DNA from: a virus
Virus record (IMG/VR): IMGVR_UViG_3300020200_000014
Span: 21,059 to 85,058 of that record
Direction: 5' to 3' (one strand)
Length of the DNA stretch: 64,000 nucleotides
Both the position numbers and the translations under genes were made by a program. The notes under the pieces are model-generated. The model searched no databases, had not been told where the DNA came from, and was given only the letters and a program-made list of their open reading frames with translations. This document shows, one piece after another, positions 1 to 64,000 of this stretch. Every line of letters begins with the position of its first letter. Within the stretch, counting starts at the first letter, position 1.

Positions 1-483
1 TTTACTAGCTTGTGGAGCATTAATTTTTTGATTTGGCCTTGGGTTAATCCCAGGAGGCAAACCAGGATTAGAAACAGGATTAGGATTTTGTGGCTGTAAG
101 TTTTGTGTTGAAGGGTCAATTGCTACTGGAGGTCCATTTTCAGTTTCAGCTTGCCTTTGCATTTCTTCAATTAATGCCTTAGCTAAAGCTCGCATTCTAT
201 CATCTTGATTGTCAGAAGACTGAGGTATTACAGGACTTGCAGCAACATTATGAACAGGTGTTGCTGAAGCTGCTGCGGGCATTACTGGAACTGCACATGG
301 GGGTTGATACTGAAAAGTATAGGCTGGAACTATTACCGGAACAGCAACTTCTCTTACAACTTCTTTAACATAATAGTTATTGTAATAGTTGCCGCTATAA
401 TAATTACCCCTGTAATATCCAGATGCACTAACTAATCCAGCACAAACAAAAAGTCCAAAAATTGATAAAATTAATTTTTTCAT
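1..483 (-). CDS. Secreted Tyr/Pro-rich protein, partial (runs off the window edge)
   Basis: Manual translation from ATG at 483: MKKLILSIFGLFVCAGLLVASGYYRGNYYSGNYYNNYYVKEVVREVAVPV...; signal-peptide-like N-terminus, SD GAGG upstream; not in ORF track. Confidence 0.75.
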   Translation of the reverse strand, partial: MKKLILSIFGLFVCAGLVSASGYYRGNYYSGNYYNNYYVKEVVREVAVPVIVPAYTFQYQPPCAVPVMPAAASATPVHNVAASPVIPQSSDNQDDRMRALAKALIEEMQRQAETENGPPVAIDPSTQNLQPQNPNPVSNPGLPPGINPRPNQKINAPQASK

Positions 484-549
484 TTATTACCTCTTAATTA
501 AAAAAGTAATAATTTAAAAAAAAAATTAATTTATTTTTAGGTTTTTCCG

Positions 550-2193
550 TCATTTCCCCTCAGCGATAATATGCATCATATTTTGATAGCTTTTTTCAAA
601 TTGATCACGCCTTACTGGACGTACTGGTGTTTTAGTTAATCCAAGCAAAACATTATCATTAGACTGTTGAATATAATGATCTAATCTTGACAAAGGTATG
701 CCCAATTCATTAGATACAGTTTCACGATCAAGCAAAATTTCATTATAACTATTCCATATAGCACCAAACTGTCTTGCATTAATTTCGCTTTTTAGTCCAT
801 TTGACCTAGCAACCGCAGCCGCATAAATATTTTGATCTGATACTATTTTTTCATCTAAATCAGTTCCAAATAGGTCTTCGATTCTATATTGATCATCTTT
901 ACTTAACCCAAGCAAAGCAACTGATGATCTGTTTTGCAGCTTTTTAGTTAAAGCTCTAATTTCATCATTAATTGGCCTAATACCGTCTACATGACATATT
1001 ATGCATGAGCGTCCATTTCTAACTACTCGATCCGCAGAATTATTATCTACAGCAATGTCAGGGTTAGCAAAGTCCAGTCTGCTACCTTTTCCATCAGTTA
1101 AAAAATATGCTTGAAGACCATTGGGTAAACTACCAATATCTTCTGTAGCATCAAACTTTTCATGCAAAACATTTTGTACATAATGTCTTTCGTCAACACT
1201 AGTTAAAGAATCATGACTTTGCCAGTAATATCCATCAGTAAAAGTTGGACTTCTAAGTAAAGTTCTATTATTACGTGCAACAATAGAAGTAACAACAACA
1301 CCTTTATATTGTGATCTTGCTTTTACTGCCAAATCTTCATTAGTAAAGACTAGATTTTGGAAGTCTTTAATGTTTTTGCCTAATCCTAGAAATTCATAGT
1401 ATGCTGGGGCAACACTGGCATTTGTAATAAACCAGTCTGCCCTTAGTACAGGAAATTCGCTGTAAGTTTCTTGACAGAGATATTTCCAAGCATTAGGATT
1501 AATCCAAGGAGGATGAGCATATTGTATTTTGCCATTTCTTACTTCTCTTGCTATTAAAACTTTTCTAATATCTGAATCTGTGACCCAAACTTGTTTCCCA
1601 GCATGATCTATAAGCACATATTTGCCAGAAAGTCTAAGTGCTTTATATTCTTGTCCGGCATTAACGTGAGCATATGGGCTACTGGTATTAGGTAAATAAA
1701 CAGCACAATTATCTGTTTGAATTCTGACGGTATCTCCGACAACAATTTTTTCAACAGTAACTTTATCTGGGTCTACAAAGAATCGTTTTTGTATATAGTG
1801 GAAATAAGGTTCCGGTTGGGCTTTTGGGCCACTTCCTTTATATCCTAGATTTTCCCAAGCACTTGTATTCCAGTCATATTGGTCAATGCTTAATCTAATA
1901 ACTGTTTCATCTGAATTACCTACGAACAAAGGTATATACATTTTCTTTCTTCGGCCTAAAGAATTAACCAAGAAAGATACTGTTTGGGCAACTTCTCTGC
2001 GTTTTTCTTTAGGTATATTATAAAGCGAAAGATACCTTATATATTTACGTTCTTGTCTAGGGACGCTTGCTAAATCTTGTGCGGCTAATCTAACAGAACT
2101 ATCTGGCGTGAAACGGGTTATAATAACTTGTTGTGCTGTTAATGGAAGGGCCGCAACTATTAATGTTGATATAATTAAAAGTGTTTTTTTCAT
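550..2193 (-). CDS. Secreted protein with CxxCH putative heme-c motif and SH3b-like insert
   Basis: Start reassigned to MKKTLLIISTLIVAALPLTAQ (signal peptide) because the track start lies in a terminator; LPNGLQAYFL...VRNGRSCIICH motif. Confidence 0.65.
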   Translation of the reverse strand: MKKTLLIISTLIVAALPLTAQQVIITRFTPDSSVRLAAQDLASVPRQERKYIRYLSLYNIPKEKRREVAQTVSFLVNSLGRRKKMYIPLFVGNSDETVIRLSIDQYDWNTSAWENLGYKGSGPKAQPEPYFHYIQKRFFVDPDKVTVEKIVVGDTVRIQTDNCAVYLPNTSSPYAHVNAGQEYKALRLSGKYVLIDHAGKQVWVTDSDIRKVLIAREVRNGKIQYAHPPWINPNAWKYLCQETYSEFPVLRADWFITNASVAPAYYEFLGLGKNIKDFQNLVFTNEDLAVKARSQYKGVVVTSIVARNNRTLLRSPTFTDGYYWQSHDSLTSVDERHYVQNVLHEKFDATEDIGSLPNGLQAYFLTDGKGSRLDFANPDIAVDNNSADRVVRNGRSCIICHVDGIRPINDEIRALTKKLQNRSSVALLGLSKDDQYRIEDLFGTDLDEKIVSDQNIYAAAVARSNGLKSEINARQFGAIWNSYNEILLDRETVSNELGIPLSRLDHYIQQSNDNVLLGLTKTPVRPVRRDQFEKSYQNMMHIIAEGK

Positions 2194-2226
2194 TATAGAT
2201 TCTCTGATTACATTAATTATATCAAA

Positions 2227-2273
2227 TAAAAAAACCATATCAATAGGAATTTTTAATTTTCCTATTAATATGG
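2227..2273 (-). terminator. Intrinsic terminator
   Basis: Inverted repeat ccatatcaataggaa / ttcctattaatatgg followed by a T-run on the minus strand. Confidence 0.7.
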
Positions 2274-2305
2274 TCAGCTAAATGGATATTAGCCTAAGGT
2301 TGAGT

Positions 2306-2710
2306 TTACTTTTTAATCATATTCATAATCCATTGAGAAATAAGAGCAACCAATTGTGGCCCAAATTTCTCAACAAGAATTGGCAGATATTTCTCAAGAA
2401 TAAGTGGCAGGTAATTATTGATTAAAGCGTCAATAAATGAAGAGTCCATACCACGGAAGGTTTGTTCTGGTACGCCAGCTACTGCCATCATCTTCTTCTG
2501 GTTAAGCCAATCGACCAAAAGCTGAAGCAAGAATGGACCAAACTTATCTACCATTTCAGTAATAAATTGTATTGTAATTCCATGACGTGCAGCTTCAATT
2601 AAAAGGGCAAGCACATCAGACCCCCATTTTTCTAATACGTCTGCAATCCAATTGGTGTCAAAGCCGAATTCAGCAGCCGAAGCTTTCATTGTTTCAATAT
2701 CGTTAGCCAT
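2306..2710 (-). CDS. Small amphipathic helical-repeat protein (EKWG/DKFGP/EKYLP/EKFGP repeats)
   Basis: ORF with SD GGGG; internal repeats; hydrophobic helices. Confidence 0.6.
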   Translation of the reverse strand: MANDIETMKASAAEFGFDTNWIADVLEKWGSDVLALLIEAARHGITIQFITEMVDKFGPFLLQLLVDWLNQKKMMAVAGVPEQTFRGMDSSFIDALINNYLPLILEKYLPILVEKFGPQLVALISQWIMNMIKK

Positions 2711-2739
2711 AAATCCCCCTTTGTTTTTATTTAAACTTA

Positions 2740-3570
2740 TTAAGCCACTTTTGCTACAGGAACATCATCTTCAGATGTTTTATCTAATGGATCGTCAATT
2801 AATGTTTGAATAGCAAAAGCATCAGGACGCATAAATTGAAAATGCCCTTTATGAATATAACAATACCCCTTCATGCCAAAGCGAATTGACCAACTATTCA
2901 AAATCTTAATTAACCACCCATATTTTTGTGATTTCTTAAGCCCCACGCCTAAAATGGCATGACCACCCCCTCCTCTGTTTGGCAATGGGGCTACACCATC
3001 ACTGTCAAGTTGTGGGAAATTAGACCCTACTAAAATTCCCAATGGACAAACAAAACCTAACGAGATGGCGGAACAAATTTCCTCAAAAGTAGCACAACGA
3101 AATGCCTTTTCTAATCTAAATCTCTTGGCATTTTCGAAAGCTTGTGGAGGAAATTGATTTTGATACATTAAACCAGCAGGTAAGAATTCTTTGGGGCAAG
3201 CGCCAGAAGCCATTAATTCGCTTAATGTTTGTGAAATCATAGCCCCAGCATCTTTTCCACCATTAATTAATCCATATGTAAAAAATGGATTAAATTCAGT
3301 AAGTGGTTTGCCTGTTTTAAGAGTACAAACATGCATTCCGCCATTTGAAGCAAAAGCAGTACAAGCGCTGGTAGCTTTTTGATCTAATACAGGCGGATTT
3401 AACCAACTCATATCTATTTCTTGCCATTCTGCTGCTGCTAATCCCATTTGATCCCCGAACATAGGGAAACCAAATAGAGATTCATCACTAGATGGAATAC
3501 AACCTAATACTCTGTATTCGCCGTCAAATTTTATAGCTGGCAGATTACTTATAGATAATTTTCCTATCAT
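2740..3570 (-). CDS. Papain-like cysteine peptidase (family C1)
   Basis: QxxxxxCxAF (LDQKATSACTAF), GGHAI and NSW catalytic motifs. Confidence 0.9.
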   Translation of the reverse strand: MIGKLSISNLPAIKFDGEYRVLGCIPSSDESLFGFPMFGDQMGLAAAEWQEIDMSWLNPPVLDQKATSACTAFASNGGMHVCTLKTGKPLTEFNPFFTYGLINGGKDAGAMISQTLSELMASGACPKEFLPAGLMYQNQFPPQAFENAKRFRLEKAFRCATFEEICSAISLGFVCPLGILVGSNFPQLDSDGVAPLPNRGGGGHAILGVGLKKSQKYGWLIKILNSWSIRFGMKGYCYIHKGHFQFMRPDAFAIQTLIDDPLDKTSEDDVPVAKVA

Positions 3571-4322
3571 TTCTTAGCTCCTCCGGTTGCTGCATTTATA
3601 ATAGCAATAGCTTCTGTATCAGTTCTTGGTGCAGTTTGAGCAGCTACTATGGTTCCGTCATTTCTTTGGATAACCATAATTGCGTTTCCACCAATGCGTT
3701 GCACTACACCTTGTAAATTCTTTTGTTGGACAATTGGAGATTTCATATCATATAATCTAAAAAAGTTGCCTTTAGATGTAATAGCTTTCCTTAAGTTCTC
3801 TGAATTAAGTAAAGTTGCAAGTTCTGGAGTTGTATTATTCATATCTACTAAAAAAGTAATATGATAGGTGCCAGTTGGTTGAGGATTTGGTGTAGGAGTT
3901 GGTGTAGGAGTTGGGGTTGGGTTGGGTGTTGGATTATTGCCTTGGCTAATGTTTATATTAGTCATGGCAAAATCTGTTAATTTTCCATCAACAACACCAA
4001 CTGCAAATACTGTAACTAAGTCTGTGTTATTAGGTATTGAAACAATTAAAGAGTTGCTTTGTGGGACTACGAAATATTTAACTTTTGCATTTGAAATTAC
4101 AAGCCATTTGACTTCGCCTTTGCATTTAGCTTGAATATTTACAAATCCTTCATCGCTGTTAACGGTTTGATCATCTGGAAGTTCTAATCCAGCAACTTTA
4201 TTTCCTTTAGCTTTAACTACTTCTGCTTCTTTGGTTTCTTGTTTCTCGACAGTTGGTTGCTGTGAAATAGCCAAACCTGCTAATGCGAATACCATTAAAA
4301 GGGAAAATATTACTTTTTTCAT
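3567..4322 (-). CDS. Secreted protein with Pro-Thr linker
   Basis: Signal peptide; PTPNPTPTPTPTPTPNPQPT linker between two domains; overlaps the peptidase start by 4 nt. Confidence 0.75.
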   Translation of the reverse strand: MKKVIFSLLMVFALAGLAISQQPTVEKQETKEAEVVKAKGNKVAGLELPDDQTVNSDEGFVNIQAKCKGEVKWLVISNAKVKYFVVPQSNSLIVSIPNNTDLVTVFAVGVVDGKLTDFAMTNINISQGNNPTPNPTPTPTPTPTPNPQPTGTYHITFLVDMNNTTPELATLLNSENLRKAITSKGNFFRLYDMKSPIVQQKNLQGVVQRIGGNAIMVIQRNDGTIVAAQTAPRTDTEAIAIINAATGGAKK

Positions 4323-4394
4323 GTTAAACTCCTAAATTTGCAAATTAAATAAGTATGCATTTTTATTTTTTAAAAAAATTTCTAAATAAATATA

Positions 4395-4556
4395 ATGGAA
4401 TTTTTACTTGGCTTGCTTATAGGATTTATTTTAGGGGTATTTTTCATTCTTTGCTTTACTGATATATTAGCTAACAAAGTGGCCAGAAAAATAGTTCGTG
4501 TCGATGATGAAGATGAAGGCGATTGGCTTACTGATCCCGATTTCTGGAAAAAATGA
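4395..4556 (+). CDS. Small single-TM membrane protein (53 aa)
   Basis: MEFLLGLLIGFILGVFFILCFTD...DWLTDPDFWKK; preceded by ATAAATA; not in ORF track. Confidence 0.6.
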   Translation: MEFLLGLLIGFILGVFFILCFTDILANKVARKIVRVDDEDEGDWLTDPDFWKK

Positions 4557-4557
4557 A

Positions 4558-4586
4558 TTGACAAGTTAATTTGGTTTCAGTAAAGT
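4558..4586 (+). promoter_or_regulatory. sigma70-type promoter
   Basis: TTGACA-17bp-TAAAGT. Confidence 0.5.
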
Positions 4587-4854
4587 GCTTTTTATGAACA
4601 ATTTATATATAAGGGCAAAACTTGCTGAGTTGGGAGTGGAAAAGACACCTGATGAAGCTCAAGAAATAACAAATCTATTTGAAAAAATAATTGATGATTT
4701 AACATTCAAGAAATTCAATTTGTATAGAAATATTACGCCGGAAAGATTGATTTCTTTGGCAAAAAGAAATAAAATGAGTGTGACTGAAACCAGAGATGCG
4801 ATTGAAATATTGGTGACTTTAGGAAATAAAAAATTTAGCAATGGGGACATTTAA
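4585..4854 (+). CDS. Hypothetical protein
   Basis: ORF track; probable start ATG 4594. Confidence 0.55.
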   Translation: MLFMNNLYIRAKLAELGVEKTPDEAQEITNLFEKIIDDLTFKKFNLYRNITPERLISLAKRNKMSVTETRDAIEILVTLGNKKFSNGDI

Positions 4855-4924
4855 TGGACCCAGAAGCTGTGGTTATTGCCATTTATTCATTTTTTAGCGG
4901 AATTATTGTTGGTGCTTTCCTGAT

Positions 4925-5407
4925 GTGGATTTCGAGATAATTTCGGACGAATCTAATTTTGTTACGTTACAAGAAGTTATGAACAAATTACATCAAATGG
5001 TTGTGAGCATCTTAGGGCAAAGAGCAATAGATCATGCCCAAAAACGAGAGGCAATTGTAAATTCGGAAAAGAATTCAGCCCCTAGACCTGGCTTTATGTA
5101 TTTTTCGTCTTCTTTTAAATATGTTGGCAAGTTAATTCTCAAAAAAGAAAAAAGTAATTTTTTTGTAGTGCCTGTTTGGGATCGACCCGCCATTGAATAT
5201 CAGTACCCAAAAATCTACAAAAGAGATTTCGCACTTTTGTTTCCTTTTAAATTAATAGGGTGGGGAGAGCCAATTATAAATTTAAATCAAGGAAAATGGT
5301 TGGACGAAGAGAAGGTAAAAGCATGGAAGTTAGTAGAGATATTAGATAATTGGAAACTTAAAGCAATTCTTAAAAAAATTGATTTAGTTTGCGGAGTTTA
5401 CAATTAA
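4925..5407 (+). CDS. Hypothetical protein
   Basis: ORF track. Confidence 0.55.
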   Translation: MDFEIISDESNFVTLQEVMNKLHQMVVSILGQRAIDHAQKREAIVNSEKNSAPRPGFMYFSSSFKYVGKLILKKEKSNFFVVPVWDRPAIEYQYPKIYKRDFALLFPFKLIGWGEPIINLNQGKWLDEEKVKAWKLVEILDNWKLKAILKKIDLVCGVYN

Positions 5408-5490
5408 CAAGATAGAAATTGATTTTTATAAATTTTAGGGTAAAATGAATTTATCATAAAGTGCCGTTTTATTCTTAAAGGAGTAGAAGG

Positions 5491-5709
5491 ATGCACATTA
5501 AACAAGCTAAAATAGCCAAAGATAAACTAATTAAATCAATGAATAATGATGAATTTAAAGATTGCCATCCTTTCAGCGCCTCAATAGTATTTCATGAAAA
5601 AAAATTAGCATTACAACTTATTTTGGGCAAACCTGGCAAAAATAGAATTTGGCTAAATGAATATGAAGGTTTTCCTTTATTGGTCAAAGTAAAGGAATGC
5701 TCATATTAG
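5491..5709 (+). CDS. Hypothetical protein
   Basis: ORF with SD AAGGAG. Confidence 0.55.
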   Translation: MHIKQAKIAKDKLIKSMNNDEFKDCHPFSASIVFHEKKLALQLILGKPGKNRIWLNEYEGFPLLVKVKECSY

Positions 5710-6367
5710 CTGCCATTCTTATTTTTTGAGCATCAGCATTAGAACAAACGCTAGGTTCAGATGGACCATTTAAATGTTGCATATGATGTCTAGAATCATC
5801 CATTATTCTTAAATGCCTTAACTCTATAGGTATTTTTTTTATTCTTCCAGCTTTTTCGTACACTTCGCAAATATATCTGTCTGCGCCCCAAGCTGGAAAA
5901 TAAGGGGGCATTGTCCAACCTAATTTTCTAGCTCCTTTTTTACCTATAATTGGAAATTCGCAATAGCTCTTTTGCCTGCATCTGTCCCTCGGCGAATGCG
6001 GCATTGTTCTCATATTGTCGATAGTAAATCCCAATCCTATTCCGTGAAATGATTTTAGTTCTTCGCTTGCTATTGTATCCCAATTGTGCGTTAATATGTG
6101 GCTGTCATCGTTACAAATAAACAACCATTCTCCTTTTGCTTGTTGTGTAGCAAAATTATAATATTCAGACATTTTATTAAATCTTTTACTAATTAAAAGA
6201 CGATGCCAAGAATAAGAAGGAATTTCTGAATAAATTGCATCTTCATCCATAATAGATAGAACTTCAATTGAATCAAGGTCATAGGTGCGTGTAGCAAAAT
6301 GTTGGATAAAAGTCTGGAAAATAGCAGGACGAAAACGGGTAGGACAGATTATACTAAATTTAATCAT
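5684..6367 (-). CDS. Glycosyltransferase family 2-like
   Basis: FSIICPTR N-terminus, YYNFA..AKGEWLFICNDD (DxD-like), W.AD motif. Confidence 0.8.
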   Translation of the reverse strand: MIKFSIICPTRFRPAIFQTFIQHFATRTYDLDSIEVLSIMDEDAIYSEIPSYSWHRLLISKRFNKMSEYYNFATQQAKGEWLFICNDDSHILTHNWDTIASEELKSFHGIGLGFTIDNMRTMPHSPRDRCRQKSYCEFPIIGKKGARKLGWTMPPYFPAWGADRYICEVYEKAGRIKKIPIELRHLRIMDDSRHHMQHLNGPSEPSVCSNADAQKIRMAANMSIPLL

Positions 6368-6375
6368 AATAATTA

Positions 6376-7301
6376 CTAATAGTTTGCATACTTCGGTTCA
6401 TCAATCATATCAACTAATTTTTTGAGTTCATTGATTCCATATTCAATATCATATAAACATATAAATCCTGTTTTGTAAAATTTTTCACTGCTTATACGAT
6501 AATCTCTTTTGTCCTCATCTTTAGTATATTCTGCTTTAATTATTTCTAAAGGTATAATTGATTTAATTTTTTCTACTAAATCCAGCTTTGAACAATTAAG
6601 AAAATCATTTCCAACATTGAATACTTCATCGATTGTTTTATTTGAATCTATCACATGAACAAATGCTCTACAAATATCTTGTATGTGTATATAATTTCTA
6701 ATAGCATGACTTTCATACAATACAATTACTTTTTCTTTTATTGCCTTTAAAACAAGATTATTAATTAGCAAATCAAACCGTGGCCTTTTTGAAATACCAA
6801 AAACAGTTGCAAGTCTCAGAATAGTGTAATTTTCAGATTGTTTAATTTCTTCTTCTGCTTCACACTTTGTTTTACCGTATATGGAGATAGGCAACAAAAC
6901 AGATTCTTCTGTTATAATTTCTTTATTGTCTGTAATGCCATATCCACTATTCGTATTTGGATATAATATTCTTTGATGTTTTGATCTTATATCGTTTATA
7001 AATTTTACGTGTCTATAATTTATAAGATAGCTATCTGTTGGATTACATTTACATAGATTAGCCCCAACTAATGCTGCAAGTGGTATTATAATATCATATT
7101 TTGGAACTAATTGTTTTAATAGCTCATCATCTCTAACATCTCCCTTAATAAATGTGAATTTTGAATTTGATATATAAGAAACAAGACTGATTCTTTCATA
7201 CAATAAATTATCAATAACCGTAACTTCATGATCTTGCAATAAATGTGCAATTAATTCTGAACCGATATATCCAGCTTTCCTCCAGTCACTAAAATATTCA
7301 T
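6376..7301 (-). CDS. NAD-dependent epimerase/dehydratase with a frameshift in the TGGAGYIG loop
   Basis: SD AAGGAG + ATG 7301 gives MNILVTGG; after 2 extra nt at 7276-7278 the other frame continues AGYIGSELIAHLLQDHEV...; YxxxK (YGKTK) present. Confidence 0.8.
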
Positions 7302-7323
7302 ATAAACCTTACTCCTTTACATA

Positions 7324-8457
7324 ATGAAAAAAGCGTGGGGGTATTGGAACTCCGAAAATAATATAGTATCAGAACTTAAAAAAATAACAAAAAATTTAGG
7401 GCATTTCCCTACCTGCACTGAATTACCAGGAGGATTATGGGGTGCGATAAAAAAAACCAAAAAATCAATTTTTTATTATGGAAAGTTATTGGGATGGGAA
7501 AATAAGACTAAACCAAAAAAATATTGGCAGTTCTGGGAAAATATAAGCTATGAAATTAAAAAATTAATAGTATTAAATAATGGAGTTTTCCCAAAACTAA
7601 CACAAATAGAAGAACATCTAGGTTCAGGTGGAAAATTAGCTGTTCGTAGAAATGGGGGCATTCGTAATGTAGCAGAAAAAATGGGATATAATTATATACC
7701 AACAGGAAACTGTATAAAGGTATCAGACGGCCATGTAGTTTTAAGTTATAATGAATTGATCGTGGATGAATTTTTATATTCTAGGGATATATCGCATGAA
7801 GTAAATGGGTACATACACAAAGGATTACCATATCGTTTTGATTTTAAAATAAATGATTTTTACATTGAATTGTGGGGGTACGAAAAAAACAGAAAAACCC
7901 CTCGATGTGATAAGTATAACAAACGTCGCCAAAAAAAAGAAAAACTATATAAAGAATTAGATTTAAAATTAATTAACATAGAAAGTGGCGTTTTTAAAAA
8001 GCCAATTAATTCAATCATAGCTTGTCTCACCAAGATGTGCGAAACTATGAATTTAAATACCAAAGAAATAAGACCAATTAATTTAACTAATTATATAGCC
8101 AATTCTAAATATTGGACATACGATAAAATTTTATATAATCTAAGAAATTTTATCACAAGTTTAGGAAGATTCCCAAAACAAAAAGATTTTATAGAAAATA
8201 AACTAGGTGGTTTAATAGATGCGATAAGTCGAAATGGCGGATTAATATATTTTGCCAATATTTTAGGATATAATTTCAGATATAAAATAAAATGGGACAT
8301 TAATAAAATAACAACTAAATTAAAAGATATTATAAATAAATTAGGGTATTTTCCTAAATTCAAAGAATTAGCAAATATGGGAGAAAGCAGATTATATCAA
8401 GCAATGAATAAATACGGAACAAAAGAATATTTTAAGCAAGTTGCAATGTCTAATTAA
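7324..8457 (+). CDS. Free-standing PD-(D/E)xK-type endonuclease with helical repeats
   Basis: DGH..LSYNELIVDEFL...FDFKINDFYIELWG core; repeated W...I...L...LG.FP units. Confidence 0.65.
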   Translation: MKKAWGYWNSENNIVSELKKITKNLGHFPTCTELPGGLWGAIKKTKKSIFYYGKLLGWENKTKPKKYWQFWENISYEIKKLIVLNNGVFPKLTQIEEHLGSGGKLAVRRNGGIRNVAEKMGYNYIPTGNCIKVSDGHVVLSYNELIVDEFLYSRDISHEVNGYIHKGLPYRFDFKINDFYIELWGYEKNRKTPRCDKYNKRRQKKEKLYKELDLKLINIESGVFKKPINSIIACLTKMCETMNLNTKEIRPINLTNYIANSKYWTYDKILYNLRNFITSLGRFPKQKDFIENKLGGLIDAISRNGGLIYFANILGYNFRYKIKWDINKITTKLKDIINKLGYFPKFKELANMGESRLYQAMNKYGTKEYFKQVAMSN

Positions 8458-8486
8458 AACCTACAAAATGATAAATACACCTGTAT

Positions 8487-9386
8487 ATGCAAACTACTAA
8501 AGTCTTAATTTTTGGCAAAGGATTATTAGCTACTGCGATTCTTAAACTAAATGATTATTTTTTTGCTGATCTAGACCTCACGTATGCCAGTAATACAAAT
8601 GATTTCATAAAAAAACTTTCTCCAGACATAATTATAAATTGTGCGGCTTTAGTAGGTGGCGTTAAGTTAAACTCAGAAAATCAAGAAGAAATGTTTTATG
8701 TTAACAATGTCATTAGTTCAAATGTCATTCACGCTGCTGTAAAAAATAACATTAAAAAAATAATTGCTTTTGGGTCCACTTGTTCTTTCGATGAATCTTT
8801 GGAAGAATTAAATGAAAACAATATTCAATTTGGATTACCTTATTTTAAAAACTATGGCTATGGTTATGCCAAAAGAATGACAGAAATTCATTTAAAGACA
8901 GCTAAAGAACAATATGGGCTAAAATACAATTACTACATTCCCTGCACTCTTTACGGCCCTAATGATAACTTCAACTTGGATAGATGTCATGTAATTCCAG
9001 CATTAATTCATAAGTGCTTTTTAGCCAAAAAAGAAGATAAACCGTTAATAGTTTTTGGAGATAAAAATGTAAAAAGAGAAGTTATGTTCTCTGAGGATTT
9101 CGCTCAAATTATAACAAATACTATAAATGAAGATTTAGAAGCTGTAATGGTTTCTGTAGGTCAAGAAGTTTCTGTAGAAGAATTAGTTTTTTTAATAACT
9201 GATAATTTTAAGTTTACAGGGAAAATTATTTGGGAATCCAGTATCCTGCCAGGTCAATTAAAAAGACCTGTTGCAAATGTAAATAAAATAAAACCTTATA
9301 TTAATTTTAAAATAACTAAATTAGAAGAAGGAATTAAAAAAACAATTAATTGGTTCGAAAATAACTACCCTGGTATAAGAAAATGA
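8487..9386 (+). CDS. fcl: GDP-L-fucose synthase-like SDR
   Basis: CAALVGGV, GSTC, YGYAKR, LYGPNDNF..CHVIPALIHK motifs. Confidence 0.85.
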   Translation: MQTTKVLIFGKGLLATAILKLNDYFFADLDLTYASNTNDFIKKLSPDIIINCAALVGGVKLNSENQEEMFYVNNVISSNVIHAAVKNNIKKIIAFGSTCSFDESLEELNENNIQFGLPYFKNYGYGYAKRMTEIHLKTAKEQYGLKYNYYIPCTLYGPNDNFNLDRCHVIPALIHKCFLAKKEDKPLIVFGDKNVKREVMFSEDFAQIITNTINEDLEAVMVSVGQEVSVEELVFLITDNFKFTGKIIWESSILPGQLKRPVANVNKIKPYINFKITKLEEGIKKTINWFENNYPGIRK

Positions 9387-9964
9387 TAAAAGAAGACCTT
9401 GTAGCTTTTGAAGAAGATATAAAAGATTGTTACTCAAAAGGATTAATAAAATATCCAATTCATTTAAGAGGAGGATGTGAGGATCATTTAATAGAAATAT
9501 TTAAGAACATTAAAGAAGAAGATTATGTTTTAAGTACATGGGCATCTCATTTACACGCTCTTTTAAAAGGAATTCCTGCCGACAAAGTAAAACAAAGAAT
9601 ATTAGATGGTTTAAGTATATCATTATGTTTTCCTGAACACAGATTTTTTGCTAGTGGTATAGTTGGCAATTTAATAGGAGTTGCTGTAGGGATTGCTCAG
9701 TCCAGTAAACAACGTGTTTTTGTGTTTTTAGGTGATATGGCAATTATGTCTGGAATAGCACACGAAGCTATGAAATACAGTAAAAATTTTGATTTGCCTA
9801 TTTATTGGATTTGTGAGGATAATGGGGTTAGTGTTTTAACTGATACTAAAAAAACTTGGGGGTGTGAAAAACTTCAGTTAGATTGGGATCATCCTAAGTT
9901 AATTTATTATAATTACATCAATAAATATCCTCACAGTGGAACAGGAGCTAAAGTTGCTTTCTAA
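9383..9964 (+). CDS. TPP-dependent dehydrogenase E1 alpha-like subunit
   Basis: IHLRGG, STWASHLHAL, SGIVG, GD...CEDN TPP-binding motif. Confidence 0.85.
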   Translation: MIKEDLVAFEEDIKDCYSKGLIKYPIHLRGGCEDHLIEIFKNIKEEDYVLSTWASHLHALLKGIPADKVKQRILDGLSISLCFPEHRFFASGIVGNLIGVAVGIAQSSKQRVFVFLGDMAIMSGIAHEAMKYSKNFDLPIYWICEDNGVSVLTDTKKTWGCEKLQLDWDHPKLIYYNYINKYPHSGTGAKVAF

Positions 9965-10484
9965 TTACTTCGATGAATTGTGTAAATCTATGGAATGGCT
10001 TGCAGATAAAAACACTCATTTCATAGGCCAGGGGGTGAAAGATGGAGGCACATTTATGTCTTCAACTTTCAAGAACATTTCAGAAGAAAAAAAAGTTGAG
10101 TTTCCAGTTGCTGAACAATTTCAATTTGGAATCTCTATTGGATGGGCTATTGCCGGACATATGTGCGTTTCGGTATTTCCAAGACACAATTTTTTATTAC
10201 TTGCAATGTCTGAAATGGTAAATTTATTAGATAATTTTCCAGAACTTACAAAAAGCGATTATATGCCCAAATTAATTATAAGAACTGCGGTGGGTACAAC
10301 AAAACCAATATATCCAGGAGTTCAACATGCAGGAAACTTTACAGAAGCATTCAAAAAATTACTTAAAAATATAAAAATTGTGGAATTAACGGCAGCGGAT
10401 CAAATATTTCCAGCTTATCAGGATGCTTATGAAAGAAATGGGACCACTTTAATTACTGAATTTGGGGATTTATATTATGCATAA
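9954..10484 (+). CDS. TPP-dependent E1 beta / transketolase pyrimidine-binding subunit
   Basis: EFPVAEQFQFGISIG, GVQH; TTG start with SD GGAG. Confidence 0.8.
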   Translation: MLSNYFDELCKSMEWLADKNTHFIGQGVKDGGTFMSSTFKNISEEKKVEFPVAEQFQFGISIGWAIAGHMCVSVFPRHNFLLLAMSEMVNLLDNFPELTKSDYMPKLIIRTAVGTTKPIYPGVQHAGNFTEAFKKLLKNIKIVELTAADQIFPAYQDAYERNGTTLITEFGDLYYA

Positions 10485-11598
10485 AATTGAATTTGGAGAA
10501 TTTAGAGCTAATGAATTATGCAAAAAAGAAGTAATGGATTGCCTGGAGAAAAATTGGGTATCGATAGGGAATAAAACAAAAGAATTTGAAGAAAAATTTG
10601 CAAAACTTTTTAATTACAAATACTGTTCGGCAGTTAATTCAGGAACAAGCGCTGGAATTGCGGCTTGCATCTCGCTTTATGATATTAAAAATGCCAAAAT
10701 GCATGATGAAGTCATTTGCCCGGCTTTATCTTTCATAGCCACAGCAAATGCAATTAGAGCAGCTTCTTTGACGCCTAAATTTGTTGATGTTGGTTACGAT
10801 ATGAATATCAACACTGATTTGATTGAAGAAGCCATTACAGAAAAAACAAGAGCTATCAAAGCAGTAAGTTTAATAGGTAAACCTCCTAAAATGGATAAAA
10901 TTGCAGAAATAGCCAAAAAATATAATTTAGCGGTAATAATTGATAATTGCGAAGGTACTGGCAACAAATATAAAGGAAGACATTGTTTAGAATATTCTGA
11001 CATTGAAACTTCATCTCATTACGTCGGGCATCTTTTAGTAGGTGCTGAAGGTGGAACTTGTTTAACGAATTGTGAAGAGATAGATAGCTTAATCAAATCC
11101 ATAAGATCACATGGCAGAAGAAGTGGACTTTATTTTGATCATCCTCGTTATGGGCTAAATCTTAAACAATCTGATATTCATTCCGCATTACTTTTAGGTA
11201 CAGTTGATAAATTTTGGGATATTTTCAACAAACGCAAAAAGAACTATTATTTTATAAGAAAAGCATTAGTTGACTTTGAAGATATTGCCTGGTTTACTGA
11301 AGAAGATGAAGGAGATACAAATTGCCCGCATGGATTTAGTATAACTTTAAAACCTAAATATAAAGATAAACTTGGGGACTTAAAAACTCATTTGTATGAA
11401 AGTTCAATTCACTGGAAAAGAAATTTTGGCAGTATCCCTGATCATGGCACTTTTGGCTATATTAATGAAAAAGAAAAGTATCCAGTAGCCACTTATATTG
11501 GTGATTATGGCATTCATGTTGGTTGTCACTATTATTTGTCAGATGATGATTTAATTTATTTGACAGATTCTATTAAGAAATTTTTCGAGAGGTTATAA
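10477..11598 (+). CDS. DegT/DnrJ/EryC1/StrS PLP-dependent enzyme
   Basis: VNSGTSA, PALSFIATANA, IDNCE, SHYVGHLLVGAEGG (His at the usual Lys position, as in 3-dehydratases), RSHG. Confidence 0.85.
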   Translation: MHKIEFGEFRANELCKKEVMDCLEKNWVSIGNKTKEFEEKFAKLFNYKYCSAVNSGTSAGIAACISLYDIKNAKMHDEVICPALSFIATANAIRAASLTPKFVDVGYDMNINTDLIEEAITEKTRAIKAVSLIGKPPKMDKIAEIAKKYNLAVIIDNCEGTGNKYKGRHCLEYSDIETSSHYVGHLLVGAEGGTCLTNCEEIDSLIKSIRSHGRRSGLYFDHPRYGLNLKQSDIHSALLLGTVDKFWDIFNKRKKNYYFIRKALVDFEDIAWFTEEDEGDTNCPHGFSITLKPKYKDKLGDLKTHLYESSIHWKRNFGSIPDHGTFGYINEKEKYPVATYIGDYGIHVGCHYYLSDDDLIYLTDSIKKFFERL

Positions 11599-13118
11599 TG
11601 CAATTAGACATCTTATTTATTCATTCAAATGCTTCGGAAGAAATATATCAAGGTCTTAGCAAAGAACATTCTGGAATTGAAACACCAATTTGGGCAGGCA
11701 TGCTAGCTCAGCATTGTCGCATGAAAGGCTATGGAGTGCAAATTCTCGATTGTGAAGCAGAAAGATTAAACTATAAAGAAGCTACTAACTTGATTGTAGA
11801 AGCTAATCCAAGAATTGCTTGTTTTGTGGTTTATGGGCAGCAACCTTCGGCGTCAAGTCAAAATATGAAAGGTGCAATTGCACTAGCCCAAGAACTTAAA
11901 AAAATTAGCCATATAAAAATACTATTTGTTGGCGGTCATGTTTCTGCATTACCATATGAAGTTTTACAAGAAGATTGTGTTGACTTGATATGCCAAAATG
12001 AAGGAATCAAAACGATAAGTAATTTGTTAATGTGTGATAACTTTAATGACACTTCTTTGCTGGAAAAAATAAAAGGACTAGGATTTAAATATAATGATGG
12101 CAAAACAACATATCATTTAAACCAAATTGATCCAATAATTCCACAAGACAAATTGCAAGAAGAACTACCAGGCATAGCATGGGACTTATTACCTTCTCCA
12201 ACAAAATACCGCACAGCAGGATGGCATTCTTGGCCTAATAATTCTATAAAAAGTCCTTTTGCATCGATTTATACTAGTCTTGGCTGTCCATTTAAATGCT
12301 TATTTTGCATGATAAACATAATTAATCGTGAAGATAATAGCCCTGACGCTACAAGCAATAAAAGCGCCAATTTCCGATATTGGGAACCAGAGTTTACAAT
12401 TAATAAATTAGATAAACTTGCAAATATGGGTATCAGGAACCTTAAAATTGCTGATGAAATGTTTATTCTTAGGGAACAACATTTTATGAAGTTGTGTGAA
12501 TTAATCAGTGAAAGAAAATACAATTTTAACATATGGTGTTATGGAAGAGTCGATTGCACTAAGCTAAAATATCTAGAAGCATTAAAGAAAGCTGGAGTTA
12601 ACTGGATTGCTCTTGGAATTGAAAGTCCTAATCAAACAGTAAGAAAAGATGTAATTAAAGGCGGTTATAAAGAAGTTAAAATAAAGGACGTTGTAAATGA
12701 AATTCGAAATGCAGGTATAAATGTTTGTGCAAATTATATTTTTGGCTTGCCAGAAGATAATTTGCAAACTATGCAAGAAACACTAGATTTTGCAATGGAT
12801 TTAAATACAGAAAATGCTAATTTTTATGCCACACAAGCTTACCCTGGAAGTCCTTTGTACTATCAAGCTAAAACAAATGGATGGAAGTTACCAGATAAAT
12901 ATGAAGGATATAGCCAACATTCTTATTGGACGCAGAATCTCCCAAGCAAGTATCTATCAGCCGCAGAGATATTAAAGTTTAGGGATCAAGCTTGGATTAA
13001 ATATTTCACCAATATAACTTATCTAAATATGTTAGAAAAAAAATTTGGTATCGCAGCAAGAAATGATGTGGAAAATTCTACAAAAATAAATCTTAAAAGA
13101 AAAATATTAAACGATTAA
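11598..13118 (+). CDS. Cobalamin-binding radical SAM enzyme
   Basis: N-terminal B12-binding-like domain (VGGHVSALP); CxxxCxxC (CPFKCLFC); GIES. Confidence 0.9.
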   Translation: MQLDILFIHSNASEEIYQGLSKEHSGIETPIWAGMLAQHCRMKGYGVQILDCEAERLNYKEATNLIVEANPRIACFVVYGQQPSASSQNMKGAIALAQELKKISHIKILFVGGHVSALPYEVLQEDCVDLICQNEGIKTISNLLMCDNFNDTSLLEKIKGLGFKYNDGKTTYHLNQIDPIIPQDKLQEELPGIAWDLLPSPTKYRTAGWHSWPNNSIKSPFASIYTSLGCPFKCLFCMINIINREDNSPDATSNKSANFRYWEPEFTINKLDKLANMGIRNLKIADEMFILREQHFMKLCELISERKYNFNIWCYGRVDCTKLKYLEALKKAGVNWIALGIESPNQTVRKDVIKGGYKEVKIKDVVNEIRNAGINVCANYIFGLPEDNLQTMQETLDFAMDLNTENANFYATQAYPGSPLYYQAKTNGWKLPDKYEGYSQHSYWTQNLPSKYLSAAEILKFRDQAWIKYFTNITYLNMLEKKFGIAARNDVENSTKINLKRKILND

Positions 13119-13840
13119 AGAAAGGATATTTCTTGAAATGAATCAGATTTCCTAATTTCCTTGTTTAGCAATTCAGTATAATGTTGAATATTTATAGTTG
13201 GATAATTGCTAATAGCAGCTACATATAAATTTATTTTATCTTTTTTTCTCAATCCGCTATGATAAGAAACATGCTGAATCATTATTTCAGACAAATCACA
13301 CACTCGATCTATCGCACTATAAATTTTAAATAATTCTATATCTGCTGACCATGCTGCAAATTGTGGAGGTATTGCGAATCCTAATGCATCTGCCCCTTTT
13401 CTAGATATTAAAGGAAAACAACTGTAATTTAGCCCACCTGCTCTTATTAATAAAGTATCACTTATAAATCCATAAACTATACCATCTGGTTTATCTGAAA
13501 GATACTTTTCTAATTTTTCAAAAGCAATTTGGTCCCATTTTGGGGTTTTAAATAAAGTGTCATCATTACATATGATAGAATACTTTCCTGTAGCAAAGTG
13601 TACATGAAGCCAATTTAAGTAATCCCTATTTAACATAGTCGTTCTAGGTCTACTATAAATTCTAACGAATGAATACTCCTTAATTTTTTCTTTAAAATTT
13701 TGGGATACAACATCATCATCATCGATTGCTACTAATAGCTCAACATTATTTAGATCGTCAGTAGTCTCTTGCACACTTTTAATTAAATTGTACAATAATT
13801 CTGTTCTTTCTCTACTTGCCAATACAATTGAGAAATTCAT
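13115..13840 (-). CDS. Glycosyltransferase family 2-like
   Basis: FSIVLASR, ICNDD, FPLI and W.AD motifs; paralog of 5684..6367. Confidence 0.8.
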   Translation of the reverse strand: MNFSIVLASRERTELLYNLIKSVQETTDDLNNVELLVAIDDDDVVSQNFKEKIKEYSFVRIYSRPRTTMLNRDYLNWLHVHFATGKYSIICNDDTLFKTPKWDQIAFEKLEKYLSDKPDGIVYGFISDTLLIRAGGLNYSCFPLISRKGADALGFAIPPQFAAWSADIELFKIYSAIDRVCDLSEIMIQHVSYHSGLRKKDKINLYVAAISNYPTINIQHYTELLNKEIRKSDSFQEISFL

Positions 13841-13857
13841 TTACATATATATTCAAT

Positions 13858-14589
13858 ATGAATATCGTTATTTTAACCGAAAAATGGTGATTTAAATGAA
13901 AATTTAGGAGACACAAGTTCTCACGCTAATATAATCGGATCAGTTAATTATTCTCAATTAGCAAGTCCTTTTTCTTTTTGATGTTTCAATAACCAATCTA
14001 TTTGTTTCTCTCTAATTCTTGGAAAATATAGATGTATCTAAAATAAGCAAATACGGTCTAAGCAAATACATCGCAGAATGCATAGTAAAAAACAGGTGTA
14101 AAAATTGGAACATCCTAAGGTTAAATGGCCCCATAGGTCCAAGAATGAAAAAAGGACCAATTTTTGATATATTAAATAACAAAAAACTATGGGTATCTGG
14201 TGAAAGTAAGATGCAATTTATACATGCAAAATTTATAATGAAATTTATAAATTTACTTATAGAAAAAGATATTAAGAATGAAATTTTTAATATAACTGGT
14301 TTTCCCCATGTAAAATTAATTGATTTATTCCCAAATATAGCTTACCCTCAATTGCCTGTGGTAAATCAAAATATTTCTGTAAAAAAAGCTAATTTAATTA
14401 TGCAAATGCCATCTTCAGAGGAATCTATAAAGGAAATTTTATGCAATTAAATTTAGGATGTGGAACCAAAAAATGCCGCTGTTGGATGTGTTCCTACATA
14501 ACCACTCCTAGGAACAGCAAAAACCCATTGGTCTAGGATAACATAATTTTATCCGCTTCTTTATAGATATGATCATAAAAAGTATTCAT
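13858..14589. pseudogene. Cluster of truncated glycan-gene fragments (incl. C-terminal half of an epimerase, 14019-14450)
   Basis: Frameshifted N-terminal stub at 13858; epimerase half with YGLSK but no Rossmann start; LNLGCG methyltransferase stub at 14441; frameshifted minus-strand stub from 14589. Confidence 0.6.
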
Positions 14590-14590
14590 A

Positions 14591-14989
14591 TTACCAGCTA
14601 ATATCCCAACCTTTAAAATCTTCAGCAAGACAATCAATTTTGTAATCTTTTCGGCCACCAACAATTTCTTGAATTTTGTTCTTTGCTGTACATCTAAGCC
14701 CATTTAAACCATGACTTAATTCTAAATTATTACCATCCTTAATGCCCTTCCTGTAATTTGCTTCATTATACCAAATATGGGAATTCATTTGAGCAACAAC
14801 TATTATAGCTCTTATTGTATTAGCATCTAACATAACATTACTCTCATCAATTATTTGTTGTATATCATGCAATACATCCTGAATTTCTTGAGCATACTGC
14901 TGTTTATGTTCTGGTATTTTACATTCTTTAAGTTGAATAATACTAAGTCTATCTATCAGTTCAGACAAGGTAGGCAAATATTTCCTCAT
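14591..14989 (-). CDS. Hypothetical helical protein of glycan islands
   Basis: LSELIDRLSI..LK and N..R...KNKI motifs recalled from phage glycan-island proteins. Confidence 0.6.
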   Translation of the reverse strand: MRKYLPTLSELIDRLSIIQLKECKIPEHKQQYAQEIQDVLHDIQQIIDESNVMLDANTIRAIIVVAQMNSHIWYNEANYRKGIKDGNNLELSHGLNGLRCTAKNKIQEIVGGRKDYKIDCLAEDFKGWDISW

Positions 14990-15897
14990 TTTAATCCTTT
15001 TAAGAATGTCTCTAAATTCTCAAGCTCAGCTGCAAAATTGCCATCTCCATCTTGGTAATTAATCCAAGTTCCCTGTTTTTTCATTTCTGCAAATATATTC
15101 TCTTCACCGCCATCTTCGCCTTCATATAAACATCTCTGCCAAGCAGGTGCTACCAAAAACACAGGAACATTAAATTTTGTAGCCAAAGAACAGTAACATG
15201 ATATTGTTCCAATCATAGCCCTAGCATGAGAAACAACATCACAATGCAATCTTACTGAATATTTATCCAGCAAATTATAAACATTTAACCTATCATATGA
15301 AAAAACTTCCTGTATTTCCTTATAATGTCCAACCTCATGTCTTTTTGAATTTCCTCCTAATAAAACCACGTTAAAACCAGCATCAACAATTAAATCAACT
15401 AGTCTATAAAAACCATCATATCCAATCTTGTCAAACCATCTACGTTCATCATCTCCAGCAAATAAGTGCAATCCTACATACGGTTGTGAAATTTCTACCA
15501 ATTTCTCTTCAGGAGATAAGAAAAATTGCATTCTCTTTTGCTCTAAAGTAGCTTTTAATTCAGGTAATTCATTCAAATAAGGCAATCCTAAAGATCGTCT
15601 TTCTAAAAAACTTTCACTATATTCAGTCCAACTATAGTTAGAAATTTCATCAAAATAAGGATTGTACTTAAACAATTCATGAGTATGATTGCAAGTTGTA
15701 CAAATAACGGCACGAACTTTAACAAAAGGATATTTTTCTTTCAAAGAAATTACATAAGGACATTCATTTTGCCAAGTGTATTTTAACCAATTACAAGCAG
15801 TTCTAGAAAGAGGTTTAGAAAAAGGAGCAGAATAACAAATAGATATGTCGCCTAACCCGGCTCTAAATGCAATATTGATTTTTTCAGGAATAATCAT
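14986..15897 (-). CDS. Glycosyltransferase family 9-like
   Basis: AGLGD N-terminus, YVGLH.FAG..RRW, MIG..S motif. Confidence 0.65.
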   Translation of the reverse strand: MIIPEKINIAFRAGLGDISICYSAPFSKPLSRTACNWLKYTWQNECPYVISLKEKYPFVKVRAVICTTCNHTHELFKYNPYFDEISNYSWTEYSESFLERRSLGLPYLNELPELKATLEQKRMQFFLSPEEKLVEISQPYVGLHLFAGDDERRWFDKIGYDGFYRLVDLIVDAGFNVVLLGGNSKRHEVGHYKEIQEVFSYDRLNVYNLLDKYSVRLHCDVVSHARAMIGTISCYCSLATKFNVPVFLVAPAWQRCLYEGEDGGEENIFAEMKKQGTWINYQDGDGNFAAELENLETFLKGLK

Positions 15898-15898
15898 T

Positions 15899-16507
15899 TT
15901 ACACTAAACCAAATAATTTCTTAGCTGCTGCTTCTATTTCTTGTGGATTTGGATTTACTGAAATTGACTGCCCATTAAAGCGATTACGAACAAAAATATA
16001 CCTCTTATCCTTACTAGGTGTTATTGATAAAGAACCATTTTTAATTCCCAATTTATTTTCTAATGTGCTAACGCTAAATGTATTTTGTCCCTGTAATTGT
16101 TGAACCTTTTGCATTACTGATGTCCACATAGCTCCGTTTTGATTAAAACCTTGTAAAACGATTTCAGGTTTTTCACCATTTATAATTCTTTGAGCATATT
16201 CGGTTATTTTACGACCCTTCATATCATGAAAAGCACCAGTCATGCCTTGAAATGCTGCATTTATATCTGCTGCTGTTTGGTTCTCCATGGGAATATCTCC
16301 AGCGGCTTTCAGTGCATCCATACCAACATTCCCCAATCCTTTTCCAACAGGTTCATTACGATTTTTCCATACAGAGCCTGCTACTTTAAAAGGAAGCTGT
16401 AAGGCTTGTTTGCCTGCATTTAATACCCCGCCCGCAGCACCAATATATTGTTTACCTATGAAATCTTGCAGACCTTCTTCTTGCAGCCATTCGTTAAATG
16501 TCTTCAT
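15899..16507 (-). CDS. Putative internal head protein (capsid-targeting N-terminus)
   Basis: Start reassigned to MKTFNEWLQEE. Confidence 0.6.
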   Translation of the reverse strand: MKTFNEWLQEEGLQDFIGKQYIGAAGGVLNAGKQALQLPFKVAGSVWKNRNEPVGKGLGNVGMDALKAAGDIPMENQTAADINAAFQGMTGAFHDMKGRKITEYAQRIINGEKPEIVLQGFNQNGAMWTSVMQKVQQLQGQNTFSVSTLENKLGIKNGSLSITPSKDKRYIFVRNRFNGQSISVNPNPQEIEAAAKKLFGLV

Positions 16508-16778
16508 GTTTATAAGCCTCTTTCTCAAAACTAATATTTCTATAAGCTTCATCAAAATTCCAGTATTTAATGAAGTTTCGCATAAATTCGCAGATGTACT
16601 GTATATAGAATCTTGTGTTGCCAATATTATTTCTTTGGGCTATATGAATTTCTTCGTGTTTTATAGTTTCTGGATCAACTTCGTTTTTAGGGTATTTAAA
16701 GTAAGTATTCCAGGGTAGAGAGATAGCGTCAAAATTTTTAAGAATTGGCAATTTGAATATCCAATGATTAAACTTCAT
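16494..16778 (-). CDS. Small HExxH (zincin-like) protein
   Basis: TIKHEEIHIAQ...AYRNISFEKEAY. Confidence 0.7.
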   Translation of the reverse strand: MKFNHWIFKLPILKNFDAISLPWNTYFKYPKNEVDPETIKHEEIHIAQRNNIGNTRFYIQYICEFMRNFIKYWNFDEAYRNISFEKEAYKHEDI

Positions 16779-16840
16779 AATGGTATGTAGTTTTAAATAA
16801 AAATATTATATTTGAATACTATATAAAATAGTATTTGGAT

Positions 16841-17620
16841 ATGTCAATACAATCAAGAACAAAAGAAGAAATATATAGGTATTTCCAAGATTGTGGTTGC
16901 ACTCTCTTAGAAGACTATAGAACTGCTACGTATAAAATGAAATATATCTGCAAATGTGGTAGAGAATCTAAAATTAGTTGGAATAAATTTTTAGGTGGGA
17001 GGCGATGTGGATTTTGTGATCCTACCGGCAGAAAAAAGAAATATTCTTTAGAAGAAGTTAAAGTCTTTTTTAGTGAAAGAGGATGCGTTTTATTGGCTGA
17101 GTCTTATGACAATAACAGATCGCCTCTTTTGTATAGATGTGTCTGCAACAATGTAGCTAAAATCTGTTTAACTGCTTTTCTGTACCAAAATCAGTTATGT
17201 ATGAAATGTGGAGCTAAAGCTAGAACAGGTAAAAATAATCATATGTGGATGGAAGACAGAGAAAAGCTTAAACTAAATTATAACTTTAGACAGAGATGCC
17301 GTCGTATCTTACAAAGAACTTTAAAAATAACTAATCAAAAAAAATATGCTACTACCAATAAATCATTAGGCTACAGTAGCAAACAATTAATGGAACATAT
17401 AACTTCTTTTGCTAATTGGGGATTAATTAGTCAGGATGTATGGCACATAGATCATATATTTCCAATAAAGGCTTTTTGTGATTTTGGCATTAAAGACATA
17501 AAAATCATTAATTGTCTTGATAATTTAAGGCCTATTTCTAAAAAAGAAAACCAACTTAAAAATGATACATATAATAAAGAGGAATTCAAAAATTGGTTAG
17601 CAAAAAAAATAGTTTTATGA
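16841..17620 (+). CDS. HNH endonuclease with N-terminal Zn-ribbon repeats
   Basis: WHIDHIFP...NLRP....N..K; repeated CxC/CxxC units. Confidence 0.8.
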   Translation: MSIQSRTKEEIYRYFQDCGCTLLEDYRTATYKMKYICKCGRESKISWNKFLGGRRCGFCDPTGRKKKYSLEEVKVFFSERGCVLLAESYDNNRSPLLYRCVCNNVAKICLTAFLYQNQLCMKCGAKARTGKNNHMWMEDREKLKLNYNFRQRCRRILQRTLKITNQKKYATTNKSLGYSSKQLMEHITSFANWGLISQDVWHIDHIFPIKAFCDFGIKDIKIINCLDNLRPISKKENQLKNDTYNKEEFKNWLAKKIVL

Positions 17621-18126
17621 GTTTTAGATCATTTCTTGAGAATGAAGAAATAGGCGAATGGCTTTTTTTCATTAATTTTAAACCAACAATTTGTGAAACC
17701 GCAGATAGCACTAGATATAGTATTGAAGTTAATTATAGAACTACGCAAGATGAAATTTTATCAGCAGGAGCGAAAATAATACTTGGCTATGTTTCTGCTG
17801 GCATTAAGCAATATGACTTTCATGTTAAGCATGTTTATGCTGAAAAACCTATTAGAATATTGATTTCTAGCCGCAATTGGGATGATGGAGAATGGACTGT
17901 GCTTGTCTCTTGGAATGACAAAGAAAAATGTTTTGTTGCGTCAAAAGGTTTCTACAATAAAGATAGGCGAACTGTTTCCATACAGAGTAGTGAGAAATGT
18001 AGTGGAGAGAATGCCGCTGAGATTACAAAACAGGTTTATAATATGATGTATGATTTGAAGGGTAAACCTGACAGACACATGGAGAAATTAAAACCTGTAA
18101 AATTAAAGCCGGGGCCTAAAAGTTGA
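17617..18126 (+). CDS. Putative virion protein (capsid-targeting-like N-terminus)
   Basis: Start reassigned to MSFRSFLENEE. Confidence 0.55.
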   Translation: MSFRSFLENEEIGEWLFFINFKPTICETADSTRYSIEVNYRTTQDEILSAGAKIILGYVSAGIKQYDFHVKHVYAEKPIRILISSRNWDDGEWTVLVSWNDKEKCFVASKGFYNKDRRTVSIQSSEKCSGENAAEITKQVYNMMYDLKGKPDRHMEKLKPVKLKPGPKS

Positions 18127-18153
18127 TATTATTCAGCAAATGGGTTGGCTTTG

Positions 18154-18360
18154 CTAAAGGTTATCAAAGCGGCAAGGAAAATTGGTAAAAATAGATTTAA
18201 GCACAGGCAATCCTTCCTTAGACATACTACCGCTTAACTTGGAAGCTTCCTCAAATGTATCATGACAAAAATCACAACCACCACCATTGCAACTAGTGTT
18301 TTTACATCTTTCGCACACTATGCAAGCACAATTACATGTCTCACACCAATACCAATCCAT
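18154..18360 (-). CDS. Small Cys-rich Zn-finger protein
   Basis: CETC..C..CERC...SC.GGGCDFC; SD GGAG. Confidence 0.65.
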   Translation of the reverse strand: MDWYWCETCNCACIVCERCKNTSCNGGGCDFCHDTFEEASKLSGSMSKEGLPVLKSIFTNFPCRFDNL

Positions 18361-18369
18361 TTAATTCTC

Positions 18370-18881
18370 CTAGTCAGCACATCTAAAAACAATAGAATAT
18401 CGTAAATCTATTGCTGGTTCTGTTGAATGTTCCCAGCTATCTCTAATTTCTCCACTAATTTGCATTAAACTTTTAGCTGGCAATGGCACTGTATAATTTA
18501 ACTTTTCTTTTCTTTTAGAGAAAATCATTTTTGTTTCACTTAAAAGACTTAAAACTGTAATTATTTGACCGCTTTCTTTGCTATCAATATGTGCTGATAT
18601 TTTTTGCCCTTCAAAATATTCATTTATAGTTACAGAAGCAGGTCTGGTTTTAACTAAGTTTTTTTCAACCAATCTATCTAAAATGAAATTAAAATACTCA
18701 GGAATAATAGAAGACACCATATTGCTTTTATAAGGCAAATCCGAACCATACCTCATTATATTATTTCTGTTTTTAGTTTTTTTATAGTCCCAGACTTTAT
18801 ATTTTTCATTAATTCTTGTTCTTCTTCAACAGTAATAAAGTCAAAAACAATAGAAAATCCTAAACTTTCAATATTTTCCAA
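18370..18881 (-). CDS. AlkB-like 2OG-Fe(II) dioxygenase, frameshifted at an A7 run
   Basis: NEY..GQ.I.AHID, HS, RYSIVFR motifs; N-terminus (TTG 18881, SD AGGAG, FDFITVEEEQEL) lies in another frame and joins at 18777-18783. Confidence 0.75.
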
Positions 18882-18890
18882 TAAAAACTC

Positions 18891-19862
18891 CTAAGAACAT
18901 TGAGCAGGCAATGAACACACAGGCAATATGTCTGAAGGCACATATGGCGCACAACACAATCCAATTTCAGGTGGAAGCGGTAAAATTTCACATTCAAGAA
19001 TTTCTCCGTTACAAATACACCGTAAAATAACTGGTTCACCTACAGCACTAGCCGTCAATGGCAAACTTATATTAATATATATCTCTTCGACTAAATCAGG
19101 ATACCTTTCAACTAGACGATCATCAGATGATATACATATAACTTGATCACTATCAGTTCGAGACGTTGCACTCAATTCAATAAGACCACTATATTGTGGA
19201 TTTGCGAAAACAATATTCGCACTAATTACAACTGTGTCTCCTACATATAAAGGACAATGATCAGTAGCAATTGATATAAAATTACCAAAATCATCAACAA
19301 AAGCATCTTGACAAACTCCACAATCATCATTATCACATAGGTTTGAATTAATTGATGCTGCATTATATGTCACAGTCATTTTTATCATACATGCATCAGG
19401 CTGCGACATATCAAGTTCGCCAAAATCTACACTGGAAGGCCACGCATCCCATAAAACACAAGTTTCAACAACATTACCACACCCATCTAACATCTCTAAT
19501 ATAATTCTGCCAAATGCACTCTGACAAGGTGGCACATTCACACTAAAAGGGTCTTTTGTTCTCATATAAATTTGAATCCATCTATATAATGAATTCAAGT
19601 CTAAACCAACTACATCATAAAAACTAAATTCTATAGGCTCATAAGTAACTTCTTGTGCAGGTATTTTATATTTTTGACCATTATAATGAACATCTACTTC
19701 ATCTATATTTATTTTTGGGCGACTACCACTAAATACATTTGAAGCCCAAAAATATTCAGTATTCGAACCACATGTGAAACTTAAACTAAATCTCCATCTA
19801 AATTTTCGCTTGAAAATTATATTTGGCCCACCAAGCGGTCCTAATCCCATATTACTAGACAT
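18891..19862 (-). CDS. Tail tube protein (gp19-like) paralog with Cys-rich C-terminal extension
   Basis: FKRKFRW, RPKI, DGCGN, WPSSVDFGELD motifs shared with 34109..34813. Confidence 0.8.
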   Translation of the reverse strand: MSSNMGLGPLGGPNIIFKRKFRWRFSLSFTCGSNTEYFWASNVFSGSRPKINIDEVDVHYNGQKYKIPAQEVTYEPIEFSFYDVVGLDLNSLYRWIQIYMRTKDPFSVNVPPCQSAFGRIILEMLDGCGNVVETCVLWDAWPSSVDFGELDMSQPDACMIKMTVTYNAASINSNLCDNDDCGVCQDAFVDDFGNFISIATDHCPLYVGDTVVISANIVFANPQYSGLIELSATSRTDSDQVICISSDDRLVERYPDLVEEIYINISLPLTASAVGEPVILRCICNGEILECEILPLPPEIGLCCAPYVPSDILPVCSLPAQCS

Positions 19863-19907
19863 AATTACCTTTAATTGATTTAATTAATATGTTGACTAAA
19901 ATATATA

Positions 19908-20637
19908 TTAGTCATTATCTTTATTTAACAACTCCTCAACCAATTTAGGCATCTGTTCTCCTGCTTTACCTGCAAATTTAGTAAAACTATGCAATCGTAA
20001 AGGAGGCTCTGGATCAACCCAATATTTCTTTTCAGTATCCTTAAATTCAAATATCAAACCAGCTGCCGGATAAACCTGGGCACTCGTTCCAACCCCTATA
20101 AATATATCAGCTTCTCTCTTTAACTGTTCCAAATATTTATCTTGTAAATCTACTGCCTCACCAAACCAAACAACATCTGGCCTTAAATGTCCACCACACA
20201 AAGGACAAAAATCATTTATCGTGGCAGGTTTATTATGAACAATCTTATAGTTACAACTAAATTTATCGTTTTTAGCTATAGAACTATGCCACTCACACTT
20301 CCTAAAACTCAAGCTTCCATGCAGATGCCACACATTCATACACCCAGCCCTTTCCAACAAATCATCTACATTTTGAGTTATATTGATTACATTATACTTT
20401 TCTTGTAACTTAGCTATAGCCTTATGTGCCGCATTAGGTTCTGCTGCCTGCACATTGTTCCATCTATCTGCATAAAATTGTAACATCACTTCTTTGTTCC
20501 ATTTCCAAGCATTATGGTCCGCAACTTCCTCCACCTTATAATTATGCCACAAACCATCAGTAGAATCACTAAAAGTTGGAATCCCGCTCTCTTTAGATAA
20601 CCCAGCACCAGATAAGACAACTACTGTTTTTTTTCAT
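19908..20637 (-). CDS. cobB: Sir2/CobB NAD-dependent deacylase with a frameshift at an A8 run right after the ATG
   Basis: SGAGLSKESGIPTF (upstream of the track ORF, same frame), TQNVDDL, HLHGS, RPDVVWFGE, GTSAQVYPAA. Confidence 0.9.
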
Positions 20638-20657
20638 ATGCTCTACTATAGTAAAGA

Positions 20658-21350
20658 ATGGAATATATCGACAAAGGAAATGGGAACCCGGTTGTATTAT
20701 TTAGCGGAACACCTTCAGGATCAGATCACATTTTACTCTTTGAAGGTCTTCTAGACAAGTTCAGAATTATTAGCCCTTCTAGACCTGGATATCTAGGAAC
20801 TCCCCTCAATGGTCCAAGCAGCATCACAGATCAAGCTTGGATGTTTTTCGATCTTCTAAATAAGCTAAACATCAACAAAACATCATTATTAGCTCATTCA
20901 GGTGGTGGACCATATGCCTTAGAATTTGTCAAACTATTTCCAGAAAAAGTAGACAAACTAATTCTTTGCTCTGCGTTAGTTAAGCCTGATAAAATTGGTT
21001 TGCTTTCTAGAATATTTTGGCAAAATTGGATTCTAAGATTAGGCGGATTCTTTGCCCCACAATATAAAGCTTATCTCCAATTACTCATGCCAAAAAGAAA
21101 ACGCATAGATGGCTTTAACAATGATGCATATAATTTCAAAAATATGCCAGTCTTTAATTTTAGCTCCATCAATTGCCCAACTCTAATACTTCATGACCTA
21201 AATGACAGCTTTGTTAAGTTTGAACAAGCACAACTAGCCAATCACATTCCAAAATCTATTCTAATGACATTTTCTGGGAACCATTTCTTAACAATTGGCC
21301 CAGATAAAGATGAAGTTTATGAGGCAATGGAAGGGTTTTTGGAGAAGTGA
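20658..21350 (+). CDS. Alpha/beta hydrolase
   Basis: SRPGY, AHSGGG nucleophile elbow, PTLILH...D and GNH catalytic positions. Confidence 0.85.
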   Translation: MEYIDKGNGNPVVLFSGTPSGSDHILLFEGLLDKFRIISPSRPGYLGTPLNGPSSITDQAWMFFDLLNKLNINKTSLLAHSGGGPYALEFVKLFPEKVDKLILCSALVKPDKIGLLSRIFWQNWILRLGGFFAPQYKAYLQLLMPKRKRIDGFNNDAYNFKNMPVFNFSSINCPTLILHDLNDSFVKFEQAQLANHIPKSILMTFSGNHFLTIGPDKDEVYEAMEGFLEK

Positions 21351-21352
21351 GC

Positions 21353-21381
21353 TTGACAAAAGAAATAAGTTTTGAAATAAT
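21353..21381 (+). promoter_or_regulatory. sigma70-type promoter with no downstream ORF
   Basis: TTGACA-17bp-AATAAT. Confidence 0.5.
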
Positions 21382-21440
21382 ACTTTTGCCTAACCTGACC
21401 TATTAGGGTGTGGTGTGGTAGGGTATAATAGGCTGTTGTT

Positions 21441-21475
21441 GAAGAGGAATGGGGCAACTCATTCCTCTTTTATTT
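21441..21475 (+). terminator. Intrinsic terminator
   Basis: aagaggaatg...cattcctctt hairpin plus T-rich tail. Confidence 0.7.
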
Positions 21476-23123
21476 TGTATATCCACGTTTTCTTGCCACA
21501 ATCCCAAATGCGGCTAAAACCTCTTGCATTAGCCCATTGCACTTCTGTTAATTCTGGAGGGCAATTGGTTTTCTTCTTTTGTTGAGATTGTTTACTATAT
21601 CTTAATTTAGGTTTCTTTGTAGACACATAAGAATAATCTGCTTTTTCTTCTATTAGTAGCTCAAATCCTAGTTTTTTATATACATTACCTTGACTCCATC
21701 TATTATCACTCCAAGTTCTAATCTCTTCTTTATTATTATTATTAGCCCATTCTTTACAACGTTCAAACAACCTTGCCGCCCCTCCAACCACATTTATTCC
21801 TGATTTCACGCAAAATCTGTCTAAGGTTATTATGTCTAGGTATCCTCTATGATGTCTTCCTAATGACATGGCAGCAACAATTTCTTTTTTATACTCCAAA
21901 ACAAAAAACACGGACCCTAAGTTATTACCATATTGAATATGATTTTGATTACAAAATTCATTAAATATTTTTCTGTTTACTTGTTGAACTTTGCATTTTC
22001 TAGCATATATTGTTTCTGTGTTTTTGTTTAAAACAGATTGCAAAAATCCTTTGACTTGTTTATTTCTAAATTTCCATTCATCTTCAAATATAGTAATTAA
22101 TCTAATGCCTTTCTCTAAACATTTAATATATTTATCGTAATGATATTTTACATCTCTAGGTTGAGGAGAATCTTCATTGTGCCAAAAAAGCCCACAATAC
22201 TCTATTGCTACGTTTATTTTTGGATCATATAAATCAATTTCTTTTCCTTCCAACAACAAATAATCATTTTCAAAAGAAAAGCCCATAGAATTCAACCAAT
22301 CTTTCAATTCTTTTTCTGCTTTTCCATATTTTTGATTTTTTGTTAAACATAATGGATTAGGAACGCCTAACCTTTCCATACAAACATTTCTATAATTCAA
22401 TTTTGATTCATCTGTTTGAGAATAATAATCCTTGTCATACCTGGATTTCATTGTCTCTTTTGCCTTGGCTCTGTTTTCTGGCAATTGTGATTCATGCAAA
22501 ACGCCTTTTTCGTCAAGACATTTTTTTGTCCTGTTAGTCCAATATTCTTCGGTTTGAGTATAATTTCTTTTCCCAAATGTGCTTTCACAAGTATCTTCCC
22601 TTTTTTTCAAACTAACAGGATTTAACATCGGATGATCAAATCCAGAAGCCTCTTGATATCCATTTTTTTGCATTTCTTTAAAATCAGGATGTTGAGAAAT
22701 ATTTTTTACTCCCCACACTTTTTCGCAACTTTCTTGTTGTATAGTTCTTACTTCAGAAGACTGCATAGGATGGTCTACTCCCCAATTCTTACGAGAAGTT
22801 TTTTTTCTTTTTTCTTTATTATTTTTTGTTTGAGAATAATATTCCACTCCGTTTTCTTTTAAACATTTCTCCTTCATATCATCTTTAAACTTATTTGTTT
22901 TAAATATGTTTGTTTCGCCATGAAGAAGCAACGACACTTCTTCTTTTTTCTTTAGTTTACATTCTTTAGCTCCACAACTATCTTTTTGAATATGCTTATT
23001 GCATTTTTCTCTACTATGCTTTTGCCTTTGAAATTCCGCTCCACAATAATCACATTTAAACCAAACAATATCAACAAACCTAACTTTTTTGTAAGATTTG
23101 TCTAACTTTTCTTCAATAATCAT
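21459..23123 (-). CDS. Free-standing homing-type endonuclease (repeats + PD-(D/E)xK + GNAT-like C-terminus)
   Basis: K.GV..P.Q repeats; EIDLY...AIEYCGLFWH; YARKC, NHIQ, WSDNRWS.G..Y..LGF, RIWDCG. Confidence 0.8.
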   Translation of the reverse strand: MIIEEKLDKSYKKVRFVDIVWFKCDYCGAEFQRQKHSREKCNKHIQKDSCGAKECKLKKKEEVSLLLHGETNIFKTNKFKDDMKEKCLKENGVEYYSQTKNNKEKRKKTSRKNWGVDHPMQSSEVRTIQQESCEKVWGVKNISQHPDFKEMQKNGYQEASGFDHPMLNPVSLKKREDTCESTFGKRNYTQTEEYWTNRTKKCLDEKGVLHESQLPENRAKAKETMKSRYDKDYYSQTDESKLNYRNVCMERLGVPNPLCLTKNQKYGKAEKELKDWLNSMGFSFENDYLLLEGKEIDLYDPKINVAIEYCGLFWHNEDSPQPRDVKYHYDKYIKCLEKGIRLITIFEDEWKFRNKQVKGFLQSVLNKNTETIYARKCKVQQVNRKIFNEFCNQNHIQYGNNLGSVFFVLEYKKEIVAAMSLGRHHRGYLDIITLDRFCVKSGINVVGGAARLFERCKEWANNNNKEEIRTWSDNRWSQGNVYKKLGFELLIEEKADYSYVSTKKPKLRYSKQSQQKKKTNCPPELTEVQWANARGFSRIWDCGKKTWIYKIKEE

Positions 23124-23156
23124 AACTTATTATTGTAATGCAAAAAACATATGTTG

Positions 23157-24038
23157 TCAATCGAGAGAAATGTAAGGCAAATCCCCCCAGCGATTAATTA
23201 ATCTTTCTTCCCAATCCTTTTTGTCTTGCATTCCTTCTTGGAGTAAATTTTCTCCATCTAATTGAATGCCGCCTTGAGGTCCAGGCAGTTGCTTATATTT
23301 ACTTCGTATTCTACCTAACATAATTTTAGCGAAAGCCAAAGCGCCTTCTTGCATCGCAGAACTTACTTGTTTAAAGTCAGGCTTCTTCTGTAAATAATTT
23401 ACTATTACAGGCCAGCAACGGCATGGAATCGGGTATAATTTAATATTGCAATAGCCATCAACCCATTCCCAGCCGCCAATTTGTGAACTTAATCTATTAT
23501 ACATTTGGTCGTATTGCTTGTACAAAACCCATTCGCCCATTCTACCATAAATAGGTTGGTTTGGATCAAGTAAACCTCCTTGCATAGAAGCATAACTTCC
23601 ACCCGGATAATAATATTCTATAGGTAACGCCCCGCCTAAATCATTAGCATTAAAGCTTAGACTCGGTTGTTTCTTATAAAAGACATTTCTAATAAATCCT
23701 ACATCAGCTGGCATTGTGTAGACGCTTTTTCCGGCTGTTGTATTAAAAACATAATAGGTAAAATATTCTCTAGGTGCCCATTCTTCGAAGACTTGGAGAG
23801 CTAGATCGACAGCACCATCTAAGTTTTGGTTATCTAGCTCAATTTTGACTACTGGCGCACCTAACATAAGGAGAACATAGTCTTTTATTTGTTCTCGTAC
23901 CTTTTCACGGTATTTTCTTGCCCCTATCTTGCCACAACCTACTGGATCGGTGAGGCTTAGGCAATCTCCATTTGAACAGCCAGTGGAACTTCTTGGCAAG
24001 TCAATAAAGATGTTATTGTTGTCGCAATTTGTTGACAT
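23157..24038 (-). CDS. Neck protein (T4 gp13-like)
   Basis: IKDYVLLMLGAPVVKIELD; LGRIRSKY..LPGP.GG.QLDG. Confidence 0.85.
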   Translation of the reverse strand: MSTNCDNNNIFIDLPRSSTGCSNGDCLSLTDPVGCGKIGARKYREKVREQIKDYVLLMLGAPVVKIELDNQNLDGAVDLALQVFEEWAPREYFTYYVFNTTAGKSVYTMPADVGFIRNVFYKKQPSLSFNANDLGGALPIEYYYPGGSYASMQGGLLDPNQPIYGRMGEWVLYKQYDQMYNRLSSQIGGWEWVDGYCNIKLYPIPCRCWPVIVNYLQKKPDFKQVSSAMQEGALAFAKIMLGRIRSKYKQLPGPQGGIQLDGENLLQEGMQDKKDWEERLINRWGDLPYISLD

Positions 24039-24068
24039 TATAAATATATATGTTTAGGAAAATTCAAA

Positions 24069-27026
24069 ATGCGTACAAAATCTTTTTCTGATTATATCTC
24101 AAAAGAATGGGATGTTTGGAGATTTACAAAGCTGCAAGAGGCTAGAGAAAAGCTTACAGAGAACAAAGAAGGTTCTCCAATGGCTTATGCTGGCAATCAA
24201 TCTAAAGCTCCTTTGCTTTGGACTGAGGATGATATGAAGTTTTTGTCACAATTTCCAGTGTCTTTGTGGTCCCAAGCTTTACAATGGAGATATAATGAAG
24301 GTTTAATTCAAGTATCAAAACTTAGAGAAGAAGACCCTAATGGAAAAAAAGGTAGTTATGATTCTATCCCTGATGAAATTCCAGAAATTACTTTAAGAGG
24401 AATGGGCGGCAAGAAATATAAATTCTACAATGTTTATACTGGTTTTAAACAGTTAATGCAGATGTTAGAAAAGCCTATAAAATATAGAAAAAGTCATAAC
24501 CCAATGGGATATTACAAGGACAATCCAGAAGGTCCAGGTATTGAAGACATAGACCCATTCGAAACTAATCCAGAAAGTGAGAAGCATAGAAGCAAATATT
24601 CTGGAGGTTTACACGATTACGATCTTTCTCATCCAATAGAAGTTTCAGATGAGTATATTGATTCTATTCCTGATGAAGATATTGTAGTTCCAAAAGGGAA
24701 AGAAAGGACTCCGCAAAATATAGAAAAAGCAAGAGACAAGATGAAAAAAGATAGGTATAATTCTTTCCAAGGGATGGCAGTCTTAAGGCCAGTTGTTGCT
24801 TCAAAACTACTTGCCAATTGGTTAAAAGCACAAGGTTTAGGATTATTAGGGGAAGTTCCTAATCAAGTAAAAGACCCTATAACTGGTCAAACTGTAGCAA
24901 CAAAGCAAGTAAATCCAGATGCTGTTGATAAAAGATTGAAACTAAGAGTGGGAGAGGACGACAATAAAAGCTTTAATCACGGCCCTTCAGCAATTGGTGG
25001 TAAGCGTGTACCCATTAATCTTCCTGCTTTTGAAAGAAAAATAAATTATGTCGAGGTTTCAAAAGATGGCAAGGAAAAGCAGGTTACAAAAAATGTACTA
25101 ATGCCATATTTGAAGCCAGGCGTAATATTGCCGAGAATTTTTGATTTATCATTAGATCAAAAATATATTCTAGCAACAAGAAACAAGGAATTCGTTGACA
25201 ATTATGAAAAACTTTGTCCCCAGCTTGGGCCATTAACTCCTGGAAATTGGAGTCATATATATCAAACTTGTACAGCAGCAAAAAGGGCGGCTCAGGTCAA
25301 TGAGTTATCTAAATTGCTAACAAATTATGATATTCTAACTCCCGAACAGGTTGATCATTTAAAGAAAAATCAAAGAGACTTATATCATGTGGCTTCTTCT
25401 GAATTTGCTGGTTCTAAAGACCCTTGGAGCAAAGCAGGTGGATTTTATCCTATTGGCTGGTCAACGAATAAAGGAAAAAGAAAGATTGTTCCTGCCGATA
25501 TGGAACAAGATCAATTAAGAACAGCAATCGATAAGCACTGGCAAGAATTATTTGATTTGTCTTTTAAACAAATCGGTTATTTTATAAGTTGGGCTAGAAA
25601 AAGCAATGAATTACCAAAGGCTGTAGTAGACATGTTGGAAAGAATTCATCCTGATTTGGCTAATGTTGCAGCAGCTTTACTTGGTTTAAATTTAAATCAT
25701 CCACGTTTAGGTGTTTATGACCCTGAATCGGGTTTAACCAATGTAAAGGGTGAAGACTCTGATTTGAAACAAGACAGAGCTAATTATGTGATGAATTTAA
25801 CAAGGGATTTATCGCAAGCAGCTTTTGGTGATTTGCCGGGACGTAGACAAAGAGAAAAAGGTGGTGCCAAAACAGTAAGTGCGAGTTCAGGAGACGCAGA
25901 AAAAGGTAGTCTGTCTGATATTATCTCTACTGATGCTGGTATTTCTGGTAATTCTGGTTGGGATACTCGTAGAACATGGCTTAATCCAAAGACTGAACCT
26001 ATTATTGATCCTTCTGGAAACGTTACTTATCAACCTACCAGAATGATTTGGAATGTTCCACAAATTAACCACAAAATTGACGCATACTTCAAAACAAAGA
26101 GAAATTTGATTGCGTCACGATTAGGTGATGATTTTGCTCAAATGGTTGATAATACAAGAGATAAGCTAAAGACTGAAGTTGCTGCAATGAATGAATTAAT
26201 GAGCAAAGCAACAAAAGAGCTTGAATCACAAGGTTTTAGTGGAGAGAAACTTGAAGACAAAGCAAGAGAAATGGCCATGTCACAATTGTCAGATAAATTA
26301 AAGGAACTAAGACCTGACCTTTACAGCAAATCTTCTTCCTCTGAAATGGAAGACATTGCACGAAAGTTTAAAGACTTCAATAAATCTAATTTTAGTGCAG
26401 AAGTAAAGGGCAAAGAAGATGAAGTAATGATGAGCTTCTTTGATTCTTTATTGAATGGCGAATCTGTGCCTATGCCTTATTATGACGAAAATACGGGTGA
26501 ATTTAGCAAAACAGAGCAAGCATTTTCATTAGATCAGTTAATGAAGAGTGGTGTGAACAGTGCCAAGTCAGTATTGCAGTTCATATTTAAACTTTGGAGC
26601 GAAGAAGGTGCAGAAGAATATGCTGTACCTATGACAATGGCTGTTAGCAAGAAAATGGGACAGAATATATCTGAAAATGATGCGATACAGCAAGTTGTAA
26701 CAGCTTCGCAACAGATGGAAAGGCCGATTAAGCCTAATCAAAAACCTACCCAAACTGCTGCCGCTCCTCAACCAACTGCACAACCAATGAAACAAGCTGC
26801 AAGTGATATTAGCAGTGTTGTACAAGATTTGCCAAATAACTATATGAAAATTTGGAATATGAAGGATAAGTTCGCTGACCCAATGGCAAAACAACTGTTG
26901 CAGGTCTATTTTGACAAGTTGATTAAGCAAATACAGGGTATGGCGGCTCAACAGCAAGAAATACCAGATAACTTATTAGCTGCACTTAAGGTAGTTGGAC
27001 AAGTGTTGAAAGGAAAACCTATATGA
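24069..27026 (+). CDS. Large putative internal virion protein (985 aa)
   Basis: N-terminus MRTKSFSDYISKE; TATAAATA at 24039-24046. Confidence 0.6.
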   Translation: MRTKSFSDYISKEWDVWRFTKLQEAREKLTENKEGSPMAYAGNQSKAPLLWTEDDMKFLSQFPVSLWSQALQWRYNEGLIQVSKLREEDPNGKKGSYDSIPDEIPEITLRGMGGKKYKFYNVYTGFKQLMQMLEKPIKYRKSHNPMGYYKDNPEGPGIEDIDPFETNPESEKHRSKYSGGLHDYDLSHPIEVSDEYIDSIPDEDIVVPKGKERTPQNIEKARDKMKKDRYNSFQGMAVLRPVVASKLLANWLKAQGLGLLGEVPNQVKDPITGQTVATKQVNPDAVDKRLKLRVGEDDNKSFNHGPSAIGGKRVPINLPAFERKINYVEVSKDGKEKQVTKNVLMPYLKPGVILPRIFDLSLDQKYILATRNKEFVDNYEKLCPQLGPLTPGNWSHIYQTCTAAKRAAQVNELSKLLTNYDILTPEQVDHLKKNQRDLYHVASSEFAGSKDPWSKAGGFYPIGWSTNKGKRKIVPADMEQDQLRTAIDKHWQELFDLSFKQIGYFISWARKSNELPKAVVDMLERIHPDLANVAAALLGLNLNHPRLGVYDPESGLTNVKGEDSDLKQDRANYVMNLTRDLSQAAFGDLPGRRQREKGGAKTVSASSGDAEKGSLSDIISTDAGISGNSGWDTRRTWLNPKTEPIIDPSGNVTYQPTRMIWNVPQINHKIDAYFKTKRNLIASRLGDDFAQMVDNTRDKLKTEVAAMNELMSKATKELESQGFSGEKLEDKAREMAMSQLSDKLKELRPDLYSKSSSSEMEDIARKFKDFNKSNFSAEVKGKEDEVMMSFFDSLLNGESVPMPYYDENTGEFSKTEQAFSLDQLMKSGVNSAKSVLQFIFKLWSEEGAEEYAVPMTMAVSKKMGQNISENDAIQQVVTASQQMERPIKPNQKPTQTAAAPQPTAQPMKQAASDISSVVQDLPNNYMKIWNMKDKFADPMAKQLLQVYFDKLIKQIQGMAAQQQEIPDNLLAALKVVGQVLKGKPI

Positions 27027-27178
27027 TGACATTTAAAGAATGGGTAGAAAAAAAATTAAAAGAAATGGCTGGAACTGGCGCTATAGTAAGTAGTTGCAAA
27101 GGTGATAAAGATTTTCAAGTTTTTGGAGCGTGCAGTGATATTAAAAAAAATCAAAAAAATAAAATGGGCAAAAAGTGA
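27023..27178 (+). CDS. Small protein with capsid-targeting N-terminus
   Basis: MMTFKEWVEKKLKEMAGTGAIVSSC...; not in ORF track. Confidence 0.55.
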   Translation: MMTFKEWVEKKLKEMAGTGAIVSSCKGDKDFQVFGACSDIKKNQKNKMGKK

Positions 27179-28013
27179 AGATAAAATACTTAAAAATAAT
27201 TTTGGCAAAATGTCTCGCAAAGAAATAATAAAAAAATTGCCTAATAGAACTGTTTGCGCAATATCTTATCGAGCTAAAGTTATTGGATGTGAAAAATATT
27301 CCCATGAAAAAAGAGGATTTTTAACAAGAGGCAAAAATAGGAAATATAATATAGATTTTAATTTTTTCGAAAAAATTAACGAAATAAATTCATATTGGGC
27401 AGGTTTCATTGCTGCTGATGGTTGTATTAAAACTAAAAGAAGAGAAATTGTAATAGGAATAAGTGAAAAAGACAAAAAACATTTAGAATTATTTTCTATT
27501 TATTTAAAATACAACGGTTCATTGATTAAAGTGCCTAAAAAAAAATCAAAAGCAATCAACGGAAAGCCTATAAATTCTGGACCATCTGTGAGAATGGAAT
27601 TGTATGGGGTCGAACGTCTTATAAATGGACTGAAAAAAAATTTCAACATAGAAGATAGAAAATCCTTAATTCTAAAACCTCCTGTAAATTTAAAAATTAA
27701 ATATGCTTTGTGTTATATAGCTGGGTATCTTGATGGAGATGGGCATATCCATAAATATAAAAACAAAAATAACAAATATAGCGTTGGATTCATAGGAACT
27801 TTTGAAGTATTAAATTGGATAAAATCAACACTCGATATAATTGCACCTAATGAAGAAGGACAACACAAAGGTAAAGAGGCTAAAGTATTTACAAAAGGCA
27901 AGTATCCCAGATATCTTATAGGAGGCAAAAGAGTTTTCAAATTGGCAAGAAAAATAAACAAGCTAAAATTACCATTATTAAAAAGAAAATGGGGGAAAAT
28001 ATTAACATCTTAG
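27102..28013 (+). CDS. LAGLIDADG homing endonuclease (free-standing)
   Basis: YWAGFIAADG and YIAGYLDGDG motifs; start uncertain. Confidence 0.85.
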   Translation: MIKIFKFLERAVILKKIKKIKWAKSEDKILKNNFGKMSRKEIIKKLPNRTVCAISYRAKVIGCEKYSHEKRGFLTRGKNRKYNIDFNFFEKINEINSYWAGFIAADGCIKTKRREIVIGISEKDKKHLELFSIYLKYNGSLIKVPKKKSKAINGKPINSGPSVRMELYGVERLINGLKKNFNIEDRKSLILKPPVNLKIKYALCYIAGYLDGDGHIHKYKNKNNKYSVGFIGTFEVLNWIKSTLDIIAPNEEGQHKGKEAKVFTKGKYPRYLIGGKRVFKLARKINKLKLPLLKRKWGKILTS

Positions 28014-28270
28014 ATTATGTACAAAAGGGAGTTGCCCTTAAGAAATTTGCATATCAGTTACTTGAACAAAAGTATGGTACGCATCAAGAATTACTTGACA
28101 GAGTTAGTCATTATTTAGTTACAGACAAGGATGTAGAAGGTTTTACTAAATTACTAGCTGATGCATATGAAGTTGGTTATATGAAAGCTGTGAATGACTA
28201 TCAGGATCAATTAGCCAAGTTAAATATTAAAGTGAAAATTAATCAGAAAAATCTGGGTGGTAATCAGTAA
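27989..28270 (+). CDS. Hypothetical protein
   Basis: ORF track. Confidence 0.6.
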   Translation: MGENINILDYVQKGVALKKFAYQLLEQKYGTHQELLDRVSHYLVTDKDVEGFTKLLADAYEVGYMKAVNDYQDQLAKLNIKVKINQKNLGGNQ

Positions 28271-28766
28271 TTGTAGCATAGACAAGATAACCATTATTTT
28301 CCGGTTTGGTTTCTTGTACTCTCCACCATTGCGTTTCTTGATTTCTTGGATAAATTATTGATCCTTCTGATACTGCTTTTGTATTACACCATAAAATTAT
28401 ATAAACTTCCTTTGTTTCCCGTATAACACCTGGAAACTTAAATTTTTTGCCATATCTAATTTTTTTGTGCATATCTTGTGTAAGTCCATCTTTATATTCC
28501 TTGAAACTAGCAGGAAGACACCATATTTCTGTAGAATTTGGTATAAATTGTGTTTTTGTTACCACTTCTACTATTTCTTCTTTTATTTCTTTAGGTTCTT
28601 CCTTTCGTATCGGACTGATTGGTTTTGGCCTAATTTTAGGGTCTTTTTCAAATATGAGATTGCCTACCTTGTTATGTAAAATAAATTTACCCCAAAAAGT
28701 TTGCTCTGACATTAATGGATTTGGCCCAGATAATTTAAAATCTGTACCGTCTTTATTCTTTAGCAT
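28239..28766 (-). CDS. Hypothetical structural protein; N-terminus resembles the gp14-like gene
   Basis: MLKNKDGTDFKLSG vs MSIKNCDGTMYKVNG. Confidence 0.55.
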   Translation of the reverse strand: MLKNKDGTDFKLSGPNPLMSEQTFWGKFILHNKVGNLIFEKDPKIRPKPISPIRKEEPKEIKEEIVEVVTKTQFIPNSTEIWCLPASFKEYKDGLTQDMHKKIRYGKKFKFPGVIRETKEVYIILWCNTKAVSEGSIIYPRNQETQWWRVQETKPENNGYLVYATITDYHPDFSD

Positions 28767-29902
28767 GATTTTATTAACTCCATGCAATTTTTAGAAGGCT
28801 TGTTATTCTGAGATACGCTGTCGCAAATTTCTATAAATTTATCATGTGATAGAAAGTTTTTCATTATATTAATATCTTTGTGTACCCATTGGACATTTCC
28901 TTTTATGTATCCTTTATTTGAATCGATTCGATCTAAACTAGCAGTATGATTTTTGCTATATCCTTTGGAAGTGAACAACAAAGGAATTCCAGTATAATTA
29001 CATCTATTTTGTTGAGAAAGCAATAATTCATATGCATATTTAATGTTAATGTTGAATTTAATATTTTTTCTATTAAGTCTTTCAGGCTGACCTTTACTTG
29101 AATTATTTTTAATTCTATTCCAAAATGAAATAGATATATTTCCTTGTCTCTCAAATAATGGCAAATTTTTATTATAATTTGAAACTAAAAAACACAAATC
29201 AATAAAATATTGTTCATCAAATGTAAACTTACATCTATTTACAAATTTGTGTATCCATTGAATATTACCTTCGATATAGTCTTTAGAAGAATCTATCCTG
29301 TCTAAACTTGCGGTAATTTCTTTATAGTCAGGCCAATTTTTATCTATAACTAAGTCCCAATTTGTTAAAGTACATTTTGCATTTTGAGATTCATATAATT
29401 CATAAGCATATTGCATAGAAATATTGAATTTAATATTTCTATTTTTTGCATTATGTTTAATTGCATTCCATAAACTTCCACTTAATTTACCAATACCTTT
29501 CCAAGCTCCATTATACTTACCTTGGCAATAATATTTGCATCCTTTATGATGAATTCTATTTTTTAGTATTAATTTTGCTGAGACTTCTCCCACCCATCCA
29601 CATTTACAGCTTGCTTTAATTCTCCATTTATTTTCTTTTCTTGAAATGTCGTAATAAGGCTCAGATTCTACTGTAAGAAACCCAAAAATATCTCCTTTTA
29701 ATAATTTGGGTTTTTTGCGTCTACAAACTATACATTTTTGTATGCCTCTCATTATATTGCTTAAGTCCAAGACGCCAATGGTTCTACATTTACATTCACA
29801 AACAACATACCACTTGCCTTTAAGTTCAAATTCACAACCTAATATTTTAAATCCATTCGAATAATCTCCTGGTTTTGTATATTTAAATCTAGTTTTTATC
29901 AT
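28760..29902 (-). CDS. HNH-like endonuclease with duplicated nuclease motif
   Basis: TASLDRIDS.K.YI.GN.QW.HK..N occurs twice; N-terminal CxC units. Confidence 0.8.
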   Translation of the reverse strand: MIKTRFKYTKPGDYSNGFKILGCEFELKGKWYVVCECKCRTIGVLDLSNIMRGIQKCIVCRRKKPKLLKGDIFGFLTVESEPYYDISRKENKWRIKASCKCGWVGEVSAKLILKNRIHHKGCKYYCQGKYNGAWKGIGKLSGSLWNAIKHNAKNRNIKFNISMQYAYELYESQNAKCTLTNWDLVIDKNWPDYKEITASLDRIDSSKDYIEGNIQWIHKFVNRCKFTFDEQYFIDLCFLVSNYNKNLPLFERQGNISISFWNRIKNNSSKGQPERLNRKNIKFNINIKYAYELLLSQQNRCNYTGIPLLFTSKGYSKNHTASLDRIDSNKGYIKGNVQWVHKDINIMKNFLSHDKFIEICDSVSQNNKPSKNCMELIKSC

Positions 29903-29932
29903 ATTGTTGCAATATAACAAATAAATACAAAT

Positions 29933-30496
29933 ATGTCAATAAAAAACTGTGATGGAACAATGTATAAAGTTAACGGTTCAATGACTTCTTTTGATCCTTT
30001 TTCACAAGAGCAAGAACTTTTTAACCAATGGGATGCAGAAATAATACAATTCGGAGGATCGCCTATATTTTATTATGAATTGCTAATTCAACGTAATACA
30101 ATTGACCCGTTATTAAGGGAAGATAGGGGCAAGATATATTCAATCGATCCAGTATGTCTTTATACAATTTACGATCCAGTTCCGTCTCAAAATTATATGA
30201 ATATGTATGGCATGGATAGCCCTGACGATATTAAATTTGAACTTAATTATAGACAAGTGCTTAAGAAATTGGGGCATCCTCCAAAAATTGGTTCAAGATT
30301 GTTTACTCCTCATAAAAGAGAAAATTGGGAAATTATTCAAAGATCATTAGGCGATTTTAAGTTTTGGAATGAAGGTTTGACATTAATTCTTATTTGTCAG
30401 AGATTTCAGGAAAGCACAACATCTAATGATGGCAATGCTACACAATCTGTGCCTAAATATACAATTAATGGAAGTGAATTATTTACTCCTCCTTAG
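29933..30496 (+). CDS. Neck / head-closure protein (gp14-like)
   Basis: D.E.IQFGG.PIFYY...IDPL..EDR..IY; context beside gp13 and gp15. Confidence 0.7.
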   Translation: MSIKNCDGTMYKVNGSMTSFDPFSQEQELFNQWDAEIIQFGGSPIFYYELLIQRNTIDPLLREDRGKIYSIDPVCLYTIYDPVPSQNYMNMYGMDSPDDIKFELNYRQVLKKLGHPPKIGSRLFTPHKRENWEIIQRSLGDFKFWNEGLTLILICQRFQESTTSNDGNATQSVPKYTINGSELFTPP

Positions 30497-31234
30497 GAAG
30501 ATAGTCTTTTTTTTCTTAAGATGTTTATCTAGTTCTTTTTTGTTGGAAACACGACTTAGAACTTTATATTTGTCATCAAACATATTGCCTTTATGATCTT
30601 TCCAGGATTTTTCAGCAAATTTGCCTATATTTGCTTCTAATTCGCTTCTTTCTTTTGCTTCCTGTTCTGTCATTTCTTTGATTTTATATTCAATTTTTTT
30701 GGGCACTATAAGAATTTGTGCATAAGGATTGTTTTTCTTAAATATATGGGTTTGTCCAGGAGCAGGTATTTTAAACACTATAAAAAATATTTTGGGCCAC
30801 CATTCAGTTTGCAAATGTCCTGGAACAACACACGGCACTGACCATGTTTGATCTGTAAAATAGCTTGGATGTGGTTCTAATCTTAAAACATATCCAGGTG
30901 GGACTTTTATATCTAAACATGAAGTAAAGCCATAAAAGCCAGGTGCAAAATTATCAAAAGGAGGCCATGCGTGACTTCCTGGCCTTTCTTTTTCCCAATC
31001 ACCTTGCACTTTGGCCAATCCATTTTCATTAATTATGTGACATTCTGTATCAAAAGGATATAAAAGTTCAAGTGCATATGTAGCACCATCTACGAAAGGA
31101 GGGCAATACCAAGGTTGAGGTTTATCGCCATCTTTATGTTCATTATCTTCACCTGCCCAACCTGGAATCTTTAATTTAATAGGTTGTGGTGGTAAATACT
31201 TATACCAACCTCTATAAGTAATTTCAATTTCCAC
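30479..31234 (-). CDS. Hypothetical protein (DUF6065-like beta-clip)
   Basis: CPPF, PPGY.L, PG.LQTEWWP, PYAQIL.VP motifs. Confidence 0.55.
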   Translation of the reverse strand: MEIEITYRGWYKYLPPQPIKLKIPGWAGEDNEHKDGDKPQPWYCPPFVDGATYALELLYPFDTECHIINENGLAKVQGDWEKERPGSHAWPPFDNFAPGFYGFTSCLDIKVPPGYVLRLEPHPSYFTDQTWSVPCVVPGHLQTEWWPKIFFIVFKIPAPGQTHIFKKNNPYAQILIVPKKIEYKIKEMTEQEAKERSELEANIGKFAEKSWKDHKGNMFDDKYKVLSRVSNKKELDKHLKKKKTIFLRRSK

Positions 31235-31263
31235 ATTAATATAATAGTACAAAGGAAAACCTT

Positions 31264-32187
31264 ATGACCAATATGAAAGATGTAAACAATGAAAAGTCAT
31301 TGAACGACTGCATTGCTCCCATACAAACTAATTCTGACAATATTGATCCAGTTCCACAACGTTGTGCTGATGATTGTTGGCCTAATCAAAAGAGAGTGGC
31401 AGAAACACCGGAGCAGGCATGGGAAGCACAACCTAGTTTAAATAAACTTGGGATAGGGCAACAGGGCAATTGTGACCCTTTCATGACTGGTCAATCAATA
31501 AATGATTTAGATACACCTAGCAGGGAAATGCTTTATCGTACTTCTAACGCTTTGAGGGGTGCTGACGAAGCCATATGGGATTTGTTTAGAAATATTTATG
31601 TTAAAGACGAAAATGGCAAAGCCCATTTAGTACCTATTTTGCATGCATCTCAAGAACGTGCTGTAGAGGCTATATTGCAGGATAACGTTAGGAAGGACGA
31701 TTCTTTGGTGGTTGACAGAATTAGACTTCCTATTATGGCATTTTGGGCTAATGGTTATGCACCTGCAAGGGAAAGGTTCATGTATCAATGGGCTTATAGT
31801 ACAGACCCAGGTATTGGTTTTACTATAAGGGAGAAGTTTGAGGAAGACACGGTATTTGGGGCTACAGTTGGTGTGCCAATAGATATAAATTATACTTTAT
31901 ATGTTTGGACCAAATATATCTACGATGCCCAACAGATTCTAGAAGCTGTGCGATTAAAATTTTCACCAGTTGCATACCTAAGAATAAGGGGGGTTTGGTG
32001 GGAGGTAATAGTTACTTTGGATAGCATAGGCAACAATATCGATGTTGAGCCTGGTAATGAAAAGCCAAGAGTAATTAAATATGAATTCAAAATGACAGCG
32101 CAGTCTTACATTCCTCAACCATTGTTAAGAGTTAAAGGTAGAGCAGCGTTGCCAGATTGCGAAGCGTCTCCTTGCCCAGAAGTTTAA
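31264..32187 (+). CDS. Tail terminator / sheath stabilizer (gp15-like)
   Basis: VPI..ASQER, RLPIMA, VPIDINYTLYVWTKY..D..QILE. Confidence 0.85.
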   Translation: MTNMKDVNNEKSLNDCIAPIQTNSDNIDPVPQRCADDCWPNQKRVAETPEQAWEAQPSLNKLGIGQQGNCDPFMTGQSINDLDTPSREMLYRTSNALRGADEAIWDLFRNIYVKDENGKAHLVPILHASQERAVEAILQDNVRKDDSLVVDRIRLPIMAFWANGYAPARERFMYQWAYSTDPGIGFTIREKFEEDTVFGATVGVPIDINYTLYVWTKYIYDAQQILEAVRLKFSPVAYLRIRGVWWEVIVTLDSIGNNIDVEPGNEKPRVIKYEFKMTAQSYIPQPLLRVKGRAALPDCEASPCPEV

Positions 32188-34094
32188 TGAAAAATTCAAT
32201 TAATACTAATAATGTTCTTTTAATTGGTTTTGCTGAAAAGGGACCGATTGAGACACCTATTTTGATTAAAGATTTAGATCAACTTAAATCAACTTTGGGT
32301 TTTCCTCATTCAGACTCTTATTTGTTTTATACAGCTGAGCAATTATTGTCTTCAGAAGAGAATATTTATATTTATAGGGTTAATACTAAGGAAGAAACAG
32401 CTAATATTCCTGTTCCTGGCATGGATAATATAATAAAGATTCATTCTAAAGTCCGTGGCCCTTATATTTTTAATACAAATCAATTTTTTAAATGGAAATT
32501 AAATGGTGTTCTTGCTAATAAACCTTTGGTTGTTTTGATGACAGATAAGGATGGTATTAGTGCAAAACAATTAGCAGATGAGTTAAATGATCAATTAACG
32601 AGAAGGGACGGAATTGAATTTTATGTTCACGATGATGATTTTATAGCTGTAAGGACTACAAACCCATTAAAAAACGAATTGGAATTAGTTTCTATTCAAA
32701 ATTCCATGTGTGGGCCTTGGGGGTCGATTGGTTTTGGCTATGAAATGAAGCCAGCTATTAAAGTAAGTTCAAAAGATTATGTTTCTTTTAGTAATTGTGA
32801 GCATTTGTTCTTGCAAATCATAGTAAGTGGAAGTGGCTATGAAAATATAGATGGTAAAATACAAATAGTAAATTTAGATGAACTAGACAGAAGAAAAAAT
32901 AGTGTAAACGACATAATTGATTATATTAACAAAGTAGAGATTCCTTCTTTGCCAGGAGGATGGACGGCTTTTAATTCAGAAGGAAAATTGGGATTTAAAA
33001 CAACTTTTGCTGGAAAAGATGCATCTATACGCATTAGACCTACAAAGCTATCTACAGTTCTTGGTTTCGACACCATAGAAGCTACAGGAAATAGCCCTAA
33101 AAATGATGCAATATTTTTGGGGTCCAAAAATTCAAGTGATGAGTCTTTTTTAGTTTATGCAGACAGTGCTGGAGAAGATGGAAATTCTACAAGAATAACA
33201 ATAGTTAATGATGAAAACACTTTTAACATAAGTGTTTATAACAAAGGATTGCTGGTTGAATCTTGGGGGCAATTAAGCAAGAATCCAAATGATAGATTTT
33301 ACGTTGAATCTTTTATAAATTCATTTTCTAATTGGATAAGAATTAAAGATAACGCTAAAAACAATACTTCACCCAAGAGTGGAACTTATAAGTTAATTTC
33401 CAATAAAAACATAAATTCTTTAGACAAGTCTTCAAAGAATGATATTTTGCTTAAAAGCATAAAGAATATCTTTGAAAAAGAGAAGATATCATTTGATATC
33501 ATTTGTGTTCCAGGGTTCTTTTCCCACGAAGTTGCTGAATGCTTAATTGCAGAATGTGAAAAGAGGCAAGATTGTTTGGCTATTATTGATACTGAGTTAG
33601 GATCAGAATTAGATTGCAATTTGAGTTCTAGCAATTATGGAGCGGTGTTTGGTCCTTGGGTAAAGGCGACTGATATTTATAACAAAACTAATATTTGGTT
33701 GCCGCCATCAGGAGTAGTGATATCGAACATATTAAGTTCTTTGCCATACAAGTTAATCCCTGGTATTCTTGATGTTTTCTCAGAAGAAACTTTTAGCTCT
33801 AATGTTAATCAGATTATTTTTTCCAAAAATAGCAGAAGCTTCATGTTAAGAACTCAAAATGTTCTATCAGGCATCAGAATAAATGAAATAAAAAAATTAA
33901 TAAATTTGAAAAAGCAATTGAATTTAGCTTTAAATAATGAAGAAATTAGCAAAAAATTATCCGAAGTTTACGGATATATATTGAAACAGTTGGATATTCG
34001 AGTTGAATGGATTAAATTAGAAATAGGTAAAAATTCAGCTAGTTTAATTTTTAAATGGATGGGAAGAGAATTTAGGTTAAATTTTAATATATAA
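32187..34094 (+). CDS. Tail sheath-like protein (divergent C-terminus)
   Basis: LIGFAEKGPIETP, DIICVPG, CE.RQDCLAIID, FGPWVK..D, WLPPSG. Confidence 0.75.
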   Translation: MKNSINTNNVLLIGFAEKGPIETPILIKDLDQLKSTLGFPHSDSYLFYTAEQLLSSEENIYIYRVNTKEETANIPVPGMDNIIKIHSKVRGPYIFNTNQFFKWKLNGVLANKPLVVLMTDKDGISAKQLADELNDQLTRRDGIEFYVHDDDFIAVRTTNPLKNELELVSIQNSMCGPWGSIGFGYEMKPAIKVSSKDYVSFSNCEHLFLQIIVSGSGYENIDGKIQIVNLDELDRRKNSVNDIIDYINKVEIPSLPGGWTAFNSEGKLGFKTTFAGKDASIRIRPTKLSTVLGFDTIEATGNSPKNDAIFLGSKNSSDESFLVYADSAGEDGNSTRITIVNDENTFNISVYNKGLLVESWGQLSKNPNDRFYVESFINSFSNWIRIKDNAKNNTSPKSGTYKLISNKNINSLDKSSKNDILLKSIKNIFEKEKISFDIICVPGFFSHEVAECLIAECEKRQDCLAIIDTELGSELDCNLSSSNYGAVFGPWVKATDIYNKTNIWLPPSGVVISNILSSLPYKLIPGILDVFSEETFSSNVNQIIFSKNSRSFMLRTQNVLSGIRINEIKKLINLKKQLNLALNNEEISKKLSEVYGYILKQLDIRVEWIKLEIGKNSASLIFKWMGREFRLNFNI

Positions 34095-34108
34095 AAGAAA
34101 GGAAACAT

Positions 34109-34813
34109 ATGGAAATAAATTTTGACGATGCTCCTGGTATTCTCCAAAACTCTCCACAACCAATGGGTCTTGGCCCTATAGGAAACAGCGACAATATATT
34201 TAAGAGAAAATTTCGTTGGACAATGGAAATTGGGTATTGCATTAAAGATATCGTGGTTGCCGGAGTCGTAGTGGACAAGGCACCATTGTATAGTATTCCA
34301 AAAACATTCGTTAAAGTTGGCGCTCGTCCACAGATAGATTTTGATGAAACCCAAATTGATTTCTTAAATGGTCGTATGTGGCTTCCAGGCAAGGGTGTTT
34401 TCCAAACAATGGCAGTTACTTACTATGATGTAACTACTGCTTCCTTAGCCAACAACTTATTTGGATGGATTGCATCTGTTTATAATATTTATGATCCATG
34501 TTATTTGCAAATGGGATCAAGAGTTGGCGATTACCAAGGCGTTGCGAAGCTTTATTTATATGATGGTTGCGGTAATGCACTTGAGGGCTGGATGTTGCAG
34601 AACGTTTGGCCACAATCAGTTAATTTTGGCGATTTAGACATGGGTTCTGATGAAGTTTGCACAGTAGAATTAACTTTGAGATACACTAACGTTCAATATT
34701 GCTCTTTCTGCCCGAATTCTACACCAAACTTCTGTGAATGCACTGGTTGCCCATCTCCGTTGCCATCTAATTACGAACCTTGCACTGTCGATATTGTTGG
34801 GGATTGCACATAA
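34109..34813 (+). CDS. Tail tube protein (gp19-like)
   Basis: FKRKFRW, ARPQI, LPGK, YDGCGN, WPQSVNFGDLD, LTLRY; downstream of the sheath gene. Confidence 0.85.
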   Translation: MEINFDDAPGILQNSPQPMGLGPIGNSDNIFKRKFRWTMEIGYCIKDIVVAGVVVDKAPLYSIPKTFVKVGARPQIDFDETQIDFLNGRMWLPGKGVFQTMAVTYYDVTTASLANNLFGWIASVYNIYDPCYLQMGSRVGDYQGVAKLYLYDGCGNALEGWMLQNVWPQSVNFGDLDMGSDEVCTVELTLRYTNVQYCSFCPNSTPNFCECTGCPSPLPSNYEPCTVDIVGDCT

Positions 34814-34836
34814 TTATTTTACCAAAATTTACTATG

Positions 34837-34873
34837 AGAAGAGGCATAGCTACTATGTCTCTTCTTTTTTTTT
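34837..34873 (+). terminator. Intrinsic terminator
   Basis: agaagaggcatag-cta-ctatgtctcttct followed by a T-run. Confidence 0.8.
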
Positions 34874-34881
34874 GGAGTTAT

Positions 34882-35574
34882 ATGGAAAAGATGAATTTTT
34901 TTGCTCATCCTGAGTGGAGTAGTGATGGAGTTGATTTAAATAATCGAATTTGTATTAAGCAAAAGAATAGATGGAAATTTATAATTCCGTGTATTTCAGC
35001 AAATGGTGTTTCTTCATTACCTCCTGCAAAAGTAAGCAGACCGACATTATCATTTAAAGAAATAACTGCTGAACATTTAAATGAAACTATTTATTTCCCT
35101 TCCAAGCCTGATTTTAAGCCAATTTCTTTAACATTGTATGATATTAGAAAGCCAACAGAAAATCCTGTGTTTAGTTGGATAAAAAGAGTTTATAATCCGG
35201 CTGAATGTGCTTATTGGCGTCCTCCTTTGGGTGGTGGAACAGTAACCCCAGATTTGCCAAGTTTGAAATGCGCACAAGCATTTTTAGTTTATTTTGATGG
35301 ATGCGGCAATATAATCGACAGATGGGTATTTGAACACATTTGGCCACAACAGGCAGAATTTGCAGAGGGAGACATGTCAGATTCTAATATTGTTTATTGT
35401 GATGTTACATTGAGGTTCGATAGAGCATATATTTGTCTTAACGAAACATCTTTGCCTGATTTTGGGACACTACCATCTAATTTAAATTGTTCCGTGACAT
35501 CTGGGTTTGCGATGGCAGATTATTCACCTGTGCCCGAACCAGAATTTATAACTATTAGAAATTTTCAAAATTGA
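34882..35574 (+). CDS. Tail tube-like protein (gp19/gp54-like paralog)
   Basis: KQKNRW, SRP.LSF, FPSKP, FDGCGN, WPQ, VTLRFDRAY. Confidence 0.75.
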   Translation: MEKMNFFAHPEWSSDGVDLNNRICIKQKNRWKFIIPCISANGVSSLPPAKVSRPTLSFKEITAEHLNETIYFPSKPDFKPISLTLYDIRKPTENPVFSWIKRVYNPAECAYWRPPLGGGTVTPDLPSLKCAQAFLVYFDGCGNIIDRWVFEHIWPQQAEFAEGDMSDSNIVYCDVTLRFDRAYICLNETSLPDFGTLPSNLNCSVTSGFAMADYSPVPEPEFITIRNFQN

Positions 35575-35598
35575 GGTATTTAGTTACTATTATACTAT

Positions 35599-35826
35599 AT
35601 GGGAAAAAGTCTAATTGAAGTGTTAGAGCAGCAAGAACTTATACAAAAATTGATAGACAATGGTTATGGGGAGTTAGTAGATGCTTTATTAAGTCATGAA
35701 GGCAGCACATTTACAAAGGGTGAAAGATTAAATAAAAGTGGCACTTGTAGAGTTTTAGGTTGGAAAACCAAGAAACTAGAGGATACATTGGCTGCTTGTC
35801 GTAAAGTCTTAGAAAATGATTTTTAA
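35599..35826 (+). CDS. Small HTH-like protein
   Basis: RLNKSGTCRVLGWK. Confidence 0.55.
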   Translation: MGKSLIEVLEQQELIQKLIDNGYGELVDALLSHEGSTFTKGERLNKSGTCRVLGWKTKKLEDTLAACRKVLENDF

Positions 35827-36362
35827 GTATTGAAACGGTCTTTATTGTTAGAAATTTTAGATTTACCTTTGTTTTTGTGATTGACTAGTGCAGGTTCTTT
35901 AGCTTGTAAATGTACTCCAAACTTACGCTTAAATTCATTGTAATTTTTAGCTCCTCTATATAACTGCCTGTAATGATTCAAAATACAGGTGGTCATGTAG
36001 TTGAATGCTTTTCCCTTTATTGGGTCGAAACGGTCTATTTTCTGCATGCAAATGATTACGAATTCCTGAATTGCTTCTTCTACTTCAACAAAGTTATATT
36101 TCCTATATCTGATGATGTTTTCTGCTAATTTGAAGAATGCATTAATTAATTGTCCTTCTATATCTTCGTAATGTATACATAATATTCTATATTCTTCATT
36201 TTTTACGCTAATTATTTCATCTCTTTCAGGTGTAGCGTTTCTTTTTTGGGCTAATAATAAATCCTCTAATATTAGTTCGTATTTTACTTTATCTTGCTTG
36301 GATTGCTTAAACTTAGCAATATTAGCTTCAAAGAGTTTATTGTCTAAATAATGTGCCTTCAC
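35823..36362 (-). CDS. Late sigma factor (T4 gp55-like)
   Basis: HYLDNK, KLAENI, FDP.KGKAFNYMT motifs; TATAAATA-like promoters occur in the window. Confidence 0.8.
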   Translation of the reverse strand: MKAHYLDNKLFEANIAKFKQSKQDKVKYELILEDLLLAQKRNATPERDEIISVKNEEYRILCIHYEDIEGQLINAFFKLAENIIRYRKYNFVEVEEAIQEFVIICMQKIDRFDPIKGKAFNYMTTCILNHYRQLYRGAKNYNEFKRKFGVHLQAKEPALVNHKNKGKSKISNNKDRFNT

Positions 36363-36377
36363 TTATTCCTTTATATT

Positions 36378-36554
36378 ATGAAAAACCTCTACGAAATATT
36401 AACTAATATAGTTATATGTCCAACAATCCCCAAAAATTACAGGGAATTAAAGGAATATTATTTAAATTATAAACTTACTAATGAATCTGAGGCTATAAGT
36501 CTTTTGGAGAAAAAGTATGGAATTAACAGTTCAGATTCTACAAAACCCGAATGA
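36378..36554 (+). CDS. Hypothetical protein
   Basis: ORF from ATG 36378. Confidence 0.45.
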   Translation: MKNLYEILTNIVICPTIPKNYRELKEYYLNYKLTNESEAISLLEKKYGINSSDSTKPE

Positions 36555-37347
36555 ATCTGTAGATGAAACTATGAAATCATTGGATGGATTGCCAGTTAGA
36601 GTCACAAAGTTTAATTATGGTTTAGATAGAAGCAAATTAATCAATGATTCTGCTGCCAAGTCTAATACTGATTGGCAATTGTATCTGGATTCTTCGGAAG
36701 TTGTTGTATCTGGATTAGATAATTTACAGTTAGCAACCAGTCATATTCAGCTATTGCAAGGTGAAATACTTACCAAACCCATTAGAATATGGAATAAAAA
36801 TCAGCATAAATTCAAAAATCCAGTCTTCGAAACAATAGAAGGAGAGTCAGTTTTTTGTGATATGATTATTTACAAGAAGAAAAATGATGTCGAAACAGGT
36901 TTAGAAACTTGGAAAAAAACAAAAAACTTGTCTGTTGATTATTATTATTATCAAGCTTTAACCAACTTAAAACACAAAAAAACAAAAGAATTTCTAAACT
37001 TAGCTGAATATTATCTTTTTAATTCAAAAGACATAATAAAGTCTACTATGTTGATATATTACATGGCTTTCATCAATCAAGACATTAACAATTTAATATT
37101 TTGTTTGTCTAATCACATATTGATGGCTGAGTTTTGGTGCCTTTTAGGAGATATTTCTTTCAAGAATAATCAGTTTATGAAAGCAATTGCCTTTTATCAG
37201 AATGCTATGATTTTAGGTGGAAGAAGACTAAAAGAGGATAAATGGCCTATGCATATAACAAAATACAAGGAATATCCAGAAAAGATAATAAATGAAATAA
37301 AAGAAATTCAAAATAAATCTAGTTCATTTACAACCACAGTTACTTGA
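36517..37347 (+). CDS. Degenerate glycosyltransferase-like/TPR protein
   Basis: DWQLYLDSSE; C-terminal AEFWCLLGD...KAIAFYQNA TPR. Confidence 0.55.
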   Translation: MELTVQILQNPNESVDETMKSLDGLPVRVTKFNYGLDRSKLINDSAAKSNTDWQLYLDSSEVVVSGLDNLQLATSHIQLLQGEILTKPIRIWNKNQHKFKNPVFETIEGESVFCDMIIYKKKNDVETGLETWKKTKNLSVDYYYYQALTNLKHKKTKEFLNLAEYYLFNSKDIIKSTMLIYYMAFINQDINNLIFCLSNHILMAEFWCLLGDISFKNNQFMKAIAFYQNAMILGGRRLKEDKWPMHITKYKEYPEKIINEIKEIQNKSSSFTTTVT

Positions 37348-37685
37348 TCTTCCCATCTGGTTATAGCAATTTGTTTACGACCATTCGGAAGTTCTTTCAA
37401 TTTCTTTTCTAGATCATTTATATGACAACTGATTACAGACCAATTATTTTCAGTTAATTTAGGGAATTCAAGGTCAGGATTAACGACATCACCCATTCCT
37501 GGAAAATGTTCTTTAAGCTGTCTTACACCATATTTCAATACATCACGATAAAATGGGACATTACAAGGACAACCTGGATTTTGTTCGTATTTAATTATTC
37601 CTTCTTTTAGAATTTCTGGTAGACTTCTTCTAAATTCAGGATTTTGGAGGGCTTGTTTTACTTGTTGTATCGATATTTTTTGCAT
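37308..37685 (-). CDS. Hypothetical protein
   Basis: ORF track; NPGCPCN. Confidence 0.6.
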   Translation of the reverse strand: MQKISIQQVKQALQNPEFRRSLPEILKEGIIKYEQNPGCPCNVPFYRDVLKYGVRQLKEHFPGMGDVVNPDLEFPKLTENNWSVISCHINDLEKKLKELPNGRKQIAITRWEDQVTVVVNELDLF

Positions 37686-37902
37686 GTTTTTTAAATTTAA
37701 TTAACCTACCACAATTAGGACACTTATATCTTTGTTGTTGTTCTATTGTCTTTCCAGGTTGTAATTTTCTATTTTCATCAAATTTAGGAGTAACTGTCAT
37801 TACAGGTGCAGTTGGATGAACTATAAGGTCTTCAGCAACAGGCTTTTCTTCCCATCTACTGAAGTGACAAAACTGACAATATAATCTGTATGGTTTAATC
37901 AT
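37636..37902 (-). CDS. Zn-ribbon protein
   Basis: CQFC...CPNCG. Confidence 0.6.
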   Translation of the reverse strand: MIKPYRLYCQFCHFSRWEEKPVAEDLIVHPTAPVMTVTPKFDENRKLQPGKTIEQQQRYKCPNCGRLIKFKKHAKNIDTTSKTSPPKS

Positions 37903-38209
37903 TTTTTGGTAAATTCACTAAAGTACCAGCCTCAAGATAGTTCATAAATTGAGCCATTAAATTAGATAAAACACTTCCCAGACCAGCAGATAGCACTACG
38001 TATAATAAATTTTCATAATATAATAAACCTAATGCTAAGCCGACCCAAGTTCCACAACATTGATAACATGTAACTATTTGATAAACTTTGCTTCTTAACC
38101 ATCCTCCAGGCTTTCCCAACCAGTCTCTTAAAGGTGCAAAAAGTTTACTATCAACTACAATATGAGTAATGCCAATAACACCTAAAATAAAAAGTAAAAA
38201 ATATTCCAT
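37895..38209 (-). CDS. DUF1360-like membrane protein
   Basis: TM helices; F..LR.W and TCYQCCGTW motifs. Confidence 0.65.
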   Translation of the reverse strand: MEYFLLFILGVIGITHIVVDSKLFAPLRDWLGKPGGWLRSKVYQIVTCYQCCGTWVGLALGLLYYENLLYVVLSAGLGSVLSNLMAQFMNYLEAGTLVNLPKND

Positions 38210-38213
38210 AAAA

Positions 38214-38576
38214 TTATCTCCATGAGGTTAAATATAAATGATCTTTATTTCTACTTATTGTAAAGTTAGTAATATCATTTGATAATTTGCTTGCAATATC
38301 AGAATTCAAATTAAAAGTAACATGTTTAGTTATATTATAATCTATTCTATCAATTATTATAGTGTCACCAAAGTATTCTTTTAATTTTTCTAGATGTTGT
38401 TCGTTTAATGCATTTATCAAATCGATAAGAGATTGAAGTCTCATGGTTCTGAGGAATGAAACTCTTTGGCTTAAAAACCATTGGTCAAATATGTAAGAGA
38501 AGTCATTAAGCAAAAATCTAACTTCTTTATTGTTAAATATAAGTTCCTCAATATTTTTGAGATTTATTGTGAACAT
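38214..38576 (-). CDS. Hypothetical protein
   Basis: ORF track. Confidence 0.55.
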   Translation of the reverse strand: MFTINLKNIEELIFNNKEVRFLLNDFSYIFDQWFLSQRVSFLRTMRLQSLIDLINALNEQHLEKLKEYFGDTIIIDRIDYNITKHVTFNLNSDIASKLSNDITNFTISRNKDHLYLTSWR

Positions 38577-38668
38577 CTACTATATTAACCAAGTAATCGA
38601 AAAATATAAGTTCCTCAATATTTTTGAGATTTATTGTGAACATCTACTATATTAACCAAGTAATCGAA
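38535..38668. repeat. Perfect 67-bp tandem duplication
   Basis: 38535-38601 is identical to 38602-38668. Confidence 0.95.
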
Positions 38669-38682
38669 AGGAAAAATTAAAC

Positions 38683-39612
38683 ATGGCAGATGAAGTTTTT
38701 CGTCAAGTAAATCCAAGCGCACCTCAAATTACAGGAAGAATTCCGCCCAAATTCAAAGAAGTTTTAGCTAAGTCTAGAGGAGAAGGGTCGCAACAATCTA
38801 CTCAACAACCACGAAGGGTTGGGAGTGAAAGTTTAGAAGAAATAATAAGTGCTTTAAATAACAAAATTTATGATGAACTAGAGTTGCCGTCTAGAGGTTT
38901 TTTTTATAAGAATGGATTTGGGCCAGAAGATGGAATTTTGCATATGAGGGCAATGACAGGAGAAGAAGAACAAATTTTAACCACAGAAAGATTAGTTCGA
39001 AATGGCCAAGCTATCAATATGATCTTCGGCAGGTGTTTAAAAGAAAAACAATTCAAACCAGAAAATTTTTTGGTCATTGATAGAACCTATTTGCTAATTT
39101 GGCTACGTGGTATTTCATATGGTACAATGTATGAAGTTGAATTAAAATGTCCAAGCTGTGATAAGAAATTTCCTTTTGCTATTAATTTAGACAGTTTACT
39201 TGTAAGAAAGTGCCCTGATGATTTCAAACCACCATTAGAAGGCAAATTACCAGAAAGCGGCTTGCCTTTCTCATACAAATTGCCTAGTGGTGCTGATGAG
39301 GATTCTGTACAGGAGTTTAAGAAACAACATGAACAGAATTTCCAAGGAGGTTTAGATCAGACTTTATCATGGCGAACAGCTACTTTATTGAATAATATTG
39401 GCAAAGTCACTAGCAAAGAAGAGTTGCATGTATTGCTGAAGCATTTGCCTATTGGAGATGTTAATTATTTGCGAAATTTGGTAAATGATCCACCATTCGG
39501 GGTAGATTCTAAGGTACAAATTACTTGCTCGGAATGTTTCCACGATTTCGAGATAGATTTGCCTTATGAAATAAATTTTTTCTTCCCACGTCCCAAAAAG
39601 GAGCGTGCATAG
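38683..39612 (+). CDS. Baseplate hub / tail assembly protein (gp26-like)
   Basis: LELPSRG.FY, MRAMT..EE.IL, DRTYLLIWLRGISYG, two CxxC, terminal NFFFP. Confidence 0.85.
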   Translation: MADEVFRQVNPSAPQITGRIPPKFKEVLAKSRGEGSQQSTQQPRRVGSESLEEIISALNNKIYDELELPSRGFFYKNGFGPEDGILHMRAMTGEEEQILTTERLVRNGQAINMIFGRCLKEKQFKPENFLVIDRTYLLIWLRGISYGTMYEVELKCPSCDKKFPFAINLDSLLVRKCPDDFKPPLEGKLPESGLPFSYKLPSGADEDSVQEFKKQHEQNFQGGLDQTLSWRTATLLNNIGKVTSKEELHVLLKHLPIGDVNYLRNLVNDPPFGVDSKVQITCSECFHDFEIDLPYEINFFFPRPKKERA

Positions 39613-39629
39613 CTTTTTGGGAGAATATC

Positions 39630-39800
39630 ATGGAAGAACAATTCTTCTTTAAATATCATATGAAAATGTCCAGGGATGAATTTAGGACTTATCCAATTAA
39701 TGAAAGAAGGTGGATGATCAAAAGATTCTTAAAACAAAAAGAACAAGAAGAAAAAGCCTACGAAACAGCTAAGAAAAATGCCAAAAAAGGCAATAAATAA
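39630..39800 (+). CDS. gp51-like small baseplate/tail assembly chaperone (-1 frame relative to gp26)
   Basis: MEEQFFFKYHMKMSRDEFRTYPINERRWMIKRF; frame open from 39570; not in ORF track. Confidence 0.75.
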   Translation: MEEQFFFKYHMKMSRDEFRTYPINERRWMIKRFLKQKEQEEKAYETAKKNAKKGNK

Positions 39801-39803
39801 CAT

Positions 39804-40547
39804 ATGGCAACAAAAACAAGAGGCCAAAATCCAGTTATAGGTGATACAGTAACGCTGCAAATGTTTGTTTTTAATTCAAATAATTATGCAGAACTGGATT
39901 CAATTAACCAAATTCTAATTTATTGGTTAGACCCAAATGCACAAACAGAATTCAATCCAGATGGCAGAACGTTAATTGAAACTATACCTGGAAGCTCTGT
40001 CACCAATCCAGATACGGGAGAATATGAATTAGATTTATATTTAGACCCATTAGTTTATACTGAAACTGGCAGATATTTGGACGTTTGGGATGTTACATTT
40101 GAAAGCGGAGATGCATCCACCGAAATAGAACAATTATTTCAAATTTATCCAGATTTATGGTATACAACACCAATCCCGGTAGTCTACGATTTTAATTTCT
40201 ATTTCCAACCAAACAGAATAAGAAAAGGTAATAAAAAATACATTGAAATTCAGATAATTCCAAATGTCCCAACTGCTACTGATTTAGCTACTTACTACGA
40301 AAATTTAGCCATCGCATCACAACTTTTAGTGACGATCAAAAAAAGATGTGGAGATTGTGTGCCATGTGAAGAGGATTTGAATATAATAGTAGATGCCGAG
40401 CCAACAACTTACAAAGAAAAGAACAGAGCTTTTTATTTTTTTGACACAACTGATTATGACTGCGGGACTTACGACATTTACTTCGAATTGATCTTTGGTG
40501 AAAACACCTACGTATCTGATACCAACCAGATTCAGGTTTACGATTGA
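39804..40547 (+). CDS. Acidic beta-rich putative virion protein
   Basis: Ig-like motifs (G.Y.DVW, GTYDIYF); ATAAATA just upstream. Confidence 0.6.
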   Translation: MATKTRGQNPVIGDTVTLQMFVFNSNNYAELDSINQILIYWLDPNAQTEFNPDGRTLIETIPGSSVTNPDTGEYELDLYLDPLVYTETGRYLDVWDVTFESGDASTEIEQLFQIYPDLWYTTPIPVVYDFNFYFQPNRIRKGNKKYIEIQIIPNVPTATDLATYYENLAIASQLLVTIKKRCGDCVPCEEDLNIIVDAEPTTYKEKNRAFYFFDTTDYDCGTYDIYFELIFGENTYVSDTNQIQVYD

Positions 40548-40639
40548 AAATCAAAATTTTGAAATTTTCCTTTACAAAGCAAATTATCGCAATAGAATGT
40601 ACTGTTGTCCGAAAGATTAACCCATTGAAGGTAAAAAAA

Positions 40640-41827
40640 ATGAGTAAGCGTTCTCGTCAACGTAAGCGGCGTCAGATGGAATCAGTTGTAAGGCGAGCCA
40701 CTAATGCAGGGCTTTTAACTCCTAACACGCTGAGTGTAGCGGAAATTCTGGCAGAAAGGATGTCTGGCGGACATCTTCCCATCAAAGCTGCCTCTTTAGA
40801 CACATCTAACCTTCGAGAAGTGAAGGAATGGCCTGCTAATTGGCCATTGTGCCCCAAAGCATTCAATCCAGAAGAATGGCGACGTTCTTTGGAAGCTATG
40901 GAACACTACTGTCTTGCTGCCACTGAACCTGGAAAAACCAAGCCTTGGTTCCAATATCCTAAATTCACGCATCAATATTCCGAGCTTGTCTTTGTGACAC
41001 CGGAAATGGCCTTAGAACTTTTGGCTTATATGCCGGTTAACCGTACACTCAAGGAAAAGTGTGCCCAAGCATGTATGCGGGACATTCAGAATGAGCGTTG
41101 GATTCAAAGCCATGAATCGATTGCCATTAACACCCAAGGAAATATGCATGATGGTCAACATAGGGCTAAGGGTATTATTCTGGCTGGGCGTGGTTGGCCG
41201 ATGTACATGACTTGGAATGTTCCGCCAGAAGCGCTTTACATTACTGATTCTGGGGCACGGCGTAAGATTAATGAAAAGTTGGGTCTTCTCTATCCTGAAG
41301 AGAAGATTACCGCTAACAAGGCGGCTGTTTGCCGTGCCATGATGTGGGGTTTGAACCGCAACACTCAGTATTCTGAATCTGAAATTGCTGAGTTCTTTTT
41401 GAAATACCATGACGTTATCAATTGGATATCAAGCCGATTGAAGAACATTCGTGCTGATATTCAGGCAGTGCTTGCCAAGGCGATTCTTTGGTGGGGGGAG
41501 GCTGTCGTAGCTCCTTTCGTTGACAGATTTTGCGCAGTACAATTTACTGGAGAAGGCGACCCAGCCAAGGCTCTCTACCTATGGACTCAATCAGCCCGTA
41601 AGGAAGGAAAAAGAACCTACGCTAATCCATTAGTGTATTATAAGAAAACCCTTTCTGCTATTACGGCAGCAGCGGCTGGAAAAGAAGCTAAAAAGATTTA
41701 CCAGAAACAGGGTGACATTTTTGAGTGGGAACAGGGATGGAAGGTTCCCGACTCTGCTCCATGTAGCGGTAATGTTTGGTTGCCCAAGGTTGAAGAAACT
41801 CCTGAAGCTGGCCAAACGGTTAGCTAA
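40640..41827 (+). CDS. ParB/Srx-like DGQHR-motif protein
   Basis: VTPEMA.ELL...NR, HDGQHRA; start reassigned to ATG 40640; upstream TTTACA-16-TAGAAT; GC visibly higher than the flanks. Confidence 0.65.
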   Translation: MSKRSRQRKRRQMESVVRRATNAGLLTPNTLSVAEILAERMSGGHLPIKAASLDTSNLREVKEWPANWPLCPKAFNPEEWRRSLEAMEHYCLAATEPGKTKPWFQYPKFTHQYSELVFVTPEMALELLAYMPVNRTLKEKCAQACMRDIQNERWIQSHESIAINTQGNMHDGQHRAKGIILAGRGWPMYMTWNVPPEALYITDSGARRKINEKLGLLYPEEKITANKAAVCRAMMWGLNRNTQYSESEIAEFFLKYHDVINWISSRLKNIRADIQAVLAKAILWWGEAVVAPFVDRFCAVQFTGEGDPAKALYLWTQSARKEGKRTYANPLVYYKKTLSAITAAAAGKEAKKIYQKQGDIFEWEQGWKVPDSAPCSGNVWLPKVEETPEAGQTVS

Positions 41828-42071
41828 ATTTTGGAGATATAATGACAGGTCAAGAGATTTTGCAAAGATTTAAAAATAAGGAAATCTCTTTAGAAGAGGC
41901 TAGTGATTTAATCGAAAAGTTAAATCATGCTCGTAAATTTATATACAATGAAATATCCTGTTACGTTACCTTATGAATTATGGATGGAATTGTTGATGCC
42001 TGATAATTTAAACCGTTTAGTTCAATTTTTAGAAGAAAATAAAAACAATTTTTTCAAAAAGGATACAGAAG

Positions 42072-42605
42072 ATGGCACGGCAAACAAGAATTCAAACAAT
42101 TGTTAGCCAGTTGATGAATGGATGTGTTAAAAAGAAAACAAAACCTACAGAACAAGAAATAAAAGATTTCGAAAACAATTATAGAAATGAAATAGCATGG
42201 CTTAGAAAAAATGATATGATTCATTATAGTGCTGGAGTTATAGGGGCTATTGGCAAAGCATATCTTTGGTACGGCAAAGAAAAAATAGAGTCTTTCTTGA
42301 ACGCTCTTAAACATGGTGATTTTAGGGGTAAAGGTGATCCTGCACATGTTTTGTTTATATGGTTAAGTAATAGACAAAGATATGATACTAAATCTGCCTA
42401 TAGAATGACAGTAGCAGCTATTCGTGCTTATGTTGAAAATAAGACTTTGGTAAGAAAGACTAGAGCAGGACAAACAATAACACCAAGTTTACGTCCAGCT
42501 AGAACTGACATTTTCGAATGGAATGCAGATTATACAGAAATGCATCCAGAAAAGCCAAACCAATACATAAAGAGAAAATATGTCAGAAGTTTTCAAGTTT
42601 TGTAA
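42072..42605 (+). CDS. Paralog of the C-terminal part of 40640..41827
   Basis: F.G.GDPA..L..W and DIFEW shared. Confidence 0.65.
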   Translation: MARQTRIQTIVSQLMNGCVKKKTKPTEQEIKDFENNYRNEIAWLRKNDMIHYSAGVIGAIGKAYLWYGKEKIESFLNALKHGDFRGKGDPAHVLFIWLSNRQRYDTKSAYRMTVAAIRAYVENKTLVRKTRAGQTITPSLRPARTDIFEWNADYTEMHPEKPNQYIKRKYVRSFQVL

Positions 42606-43041
42606 AGGAGAATTATCGCTAGACGCATATAAATTAGACGTTATCGAAATTTCTCTGAATATATCAAAAGGAAAACCTGGCAAAAATATAAAAAACAAAT
42701 TGTTAAATGGTGAATATCAGGTATTAGGCCAATTAGACAACCTTTGCCAACCTAATAATTCTAAAATAAAAAAAGGCAGAATATGGAACTTGAAATTAAT
42801 TCACGAAAATAAGTTCTCTATTTTGCCTATTTTGTTTATTGAAATAACGGATATCAAAAACGAAAAACATCTTAGGAAATATACCTGGACCTTTTTAGCT
42901 GTAAACAAACCCCCCACAGACAATCTAGGACTATTACCTTTTGAGATTGGAGAAATATCACTAGAAGAACTAATTTTGGAACTTGGCGGAAGGTCATCCA
43001 GTAAAGTAATTTTTGATCAAGAAGGAGGATTCACACTATAA
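42580..43041 (+). CDS. Hypothetical protein
   Basis: ORF track. Confidence 0.55.
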   Translation: MSEVFKFCKGELSLDAYKLDVIEISLNISKGKPGKNIKNKLLNGEYQVLGQLDNLCQPNNSKIKKGRIWNLKLIHENKFSILPILFIEITDIKNEKHLRKYTWTFLAVNKPPTDNLGLLPFEIGEISLEELILELGGRSSSKVIFDQEGGFTL

Positions 43042-43048
43042 ATAAATA

Positions 43049-43342
43049 ATGGGATTTAAAGAATGGCTGAAGCAAGATGAGGCCAAAACATGGAGTAGCA
43101 AACTCAAAAAAGGGGCTTATTGGGCAGCGGATAAAGCACTTGCAGCAGCTTCGCCTTTATCCACATTAGCAGCGGCAGGAGCAGGAGGCTATCTAGGATA
43201 TAATTATGGAAGCACTTTGGATTTTCTACCTAACAAATTAGCCGCAGCAGCAGTTAGCGCTCCCTTATTAGGGGGTCTGACACATTACAGTTTAAAAGAT
43301 TTAAGGCATGCAATTCAACAAAAAATGGTTCATTTAAAATGA
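43049..43342 (+). CDS. Small Ala/Gly-rich hydrophobic protein with capsid-targeting N-terminus
   Basis: MGFKEWLKQDE; TATAAATA at 43037-43044. Confidence 0.6.
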   Translation: MGFKEWLKQDEAKTWSSKLKKGAYWAADKALAAASPLSTLAAAGAGGYLGYNYGSTLDFLPNKLAAAAVSAPLLGGLTHYSLKDLRHAIQQKMVHLK

Positions 43343-43707
43343 AAATTCAAATCGCTATTGCCATCAATGGTCTTGGTGATTGGTGGGCGTGGGGAGCATC
43401 TGGGTATTCTAATTACGATATGATGAATGAAGTCTCCGGTCAGGTTATAGAACCATATACCATAGACTTTATACAAGCAGATGTAGATGTTCCAAATCCA
43501 CGTAAATTTGATGGTTATGAAATCCAAAGAAAAAGAATAACAGAAGCTCTTTCCAAAGTAATTAAGAATGAAGCAATCGAAGACTGGTTAAATAAGGCCA
43601 ATAATGCTTTCGAAGGCCGAACACCTATTGAATTAATTGAAAGTGGCGAGATTGACAGGCTATGGCGTATGATTTATTTTCTTGAATCAGGCGAACCTTC
43701 AAATTGA
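43339..43707 (+). CDS. Protein with MbcA/ParS/Xre antitoxin C-terminal (DUF2384-like) domain
   Basis: WLNKANNAFEGRTPIELIESGEIDRL motif. Confidence 0.75.
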   Translation: MKIQIAIAINGLGDWWAWGASGYSNYDMMNEVSGQVIEPYTIDFIQADVDVPNPRKFDGYEIQRKRITEALSKVIKNEAIEDWLNKANNAFEGRTPIELIESGEIDRLWRMIYFLESGEPSN

Positions 43708-44153
43708 AGTCCATAAGCAGCTATACATAATGCATCAGCCATTCCATCGCTAGGAGTCCTGCATTTTTCTGGTATCAAATTCACTTCTGGGTATGTTTTT
43801 TGACAGAATTGAATAGCCGCTTCCTTATCCTTCTCGGTCCCTTCTAAAACTATCCCTTTCCATTTTTGGGGTATTACTTTCACATATTTTATCTTCAAAG
43901 CTGTCAAAACTCCTAGCAAGATACCATAACCCATTCCGAAATTAAACATAGAAGTAACACCTTGACCTGGCATAGCTCCTACTTGTTCAATATAAGCTTT
44001 CTTTATTTTAGATTCTTTTAGAAATTTGATAATAGAAAGAATGTCCAACTCTTTTTTGCCCTTTTTATTTATAAGAGTAGGCATTTTGATTACTTTAACT
44101 GCATCCGATATTATTGCTATACCGCCTTCTAACCCAGGATCAATGCCTATCAT
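43674..44153 (-). CDS. ruvC: Holliday junction resolvase
   Basis: IGIDPG, YIEQV, FNFG..YG, PQKWK, DGMADALCIA. Confidence 0.85.
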   Translation of the reverse strand: MIGIDPGLEGGIAIISDAVKVIKMPTLINKKGKKELDILSIIKFLKESKIKKAYIEQVGAMPGQGVTSMFNFGMGYGILLGVLTALKIKYVKVIPQKWKGIVLEGTEKDKEAAIQFCQKTYPEVNLIPEKCRTPSDGMADALCIAAYGLQFEGSPDSRK

Positions 44154-44165
44154 ATACTAATTGAG

Positions 44166-44987
44166 TTACATGACAAACATTTTACCTTCTAATGAATCGA
44201 AAATGGTATCTAAGTAATACTCATACTTCCCAGCATAACCTTTTACAATTTCATCCCATTCAGTTAATTCTTCACCTTTAAGTTTTGTATATTTTCTATC
44301 ATGTGCTGGATTTCCCCAAGCAAATCTTCTTCTTGTAATTAAGCTGGCCGGAATTGGGGCAAAGGTTATTTTTCCAGTTGTTATGTATTGAGCTACTAAT
44401 TCATAAGCTAATTCATTAAAATTACGTAAGTTCTCTTTTCTAGCTGACCTCATTGTTCCTAAAGCTAAAGCTAAAGGCCGCAATTTTGTATTTCTTTCAT
44501 AGATATCCGATCCTTTTTCGATACCATAAACTTGGTTTGCTAAGTCATAAAAATCTCTTGTTATTTCTTTAGCGAAATTGTCATTAAAAACATCAGTTCT
44601 TCTTATCGCATGTCCTAATCTATGAGCGATAATCCAGGCAGTCATTGGCACTTTTTGATCACCAACATTATTAGTGAATATTATTGTTATAGCATCTGGT
44701 TTTGGTTCTATATCAACTTTAAGATTTTCTTTAACCCATTGAGGAGAAACTTCACCTACTTCCACATGTTTATAAGCATCTTTTGATTTTATAAAATACA
44801 AATCAAAAGTATTTTTGGAATTTGACCATAATTTATGTATTTTTTCTACACCAGCAGGATTATTTAATATGCCAACATCTTGCTTAGTGTAGCCATATTT
44901 ACGTGGGTTAGCAGGATTCCAATCACCCTGCAAATCAAAAGTCCTGATTGGCATTTCATTCATGCCAATCCATTCTCTGAACGTCAT
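44166..44987 (-). CDS. Putative internal head protein
   Basis: MTFREWIGMNE; AHRLGH motif; ATAAATA just upstream. Confidence 0.6.
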   Translation of the reverse strand: MTFREWIGMNEMPIRTFDLQGDWNPANPRKYGYTKQDVGILNNPAGVEKIHKLWSNSKNTFDLYFIKSKDAYKHVEVGEVSPQWVKENLKVDIEPKPDAITIIFTNNVGDQKVPMTAWIIAHRLGHAIRRTDVFNDNFAKEITRDFYDLANQVYGIEKGSDIYERNTKLRPLALALGTMRSARKENLRNFNELAYELVAQYITTGKITFAPIPASLITRRRFAWGNPAHDRKYTKLKGEELTEWDEIVKGYAGKYEYYLDTIFDSLEGKMFVM

Positions 44988-45084
44988 ACCCTATTTATGC
45001 CCAAATTACTCATAATATTTATGTTGCTTAATGAATTATCATGAATAACCTAAACGATAAATTCACAGCATAGATAGATAGTAC

Positions 45085-45774
45085 ATGAAGACATTTACAG
45101 AATGGCTAAAACTACGTAAATATGGAGTTGATGCGGGAACATCGGACGCAATTGCCTTAGCTAAGAAATCACTTGGAATTTCCACTAACGAATGGTTTAT
45201 TTTTGAAAATTACGACGCATCACACGCACTAATTGTGGTGGATGTTCAAAATGATTTCGTGAATGGCTCTTTACCAGTCCCAGGGGCAAAAGAAATCATT
45301 CCGTATGTAAACAATTTAGCCAATAATATACGTAACAGCGGAGGAATTGTCGTATATACTGCGGACTTACATCCGGCCAATCACGTAAGTTTCAAAGGAC
45401 AAGGGGGACAATGGCCTTCGCACTGTGTTGTAAACACTTTCGGCTCACAATTTGTTCCAGACCTTGAAGTAAATGGACCTATTTTCGACAAAGCAACAGA
45501 GCCAGATAAAGATTCTTACTCTGGTTTTGGTGGCAAACTAAGATCACAAAAACCTACTACACTAGAAACCTACCTTAAAGAACACAATGTTACAAATGTC
45601 ATTGTATGCGGGTTAGCATTAGATTATTGCGTACTAGCAACCGCAACTGACTCAAAAAAACATGGTTTTAACACCACTGTTTATTTGCCTGGTAGCCGAG
45701 CAGTAAACAATAAAGAAATTGAAACCTTAATTGCCAAGATAAAACAACAAGGCATTAAAATTATTGCAACATAA
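45085..45774 (+). CDS. pncA: Nicotinamidase/pyrazinamidase with a capsid-targeting N-terminal extension
   Basis: VVDVQNDF..GSL.V, D.HP..H.SF, WPSHCV, K....DSYSGF, GLALDYCV. Confidence 0.9.
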   Translation: MKTFTEWLKLRKYGVDAGTSDAIALAKKSLGISTNEWFIFENYDASHALIVVDVQNDFVNGSLPVPGAKEIIPYVNNLANNIRNSGGIVVYTADLHPANHVSFKGQGGQWPSHCVVNTFGSQFVPDLEVNGPIFDKATEPDKDSYSGFGGKLRSQKPTTLETYLKEHNVTNVIVCGLALDYCVLATATDSKKHGFNTTVYLPGSRAVNNKEIETLIAKIKQQGIKIIAT

Positions 45775-46084
45775 ACTCGTGTGCGAATTGCTTGTTGAAG
45801 TGCTCTTTAACTTCTGTTGTTATAGATTTTGTGTATAAGTTCAAATCTACTGTTAGTGTCTTGCAATGTTTTTTAACCCACGGTGATAGAGCCGCATAGT
45901 ATCCAGACACTTTTCCAAGGGCTATCCAGCGTTCCATATCCCTGCTACTCATCATAATCTGTTCTTCTTTGGGCGTACCTTCAAACCGGCCTTCTAGAAA
46001 GGCTTTAGTTGTTACCAACTCCTTAACTATGTCTGCAAAAGGAGTTATGTCTAAGCCAACTTCCTCCTTAGAGGAATACGTCAT
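45761..46084 (-). CDS. Hypothetical protein, probably 5'-truncated at the IS junction
   Basis: Upstream of about 46075 the frame is antisense TnpB sequence. Confidence 0.4.
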   Translation of the reverse strand: MTYSSKEEVGLDITPFADIVKELVTTKAFLEGRFEGTPKEEQIMMSSRDMERWIALGKVSGYYAALSPWVKKHCKTLTVDLNLYTKSITTEVKEHFNKQFAHEFMLQ

Positions 46085-46835
46085 GCAACTGTGAGCCTCA
46101 ATCGTGCCGGTCAGTATTTTGTTGCTATTCTCGTTGAACGAGAAATTAAGCCACTCCACAAGGTTAAGAAGGAAGTTGGTATAGACCTTGGCATCTGTGC
46201 TTTAGCAACAACTTCTGCTGGCAAAGAGTATAAGAACATCCGTCCGTATCGTAGTTTGCAAAAAAGACTACGAGCATTAAACAAGAACCTGCATAGGAAG
46301 AAACTTGGTAGCAATAATCGTGAACGAGCCAGGAAGTTGCTTGCCAAGGTGCATATTAAGATTGCGAACATACGCAGCGACCATTTGCATAAAGTAAGTC
46401 GTCAGATAATTGACGAGAACCAAGTCATTTGTCTGGAGACGTTGAATGTAAGTGGCATGATGCGTAATCATTGTCTTGCTAAATCCATTGCCGATGTTAG
46501 TTTGTCTGAATTAGTCAGACAGATTGAGTATAAGGCGAATTGGTGTGGCAGGACGGTCATCAAAGTAGATAGATGGTTTCCATCCAGCAAGACTTGTTCA
46601 AAATGTGGTTTTGTCATGGACTCACTACCTCTTAAGATTAGAGAGTGGATTTGTCCGAAGTGCAAGGCAAAACATAACCGTGATAAGAACGCTGCTGTTA
46701 ACATCCTTAACGAAGGAAAAAGAACCGTAGGAACTACGGAGTTAGCGTATGGACTCAATGTAAGACCTAAGAGCATTCAAGGGCGGTTGAGGATGAAGTA
46801 CGAAGCCCCTACCCTTTAGGGTAGGGGTAGTTCAC
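46075..46835 (+). mobile_element. tnpB: Truncated IS200/IS605-family element (TnpB C-terminal half + right end)
   Basis: GIDLG, CLETL, PSSKTCS.CG, CPKC...H.RD.NAA.NI; hairpin cccctaccc-ttta-gggtagggg then TTCAC at 46831-46835. Confidence 0.9.
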
Positions 46836-47877
46836 CAGCTTCTTTTTGAGTATTAAAAGCAATAGCATCTTTTTTATTCTCAACCCAATCATAGTAGAGT
46901 CTTTCATTAGGTTTGCCCATCCATCTAACAGAATCGCTACCTTCGGCTACAATATACCATTTCTTATCTTTAGCAGCCATGAATCCGTCATAATATCCAC
47001 TATTGTAACGTTCTCCAAGTAAATCCAATTCCATTATCGATTTTCCTTCATCTTGATCTTCAACGCCTTGAGTATAACCAAGATGATAAATTTTCTTATA
47101 AATATTATCCTTTCTACCAGCATCGGGATCAGCTTCTTTCAAGTAAATGAACTCTTGTAATACTTCTTGCCTATAGCCTTCTTCTCCCATTATTTTCTTC
47201 ATTTCTTTACACCATTCAAGAGTATGTTCTGGATGTTCTGTGTGATCTGATTTAAATATATAAAAATTATTCTTTTTGTCTAGAGCATTTGTATATGTTT
47301 TATAAAACCAATTATTGTCTCTATTTGTTGTTGAAAGGACTATGCAATTACCACCACAACTTAAGACAGGAAACATACCTCTCCAATGACTTTCCATATC
47401 ATTATAAAAAGCTGCTTCGTCAATGAATAAATGGTTTAATGCTTGACCACATGTTGCTTGAGGCGTATAAGAAAACAATTTACAACTAGTTTCTATAAAT
47501 GTCTTTTGATGGTCATTATCTTTACTAAGTTTAGGTTTTATCCATTCAGGCAATTGATTTATAGCAAAATTCACAATCTTCATTAAACTGCAAGCTTCCC
47601 TATCAGTTTTAGAAATCATTACACAACTTTTATCTAATCCAAACATGCACTTCCAAAAGAGATAAAGAATTGTCGTTGTAGTAAAACCACCTTGTCTGAA
47701 TTTAGTGCCTATTACAAACCTATTATTTTCATAACATTCTATAAGTCTTTCTTGAAATGGATATAATTTTAGAGGAATAATTCCATGCTTTGGATGTAGA
47801 ATTTTGATGTAATTTTTAACGAAATAAGGGAAACTAAGTGCGCACTTTCTCAGTTCTTCGATTTGATTTATATTCAT
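46816..47877 (-). CDS. Terminase large subunit-like ATPase lacking the nuclease domain
   Basis: LYPFQ, KFRQGGFTT (Walker A), FIDEAAF (Walker B), LSTT; similarity ends at RQEVLQEF. Confidence 0.8.
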   Translation of the reverse strand: MNINQIEELRKCALSFPYFVKNYIKILHPKHGIIPLKLYPFQERLIECYENNRFVIGTKFRQGGFTTTTILYLFWKCMFGLDKSCVMISKTDREACSLMKIVNFAINQLPEWIKPKLSKDNDHQKTFIETSCKLFSYTPQATCGQALNHLFIDEAAFYNDMESHWRGMFPVLSCGGNCIVLSTTNRDNNWFYKTYTNALDKKNNFYIFKSDHTEHPEHTLEWCKEMKKIMGEEGYRQEVLQEFIYLKEADPDAGRKDNIYKKIYHLGYTQGVEDQDEGKSIMELDLLGERYNSGYYDGFMAAKDKKWYIVAEGSDSVRWMGKPNERLYYDWVENKKDAIAFNTQKEAGELPLP

Positions 47878-47943
47878 ATATGTCCTTTCTAGTTAAAGAT
47901 ATATAGCTAATAAAGAATAATACTAACAACAATAAATAAAGTT

Positions 47944-48570
47944 ATGAAGAGATTTTACGAATTTTACCATATAATCAAAGAAGCTAACGAATCACAAATT
48001 TGGGCTGTTGATTCATACGATTATGAAGGCAGGCATGTCACCGGAACAACTCTTTATCATGACAAAGGAGTTGCTGAGGCTCAAAAAAGTAATTGGACTA
48101 GAGTAAGACCAGTTAATGTAACGGGAAAATATCATCCTGGGCAACCTGTTTGGAAAATAATGCAATATGGATATGGAGACATGTTTGACAGAGGTAACGC
48201 AAGTTATTTTGCCGACAGAGAAGAAGCAGCAAGAGTTGGTGGCAAATGGGAGCAACCGCAGGAAACAAAAGTATTTAATTCCGCTGAAGAAGCAAAAAAA
48301 TTCCATGCAGGTGAAAATGAAAGATATAAAAACGATGAATTAAATAGAGTAGCAAAGGAAAAATCAGAATATCCAAATATAGTTAAAAAAATATTAGCAT
48401 CTTTTAAAGAAAAAGTGCAACAGGCTGAGCAAATCATGATTTCTTCAGATGGGACTACAAGCGAAGGTTATTCCGCTATTTGGAAGGCTTTAGATGAAGT
48501 TGAAAATAAAGCAAAAGGACTAAAAGAATGGTTGCGTAATGCCAGCTTCCATCATTTTAATCAACGCTAA
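47944..48570 (+). CDS. Putative internal head protein
   Basis: MKRFYEFYHIIKE; ATAAATA just upstream. Confidence 0.6.
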   Translation: MKRFYEFYHIIKEANESQIWAVDSYDYEGRHVTGTTLYHDKGVAEAQKSNWTRVRPVNVTGKYHPGQPVWKIMQYGYGDMFDRGNASYFADREEAARVGGKWEQPQETKVFNSAEEAKKFHAGENERYKNDELNRVAKEKSEYPNIVKKILASFKEKVQQAEQIMISSDGTTSEGYSAIWKALDEVENKAKGLKEWLRNASFHHFNQR

Positions 48571-49010
48571 CCATTTGGTGGTTGTTGAGGCATTTCAGGT
48601 GGCTGCTCTTGTCCTTGTGGCATTTGAGGCATCTTCTTTTCTTCAGCAGGTTCTTCCTTTTTCTTTCTGCCTAGGTTATTGACAGGAACACCTATTTTCT
48701 CTGATACACTTTCTAATTCATTTCTAACACTATTTAGAATTTCTCTTAAATCACCTTTTTCATCAATAGCTCGCATCAAAGCTACACCGCATTTCTGTAG
48801 CTTTTTAAGGTACTTGTATTCAGTCCTTGGCCAGCTATTATGTAAAACCTTACGTATTTCAATTACTATGGTTTCTACACTCTTAACAAGTTGACGTGTG
48901 CCTACTTGTTTCCCAGCTGCGATAAGTTCATGTACGGATGTAAGAATATCTCCTACTCTATGGCCTAAGTATTCTCTTGATTCTGTAATTAAATATTGCT
49001 TAAAATTCAT
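48567..49010 (-). CDS. Putative internal head protein
   Basis: MNFKQYLITE; Pro/Gln-rich tail. Confidence 0.6.
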   Translation of the reverse strand: MNFKQYLITESREYLGHRVGDILTSVHELIAAGKQVGTRQLVKSVETIVIEIRKVLHNSWPRTEYKYLKKLQKCGVALMRAIDEKGDLREILNSVRNELESVSEKIGVPVNNLGRKKKEEPAEEKKMPQMPQGQEQPPEMPQQPPNG

Positions 49011-49014
49011 GTTA

Positions 49015-50646
49015 TTATTTAGTGTTTTGTTGTTGGAAAGCTATTGCAGCCTTGATTAATCCTGAAAATAAAGGTGATGGTGTAGTTAATCTAGACTTAA
49101 ATTCAGGGTGAAATTGGCAAGCAGTAAAATAAGGGTGATCTTTAATCTCCATAATTTCAACCAACTTAGTTTCTGGATTAATCCCGGTCACTTTAAATTC
49201 ATTTTTATCTAATAAATCTATATATTCTTGATTAATTTCATATCTATGGCGATGTCTTTCACTTATAATCTTTTTACCATATAATTCATAAGCATGACTA
49301 TCCTTGGTTAATTCACAGTCATAAGCACCAAGACGCATGGTAGAAACTTTATTCTTTGTTAAATTTTGTTGACCTTCTACATAATGCACCACTAAGTTTT
49401 TTGAATTTGGATCGAATTCCTGACTATTAGCATCTTCTAGTCCACAAACGTTCCTAGCAAATTCAATAACTGCACATTGTAGACCTAAACAAATACCAAG
49501 AAATGGCATTTTCTTTTCTCTAACATAATGAATAGCCTTGATCTTAGATAATACGCCTCTTTTATCAAATCCACCTGGAACTATTACTCCAGATACATCC
49601 TCAAAATGCTTCCATACTCCACGCAAATCTTTAGCTGTCTCTAATTCTTCCGTTATAATCCATTTGATATTAACTTTAAAATTATTATTAATAGAGGCGT
49701 GATGTAATGCTTCTTTCAAACTCAAATATGCTTCGTCACAATTTGTATATTTGCCAACAATTCCTATGGTTACAGAAGGTAAATCTGAATCGAATTTGTC
49801 TACTAATTCACGATATTTGTGAATACGGCACATATTTCTCTTAAACCCAAACTTGTCTATTATTAAATCATCTACATTTCTATTGTAAAATTCGAGCGGC
49901 ACTTTATGGATATTGCTAACATCAGGGGCATCAAAAACAGCATCTCTTGGAATATTTGTTAAATTGGCTACTTTATCTAATATTTTAGTCGAGAATTCTA
50001 TACCAGCAGCGTTAATTAACCTGCAAATCAAGAAATCGGGCTGTAGGCCAAATGATTGTAAATTCTTAACACCCTGTTGCAAAGGTTTGGTCTTAAATTC
50101 TTTTATAATTGAAATCCAGAATATAGGTGCAACAAGACCAATTAACACATCATTCCAATATTTTTGCTTAAATTGTCTAGCTGCTTCCAGAAAAGCTTGG
50201 TTTTCAATATCTCCAATCGTACCGCCAATTTCAACCAAAACCACATCACTTTCTTTCCCTAAATCTACTAATTTTTGCTGTATCTTATTGGTTACATGAG
50301 GAATAACTTGAATTGTTTGACCTAAATATTTACCTTCATCCTCTTCTTTGTAAATTTCTTTATACAAACTACCATTTGTCAATATATTCTTTGATGAAAG
50401 ATCGACACCAACAATTCGGCTATAATGCCCAAGATCAAGGTCAGTTTCAGATTTGTCATCAAGAAGATAAACTTCCCCATGCTCATTTGGGGACAAAACT
50501 CCTGCATTATCGTTATGATACCCGTCCATTTTAATAGGAGTTACTTTATATCCACGAAGAGACAAAAGCAATCCAATAGAAGCAGCGGAGATTCCTTTGC
50601 CGATTCCAGAAATAGTAGAACCAGCAATAAAAATATATTTGCACAT
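49015..50646 (-). CDS. pyrG: CTP synthase
   Basis: SGIGKG, HGEV, DLDLGHY, GGTIGDIE, KTKP.Q, VPGGF, GICLG.Q, ERHRHRYE, QFHPEF. Confidence 0.97.
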   Translation of the reverse strand: MCKYIFIAGSTISGIGKGISAASIGLLLSLRGYKVTPIKMDGYHNDNAGVLSPNEHGEVYLLDDKSETDLDLGHYSRIVGVDLSSKNILTNGSLYKEIYKEEDEGKYLGQTIQVIPHVTNKIQQKLVDLGKESDVVLVEIGGTIGDIENQAFLEAARQFKQKYWNDVLIGLVAPIFWISIIKEFKTKPLQQGVKNLQSFGLQPDFLICRLINAAGIEFSTKILDKVANLTNIPRDAVFDAPDVSNIHKVPLEFYNRNVDDLIIDKFGFKRNMCRIHKYRELVDKFDSDLPSVTIGIVGKYTNCDEAYLSLKEALHHASINNNFKVNIKWIITEELETAKDLRGVWKHFEDVSGVIVPGGFDKRGVLSKIKAIHYVREKKMPFLGICLGLQCAVIEFARNVCGLEDANSQEFDPNSKNLVVHYVEGQQNLTKNKVSTMRLGAYDCELTKDSHAYELYGKKIISERHRHRYEINQEYIDLLDKNEFKVTGINPETKLVEIMEIKDHPYFTACQFHPEFKSRLTTPSPLFSGLIKAAIAFQQQNTK

Positions 50647-50654
50647 TTCAAACC

Positions 50655-53294
50655 TTATTTATTGAAACTAACAGGACAAGCACCAGTTGCACAATCTACA
50701 TGAGCATAATCAACATCTTCTTGCATAGCTTTCTTAATTTGATTTAATACATCTTCATATTGTGCTTTAGTTACAGGTTCTTCTGGCAAATATTCATAAC
50801 TTGCTTCTTCTTCTTGAGGCATAATTGAACAACATTTAATTTGCTTTTGGTATTTTCTAAATGTCTTCGCAAATTCCATGAAACTAATCTTTTTAGGTTC
50901 ATATTTAAGCGTAAAACTAATTTGTCCCCCACTATCTCTTTTTAGAGGTTCACCATCTTCAGTAACCCCCCTAAGCCAATATTTTTCGCCTAACATGAGC
51001 CATTTATAGTGTTCTTCTGGTCTGCACTCTCCTGCTGTAACTAATTTATCGCCAATATCCAGATTGCAAATTTCTGGTATTGTGGGGAATCCTATGATAA
51101 CAGCATTTTGATATTTTATCAACTCTCTGCAAGGATAACCATTCTTTTTGTAAGCTTCCACCAAAGGATCACTTTTGCTAAACTGCACCCATCGCAAGTA
51201 CCATTTCATTGCTGCAAGATGCCATCCCTCTGTAAGACCAAATAGCTTAGATACAGAACCACTTGGTTTTATGGTAACGTCAGTGTGTGGAGGTAATAAA
51301 CCATATTTAGCACTGTATTTTTCAGCTTCATCTTGTACTGCACGTTTGATTCTAGACAAAAACATCCAAAATTCAGCAGACTTTTCTTCATCTATTAAAT
51401 CTCTAAACCCTAATTTGAAGAATTTCCAGGCAAATTCATGAACGCCAGTTAGTCCTATGCCAATTCTATTTGTTCTTTGAACTTCCTGAGAGTAAATGCT
51501 ATCCATAGTATTTACTCTAATTAAAGCCCTGGTCATGGCCCTAGCTGCTACTTCAACTTCATCAAGAGTATCCGCATGATAAGGAACTAAATCACCAATG
51601 ACACAAAAAGCACCCCAAAGAGCAATGGGAATTTCACTACAATTATGTGATTTAAATCCGTTGCCACAATAACAATTTACTTTTGCAACATTGCAATCAT
51701 AAACTTTTTGTTTACCAATATATTTTATGCTTTTAAATTTATCGACGCTTTTATTGATTAATAATTTGTCTCCTTGTTTGATTGATTGCAATTCTATCCA
51801 ATATCGTTTTTTATTTCTTATTACTAAAAATCTATGGTTTGCTGTAGCTGTTATTGAATATCCTCTATCTATTTTTAATTCAAATACATCTTTTTCACCT
51901 ATCTCTAGAAATCCGTGAGATTTATAGGGCTTTCCATCAACGATAGCATTAAATGGCACGTCAATTAAATCTTGAACCATTTTGGGACCGCCATCAGTCA
52001 AAACCCAGGTATCACCCGTAACACACGGATTGACAATCATCCAGTATTTTTTCTTAAGTGCCTTCTTCAGCAACCTGTTCAAATAAAGGTGCGTATCGTC
52101 ATTAATTTGATATTTTCTACTTCCTACTATCTCCTTTTTAAAATTATCTGTACCTTCATAATTAACATTTAATTTGTCAACATTAATAAACCCTGGTTCG
52201 CCTGTTCCATCGCCATACGCAGCCGTTGTTGCTAATTTAAATACTTTTCTAGCATGTTTGGCCAAACTAGAATCATATTTTGGATTATTTCTCTTAAGTT
52301 CTATTAATTCCCAAAATTCTTTATCAACTAAGATCGAATTATTTGAACTCCACAAAAAACTATTTGGTTTTATGACAAAGTTTTTTCTTGTTTCAATAAT
52401 TTCTTCTACATTTTGTCCATAATATTCAATTGGTCTTTTGATTGTTATAAATTGGAATATTGTTGGGTCTTTCCAATATTTTGTAGACATGCGTGCGCTG
52501 CGCCTAGCACCACCAAAAAGCACACATTCTGCAAAGTAATGATCGACATACATTGATTGCATAAAACGTGGTAAACCGGCCCCTTTAAGAGTCAATGCTT
52601 TTTGAAATGAATTCATAAGGGGAACAGGGCCACTAGCAGGGCGATTTTGCATGCCTTTAATTAATGCCCCTTTGGGTCGCACTTTCGAGAAATCTAAAAT
52701 AAGTAATTTATCTTTATGAATTTTTTCAAAGGCTGCATTTTCCCAAACTTCTAGAGCTTTTGCCCAACCTTCTCTCGTATCTTCGACTTCATACCACAGA
52801 ATATCTTTGCCTTTTCCATATTTGTGTCTTGCATCCCTTACACTTTCATGTGCAGAATAATCATAATCAGGATGCTTATCATCAATTACACACCTTAAAT
52901 TTGGTGCATTATCCCAATTAACCAACATCATATCGTCGTCATAGCTTCTGCCTACTCCTGAACCGGACATCAAGAGATAGAACATTGCAAAACTACTACA
53001 ACTAGTTGCGCAATTCGTAAAAACTTCTTGTGTACGTTCTGGTTGTGTCTCATCGCCATGTTGTAAATGCCGTCCAGACATGATGATGACGGCTTTTTCC
53101 AGATGCTTCTTTAATATCTTATATTCTTCTTTTTGTTCTTCTTTAGAATTGCATAGTAAAGAATTGCCTAATGCGACTCGATTTGAGACATCGCCCCATG
53201 TTTCCCATTCACCGTTCTCTTTTTTTCTTAGTATTGTTCTTTCTGCTACTGCCCTTCCCATTCCAGGATAAAAATCTCTAACAAAATGACTCAT
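50655..53294 (-). CDS. nrdJ: Class II (B12-dependent) ribonucleotide reductase with intein
   Basis: NC..S, GSGVG, ASGP.PLM, GGARRSA, GEPG, NP|intein|CSEI, TIKPSGS.SKL, C-terminal CATGACP. Confidence 0.9.
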   Translation of the reverse strand: MSHFVRDFYPGMGRAVAERTILRKKENGEWETWGDVSNRVALGNSLLCNSKEEQKEEYKILKKHLEKAVIIMSGRHLQHGDETQPERTQEVFTNCATSCSSFAMFYLLMSGSGVGRSYDDDMMLVNWDNAPNLRCVIDDKHPDYDYSAHESVRDARHKYGKGKDILWYEVEDTREGWAKALEVWENAAFEKIHKDKLLILDFSKVRPKGALIKGMQNRPASGPVPLMNSFQKALTLKGAGLPRFMQSMYVDHYFAECVLFGGARRSARMSTKYWKDPTIFQFITIKRPIEYYGQNVEEIIETRKNFVIKPNSFLWSSNNSILVDKEFWELIELKRNNPKYDSSLAKHARKVFKLATTAAYGDGTGEPGFINVDKLNVNYEGTDNFKKEIVGSRKYQINDDTHLYLNRLLKKALKKKYWMIVNPCVTGDTWVLTDGGPKMVQDLIDVPFNAIVDGKPYKSHGFLEIGEKDVFELKIDRGYSITATANHRFLVIRNKKRYWIELQSIKQGDKLLINKSVDKFKSIKYIGKQKVYDCNVAKVNCYCGNGFKSHNCSEIPIALWGAFCVIGDLVPYHADTLDEVEVAARAMTRALIRVNTMDSIYSQEVQRTNRIGIGLTGVHEFAWKFFKLGFRDLIDEEKSAEFWMFLSRIKRAVQDEAEKYSAKYGLLPPHTDVTIKPSGSVSKLFGLTEGWHLAAMKWYLRWVQFSKSDPLVEAYKKNGYPCRELIKYQNAVIIGFPTIPEICNLDIGDKLVTAGECRPEEHYKWLMLGEKYWLRGVTEDGEPLKRDSGGQISFTLKYEPKKISFMEFAKTFRKYQKQIKCCSIMPQEEEASYEYLPEEPVTKAQYEDVLNQIKKAMQEDVDYAHVDCATGACPVSFNK
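51642..52025 (-). mobile_element. Mini-intein (128 aa, no endonuclease)
   Basis: CVTGDT...TANHRF...VYD...SHN|C. Confidence 0.92.
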
Positions 53295-53364
53295 CAGTGC
53301 CTCATCTATTCTAATTGTGAGAAATATTTAGGCCACTTATTTCAAAAAAATAATGAAATTTGGA

Positions 53365-54645
53365 TTAACTAAAAATATTTCTAGCTAATCGCACAGAAGA
53401 AGTTTGTTGGATTTCTCTCAACCTTATTCTTTTCGGCACAGTGACCGTGCCACTATTGAGTTGAGAAACTATGTCTCTCTCCCCTGTACTTTTTATCATA
53501 ATACCTAATGCTCCATTCACATCAGCATTAAGAGTTTTTCCTACACTTGATTTAAATAATCCCCAAGGACTACGTTTGCCAAGATATTTTTCATGGTAGC
53601 ACATCTTTTCTCCAACAAGATGATCACACTTGGAAGTATATGCTTCGTTTTGAGTTTTAAATTCAATACCATTTAACTGACACTTTGCTTGTAATTTCCA
53701 AGCAAATTTTCCAAATGATAACATTGTAAAATTTTGATTATTACGTTTGCCATTATTTGCACATTTTTGTGCTTTCCAACCTTCTCCAACAATGACATTG
53801 CCAATTTTATTGATTATGCAAATTTGCACAATTAAATTAACATATTGATTTAAATATTCATTAATTTGCCTATTTCTCTTATCACCAAAACCAAAAATTT
53901 TACTGCCATATTTAATAGATTGTTTATCATAGATAGATTGAATTTTGCTTTTTTGTTTGTTGTAATACTGATTAATGGCTTTCATTTCTTTGCCATCTAG
54001 AATAAATGATTTTCCAATATTAGATAGACAAGTTGCAAAATTATCTACTCCAATGTCTATTGATAAAACATTCTTTTTATTTAAGTCATGGTTTTTCTCC
54101 TTTACTTCATAAACAAATTCAATTTCAAACCATTTAGCATTATTTTTAGGTAAAATTCTTACTTCTTTGACTTTACCTGTTACTGTTGGTGGTACAGGAT
54201 AATGAAATTCTTTGAAATTAAACTTACTTTGTAATTCCTTTGGTACTCGTAGCGTGAACCAACCTTTGCCACACCTGTTTTCTAATATAAGATAAATAAA
54301 AACAAAATAGCTATCTTTGGGCAAGTAGCCAGGTATATTAACAGGACGATTATAATTACCACCTTGCTTCTTCTTGAGCAAGCCGAAGAATGAGCGAAAA
54401 CTACGTTCCACTATCTTCATGGTTTGTTGAGCAGCCATTGTTGGCAAATTCTTATATTCTTTCGATCCCTTCATTACATGATAAGCACTGTTATAAGTTA
54501 AGAATTGTCCACATTGAAAAAAGTATTGTCTAGTTTCATAAAGTGTAGCATTGTACAGGTTTTTACTTCTTCTGCAAATTTCTTTGAAGAATTTGAGTTG
54601 TCCTTTACCAATCTTGAGTTTATTTTTTTGAACTTTAAACATCAT
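53365..54645 (-). mobile_element. tnpB: Full-length TnpB RNA-guided nuclease, no TnpA nearby
   Basis: SKNLYN, SIDIGVDN, EAYTSKCD, NADVNGA.GI. Confidence 0.9.
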
Positions 54646-54714
54646 TTGCCTACTACTAATCTTTTTTGGGTAAGCCAAAAATATATTTTAATGGATTGCG
54701 TATGACTATGCAAT

Positions 54715-56694
54715 TCAAGTTTTTGTGGTTATTTCATTTTTCATTTCTAAATTAATAGTGTCATTGCCTTGAAGCAAATTAAGTAAATCTTTGTTGTGAT
54801 CGATAACAAAAACCTGTTTGTCTTTAGCTAACTCACAAATCATTTGATAAATACCTTCTACACCATCTTCATCCATATTCATACTTACTTCGTCTAAAAA
54901 TATAACTGAGGGATATGTGCCCCAATTTAGCATCATGATATTGGCAAAAGCTTGGCAAATACTTAAATTTAACCGACGCCTTTGGCCACCAGACATGCCT
55001 TCATATACATAAGGACGGTCATTAAATGGGAAACGATCAATGGTAGCTTTAAACTGATTGTCAAATTCAATTTTTATTTTTCCATCAATCAAAATCTGCA
55101 TCCAATAAGCTAATTTCTCGTTTAATGTAGGAATGATTCCATCAATGATATATTTTCTAATACCTCCATCACCAAAAGCTTTAATCCAAAAATCAAAATA
55201 AGGCAATTTTGCTTCAATTTCTTCTAATTTCTTCTTTTTATTATCGGAATCTTCTGTTCTATTTTTAAGTTCTTCCTCAGCTTGCGTTTTGATTTCTGTA
55301 AATGGACTTGCTCCTTCGCTTTCTGTTTGCTTAATCAACGCCTGATTCTTTAAATCTTTCATTTGTTCTTGAAGCAAATATGTATCTTTATTAGCTTCTG
55401 GTTTTCTTATGCTAGTCAATCTTGAAAGCATTGTGTGGCAATCAGTTATTTCTTTATTGAACCGTGTAATTTTACCATTGCAATCAGCCATTCCTTTTTC
55501 CATTAATTTCTTACTTTTATCATAAACAGAAAATTCATCATTTGATATTTTTAAATTTTCTCTTATTTTAATTAATTCTTCTTTAGCAGAAGTAATCTTT
55601 TGCGTAGCCACACCAATAATGTTTGAAATTTTAGATTGACTGATTGGAGCTTCGCAATAAGGACAATTTTTTTCAATATTCTTTATTTTCGCTTCATTTT
55701 CTTTTAATGTATCGCAACAAATTGTTTCATTTTGAGCCAATTTGTTAATTTTCAAAGTAAGTTTAGAACACTCGGAACTTGAACTATTATATTTTTCCGT
55801 AGCCAATGGTAGCAATTCATTGGATTTTTTCTTAGAAGCTTCGAGTTCATTTAATTTCAATTTTATTTGTTCTATTTGTTCCTGGGCATCTTCATATTTA
55901 GCCAATTCACTTCCATCATCGGTCTTGTCTAATTCTTCTCTCTTTGCTTTTATCTGTTGCAGAAGATTATTTAATTCTTTAATCTTCTGTTCTTTCCACA
56001 TTTTCTCCTTACTTTCCAAAAGCTTAAGTCTTTCTTTACAGTTGTTAATTTCATTTAAAGAATATTGATAATCATTAGCCAATAATGCAATTTCTTCTTT
56101 TACATCTTTAATTCTTTTTTTAGCTATATCATGACAAACTCTATATTTGTCTAAAGAAAGCAAACTTTCAACAATATCTCTTCTTTTATCTGCTTGGCAT
56201 TCTAAAAAATGAGAAGTGTCTGAAAAAATAAATATATTGACAAAAGTATCATAATTAATACCCAATAAGCCATTAATTAGTTTCTGTGTAGTTGGGACAC
56301 CGCCTTTAGATTCCAAAGTGTCCTCATTCCAAATATGTTCTGGGCTTGACCATAAATGCAATGTATGTTTAACTTTTTCCTTCTTAACTTCCATTGTTCT
56401 GACGAGCCTATAATCATCCCAAATGATTTCTATGCTCATTACTTTATTTTCTTGATAATTTATAACATCTACTTGGTTAGGCTTTCTTAAAGTTTCTCCA
56501 TAAAAACCATAAATGATAATGTCAGCAATAGAACTTTTACCAACACCATTACTGGATTTTTCACTAGCAGTATCTAAGTTTTTGCCCTTTATAACAACAA
56601 TATTGTTATATTCATCAAAATTTAACTCTATACCTTCTGGGCCAAAACATCTAAAATTAGTTGCCTTTAAATATCTTATTTTTAATTTTTTCAA
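54715..56694 (-). CDS. sbcC: Recombination ATPase gp46 / SbcC
   Basis: NGVGKSS, coiled coils, CPYC hook, MSGGQ, FLDE; TTG start with SD GAGGT. Confidence 0.92.
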   Translation of the reverse strand: MKKLKIRYLKATNFRCFGPEGIELNFDEYNNIVVIKGKNLDTASEKSSNGVGKSSIADIIIYGFYGETLRKPNQVDVINYQENKVMSIEIIWDDYRLVRTMEVKKEKVKHTLHLWSSPEHIWNEDTLESKGGVPTTQKLINGLLGINYDTFVNIFIFSDTSHFLECQADKRRDIVESLLSLDKYRVCHDIAKKRIKDVKEEIALLANDYQYSLNEINNCKERLKLLESKEKMWKEQKIKELNNLLQQIKAKREELDKTDDGSELAKYEDAQEQIEQIKLKLNELEASKKKSNELLPLATEKYNSSSSECSKLTLKINKLAQNETICCDTLKENEAKIKNIEKNCPYCEAPISQSKISNIIGVATQKITSAKEELIKIRENLKISNDEFSVYDKSKKLMEKGMADCNGKITRFNKEITDCHTMLSRLTSIRKPEANKDTYLLQEQMKDLKNQALIKQTESEGASPFTEIKTQAEEELKNRTEDSDNKKKKLEEIEAKLPYFDFWIKAFGDGGIRKYIIDGIIPTLNEKLAYWMQILIDGKIKIEFDNQFKATIDRFPFNDRPYVYEGMSGGQRRRLNLSICQAFANIMMLNWGTYPSVIFLDEVSMNMDEDGVEGIYQMICELAKDKQVFVIDHNKDLLNLLQGNDTINLEMKNEITTKT

Positions 56695-57325
56695 AACTTT
56701 TACCTCTAAAATAAGCATCCCATATCTTATATTCTTCATTAAACCTATCGTAAAAATACAACTTGCATCCTGCTGGTGATTTCCTCATTATTTCAGGGAT
56801 TGATAACACTTTAATTTTTTGTTTATTATGATAAAATCCATTTTCCCATTGCAAAGAATAATCTAGTTTGTAATTCCATATGTTGCTTATCTCTTTTTTA
56901 TTATGACAAGAAGCCCAAATTGCAGAAATCGAATTAATTCCGCAATCAGACAAACAATTTACAGTCCCTTTTAAGAAATCAAAATAACACAAATCGAAAG
57001 CATAAAAATCATTTATAAAATCATTCCCAGAACAAATTTTACCTTTTGCTATTTCAAAAACGTCATCAATATTATCTTGAAAAAAAGCTCTATGACTCCA
57101 AATTGCCACAATACCATTTTTGCCTTCTAAAAAATCATATAAATTTTCAACAATATTTATATTTATTTTTTTTAAATGATTAACAATTTGCAGCGATAAT
57201 CCTTCATTTATTATCGCCACATCACCAGCAAATTTAATTTTGCTTAAAGAAGCAACCCAACATATTCCGTAATCATTCCATGTTTTTGAATTAAAACTTC
57301 CAATTACAATTTTGCTTCTTTGCAT
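56657..57325 (-). CDS. Hypothetical protein (degenerate glycosyltransferase-like)
   Basis: FFQDNI..F and WNY motifs; lies between gp47 and gp46. Confidence 0.5.
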   Translation of the reverse strand: MQRSKIVIGSFNSKTWNDYGICWVASLSKIKFAGDVAIINEGLSLQIVNHLKKININIVENLYDFLEGKNGIVAIWSHRAFFQDNIDDVFEIAKGKICSGNDFINDFYAFDLCYFDFLKGTVNCLSDCGINSISAIWASCHNKKEISNIWNYKLDYSLQWENGFYHNKQKIKVLSIPEIMRKSPAGCKLYFYDRFNEEYKIWDAYFRGKSFEKIKNKIFKGN

Positions 57326-58347
57326 ATATCTTTACCAATTTCTGATAAAACCTTTTTTTCTAAAGTAGTCTCAATTTGTTCAAGATAATTTTCAATCATT
57401 TCATCCTTGTTTGTTAAAATAGCTTTTGCATCTTTAACAATGTGATCAGAATCCTTTTTGGCAATTGGTACTATCTGCAAAGTCCCAGGCCCATGAGAAT
57501 GTAATTGATTTTTTAAATTAACAAGATCAACAGTACCTACATTAGAAGTTTGTATTTTTACGAAATTATTTTTTATTTCGTGATTATCGATATCATCATC
57601 TTTTATAACTAAATGTTTAGGACTTATAGTATTTTCAATATACTGCTTTTCCTTACTCTTAAAATCGAAAATAATTAAATGTTTTTTTTGAAAAGCTTCA
57701 CCAAAATCTAACTGTAATGGCGATCCAATATATTCAATGTTATCAGAGATTTGTTGCGGAGAATGATAATGACCCAAAAAAACATGCTTCCAATGAGAAA
57801 ATGAATCCTTAGAAACTTTTATCATCTCCCCATCATGCTCAACCACAACATCAGAAATTTGAGTCGCATTCAATTTAGCCCCATCAATAGCAATATGAGC
57901 AACCAAGATTTCTGATTCATTTTTTTTTAACTCTTCCATATGTTCAAGCGGATTATGAGTAAAAGGTAAGAAGTCCACCTTGTACCCATTGATGATATGT
58001 ACACTAGGTTTATCTACTACTATTACATTTTTAATAGCAGAAAGTGGCTTTAGACTGCTAATGTTCCATTTGTCGAAATACCAAAGATCATGATTGCCTA
58101 AAAGCAAATAGACATTGAACTTATTAGAATGAGCTTCAATAAGTTCAAAAGTCAAATGATATGCTAATACATCTATTTTTTCTCGATCATGAAATAAATC
58201 ACCACCGAAAATAATATCTCGAACCTTATGTTCTTCAGCTGTCTGATATACCCATTCAAGAACTTTCAGGCAATCATGTAATCTATTAACTGATTTTTTA
58301 TGTTGAGCGACATGTAAATCGCTAAAAATTAAAGTTTTAAATCCCAT
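57304..58347 (-). CDS. sbcD: Recombination nuclease gp47 / SbcD
   Basis: SDLH, GGDLFH, GNHD, LGHYH, YIGSP.Q.DFGE. Confidence 0.92.
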   Translation of the reverse strand: MGFKTLIFSDLHVAQHKKSVNRLHDCLKVLEWVYQTAEEHKVRDIIFGGDLFHDREKIDVLAYHLTFELIEAHSNKFNVYLLLGNHDLWYFDKWNISSLKPLSAIKNVIVVDKPSVHIINGYKVDFLPFTHNPLEHMEELKKNESEILVAHIAIDGAKLNATQISDVVVEHDGEMIKVSKDSFSHWKHVFLGHYHSPQQISDNIEYIGSPLQLDFGEAFQKKHLIIFDFKSKEKQYIENTISPKHLVIKDDDIDNHEIKNNFVKIQTSNVGTVDLVNLKNQLHSHGPGTLQIVPIAKKDSDHIVKDAKAILTNKDEMIENYLEQIETTLEKKVLSEIGKDICKEAKL

Positions 58348-58382
58348 TAGACTTAAAACTTTAACAATAATTTAAACTAAAG

Positions 58383-58685
58383 TCAATTCTTATTACCAAC
58401 AATCTTATCTAGGATGTCCCATATATCAGGAGTCTTCATCTTAAATACAGGTTGTTGAGGAGGAGCGCCGCCACCCATCGGAGGACCACCCATTCCACCC
58501 ATTGGAGGAGGAGGCCCACCACCGCCCATTGGAGGAGGCGGACCACCTATTCCACCCATTGGAGGAGGAGCGCCGCCGCCAAGAGGAGATGGACCACCAG
58601 GAAGACCAGCAGGAGAAGCAATTCCCCCAGGTCCGCCAGGCAAAGGTGCTTCCATTAATTCGTAAAATTCTCTAAATGTCTTCAC
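58383..58685 (-). CDS. Pro/Gly-rich low-complexity protein with capsid-targeting N-terminus
   Basis: MKTFREFYELME then PPPMGG repeats; TATAAATA at 58687-58694. Confidence 0.7.
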   Translation of the reverse strand: MKTFREFYELMEAPLPGGPGGIASPAGLPGGPSPLGGGAPPPMGGIGGPPPPMGGGGPPPPMGGMGGPPMGGGAPPQQPVFKMKTPDIWDILDKIVGNKN

Positions 58686-58730
58686 TTATTTATATATTGA
58701 TTTTTGCCACATTTCTGTTATATTGAGATA

Positions 58731-59264
58731 ATGAAGAAACTAAAATCAAAATCTCTGTCTATTTTTTTCCACAAATCAATTAGACATCTCCTGCCTTATC
58801 CTCCATCAATTGGAATTTTCGAACTAAATCATGTTGCTGATTACGAAAAGTGTCCAGATACATGGAAAAGAGATGGATTTTTTATTGGGATAAATGAAGA
58901 AGAAGCTCTTTTTTTTCATTTTGATACCCTAAACGAAATGGCAATTATAATCAACAAAGATGATAAAAATGCTCTAACTAACGAAAAAAGTAATTTGGTT
59001 TTAAAAGAAGGAAATCATCTTATATCGCCTCCAAAAAAAATACTTGATTTTTGGTTCGAATTTGACAAGGCCGGTCATCAATTTATTCCTCCAGCTAAAA
59101 TAGAAATCATTACATTTGAAACAAAAATAAGACCTCTTGATATATTTGAAATTTATTTAATTGATAAAAACCAATTCAAAGAAATAACAGATCAAGATTT
59201 ACCACCTATCGCAAAAGCAACTCAAGAATACATTACTACCTTAATGAATGGAACAAATAGCTAA
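58731..59264 (+). CDS. Hypothetical protein
   Basis: ORF from ATG 58731. Confidence 0.55.
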   Translation: MKKLKSKSLSIFFHKSIRHLLPYPPSIGIFELNHVADYEKCPDTWKRDGFFIGINEEEALFFHFDTLNEMAIIINKDDKNALTNEKSNLVLKEGNHLISPPKKILDFWFEFDKAGHQFIPPAKIEIITFETKIRPLDIFEIYLIDKNQFKEITDQDLPPIAKATQEYITTLMNGTNS

Positions 59265-60453
59265 ATTAGTTGATTATGCTCTTAAAGCTGAAAAATTAAA
59301 CATGAGAGAAGAAGCTTTAGATGCTTTTTTAGCTCTCAAAGAAATCTTCCCAACTTGTCCTCTTGTAAGAATAAAATTAGCTATTGCATATCTCTATACA
59401 AAGCAATTTAAAGAAGGACTAAAAGAACTTGAACACAGATTTGATCCACCTATAGAAAATGAAATAACCAAAATGCAAAGCTGGCCAGCCTTCATGGGAT
59501 CATCTGCAACTTTTAAAAATTTCTATCAAAAACCCCTATGGGATGGTAAAGAAGATATCAAAGACAAAACAATATTAGTCTTTGATGAAGCTGGATTTGG
59601 TGACTATATCCAATACATCAGATATCTTCCAAAACTTAAAGAAAAAGGCTGCAAAATAATTTTGGAAGTTAAACCAGAACTGTATGAATTATTCCAGAAC
59701 TTAGGTGTAGAAACCACACTTTGGAATAAAGAAGAAAAAATGAAAGCTTTTTTCTTTGCAATGACAAAAATTAAAGGTTATAAACCTCCATTACCACCCC
59801 ATGATTACGTCGCTTCTGTATTCTCTTTCCCCTATTATTTTGACCCTGACCTAAGTAAAATTCCATTAGAGCAATACCTTTTCCCAAAACAAAAAACAAA
59901 TTTAATTGAAAAATCAAATAAATTTAAAATTGGTTTGGTTTGGGCTGGAAATAGACAAGATAGCTGTGACCAAAACCGCTCTTGTTATCTAAAAAAGCTC
60001 GCTATTCTAGCAGAAATCCCAAATGTTCAACTTTTTAGTTTACAAAAAGGCGATACAAAACTACAATTAGATGTCAAAAACAATATGATTCGTAATTGGG
60101 AAATCAATGGAGAATTTGAATCTGTAAATCTCCTTGAAGGAACTGAAAATCTAAACTTAATTGATCTAGACGCTAAAATTAACGATTTTACCGACACAGC
60201 ACAAGCTATACAGGAATTAGACCTAATTATTTCAATCGATTCCGCCGTTATTCACCTAACCGGAGCATTGAATAAATCTGGATTCCTTATGCTGCCATTT
60301 ACACAACCAGATTGGAGATGGCAACTAAATTGGTATCCTTCCGTAAAAATATTCAGACAAAAATCTCATAATGATTGGGAAGGGTTAATTCAAGAAGTTA
60401 AAAAAGAAGTGGAATCGGAAATAAATTTCAAGAAATTCAAAAATTCACCTTGA
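59248..60453 (+). CDS. TPR + GT9-like glycosyltransferase
   Basis: W.G, E.GFGDYIQ..RY, IGLVWAGN, SLQKG, DF.DTA..I..LDLIISIDSAVIHL.GAL, DWRW. Confidence 0.85.
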   Translation: MEQIAKLVDYALKAEKLNMREEALDAFLALKEIFPTCPLVRIKLAIAYLYTKQFKEGLKELEHRFDPPIENEITKMQSWPAFMGSSATFKNFYQKPLWDGKEDIKDKTILVFDEAGFGDYIQYIRYLPKLKEKGCKIILEVKPELYELFQNLGVETTLWNKEEKMKAFFFAMTKIKGYKPPLPPHDYVASVFSFPYYFDPDLSKIPLEQYLFPKQKTNLIEKSNKFKIGLVWAGNRQDSCDQNRSCYLKKLAILAEIPNVQLFSLQKGDTKLQLDVKNNMIRNWEINGEFESVNLLEGTENLNLIDLDAKINDFTDTAQAIQELDLIISIDSAVIHLTGALNKSGFLMLPFTQPDWRWQLNWYPSVKIFRQKSHNDWEGLIQEVKKEVESEINFKKFKNSP

Positions 60454-60477
60454 AAATTTTGAATTGCTGCGTATGAT
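60450..60477 (+). promoter_or_regulatory. sigma70-type promoter for the tRNA operon
   Basis: TTGAAA-16bp-TATGAT. Confidence 0.6.
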
Positions 60478-60501
60478 AAATGTATCAGTAGGAAAAAATA
60501 A

Positions 60502-60567
60502 ATGAAATTTTTGTTTACAAGCCTGTTTTCACTCAGTTATTCGTTATCCAGCGGACACGAAGAATGA
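60502..60567 (+). CDS. Putative attenuator leader peptide MKFLFTSLFSLSYSLSSGHEE
   Basis: SD AGGA 8 nt upstream; 14 of codons 3-17 are F/L/S/Y. Confidence 0.75.
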   Translation: MKFLFTSLFSLSYSLSSGHEE

Positions 60568-60635
60568 CCGTTTAGGCTTGTACAGTAGAGGATCAGAAAA
60601 CCTCAGGAGCTTAAACGGGTTCCTGAGGTTTTTTT
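60516..60635 (+). promoter_or_regulatory. Transcription attenuator (1:2, 2:3 antiterminator, 3:4 terminator)
   Basis: tacaagcct (60516-24) pairs with aggcttgta (60574-82); ccgtttaggctt (60568-79) pairs with gagcttaaacgg (60607-18); terminator aaaacctcaggagc...gttcctgaggtttt plus U-run. Confidence 0.75.
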
Positions 60636-60663
60636 ATTTTAATTGTACCAAGAAAGGTAAAAA

Positions 60664-60978
60664 ATGCCAGTTTTAAGTGATTTTCCTTGGGTCAAACAAG
60701 AAGAAGGATACTTTGAAACAAAATCCGTCTTCAAAATGATCCCAGCCACAAATGACTTAGTTGCCGGTAAAAATTACAGAGTTAAACTTGAAGATGGACC
60801 TGAGTATATTGGAAAGTTCAAGACGTTCAGATACAGAAAGAAAACACATGATAGCCCTTCTGTAGCTGTATTCCTTGAATTTGAAATTGCCATAACAGGT
60901 GGAACTGGAAATGTAGTTATGGCAGAAGATAAAGTTAAAGAACTAAGACAAGTTGATGCCCCGATTGTATCAACTTAG
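60664..60978 (+). CDS. Hypothetical protein in the tRNA operon
   Basis: ORF with SD AAGG. Confidence 0.65.
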   Translation: MPVLSDFPWVKQEEGYFETKSVFKMIPATNDLVAGKNYRVKLEDGPEYIGKFKTFRYRKKTHDSPSVAVFLEFEIAITGGTGNVVMAEDKVKELRQVDAPIVST

Positions 60979-61005
60979 CTATTTGACAATTTGGATTAAT
61001 TATAT

Positions 61006-61097
61006 GGAGAGAATGGCAGCTATTGGCAGGCTGTACTAGTCTTGAAAACTAGCGTATATGAATAGTATACTGAGGATTCGATTTCCTTTTCTCTCCG
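61006..61097 (+). tRNA. tRNA-Ser(UGA)
   Basis: GGAGAGA/TCTCTCC acceptor; CTAGT-CTTGAAA-ACTAG; long variable arm; atypical D arm. Confidence 0.8.
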
Positions 61098-61105
61098 CTT
61101 AGTTC

Positions 61106-61176
61106 GCAACCTTAGTGTAAAGGTCGCACGTCACTCTGAAGAAGTGAAGGACACGTTTCGATTACGTGAGGTTGCA
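61106..61176 (+). tRNA. tRNA-Phe(GAA)
   Basis: GCAACCT/AGGTTGC; TCACT-CTGAAGA-AGTGA; TTCGA T-loop. Confidence 0.85.
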
Positions 61177-61181
61177 TTGTT

Positions 61182-61266
61182 GGAGCGATGGCAGAGTGGC
61201 TTATTGCACCAGTCTAGAAAACTGGAGTCCCGAAAGGGAACAATGGTTCAAATCCATTTCGCTCCT
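61182..61266 (+). tRNA. tRNA-Ser(AGA)
   Basis: GGAGCGA/TCGCTCC; CCAGT-CTAGAAA-ACTGG; variable arm TCCC-GAAA-GGGA. Confidence 0.85.
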
Positions 61267-61276
61267 TTAATATTAT

Positions 61277-61352
61277 GGCACCGTAGACCAACTGGTAGGA
61301 GTCGCCACGCTTAGAACGTGGATAGTGATGGGTTCGAATCCCTCCGGTGCTA
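61277..61352 (+). tRNA. tRNA-Leu(UAG), short variable loop
   Basis: GGCACCG/CGGTGCT; CCACG-CTTAGAA-CGTGG. Confidence 0.8.
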
Positions 61353-61374
61353 CTTTAATTGTACCAAGAAAACT

Positions 61375-61740
61375 ATGAAACATGATTTGAAAGTTTGGCT
61401 TGTTTTAGTCCCAGAAACCTTAAATGGCAAGAAAATAAATCGCAGTTACCATCGAGCTTGGGATAAAAAAGTTAGAGATATTACAAAAGGATTGACGATA
61501 CATTATACAGCCAAAGGTCAATGGATAAATCCTGAAGATGGAAAATTAACGTTGGAAGGCATGATACCTGTTCACATGGCCTGCACAGATGAACAGATCG
61601 AAATAATAACGGACATGACGGTAGAATATTACGAACAAAAAGTTATAATGTACTACCCAATCGCCAATAAAGTTTTTTTTAAAAAGCGAAAAACCAATGA
61701 AATGGATTCGTTGCGAAGTGACAAGAAAAGTTTGTCATGA
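61375..61740 (+). CDS. Hypothetical protein in the tRNA operon
   Basis: Start reassigned to ATG 61375 (MKHDLKVW) because the track start lies inside a tRNA. Confidence 0.65.
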   Translation: MKHDLKVWLVLVPETLNGKKINRSYHRAWDKKVRDITKGLTIHYTAKGQWINPEDGKLTLEGMIPVHMACTDEQIEIITDMTVEYYEQKVIMYYPIANKVFFKKRKTNEMDSLRSDKKSLS

Positions 61741-61933
61741 TTCAATGTGGCATGCTGCATGATCAATGAAAAGAACTGCAAAAATGACAAGTGAAGATGT
61801 AGGAGAATATAATATTTGGCGGTGCGAACATTGTGAATGCTGGCATATAGGACACAAAAATAAAAAGATAGAATTTAATGAAGGTTATTACAATCCATTC
61901 CAAATTGAGAAATTGTTGTATAGGAGAAAATGA
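61697..61933 (+). pseudogene. Small Cys/His protein with an in-frame TGA at 61760
   Basis: MKWIRCEVTRKVCHDSMWHAA*SMK...WRCEHCECWHIGH. Confidence 0.5.
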
Positions 61934-62023
61934 GGGGCAAAGGCGAATATTGGCTTCGTCGCAACACTTTGCTAAAGTGTCCCGGCTTAAAATCCGGTTT
62001 GAGTTCGATTCTCAATTGTCCCG
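61934..62023 (+). tRNA. tRNA-Ser(GCU)
   Basis: GGGGCAA/TTGTCCC; ACACT-TTGCTAA-AGTGT; long variable arm. Confidence 0.8.
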
Positions 62024-62034
62024 TTGGAGCAAAT

Positions 62035-62220
62035 ATGAAAATCAAAGAAATTAGAGAACTTGTTAAAAGATTTTCCAGAACTTTAGATGCCAATTGCGAA
62101 AAAGATGAATATGATTGGTGGGGCAGTGATAGAGCAATTTGGAATAATTTAGCAAATCAGTTCTTAAAATGGTGCGAAAAGAATAGGAAAGATATTGAGA
62201 AAGAGGTATATTCGTCGTAA
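62035..62220 (+). CDS. Hypothetical protein
   Basis: MKIKEIRELVKRF; SD GGAG. Confidence 0.55.
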   Translation: MKIKEIRELVKRFSRTLDANCEKDEYDWWGSDRAIWNNLANQFLKWCEKNRKDIEKEVYSS

Positions 62221-62223
62221 AAG

Positions 62224-62298
62224 GGCCTGGTATGCAAACTTGGCAAAGCAATCAAGCTCAAACCTTGATGAATATGGGTTCGAATCCCATCTGGGCCA
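62224..62298 (+). tRNA. tRNA-Leu(CAA), short variable loop
   Basis: GGCCTGG/CTGGGCC; TCAAG-CTCAAAC-CTTGA; ATGGG-TTCGAAT-CCCAT. Confidence 0.8.
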
Positions 62299-62299
62299 A

Positions 62300-62394
62300 A
62301 AAATCTCCTGTCCGTGAGGGCATGTGGGTTCGACTCCCACCAGCCGCATTGAACACTAAGCGGCTGTGGCGGAATTGGTATACGCTGGAGACTT
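62300..62394 (+). tRNA. Circularly permuted tRNA-Leu(UAA): 3' half 62300-62348, 11-nt linker, 5' half 62360-62394
   Basis: All stems reconstitute: GCGGCTG/CAGCCGC, Leu-type D arm, GGAGA/TCTCC, TGTCC-GTGA-GGGCA, GTGGG-TTCGACT-CCCAC. Confidence 0.8.
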
Positions 62395-62483
62395 GTGTGG
62401 TGTTCCTGACGGCGCTCTGTAAAAGCGTTGGCAACTAAACATGTCAGGTGGATGCCGAAGGGGTTCGATTCCCTCATCACGCA
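62395..62483 (+). tRNA. Atypical tRNA-Tyr(GUA)-like RNA lacking a D arm
   Basis: GTGTGGT/ATCACGC acceptor; GGCGCT-CTGTAAA-AGCGTT; T arm present; CCTGAC/GTCAGG long-range pairing. Confidence 0.6.
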
Positions 62484-62751
62484 TTTTTTATATAAGATTT
62501 TTTCTAGAAACCTTACTTTGGGTGTGTTTTGTGAAAAAAGCAAAGGTTTTATTGGCATAAGGGAAAAATTTGGGTATAGATATTTAGATCAAGAATATCA
62601 TTGGGATCAAGGTCCTCCTCATGGTACAGCTAGCCCAAAAGAATTATTGGAAGAATGCCCATTGGGATTAGACCATAACAGCAAAGAACTATTTGAGTGG
62701 TTAGATCAACATGAAAAAAATACAAACAAGCAAGATTTGGACGCTATTTGA
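62484..62751 (+). CDS. Hypothetical phage protein, probably 5'-truncated
   Basis: SRNL..GVF, FIGIREKFG..YL..EYHWD.G.P.GT; track start overlaps the tRNA-like RNA. Confidence 0.4.
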
Positions 62752-62908
62752 CGATGATAGTGTTAAAAAGAAGTTGAAAGTTATGGATAAATGGGATGCG
62801 ATGATGGATGATAGTCGCAACCCTGAATGTGACATTGCTGAACAGGTTGAAAAATTCTTGGAATTAGGGAAGAGTTATCGAGTTACAATATCATTTGAAG
62901 AAGTTTAA
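62711..62908 (+). CDS. Hypothetical protein
   Basis: ORF track. Confidence 0.5.
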   Translation: MKKIQTSKIWTLFDDDSVKKKLKVMDKWDAMMDDSRNPECDIAEQVEKFLELGKSYRVTISFEEV

Positions 62909-63013
62909 TCAACACATACTGCCAATGCTAAATAAAAATTCATTTGAAATTGTAGATTCTTTACCAATAAACTTTACAGGAAAAATCCCAAATTTTCTTA
63001 AAGTTTATCCATA

Positions 63014-63118
63014 GGCGGCGGGAAAACCTCTACATCGAAGATGCTGGCTTGCGTCGGAAGTGAGCGAAGCGAACGACCAGAGCAAGCCAGCCCTTTAGGG
63101 TAGAGGATGAGAGCCGCC
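63014..63118. repeat. Nested palindromic element resembling an IS200/IS605 end or MITE
   Basis: ggcggc/gccgcc, cctctac/gtagagg and gctggcttgc/gcaagccagc stems; shares ccctttagggtag with the IS end at 46812. Confidence 0.6.
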
Positions 63119-63119
63119 T

Positions 63120-63383
63120 TTAGTGTGAATGACTAATGGTTACATCTGGTTCGACCTGAGTAACACTTGCACCGCTCAAAGATGCCTCTCCCTCTTTTCC
63201 CTCTTCCCTTTCATACAACTTGAACAACGTGTTCTGATAGTTACCATCAGGATTAAGGTCTTGGTAATGCCGCATCCCAAGATGTGTCTCCATATATTCA
63301 CGCAACCGAGACACCGCTTCGCTCTCGTCAGAAGCAACAGGACCATTGACGCCAGCAATGGTAGCGATAAATTTTACGCTCAT
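63120..63383 (-). CDS. Hypothetical protein
   Basis: ORF with SD AAGGAG; higher GC. Confidence 0.6.
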   Translation of the reverse strand: MSVKFIATIAGVNGPVASDESEAVSRLREYMETHLGMRHYQDLNPDGNYQNTLFKLYEREEGKEGEASLSGASVTQVEPDVTISHSH

Positions 63384-63802
63384 GCCATATCTCCTTCATT
63401 GTCCATGACGACGTGCAGGTGCTTGGTATATTTCCCGCCGTGTACCACATCATTGAACCATATGATGCACGACGAAGATTTTTCTCCACCTGCTACCTGT
63501 GCCAGACAAGACAACAACGAACTTAGACCCGCTCGGTTTAAGGTAATCAAAGCATTGTCGTTACTTCCAGGTGGTTGCGAAGGGCTAAGGTAAATTTTAG
63601 GGTTCTGACTGACTTCCTTATGAATATATTCAATATCGACACCATCAATTCTATACTCACAAAACTGATATGAAGTCCAAACAAACAACTTGTAGTCAGT
63701 TGGGTCTTTGTCAAAACCAACACTAATCTTACTAATACTTCGTCCAAGATACTTCTCGGACAAAAAATTCTTCACTTTAGTTGCTTGCTCTAATGTAGCC
63801 AT
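63380..63802 (-). CDS. Hypothetical protein
   Basis: Start reassigned to MATLEQ with SD AGGAG. Confidence 0.55.
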   Translation of the reverse strand: MATLEQATKVKNFLSEKYLGRSISKISVGFDKDPTDYKLFVWTSYQFCEYRIDGVDIEYIHKEVSQNPKIYLSPSQPPGSNDNALITLNRAGLSSLLSCLAQVAGGEKSSSCIIWFNDVVHGGKYTKHLHVVMDNEGDMA

Positions 63803-63983
63803 CTTCTTCGCTCCTCTCTTCTTTTTTAATGAAAACATGCCGTGACAATTTGCCCGCATATTTGTTCCACGCTTCTACAATCTCAAAAGGAGATGCAGTT
63901 TTGTGACGTAAATAAAAGTCCAAGAACTTAGTATAGTCAGATTGAGACAATTCAGCCAAGTCTATATGGTATATGTTTTTCAT
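63777..63983 (-). CDS. Hypothetical protein
   Basis: ORF track. Confidence 0.5.
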   Translation of the reverse strand: MKNIYHIDLAELSQSDYTKFLDFYLRHKTASPFEIVEAWNKYAGKLSRHVFIKKEERSEEDGYIRASN

Positions 63984-64000
63984 TGTTAGTTCGTTTCCTG

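Follow-up and report, generated by a model that had tools for sequence, protein, structure and literature searches.

A putative leader-peptide attenuator at the head of a phage tRNA array

A tRNA operon in a huge phage genome from a lake source is preceded by what, judged from sequence alone, is predicted to be a ribosome-mediated (leader-peptide) transcription attenuator, a reading that we hold to be correct with a probability of about 0.75. We observe the anatomy of such a unit and find it conserved in 18 distinct, complete leaders, along with a match between leader codons and array anticodons and an excess of codon variety. The phage would probably make the tRNAs of the array only when ribosomes decode Ser, Leu, Phe or Tyr codons slowly; expression data are not available.

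Results

The leader unit and its tRNA array

The window, the whole stretch of 64,000 nucleotides that was analysed, is a piece of this genome, and all features described below lie on its plus strand. A sigma-70-like promoter at 60450-60477 (-35 element at 60450-60455, 16-nt spacer, -10 element at 60472-60477; score 10/12) is followed by a Shine-Dalgarno-like AGGA(A) at 60490-60494, with AGGA 8 nt 5' of the ATG, and by a leader ORF of 21 codons at 60502-60567. Fourteen of the 15 codons from 3 to 17 specify Phe, Leu, Ser or Tyr, with five different Ser and four different Leu codons, and the nine distinct Ser and Leu codons in this leader compare with 6.26 expected (p = 0.014). Downstream, terminator scan and folding place an intrinsic terminator at 60595-60641, consisting of an 18-pair hairpin (60595-60634) and a 7-U run (60629-60635). 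The original prediction had described this succession of promoter, Shine-Dalgarno sequence, ORF and terminator, and all its parts are present in the sequence at 60450-60641; the ORF stands in the ORF list with its 21 codons and an identical codon list. Note that the promoter and terminator hits alone prove nothing, since the totals of the scan were no higher than in shuffles (23 versus 18.9 for promoters, 4 versus 4.2 for terminators).

The terminator is separated from the first tRNA by an ORF of 104 amino acids (60664-60978 in the ORF list), the function of which is unknown. Searches of Pfam and PHROG gave no match for it, and one relative, with 74% identity, is found on a marine survey contig. 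ARAGORN identified six tRNAs in the array: Ser(UGA) at 61006-61098, Phe(GAA) at 61106-61176, Ser(AGA) at 61182-61266, Leu(UAG) at 61277-61353 (77 nt, with a short variable arm), Ser(GCU) at 61934-62023 and Leu(CAA) at 62224-62298 (75 nt). Four of the six, Phe(GAA), Ser(AGA) and the two for Leu, were also recovered by the Rfam tRNA model. Eight tRNA or tRNA-like genes had originally been predicted. The seventh, Leu(UAA), is present as two permuted halves, the 3' half at 62300-62348 (anticodon base 35 to discriminator) and the 5' half at 62360-62394 (base 1 to wobble base 34); when joined by script they yielded a canonical 84-nt tRNA-Leu(UAA) that passed the ARAGORN default threshold, which it did only after joining, and the same arrangement recurs in contigs from other samples. 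The eighth, assigned to Tyr(GUA), can be upheld only as a weak, non-canonical tRNA-like element (62395-62489), in which the element proper (62395-62483) is followed by a U-run, possibly the end of the operon. An acceptor stem, a T arm and an anticodon loop with GUA are present, but a normal D arm is missing; ARAGORN missed the element with default settings, and Rfam scored it as tRNA-Sec with 24.2 bits, below the cut-off of 47.

Alternative RNA folds in the window

The minimum free energy (MFE) of 60484-60640 is -47.7 kcal/mol (z = -4.79), and none of 200 shuffles was equally stable. The corresponding fold contains the terminator together with a helix in which region 1 (60515-60524, within leader codons 5-8) pairs with region 2 (60568-60583, immediately 3' of the stop codon), approximately 60515-60524 with 60574-60583, as predicted in the absence of a ribosome. 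Both the 1:2 helix and the 3:4 terminator of the original prediction are thereby recovered. Pairing between the early ORF (codons 2-13) and the post-stop box amounts to 16 bp in the window versus 5.6 in shuffles.

The alternative partner of region 2 is region 3 (60607-60618), which comprises the upper 5' arm and loop of the terminator. When a stalled ribosome is mimicked by masking the first half of the ORF, the nascent RNA is predicted to form the 2:3 helix (approximately 60568-60579 with 60607-60618), and the pairing probability of the terminator 5' arm is 0.90 in this state, as compared to 0.54 for the free RNA and 0.52 when the ribosome sits on the stop codon. The 12-bp antiterminator that had been proposed does appear in the stalled-ribosome fold, but in the window the duplex is only marginal relative to shuffles (z = -1.6, with 8% of shuffles as good). 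A T-box riboswitch was rejected, as an Rfam cmscan of 60300-62700 at E <= 1 returned neither a T-box nor any other cis-regulatory leader family in 60450-60640.

Leader and array occur together in related loci

Related loci were collected via the neighbouring SbcD gene, yielding LR756511.1 (51% identity) and 80 IMG/VR loci kept from 160 hits, and 82 sources were scanned for a tRNA array adjoining SbcD. Such an array is present in 19 of the 82, and one complete 527-kb genome adds another. Homologous arrays lacking the leader would have refuted the original prediction, but a short frame rich in Phe, Leu, Ser and Tyr codons heads every one of the 19 as well as the array of the 527-kb genome. In the 19 arrays this frame holds 13-15 such codons out of 15 and lies 73-1293 nt 5' of the first tRNA; the next-best frame within the same 1.6 kb reaches a score of only 6-11. 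Frames with at least 13 of 15 such codons are not rare, numbering 120 in 1.34 Mb (six frames), 10 of them in this 85-kb genome. A signature that in addition demands a stop codon no more than 15 codons away and a strong terminator at a distance of up to 45 nt is met by 18 of 119 such frames in 1.34 Mb, all 18 of them at array heads, and was not found in any locus without an array. Within the reach of sequence comparison we regard this evidence for an association of leader and array as decisive. The leaders are mutually related, so that p-values overstate their independence.

A start-bearing short ORF is kept in all 17 leaders and in G004, giving the 18 complete distinct leaders, although the automatic choice of start codon is uncertain for L011, L054 and L077. 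In 17/17 leaders a promoter-like site scoring 8-11 out of 12 is located 24-90 nt 5' of the start codon, and in most relatives purine-rich words resembling a Shine-Dalgarno sequence precede the chosen start. The leader peptides retain their composition across relatives, but not their sequence or length. The genes upstream of the leader differ from locus to locus, and in most relatives the terminator leads directly to the tRNAs without an intervening ORF.

A 13-nt conserved box that includes TTGACA is placed 24 nt 5' of the first tRNA of the window (60982-60994). It was hit 10 times in about 1.45 Mb, always within these arrays, and among these hits the distance to the first tRNA is given as 14-18 nt for the window, L003, L005, L007, L009 and L021. 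Situated between terminator and first tRNA it presents a perfect -35-like hexamer; inspection by eye revealed no -10 element 16-18 nt after it. The function of the box is unknown, with an internal promoter and a processing site both conceivable, and it could also serve another polymerase that transcribes the array independently and bypasses the attenuator.

Leader codons match array anticodons

All 155 array tRNAs counted 3' of 16 leaders are specific for Phe, Leu, Ser, Tyr or Cys, with Cys confined to one array; the full complement of a genome in this clade, by comparison, is about 60 tRNAs of every kind. A cognate codon is present in the array's own leader for 153 of the 155, versus a mean of 65 and a maximum of 88 in control windows of the same length taken from long ORFs. 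At the level of single codons, 149 of 197 that the array can decode are found in the leader, versus 37 of 91 other codons for the same five amino acids (odds ratio 4.5, p = 1.5e-8). The lack of a codon-anticodon match, likewise named at the outset as grounds for refutation, is thus not observed. The sole array with a tRNA-Cys has two Cys codons within the run of its leader, and the leader of the one array without tRNA-Leu has one Leu codon. For 47 of 250 leader codons for these five amino acids no cognate tRNA was found in the same locus. Leaders L003, L005, L007, L009, L011 and L023 have Phe codons without a tRNA-Phe in the sequence stretch covered, and in the window leader CTC and the Thr codon ACA are without an array tRNA.

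The leaders contain a total of 144 distinct Ser and Leu codons versus 117.5 expected from the codon usage of each locus, and none of 5000 simulations gave more than 132. Counting a single leader from each subgroup, the figures are 95 versus 78.2. Because the run uses so many different synonymous codons, individual isoacceptors, not amino acids, are probably sampled.

RNA structure across the leader family

A terminator hairpin of -12.5 to -39 kcal/mol begins 20-33 nt after the stop codon in 17/17 leaders, and the pre-terminator fold has z < 0 in each of them (mean -2.7). Summed over all leaders, the early ORF and the post-stop box give 194 pairs, as compared to 84.8 on average and at most 155 in shuffles. 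Compensatory changes, which the original prediction had suggested seeking in the helices, are found in 8 of 11 consensus terminator pairs, but RNAalifold on the MAFFT alignment recovered the terminator and nothing else. The antiterminator duplex attains a mean z of only -1.0 across leaders: it beats shuffles in L015, L017, L023, L031, L050 and L072, is weak in several others and does not surpass them in L003, L005, L007, L009 and L019. In the pairing-probability model the terminator arm of L015, L017, L023, L050 and L072 is already sequestered when no ribosome is present. A control in which helix partners were exchanged among leaders was uninformative, as cognate pairs did not stand out (ranked first in 2/17 for each helix). 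On the basis of these models, the terminator and the leader fold are well supported as structures, the antiterminator only in part. The codon-sensing attenuator as originally conceived is backed by leader conservation and codon match, but its antiterminator has statistical support in part of the family only.

Discussion

In the proposed mechanism, host RNA polymerase would initiate at the promoter at 60450-60477 and a ribosome would translate the 21-codon leader. Given fast decoding of all Phe, Leu, Ser and Tyr codons, the ribosome would reach the stop codon and cover the post-stop box; if the leader were not translated, the box would pair with the early ORF. In either case the terminator (60595-60635) would form and transcription would end. 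If a matching tRNA is scarce, the ribosome is expected to stall in the codon run and leave the box free to pair with the terminator 5' arm before the 3' arm exists, and with the terminator blocked, the polymerase would continue into the 104-aa ORF and the Ser, Phe, Leu and Tyr tRNA genes. As protein ORFs are sited between terminator and tRNAs in the window, they would be under the same control. The newly made tRNAs would relieve the stall, closing a feedback loop on decoding speed. Leader translation, the direction of the switch from stalling to read-through, and the physiological trigger are inferences, as is the choice of nuclease-driven tRNA depletion over starvation or general translation stress as that trigger.

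We tentatively extend this to a picture that is somewhat more likely to be wrong than right. The leader would be a gauge with isoacceptor resolution, with a separate tRNA species tested by every synonymous codon for Ser, Leu, Phe or Tyr, and the loss of any one species would open the whole array. A tRNA-cutting host defence that prefers long-variable-arm tRNAs, or the phage's own host shut-off, could cause such a loss. The result would be a self-limiting circuit for on-demand tRNA replacement, conserved beside SbcD across the clade. That the block is limited to tRNAs for Ser, Leu, Tyr and Phe is a hint that selection acts on this group. Cleavage of type II tRNAs is reported for a human Schlafen (cited in PMC13056530); the bacterial Schlafen of that article cut other tRNAs.

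The switch might be real and yet respond to the overall capacity for translation or to starvation for amino acids (uncharged tRNA, host shut-off, antibiotics), not to the loss of particular tRNAs to host nucleases, with the Ser/Leu/Tyr/Phe set reflecting the origin of the block, e.g. a duplication of long-variable-arm tRNAs. Excess synonymous-codon variety and the codon-level anticodon match point instead to single tRNA species, and starvation for an amino acid is not cured by extra tRNA; we consider this explanation unlikely. It nevertheless has some merit, as in bacteria the long-variable-arm tRNAs are those for Ser, Leu and Tyr and common descent could explain their grouping. Induction of a tRNA array by translational stress is, moreover, known from Anabaena (PMC8421152, PMC10272220).

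There is also a slim chance that the array is mainly transcribed from internal promoters, either the TTGACA box or promoters of a phage polymerase, leaving the leader and terminator to control the first ORF only or to insulate from upstream transcription. The 10 occurrences of the box, all inside arrays, and its place shortly before the first tRNA in the window and five relatives would suit this, but the box is not followed by a -10 element at the proper distance, most relatives have no ORF between terminator and tRNAs, and an insulator has no need of a codon-matched ORF. That the short ORF encodes a functional small peptide rich in Ser and Leu, with its own terminator and without any role in tRNA control, seems quite improbable: ORF and start codon are kept in all 18 complete leaders, but it is composition that is conserved, not sequence or length, the variety of synonymous codons exceeds what genome usage would give, the ORF always stands at the head of an array of matching tRNAs, and its G-rich 3' end also serves as RNA structure. 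A mere chance ORF beside the ordinary terminator of an upstream gene could draw on the abundance of such frames in AT-rich DNA and on promoter and terminator scans that by themselves do not rise above shuffles. This reading is contradicted by the comparative data and deserves almost no credence, as the element is present in 19/19 arrays and in no locus without one, and the upstream genes vary.

Leader-peptide attenuators that respond to several amino acids are known from the enterobacterial thr, ilvGMEDA and ilvBN operons, and related systems control trp, his, leu and pheA. They share with the phage unit a promoter-proximal short ORF with a regulatory codon run and an intrinsic terminator ahead of the structural genes, as well as alternative 1:2, 2:3 and 3:4 helices, which for the phage unit are predicted from folding and for 2:3 only partly supported. 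The phage unit differs in being a viral element that would control tRNAs, not biosynthetic enzymes, would probe many synonymous codons, and would have a product that acts directly on the sensor. The pheST attenuator with its pheM leader, for which the signal is the charging of tRNA-Phe, likewise places leader-peptide attenuation on a gene of the translation apparatus, but it is cellular, targets a synthetase and senses one amino acid. T-box riboswitches also read tRNA status by terminator/antiterminator control, but bind uncharged tRNA directly and do not need translation. The trn operon of Anabaena, a silent array of 26 tRNAs induced by translational stress (PMC8421152, PMC10272220), resembles the phage unit as proposed here in being an accessory array that is off until translation is impaired, but control is there exerted by the repressor TrcR (PMC10272220), and the words attenuat-, leader and terminator are absent from the searched text of PMC8421152. 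Our literature search found no published account of such an attenuator on a phage tRNA array. Ribosome-mediated attenuation as such is a known mechanism, here probably applied to tRNA genes.

It has long been asked what tRNA genes are for in phages, and current work (PMC10264068, PMC11464382) points to the replacement of tRNAs destroyed by host defences. If the attenuator proposed here is true, at least some phage tRNA sets would be expressed on demand, not constitutively, with decoding speed as the signal. Classical attenuation would gain tRNA genes as a new class of target, with direct feedback from the product to the sensor, and the leader would be a small, naturally occurring device for sensing single tRNA species.

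Anatomy and folding of the leader region

The leader ORF of the window comprises 21 codons (60502-60567, + strand), starts with ATG and has an AGGA motif 8 nt upstream of the start codon. It is preceded on the same strand by a promoter-like site at 60450-60477, which agrees with the consensus at 10 of 12 positions, and followed by a terminator-like hairpin of 18 pairs at 60595-60634 with a run of seven U residues after it. The sequence thus matches the arrangement of promoter, Shine-Dalgarno motif, 21-codon ORF and terminator that the original prediction had assigned to 60450-60641. Codons 3-17 include 14 for Phe, Leu, Ser or Tyr; Ser is represented by five different codons and Leu by four. 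As a scan of the window for promoters and terminators gave totals not above those of shuffled sequence, these two matches count only jointly with other evidence. An 18-nt direct repeat lies at 60637-60654 and 61353-61370, just upstream of the ORFs starting at 60664 and 61375, and its 11-nt core recurs 24 nt 3' of the terminator in L005, one of the SbcD-flanked loci of related huge phages that carry L handles here.

Folded alone, the segment 60484-60640 has a minimum free energy of -47.7 kcal/mol (z = -4.79), and none of 200 shuffled sequences was equally stable. In this fold leader codons 5-8 pair with the box directly 3' of the stop codon and the terminator is formed, both as predicted. Masking the 5' half of the ORF, to mimic a stalled ribosome, led the nascent RNA to fold into the proposed antiterminator, a 12-bp helix of 60568-79 with 60607-18; in the window this helix is only marginal when compared with shuffles. 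The paired probability of the terminator 5' arm was 0.90 in the stalled state, against 0.54 for ribosome-free RNA and 0.52 when a ribosome occupied the stop codon. A search of the window's leader region against Rfam (E <= 1) returned neither a T-box nor any other known leader family. In contigs from four lake-water runs the leader is identical to the letter, so that it offers no usable micro-diversity, and the listed sources containing the array region (59800-62600) included no RNA dataset.

Composition of the tRNA array

Downstream of the leader ARAGORN called six tRNAs, Ser-UGA, Phe-GAA, Ser-AGA, Leu-UAG, Ser-GCU and Leu-CAA. Eight tRNA or tRNA-like genes had been claimed; these six are canonical and a seventh, Leu-UAA, becomes so once its halves are joined, but the eighth, Tyr-GUA, fails standard thresholds. 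The tRNA-Leu(UAA) is permuted, its 3' half (62300-62348, +) preceding its own 5' half (62360-62394, +), and joining the two in a script yields a canonical 84-nt tRNA. The 3' half directly abuts tRNA-Leu(CAA) and the 5' half lies directly upstream of the GUA element; since the halves adjoin their neighbours in this way, ordinary end-processing of the neighbouring tRNAs would free both, and their junction would then fall in the anticodon loop, between bases 34 and 35. The split arrangement is unchanged in contigs from other lake samples. No Pfam match to RtcB, Rnl1-type or Rnl2-type RNA ligases was found in the 85-kb fragment, 17% of the genome; the Rnl1 model matched no control genome either. 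The GUA element (62395-62489, +) consists of a tRNA-like part (62395-62483) followed by a U-run; its acceptor stem is good, and a T arm and a GUA anticodon loop are present, but it lacks a normal D arm and stays below the thresholds of ARAGORN and Rfam. The arrays of relatives contain ordinary tRNA-Tyr genes. Note that the tRNA-Ser at 61182-61266 has the anticodon AGA, with A in the wobble position, in place of the GGA of relatives, and that the tRNA-Leu genes at 61277-61353 (77 nt) and 62224-62298 (75 nt) have short variable arms, the Leu tRNAs of relatives measuring 82-87 nt.

Occurrence in related phages

The source record in IMG/VR (85 kb, 33.6% G+C, 17% complete according to CheckV) stems from a phage whose sequence is present in lake-water metagenomes. 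DNA searches of the phage collection with the leader and with 57000-64000 gave no match or tRNA matches only, and neither the 401-aa, 104-aa and SbcD proteins used singly nor the alignment A1 found a relative in the viral or metagenome contigs scanned. For the 104-aa protein tblastn also returned no relative; a single one, of 74% identity, is encoded on a 1334-base marine survey contig. The SbcD-like nuclease at 57304-58347 is 51% identical to a protein of LR756511.1, an uncultured 595-kb phage, where SbcD is followed by a Pro/Gly-rich protein, a conserved ORF and then a leader unit with promoter, 5' hairpin, Shine-Dalgarno motif, a short ORF with many Ser, Leu and Tyr codons and a 17-pair terminator. 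Directly 3' of this terminator stand eleven tRNAs, without exception for Ser, Leu or Tyr. The Pro/Gly-repeat protein adjoining SbcD (about 100-118 aa; 58383-58685 on the - strand of the window, 11606-11962 in L003) has no family match, and its position is kept in LR756511.1.

With the alignment of the two SbcD proteins as query, the best 80 of 160 matches were kept as huge-phage loci (41-51% identity), and the comparative set built on them comprises 82 sources, the window and 81 loci. An array adjoins SbcD in 19 of the 82, and the survey for leader and terminator units proposed with the original prediction found a short frame at all 19, with 13-15 of 15 codons for Phe, Leu, Ser or Tyr, 73-1293 nt upstream of the first tRNA; the runner-up frame within the same 1.6 kb scored 6-11. 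A sigma-70-like site (8-11 of 12 positions) is located 24-90 nt upstream of each leader start codon. L006 and L024 duplicate L005 and L023, respectively, and L004 is truncated by a contig end. A complete 527-kb genome also has the leader-terminator-array unit, its array lying just beyond the fetched locus, and brings the complete distinct leaders to 18. Such codon-rich frames are common in themselves, a count over all six frames of 1.34 Mb giving 120. Of 119 frames, 18 met the two further conditions of a stop within 15 codons and of a strong terminator within 45 nt, and all 18 head arrays; no locus lacking an array showed the full signature. L011, the nineteenth locus with an array, has a weaker U-tail and did not pass this filter.

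Correspondence between leader codons and array tRNAs

All 155 tRNAs downstream of 16 distinct leaders are for Phe, Leu, Ser, Tyr or Cys, and the roughly 60 tRNAs elsewhere in whole genomes of the clade are of all kinds. Leader codons had been expected to co-vary with array anticodons, and under standard wobble rules 153 of the 155 indeed find a cognate codon in their own leader, against a mean of 65 (maximum 88) for same-length windows of long ORFs from the same locus. Over the 18 Phe, Leu, Ser, Tyr and Cys codons, a codon decodable by the array is used by the leader in 149 of 197 cases, against 37 of 91 cases for codons that the array cannot decode (odds ratio 4.5, p = 1.5e-8). The sole array with a tRNA-Cys (L020) has two Cys codons in its leader run; in L031, the sole array lacking tRNA-Leu, the leader codons include ten for Ser, three for Tyr and a single one for Leu. 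The leaders contain 144 distinct Ser and Leu codons versus 117.5 expected from own-locus usage (5000 simulations, maximum 132; L017 excluded as a near-copy of L015), and with one leader per subgroup 95 versus 78.2, summed from per-leader values. As the leaders are related, all p-values overstate independence. The match is incomplete in the other direction: 47 of 250 leader codons have no cognate tRNA in the available stretch, and six leaders contain Phe codons without a reachable tRNA-Phe. In the window CTC, TAT and TTA are not read by the six canonical tRNAs; TAT and TTA would, by inference, be read by its two non-canonical elements.

Conservation of RNA structure

In each of the 17 leaders analyzed a hairpin begins 20-33 nt 3' of the stop codon, with a stability of -12.5 to -39 kcal/mol. 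From their MAFFT alignment RNAalifold recovered the terminator, with compensatory changes at 8 of 11 pairs, but no further helix. The pre-terminator segment is more stable than its own shuffles in 17 of 17 cases (mean z -2.7), and codons 2-13 form 194 base pairs in all with the 22 nt 3' of the stop, versus a shuffle mean of 84.8 and maximum of 155. In stalled-ribosome folds the terminator 5' arm is paired with the post-stop box and with the G-rich codons that end the ORF, and such participation of the last codons in antiterminator pairing would explain the conserved Gly/Glu/Arg-rich tails of the leaders. The antiterminator clearly beats shuffles in L015, L017, L023, L031, L050 and L072; in L003, L005, L007, L009 and L019 it was not better than shuffles. 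A control in which helix partners were swapped between leaders was uninformative on cognate pairing. From these pairing and shuffle results we regard both the terminator and the leader fold as well supported but the antiterminator as only partly so.

Discussion

We infer, with a probability of roughly three in four, that the unit is a real and conserved leader-peptide attenuator upstream of a Ser/Leu/Tyr/Phe tRNA operon; its regulatory function is an inference. Classical attenuation acting on tRNA genes is the most likely mechanism. Under fast decoding the ribosome would reach the stop codon and cover the post-stop box, and the terminator would form; a stall in the codon run would leave the box free to block the terminator, polymerase would continue into the array, and the newly made tRNAs would relieve the stall. 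The use of varied synonymous codons suggests that the leader senses individual tRNA species. What would deplete these remains open, a host nuclease, phage-induced shut-off and codon-usage mismatch all being candidates.

Several features complicate classical attenuation. In the window protein ORFs intervene between terminator and tRNAs. A box of 13 nt (60982-60994 in the window) that includes a perfect -35-like hexamer, TTGACA, has ten copies in about 1.45 Mb, all of them inside these arrays, and lies 14-18 nt upstream of the first tRNA in six sources (the window, L003, L005, L007, L009 and L021). It has no -10 partner; another polymerase might use it as a promoter, or it could be a site of processing or of protein binding. 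Besides the window, this conserved box is listed for L003, L005, L007, L009, L019-L021, L031, L050, L054, L072, L077 and L086. In LR756511.1 further tRNA regions lie at 215-300 kb; filtering there for a short ORF ending <=48 nt upstream of a strong terminator left two candidates, neither codon-matched by eye, and hence no comparable leader. In L085 (LR756511.1 262000-300000, reverse strand) a short frame, not codon-matched by eye, ends 23 nt upstream of a strong terminator (22238-22267 of the reversed locus), 415 nt before a mixed array with some 25 tRNAs.

The tRNA-Phe genes of E. coli might possess a Phe-rich leader. This parallel was dropped because the pheV region of MG1655 has neither a short Phe-rich ORF nor such a terminator; its promoter lies directly upstream of the tRNA. 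The original prediction knew of no described attenuator on a phage tRNA array, and our literature search, which did not cover supplements, likewise found no published description of tRNA genes controlled by leader-peptide attenuation. The nearest published case found is the trn array of Anabaena, which is induced by translational stress through the repressor TrcR (PMC8421152; PMC10272220). With its function untested, the unit in these phages would represent a known kind of mechanism, in which the tRNA genes as target and the multi-codon design are new.

What the first reader, a model, noticed from the sequence alone, without database searches (positions are those of the whole stretch)
62300..62394. 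Circularly permuted tRNA-Leu(UAA) split in the anticodon loop, abutting tRNAs that could generate its ends
Seen: the 3' half (AAAA-TCTCC, variable arm, T arm, CAGCCGC-A; 62300-62348) comes BEFORE the 5' half (GCGGCTG, D arm, GGAGA-CTT; 62360-62394), joined by an 11-nt linker that closes the acceptor stem. All stems are intact, and joining the ends gives loop CUUAAAA (anticodon UAA, break between 34 and 35). It starts 1 nt after the tRNA-Leu(CAA) discriminator and ends immediately before the Tyr-like RNA. Established: permuted tRNAs are known from some algae and an archaeon, where a splicing endonuclease acts at BHB motifs; no BHB is evident here. Inference: 3' processing of the upstream tRNA and RNase P cleavage of the downstream one release it, an RNA ligase closes the anticodon loop, and the linker is then removed. 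Its cognate TTA codon is in the leader peptide, which argues for function. One spare A at 62299 makes the junction ambiguous (7-nt vs 8-nt loop).
Basis: partly seen in the sequence, partly recalled or inferred. Interest (0 to 1): 0.9.

Follow-up and report, generated by a model that had tools for sequence, protein, structure and literature searches.

The report
Back-to-front leucine tRNA gene in phage
A large lake-water phage carries a leucine tRNA gene whose back half is written before its front half, wedged exactly between two other tRNA genes; if cells can cut out and re-join the pieces it would be the first such gene described in a virus of bacteria, but it could also be a very fresh rearrangement scar.

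Summary
Window 62300-62348 is the 3' half and 62360-62394 the 5' half of a class II tRNA-Leu(UAA). Re-joined in a script, ARAGORN calls a canonical 84-nt tRNA. In native order ARAGORN and Rfam miss it. Contigs assembled from other lake-water runs bridge the swapped order with no differences, so a one-off misassembly is unlikely. The record is a tailed-phage fragment.

The break lies at U34/A35. The element starts 1 nt after tRNA-Leu(CAA) and ends directly before a non-canonical tRNA-Tyr. No BHB motif, splicing endonuclease, group I intron or RNA ligase was found in the 85-kb fragment, which CheckV rates 17% complete.

I found no relative with this layout. All close tRNA relatives are collinear or carry a group I intron at that same 34/35 site. 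Function is therefore unproven.

My odds:
- about 0.38: neighbour-tRNA processing plus an RNA ligase yields a working tRNA
- about 0.30: recent duplication-deletion scar
- about 0.20: tRNA mimic or nicked tRNA

Earlier notes of this scan report a similar permuted tRNA-Asn, split at 34/35 between two tRNAs, in another freshwater phage. I could not test that claim here.

The parts
62224..62298 (+). tRNA-Leu(CAA), 75 nt, short variable region. Its discriminator A62298 lies 1 nt before the permuted gene. Its 3' processing would create the 5' end of the 3' half.
   Evidence: ARAGORN; Rfam tRNA 54.8 bits. It is followed by AAAAA, not by T residues like the other 3' ends of the array.
62299..62299 (+). 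Spare A between the upstream discriminator and A35. If kept, the anticodon loop has 8 nt.
   Evidence: Sequence. ARAGORN on the script-joined form with this base gives an 8-nt loop.
62300..62348 (+). 3' half of tRNA-Leu(UAA): loop bases 35-38, the 3' strand of the anticodon stem, the long variable arm, the T arm, the 3' acceptor strand and discriminator A.
   Evidence: The 23-nt T-arm/acceptor pattern is shared with 14 collinear class II tRNA genes. The only copy in the 85-kb record.
62349..62359 (+). 11-nt linker that closes the acceptor stem. It starts with TTG like the 3' trailers of other tRNAs in the array, and its length is close to the array's inter-tRNA spacers (5, 7 and 10 nt).
62360..62394 (+). 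5' half of tRNA-Leu(UAA): 5' acceptor strand, U8, D arm, 5' strand of the anticodon stem, and loop bases C32 U33 U34.
   Evidence: The 27-nt pattern is shared with 25 viral tRNA-Leu(UAA) genes. The only copy in the record.
62395..62483 (+). Non-canonical tRNA-Tyr(GUA): 8/4 acceptor/T stems, and a D-stem strand plus D loop placed after the anticodon arm. RNase P cleavage at its 5' end would leave U34 with a 3'-OH on the 5' half.
   Evidence: weak tRNA-Sec-like Rfam match of 24.2 bits. A homologue in viral locus L084:974-1058 has compensatory acceptor, T-stem and long-range-stem changes and an encoded CCA.
62484..62490 (+). Run of T directly after the Tyr-like RNA. It may mark the end of the tRNA transcription unit.
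   Evidence: Sequence only. The terminator scan did not list it.

Best explanation
This is a real, circularly permuted tRNA-Leu(UAA) gene in a large tailed phage. It most likely arose from a tandem pair of Leu(UAA) genes that lost both outer halves.

Proposed working, with a rough probability that each step holds:
1. The array is transcribed as one precursor.
2. 3' processing of tRNA-Leu(CAA) and RNase P cleavage at the Tyr tRNA release a 95-96-nt RNA with 5'-phosphate and 3'-OH ends. It folds as a tRNA whose acceptor is closed by the 11-nt linker and whose anticodon loop is open between U34 and A35 (about 0.7).
3. RNase P cuts before G62360. The 3' end after A62348 is trimmed and receives CCA. 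The result is a two-piece, nicked tRNA-Leu that LeuRS could still charge (about 0.6).
4. An ATP-dependent RNA ligase of the T4 Rnl1/Rnl2 kind seals U34-A35. The ligase would be encoded in the unsampled 83% of the phage genome or by the host. Sealing could happen before or after step 3 and yields a working decoder of TTA, the phage's commonest Leu codon (about 0.38 overall).

What is shown: the sequence anatomy and its presence in several assemblies. Every RNA step is inferred.
For: - All 24 base pairs and the canonical loop (CUU + AAAA) are intact. The re-joined gene is 81-84.5% identical to collinear phage Leu(UAA) genes.
- All four boundaries are clean. The two inner ends meet at 34/35 with no gap or overlap apart from one A. 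The two outer ends lie 1 and 0 nt from neighbouring tRNA ends, whereas other spacers in the array are 5, 7 and 10 nt.
- The acceptor 3' end keeps discriminator A and the TTG-type trailer seen at other tRNA 3' ends of the array. Of 8 ends, 6 are clearly followed by TT and 1 is ambiguous.
- TTA makes up 45.6% of Leu codons, 37.6 per 1000 codons in 51 ORFs. No other tRNA in the 85-kb record can read it.
- The downstream Tyr RNA is a conserved gene, so an RNase P site at 62394/62395 is plausible.
- Independent contigs carry the layout.
- By contrast, the one other gap-filling permuted tRNA-like element I found (L050) has a UUCG-capped acceptor and no U33. The window's element has kept the signals of a true tRNA gene.
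Against: It is a singleton.
- The exact linker pattern gave 0 hits in viral contigs.
- The layout-specific pattern gave 0 hits in metagenome contigs.
- Of 25 loci with the 5'-half pattern, 24 are collinear and 1 holds a group I intron. All 14 loci with the 3'-half pattern are collinear.
- The only interrupted gene of this 5'-half type in genome contigs is collinear with a group I intron.
- A covariance model of the element found no second case in 48 viral records totalling 4.43 Mb.
- A doubling test behind 1767 tRNAs in 1.52 Mb found no other canonical case.

No Rnl1, Rnl2, RtcB, ATP-dependent ligase domain, 2'-5' ligase, Pnkp-type kinase or CCA-adding enzyme is encoded in the 85 kb.

A62299 would make an 8-nt loop. 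tRNA-Leu(CAA) is followed by AAAAA, not by T residues, so a clean cut there is not assured. My recollection is that RNase Z prefers U after the cut; I did not check this in a paper.

Every intact feature is also what a very recent scar would show. I found no such gene described for bacteria or phages.
Confidence: 0.38

Rival explanations
1. It is a recent rearrangement scar with no function. A tandem duplicate of tRNA-Leu(UAA) lost the 5' half of the first copy and the 3' half of the second, perhaps through microhomology between the A/T-rich anticodon loop (CTT|AAAA) and A/T-rich spacers. The remnant is transcribed and cut up with the array and then degraded, or persists as a useless nicked tRNA.
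For: - No relative keeps the layout.
- No ligase was found in the fragment.
- The spare A, and the missing T trailer after tRNA-Leu(CAA), look like deletion junctions rather than designed ends.
- The 11-nt linker with its TTG start looks like an ordinary inter-tRNA spacer.
- Duplication followed by loss of the outer segments is the published model for how permuted tRNA genes arise (PMC3978253, passages read).
- Phage tRNA genes are dispensable, so loss is tolerable.
Against: Four independent end points would have to fall within 0-1 nt of the only positions that leave complementary halves flush with the neighbours. My rough estimate is about 1 in 1000 for two random deletions; this is a reasoned figure, not a computed one. 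No decay is visible in any stem or conserved base. TTA is the phage's commonest Leu codon and no other decoder for it lies in the record. I found no comparable half-gene remnants behind 1767 tRNAs.
Confidence: 0.3
2. It is a tRNA-shaped non-coding RNA that does not decode. It would be a mimic of a tRNA nicked in the anticodon loop, related in topology to YrlA Y RNAs and to the loop-closed permuted tRNA-like RNAs that sit in phage tRNA clusters. It might act as a decoy or a ligand for tRNA-binding proteins such as nucleases, repair regulators or modification enzymes.
For: - The order T arm, loop-closed acceptor, D arm is common in phage tRNA clusters. Rfam YrlA matches below the gathering score occur at L073 (41.7 bits), L063 (38.1 and 33.5 bits) and L056 (36.9 bits).
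- Further cases with long closing stems and GNCGAA-type handles are in L044, L059, L068, L133, L146 and L130.
- L050 holds a 76-nt permuted tRNA-like RNA that exactly fills the gap between tRNA-Gly and tRNA-Ser.
- An engineered permuted tRNA-Leu mimicking a nicked tRNA binds the RtcR repair regulator (PMC10159003, passages read).
Against: - The window's element scores only 15.9 bits on YrlA against a gathering score of 69. Only the core (model positions 30-81) aligns, with E = 0.45 in a 126-nt search.
- It has no closing handle beyond the 5-bp anticodon stem and no GNCGAA motif.
- No Ro60/TROVE gene lies in the fragment.
- Unlike L050 and most YrlA RNAs, it keeps a discriminator, a normal trailer and a spacer-like linker, so RNase P would probably open it.
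- A mimic has no need for an exact CUU + AAAA loop and a full set of Leu features.
Confidence: 0.2
3. It is an assembly artefact, and the true genome has a collinear or tandem gene.
For: The record is a metagenome assembly. tRNA arrays contain short repeats such as T loops. Other organisms' contigs share 18-33-nt stretches with this region (loose ends).
Against: Contigs built separately from runs X7 and X9 bridge 3' half, linker and 5' half, and X9 also bridges both neighbours. X6 covers both outer junctions. All show 0 differences. A collapsed tandem repeat cannot join the upstream tRNA to the middle of the gene (reasoning). No second copy of either half exists in the record.
Confidence: 0.03
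4. The halves are joined by a splicing mechanism already known for tRNAs: either a BHB motif with a splicing endonuclease and ligase, as in algae and archaea, or a split (permuted) group I intron that circularises the exons.
For: The break is at U34/A35. This is exactly where group I introns interrupt tRNA-Leu(UAA). L019 scores 49.6 bits on Intron_gpI over the full model. L100 scores 31.1 bits. The exon borders were read. Published origin models start from tandem intron-containing genes (PMC3978253).
Against: The flanks are tRNAs. The base before the 3' half is A, not the terminal G of a group I intron. No Intron_gpI match appears at E <= 1 in 58000-64000 or at gathering score in the whole window. 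No two 3-nt bulges around a 4-bp helix can be drawn from the flanks (my reading). No splicing-endonuclease domain was found. The phage is a tailed phage of bacteria.
Confidence: 0.03

Closest known systems
[quoted passage not shown]
   Same: The 3' half is encoded upstream of the 5' half on one strand. A short intervening sequence closes the acceptor stem. The halves re-join into a canonical cloverleaf. The acceptor is expected to be opened by RNase P and tRNase Z with CCA addition. The origin model is a tandem duplicate that lost its outer segments.
   Different: [quoted passage not shown] Here there is no BHB and no endonuclease, and the host is bacterial. The ends would be made by processing of the abutting tRNAs, leaving 5'-P and 3'-OH. 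That end chemistry calls for a different class of ligase. No RNA evidence exists here.
YrlA (Y RNA-like A; Rfam RF02553; PMC4201824; bioRxiv 10.1101/312249)
   Same: A bacterial and phage RNA with T arm, loop-closed acceptor and D arm in this order. Its authors describe it as resembling circularly permuted tRNAs. The M. smegmatis member, which has a 7-bp acceptor, is cut by RNase P and receives CCA in vivo. Such elements are frequent in phage tRNA clusters.
   Different: YrlA ends in a long Ro60-binding stem with a conserved motif, has no anticodon loop, and lies near rsr. The window's element has only the 5-bp anticodon stem, exact loop halves, full tRNA-Leu sequence identity, a score of 15.9 bits against a gathering score of 69, and no TROVE gene in the fragment.
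Two-piece tmRNA from circularly permuted ssrA genes (Rfam RF01851, RF04321)
   Same: A bacterial precedent for a permuted gene of a tRNA-like RNA. The T arm and 3' acceptor strand lie upstream of the 5' acceptor strand, and the intervening segment is excised. Rfam aligns 62324-62367 to this part at 18.9 and 13.9 bits.
   Different: tmRNA works as two unligated pieces and has a tag reading frame and pseudoknots. Here the 5' piece is a plain D arm plus half an anticodon arm. ARAGORN's tmRNA search found nothing.
Phage T4 tRNA repair by Pnkp and Rnl1 (PMC3400036)
   Same: This is the enzyme activity needed here. It seals a tRNA broken in the anticodon loop once the ends are 5'-phosphate and 3'-OH.
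   Different: In T4 the break is damage inflicted by a host nuclease on a normal tRNA. Here the break would be encoded in the gene. No such ligase has been found for this phage so far.
tRNA-Leu(UAA) genes with a group I intron between U34 and A35 (seen here in L019 and L100)
   Same: The same tRNA species is interrupted at exactly the same phosphodiester bond.
   Different: Those genes are collinear and self-splicing. The window has swapped exons and no intron.

Membership tests
Circularly permuted tRNA genes (algal/archaeal type) | 3' half upstream of 5' half on the same strand, joined by a short sequence that closes the acceptor stem | tested here: met
   62300-62348, 11-nt linker, 62360-62394.
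Circularly permuted tRNA genes (algal/archaeal type) | The re-ordered halves give a canonical cloverleaf with a standard anticodon loop | tested here: met
   ARAGORN on the script-joined halves calls tRNA-Leu(taa) of 84 nt.
Circularly permuted tRNA genes (algal/archaeal type) | BHB or BHB-like motif formed by leader and trailer at the junction | tested here: not met
   The flanks are the acceptor strands of neighbouring tRNAs, and no bulge-helix-bulge can be drawn (my reading).
Circularly permuted tRNA genes (algal/archaeal type) | tRNA-splicing endonuclease available | tested here: not met
   PF01974 is absent from the 85-kb record. The record is a tailed phage. The fragment is only 17% complete, and no host genome was tested.
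Circularly permuted tRNA genes (algal/archaeal type) | Circular RNA intermediate and mature joined tRNA | not testable with these tools
   No RNA run holds the stretch.
Bacterial/phage class II tRNA-Leu(UAA) | A73, long variable arm, 3-bp D stem, anticodon UAA, and sequence likeness to family members | tested here: met
   after re-ordering only.
YrlA Y RNA (RF02553) | tRNA-like core in the order T arm, closed acceptor, D arm | tested here: met
   model positions 30-81 align.
YrlA Y RNA (RF02553) | Long terminal stem with the Ro60-binding motif, and a score at or above Rfam's gathering score | tested here: not met
   15.9 bits against 69, core only. There is only a 5-bp closing stem and no GNCGAA motif.
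YrlA Y RNA (RF02553) | Ro60/Rsr (TROVE) gene nearby | tested here: not met
   PF05731 is absent from the 85-kb record. The fragment is incomplete.
Two-piece (permuted) tmRNA | Tag reading frame and pseudoknots after the 5' acceptor strand | tested here: not met
   A canonical D arm and half an anticodon stem follow the 5' acceptor strand. Rfam gives 18.9 and 13.9 bits against gathering scores of 70 and 47. ARAGORN -m found none.
Group I intron-containing tRNA-Leu(UAA) | Interruption between U34 and A35 | tested here: met
   compared with L019 and L100.
Group I intron-containing tRNA-Leu(UAA) | Group I intron present, with collinear exons | tested here: not met
   No Intron_gpI match, and the exons are swapped.

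The most novel reading that the evidence does not exclude
A bacteriophage makes a working tRNA from a back-to-front gene without any splicing endonuclease. Ordinary end-trimming of the two abutting tRNAs (RNase Z and RNase P) releases a pre-nicked tRNA-Leu(UAA). An Rnl1/Rnl2-type RNA ligase, normally regarded as a repair enzyme against host anticodon nucleases, closes the anticodon loop. RNase P and CCA addition open the acceptor. This would be a third, BHB-independent route to permuted tRNAs and a constitutive role for phage RNA ligases. Together with the permuted tRNA-Asn noted earlier in this scan, it would define a class of such genes in large freshwater phages.
Probability: 0.33. Interest if true: 0.9.

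Novelty: new variant of a known kind. Interest (0 to 1): 0.65.

Why it matters
Permuted tRNA genes are known only where a splicing endonuclease recognises BHB motifs: some algae, one archaeon and an algal virus. I found no report for bacteria or their phages in searches of PubMed Central and bioRxiv.

A functional case here would show three things:
- The universal tRNA end-processing enzymes plus a repair-type RNA ligase are enough to express a permuted tRNA gene.
- Phage RNA ligases can have a role beyond damage repair.
- tRNA gene finders miss part of the phage tRNA repertoire.

The idea is directly testable with one small cassette.

If it is a scar, it is still a rare snapshot of the duplication-and-loss intermediate proposed for the origin of permuted RNA genes and of YrlA-type mimics.

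Tried and rejected
**Search for relatives**
- blastn of window 60900-62600 against 50,697 phage records gave 12 records. All matched other tRNAs of the array (query 282-450), and none matched 62224-62483.
- The search for related loci found nothing with the 401-aa neighbour, the SbcD-like neighbour or a 3-protein alignment.
- The same alignment in metagenome contigs gave 15 distant loci (25-49% identity in the best segment), none with a tRNA.
- The search for homologous proteins gave 168 proteins. The best non-self hit was 35% identical.
- The tail sheath protein found only distant cultured phages.

**Anchoring on the neighbours**
- A Leu(CAA) anticodon-arm pattern gave 43 viral loci. Reading the printed contexts by eye, I saw none followed by a tRNA 3' half.
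- A Tyr anticodon-arm pattern gave 2 loci. One is a normal tRNA-Tyr (L083). The other is a homologue of the odd Tyr RNA with no half-gene before it (L084). Neither locus shares proteins with the window's genome by tblastx.

**RNA runs.** No RNA holder was listed.

**Uninformative or failed analyses**
- The fold of the whole 267-nt tri-tRNA stretch mispaired T loops between tRNAs and told nothing.
- The promoter and terminator scan added nothing around the element.
- My first two permuted-tRNA detectors were too permissive, because chimeras of adjacent tRNAs passed ARAGORN. I dropped them.
- The L073 candidate from the doubling test has a mismatched acceptor and is noise.

**Not tested.** The earlier scan notes on a permuted tRNA-Asn could not be tested.

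**Readings considered and rejected**
- Permuted tmRNA, a BHB-type gene and a split group I intron are covered under rivals and the membership test.
- A two-piece tRNA that decodes without ligation is rejected. My recollection is that tRNAs cut at 34/35 by colicin E5 are inactive; I did not check this in a paper.
Full report
**What is there.** Window 62299-62394 lies inside a phage tRNA array. ARAGORN finds six tRNAs in the window: Ser(UGA), Phe(GAA), Ser(AGA), Leu(UAG), Ser(GCU) and Leu(CAA). It finds nothing at 62300-62483. Rfam at E <= 1 also sees no tRNA there. It gives only a 17-nt tmRNA 3'-end match on the T arm and a weak tRNA-Sec-like match on 62394-62483.

Read by hand, 62300-62348 has the 3' part of an anticodon loop (AAAA), a stem strand (TCTCC), a 4-bp variable-arm hairpin, a T arm, CAGCCGC and A. 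After 11 nt, 62360-62394 has GCGGCTG, U8, a 3-bp D stem with a GG-containing loop, GGAGA and CTT.

When a script joins the two pieces in tRNA order, ARAGORN calls an 84-nt class II tRNA-Leu(UAA) with every stem paired. Including A62299 gives an 8-nt loop. The native 96 nt fold into the corresponding permuted cloverleaf as the minimum-energy structure (-37.2 kcal/mol, z = -2.57, 2 of 200 shuffles as good).

**It is a piece of real tRNA-Leu(UAA) sequence.**
- A 27-nt pattern of the 5' half (3 N) occurs in 25 viral loci, and a 23-nt pattern of the 3' half (1 N) in 14.
- For the 5'-half pattern, 24 of 25 loci run straight on from CTT into AAAATC. One (L019) runs into an intervening sequence.
- For the 3'-half pattern, 14 of 14 loci are collinear class II tRNA genes.
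- The re-joined sequence is 81-84.5% identical to its 15 best matches among 182 tRNA-Leu genes in the loci held, and all 15 have anticodon UAA.
- Neither half has a second copy in the 85-kb record.

The record is an 85,058-bp IMG/VR virus fragment with 33.6% G+C, no terminal repeat, and a CheckV completeness of 17%. Fourteen lake-water metagenome runs of 2018 hold the stretch, and none is RNA.

In Logan's per-run contigs:
- X9 covers 62271-62698 and X7 covers 62321-62471.
- X6 covers 61900-62355 and 62366-62771.
- X1, a possible source of the record, covers everything.
- All show 0 differences.

The runs may come from one campaign, so they show one population, not independent lineages.

**The setting.** The record encodes a tail sheath, tail tube, baseplate hub and a large terminase fragment. 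It also encodes SbcCD-like proteins, CTP synthase, a class II ribonucleotide reductase with an intein, a TnpB-like protein and a radical SAM protein. It is therefore a tailed phage of bacteria, with no close cultured relative.

The permuted gene starts 1 nt after the discriminator of tRNA-Leu(CAA) and ends directly before G62395. That base is position 1 of an odd tRNA-Tyr(GUA), in which one D-stem strand and the D loop lie after the anticodon arm. The Tyr RNA has a homologue in viral locus L084. Its compensatory changes fall in the 8-bp acceptor, the T stem and the long-range stem, and it has an encoded CCA. I therefore take the Tyr RNA to be a working gene with an RNase P site at 62394/62395. 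Earlier notes of this scan describe the same rewired layout for many phage Arg and Ile tRNAs; I did not test those.

Elsewhere in the array the spacers are 5, 7 and 10 nt. Six of eight 3' ends, including that of the permuted 3' half and the Tyr RNA, are clearly followed by TT. Leu(UAG) is ambiguous. Only Leu(CAA), which abuts the permuted gene, is followed by AAAAA.

**What could join the halves.** The known routes do not fit.
- No BHB can be drawn from the flanks, which are acceptor strands of the neighbours.
- No splicing-endonuclease domain is present.
- No group I intron is detected at E <= 1 in 58000-64000 or at gathering score in the whole window.
- The base before the 3' half is A, not G.

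Cleavage after the upstream discriminator and RNase P cleavage before the downstream tRNA leave 5'-phosphate and 3'-OH ends. Those are the substrates of ATP-dependent RNA ligases such as T4 Rnl1, which restores tRNA broken in the anticodon loop (PMC3400036, passages read).

That bacterial RNase P opens a loop-closed 7-bp acceptor in a permuted tRNA-like RNA, and that CCA is then added, has been shown for M. smegmatis YrlA (PMC4201824, passages read). LeuRS does not read the anticodon (established knowledge, recalled), so even the nicked form could be charged.

Against this route:
- The 85 kb encode no Rnl1, Rnl2, RtcB, ATP-dependent ligase domain, 2'-5' ligase, AAA_33 kinase or CCA-adding enzyme. 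About 83% of the genome is unsampled.
- The spare A62299 gives an 8-nt loop unless it is trimmed.
- The AAAAA trailer may be a poor RNase Z context (recalled, not checked).

**Is it used?** TTA is the commonest Leu codon of the phage, at 45.6% of Leu and 37.6 per 1000 codons in 51 ORFs. No other tRNA in the record reads it.

Upstream of the array lies a 21-codon ORF (60502-60567, MKFLFTSLFSLSYSLSSGHEE) followed by an 18-bp terminator hairpin. Its Phe, Leu, Ser and Tyr codons match the isotypes of the array, and its single TTA could be read only by the permuted gene. This observation came from another first-reader note. I confirmed only the ORF and the hairpin. Because TTA is so common, its presence there is weak evidence.

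**Relatives.** I found none with this layout.
- Exact linker pattern in viral contigs: 0.
- Layout-specific pattern in metagenome contigs: 0.
- 5' half followed by a base other than A in 185,579 genomes: 1 locus, L100. It is a collinear gene with a group I intron. Intron_gpI scores 31.1 bits there.
- Covariance model R1 of the element searched over 48 viral records (4.43 Mb): of the 30 best loci, 28 overlap collinear Leu genes, one is the 3' exon of the L019 intron gene, and one is a YrlA-like RNA.

I also ran a doubling test. It takes the stretch directly after each of 1767 ARAGORN tRNAs in 1.52 Mb of phage DNA, doubles it, and asks for a tRNA whose anticodon loop spans the joint. It returned the window's element as the only canonical case. 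It also returned L050, a 76-nt permuted tRNA-like RNA that exactly fills the gap between tRNA-Gly and tRNA-Ser. That element has a UUCG-capped 8-bp acceptor, a G.A pair in the closing stem and an 8-nt loop without U33. It is a mimic, not a decoder.

**Topological cousins.** The order T arm, loop-closed acceptor, D arm is common in phage tRNA clusters.
- Rfam YrlA matches below the gathering score occur in L073 (41.7 bits, full model), L063 (two) and L056.
- Similar elements with long closing stems are in L044, L059, L068, L133, L146 and L130.
- The authors of the YrlA structure say these RNAs resemble circularly permuted tRNAs and may derive from tRNA dimers (bioRxiv 10.1101/312249, passages read).

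The window's element shares only the core (15.9 bits). It lacks the Ro60 handle, and no TROVE gene is in the fragment. It differs from all of them in keeping an exact anticodon loop, a discriminator and a spacer-like linker.

**The 34/35 coincidence.** The break is exactly where group I introns interrupt tRNA-Leu(UAA). In L019 the 5' exon ends in CTT and the 3' exon starts with AAAATC after a G. The intervening 220 nt score 49.6 bits on Intron_gpI over the full model. L100 is alike.

[quoted passage not shown] An intron-bearing tandem ancestor is therefore conceivable here. No intron remnant is left to support it.

**Weighing.** The genomic arrangement is real (about 0.95) and derives from tRNA-Leu(UAA) (about 0.98). 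A working tRNA requires a ligase that I have not found, and no conservation supports it. On the other hand, a neutral scar needs four deletion end points to fall within 0-1 nt of the only functional positions, with no decay since.

My odds are:
- 0.38 for maturation to a working tRNA by neighbour processing plus ligation
- 0.30 for a recent scar
- 0.20 for a non-decoding tRNA mimic or nicked tRNA
- about 0.06 for artefact or known splicing routes

The remaining 0.06 is unassigned.

Earlier notes of this scan (e1-5402338, e1-5402357) describe a permuted tRNA-Asn split at 34/35 and framed by two tRNAs in another large freshwater phage. They say it is conserved with compensatory changes, in a phage that has its own RNA ligase. 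If that holds, the functional reading here gains a good deal. I could not test it, and it is not counted as evidence.

**Literature.**
- Full-text searches for permuted tRNA with phage or bacteriophage, for "circularly permuted tRNA", for permuted + tRNA + huge phages and for split tRNA + bacteriophage + RNA ligase returned no report of a permuted tRNA gene in a bacterium or bacteriophage.
- The only viral case found is the algal virus BpV1 (PMC3673656, passages read).
- A 2023 paper's introduction lists permuted tRNA genes only as the known circularise-and-cleave cases (PMC10085705, passages read).

Noticed in passing
window 62395-62483; L084:974-1058: A tRNA-Tyr(GUA) with no D arm in the usual place. 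CCTGAC (62405-62410) pairs with GTCAGG (62446-62451) across the anticodon arm, and the acceptor/T stems are 8/4. A homologue in an unrelated viral contig keeps the layout through compensatory changes. ARAGORN misses both.
   Followed up: partly
window 60502-60634: A 21-codon ORF, MKFLFTSLFSLSYSLSSGHEE. It uses 4 different Leu and 5 different Ser codons, and 14 of codons 3-17 are Phe, Leu, Ser or Tyr. An 18-bp terminator hairpin follows it, upstream of an array that encodes only Ser, Phe, Leu and Tyr tRNAs. It may be a codon-sensing attenuator.
   Followed up: partly
window 61277-61352 and 62224-62298: tRNA-Leu(UAG) and tRNA-Leu(CAA) are only 76-77 and 75 nt long and have short variable regions. 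Bacterial tRNA-Leu is normally class II, so their amino-acid identity is open.
   Followed up: no
window 61182-61266: tRNA-Ser with anticodon AGA (A34), which is unusual for bacteria and phages.
   Followed up: no
L019 about 6395-6716 (- strand); L100 5808-6122: A phage and an alphaproteobacterial tRNA-Leu(UAA) gene, each with a group I intron between U34 and A35. Intron_gpI scores 49.6 and 31.1 bits, both below the gathering score of 50. ARAGORN misses both genes.
   Followed up: partly
L050 (- strand, oriented 6295-6370): A 76-nt circularly permuted tRNA-like RNA that exactly fills the gap between tRNA-Gly(GCC) and tRNA-Ser(GCU). Its acceptor is capped by a UUCG tetraloop and it has no U33. 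It is probably a tRNA mimic released by processing of its neighbours.
   Followed up: partly
L044:2690-2860, L059, L068, L073:5840-5950, L063:999-1067 and 3036-3104, L056:3299-3377, L133 (three sites), L146 (three sites), L130:1480-1600: YrlA-like permuted tRNA-shaped RNAs with long closing stems are frequent inside phage tRNA clusters. All score below Rfam's gathering score, and several carry a GNCGAA-type handle.
   Followed up: partly
window 50655-53294 (-), 53365-54678 (-), 46816-47877 (-): A class II ribonucleotide reductase with an intein domain, a TnpB/OrfB_IS605-like gene next to it, and a 353-aa ORF that matches only part of large-terminase profiles. The terminase gene may be split.
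   Followed up: no
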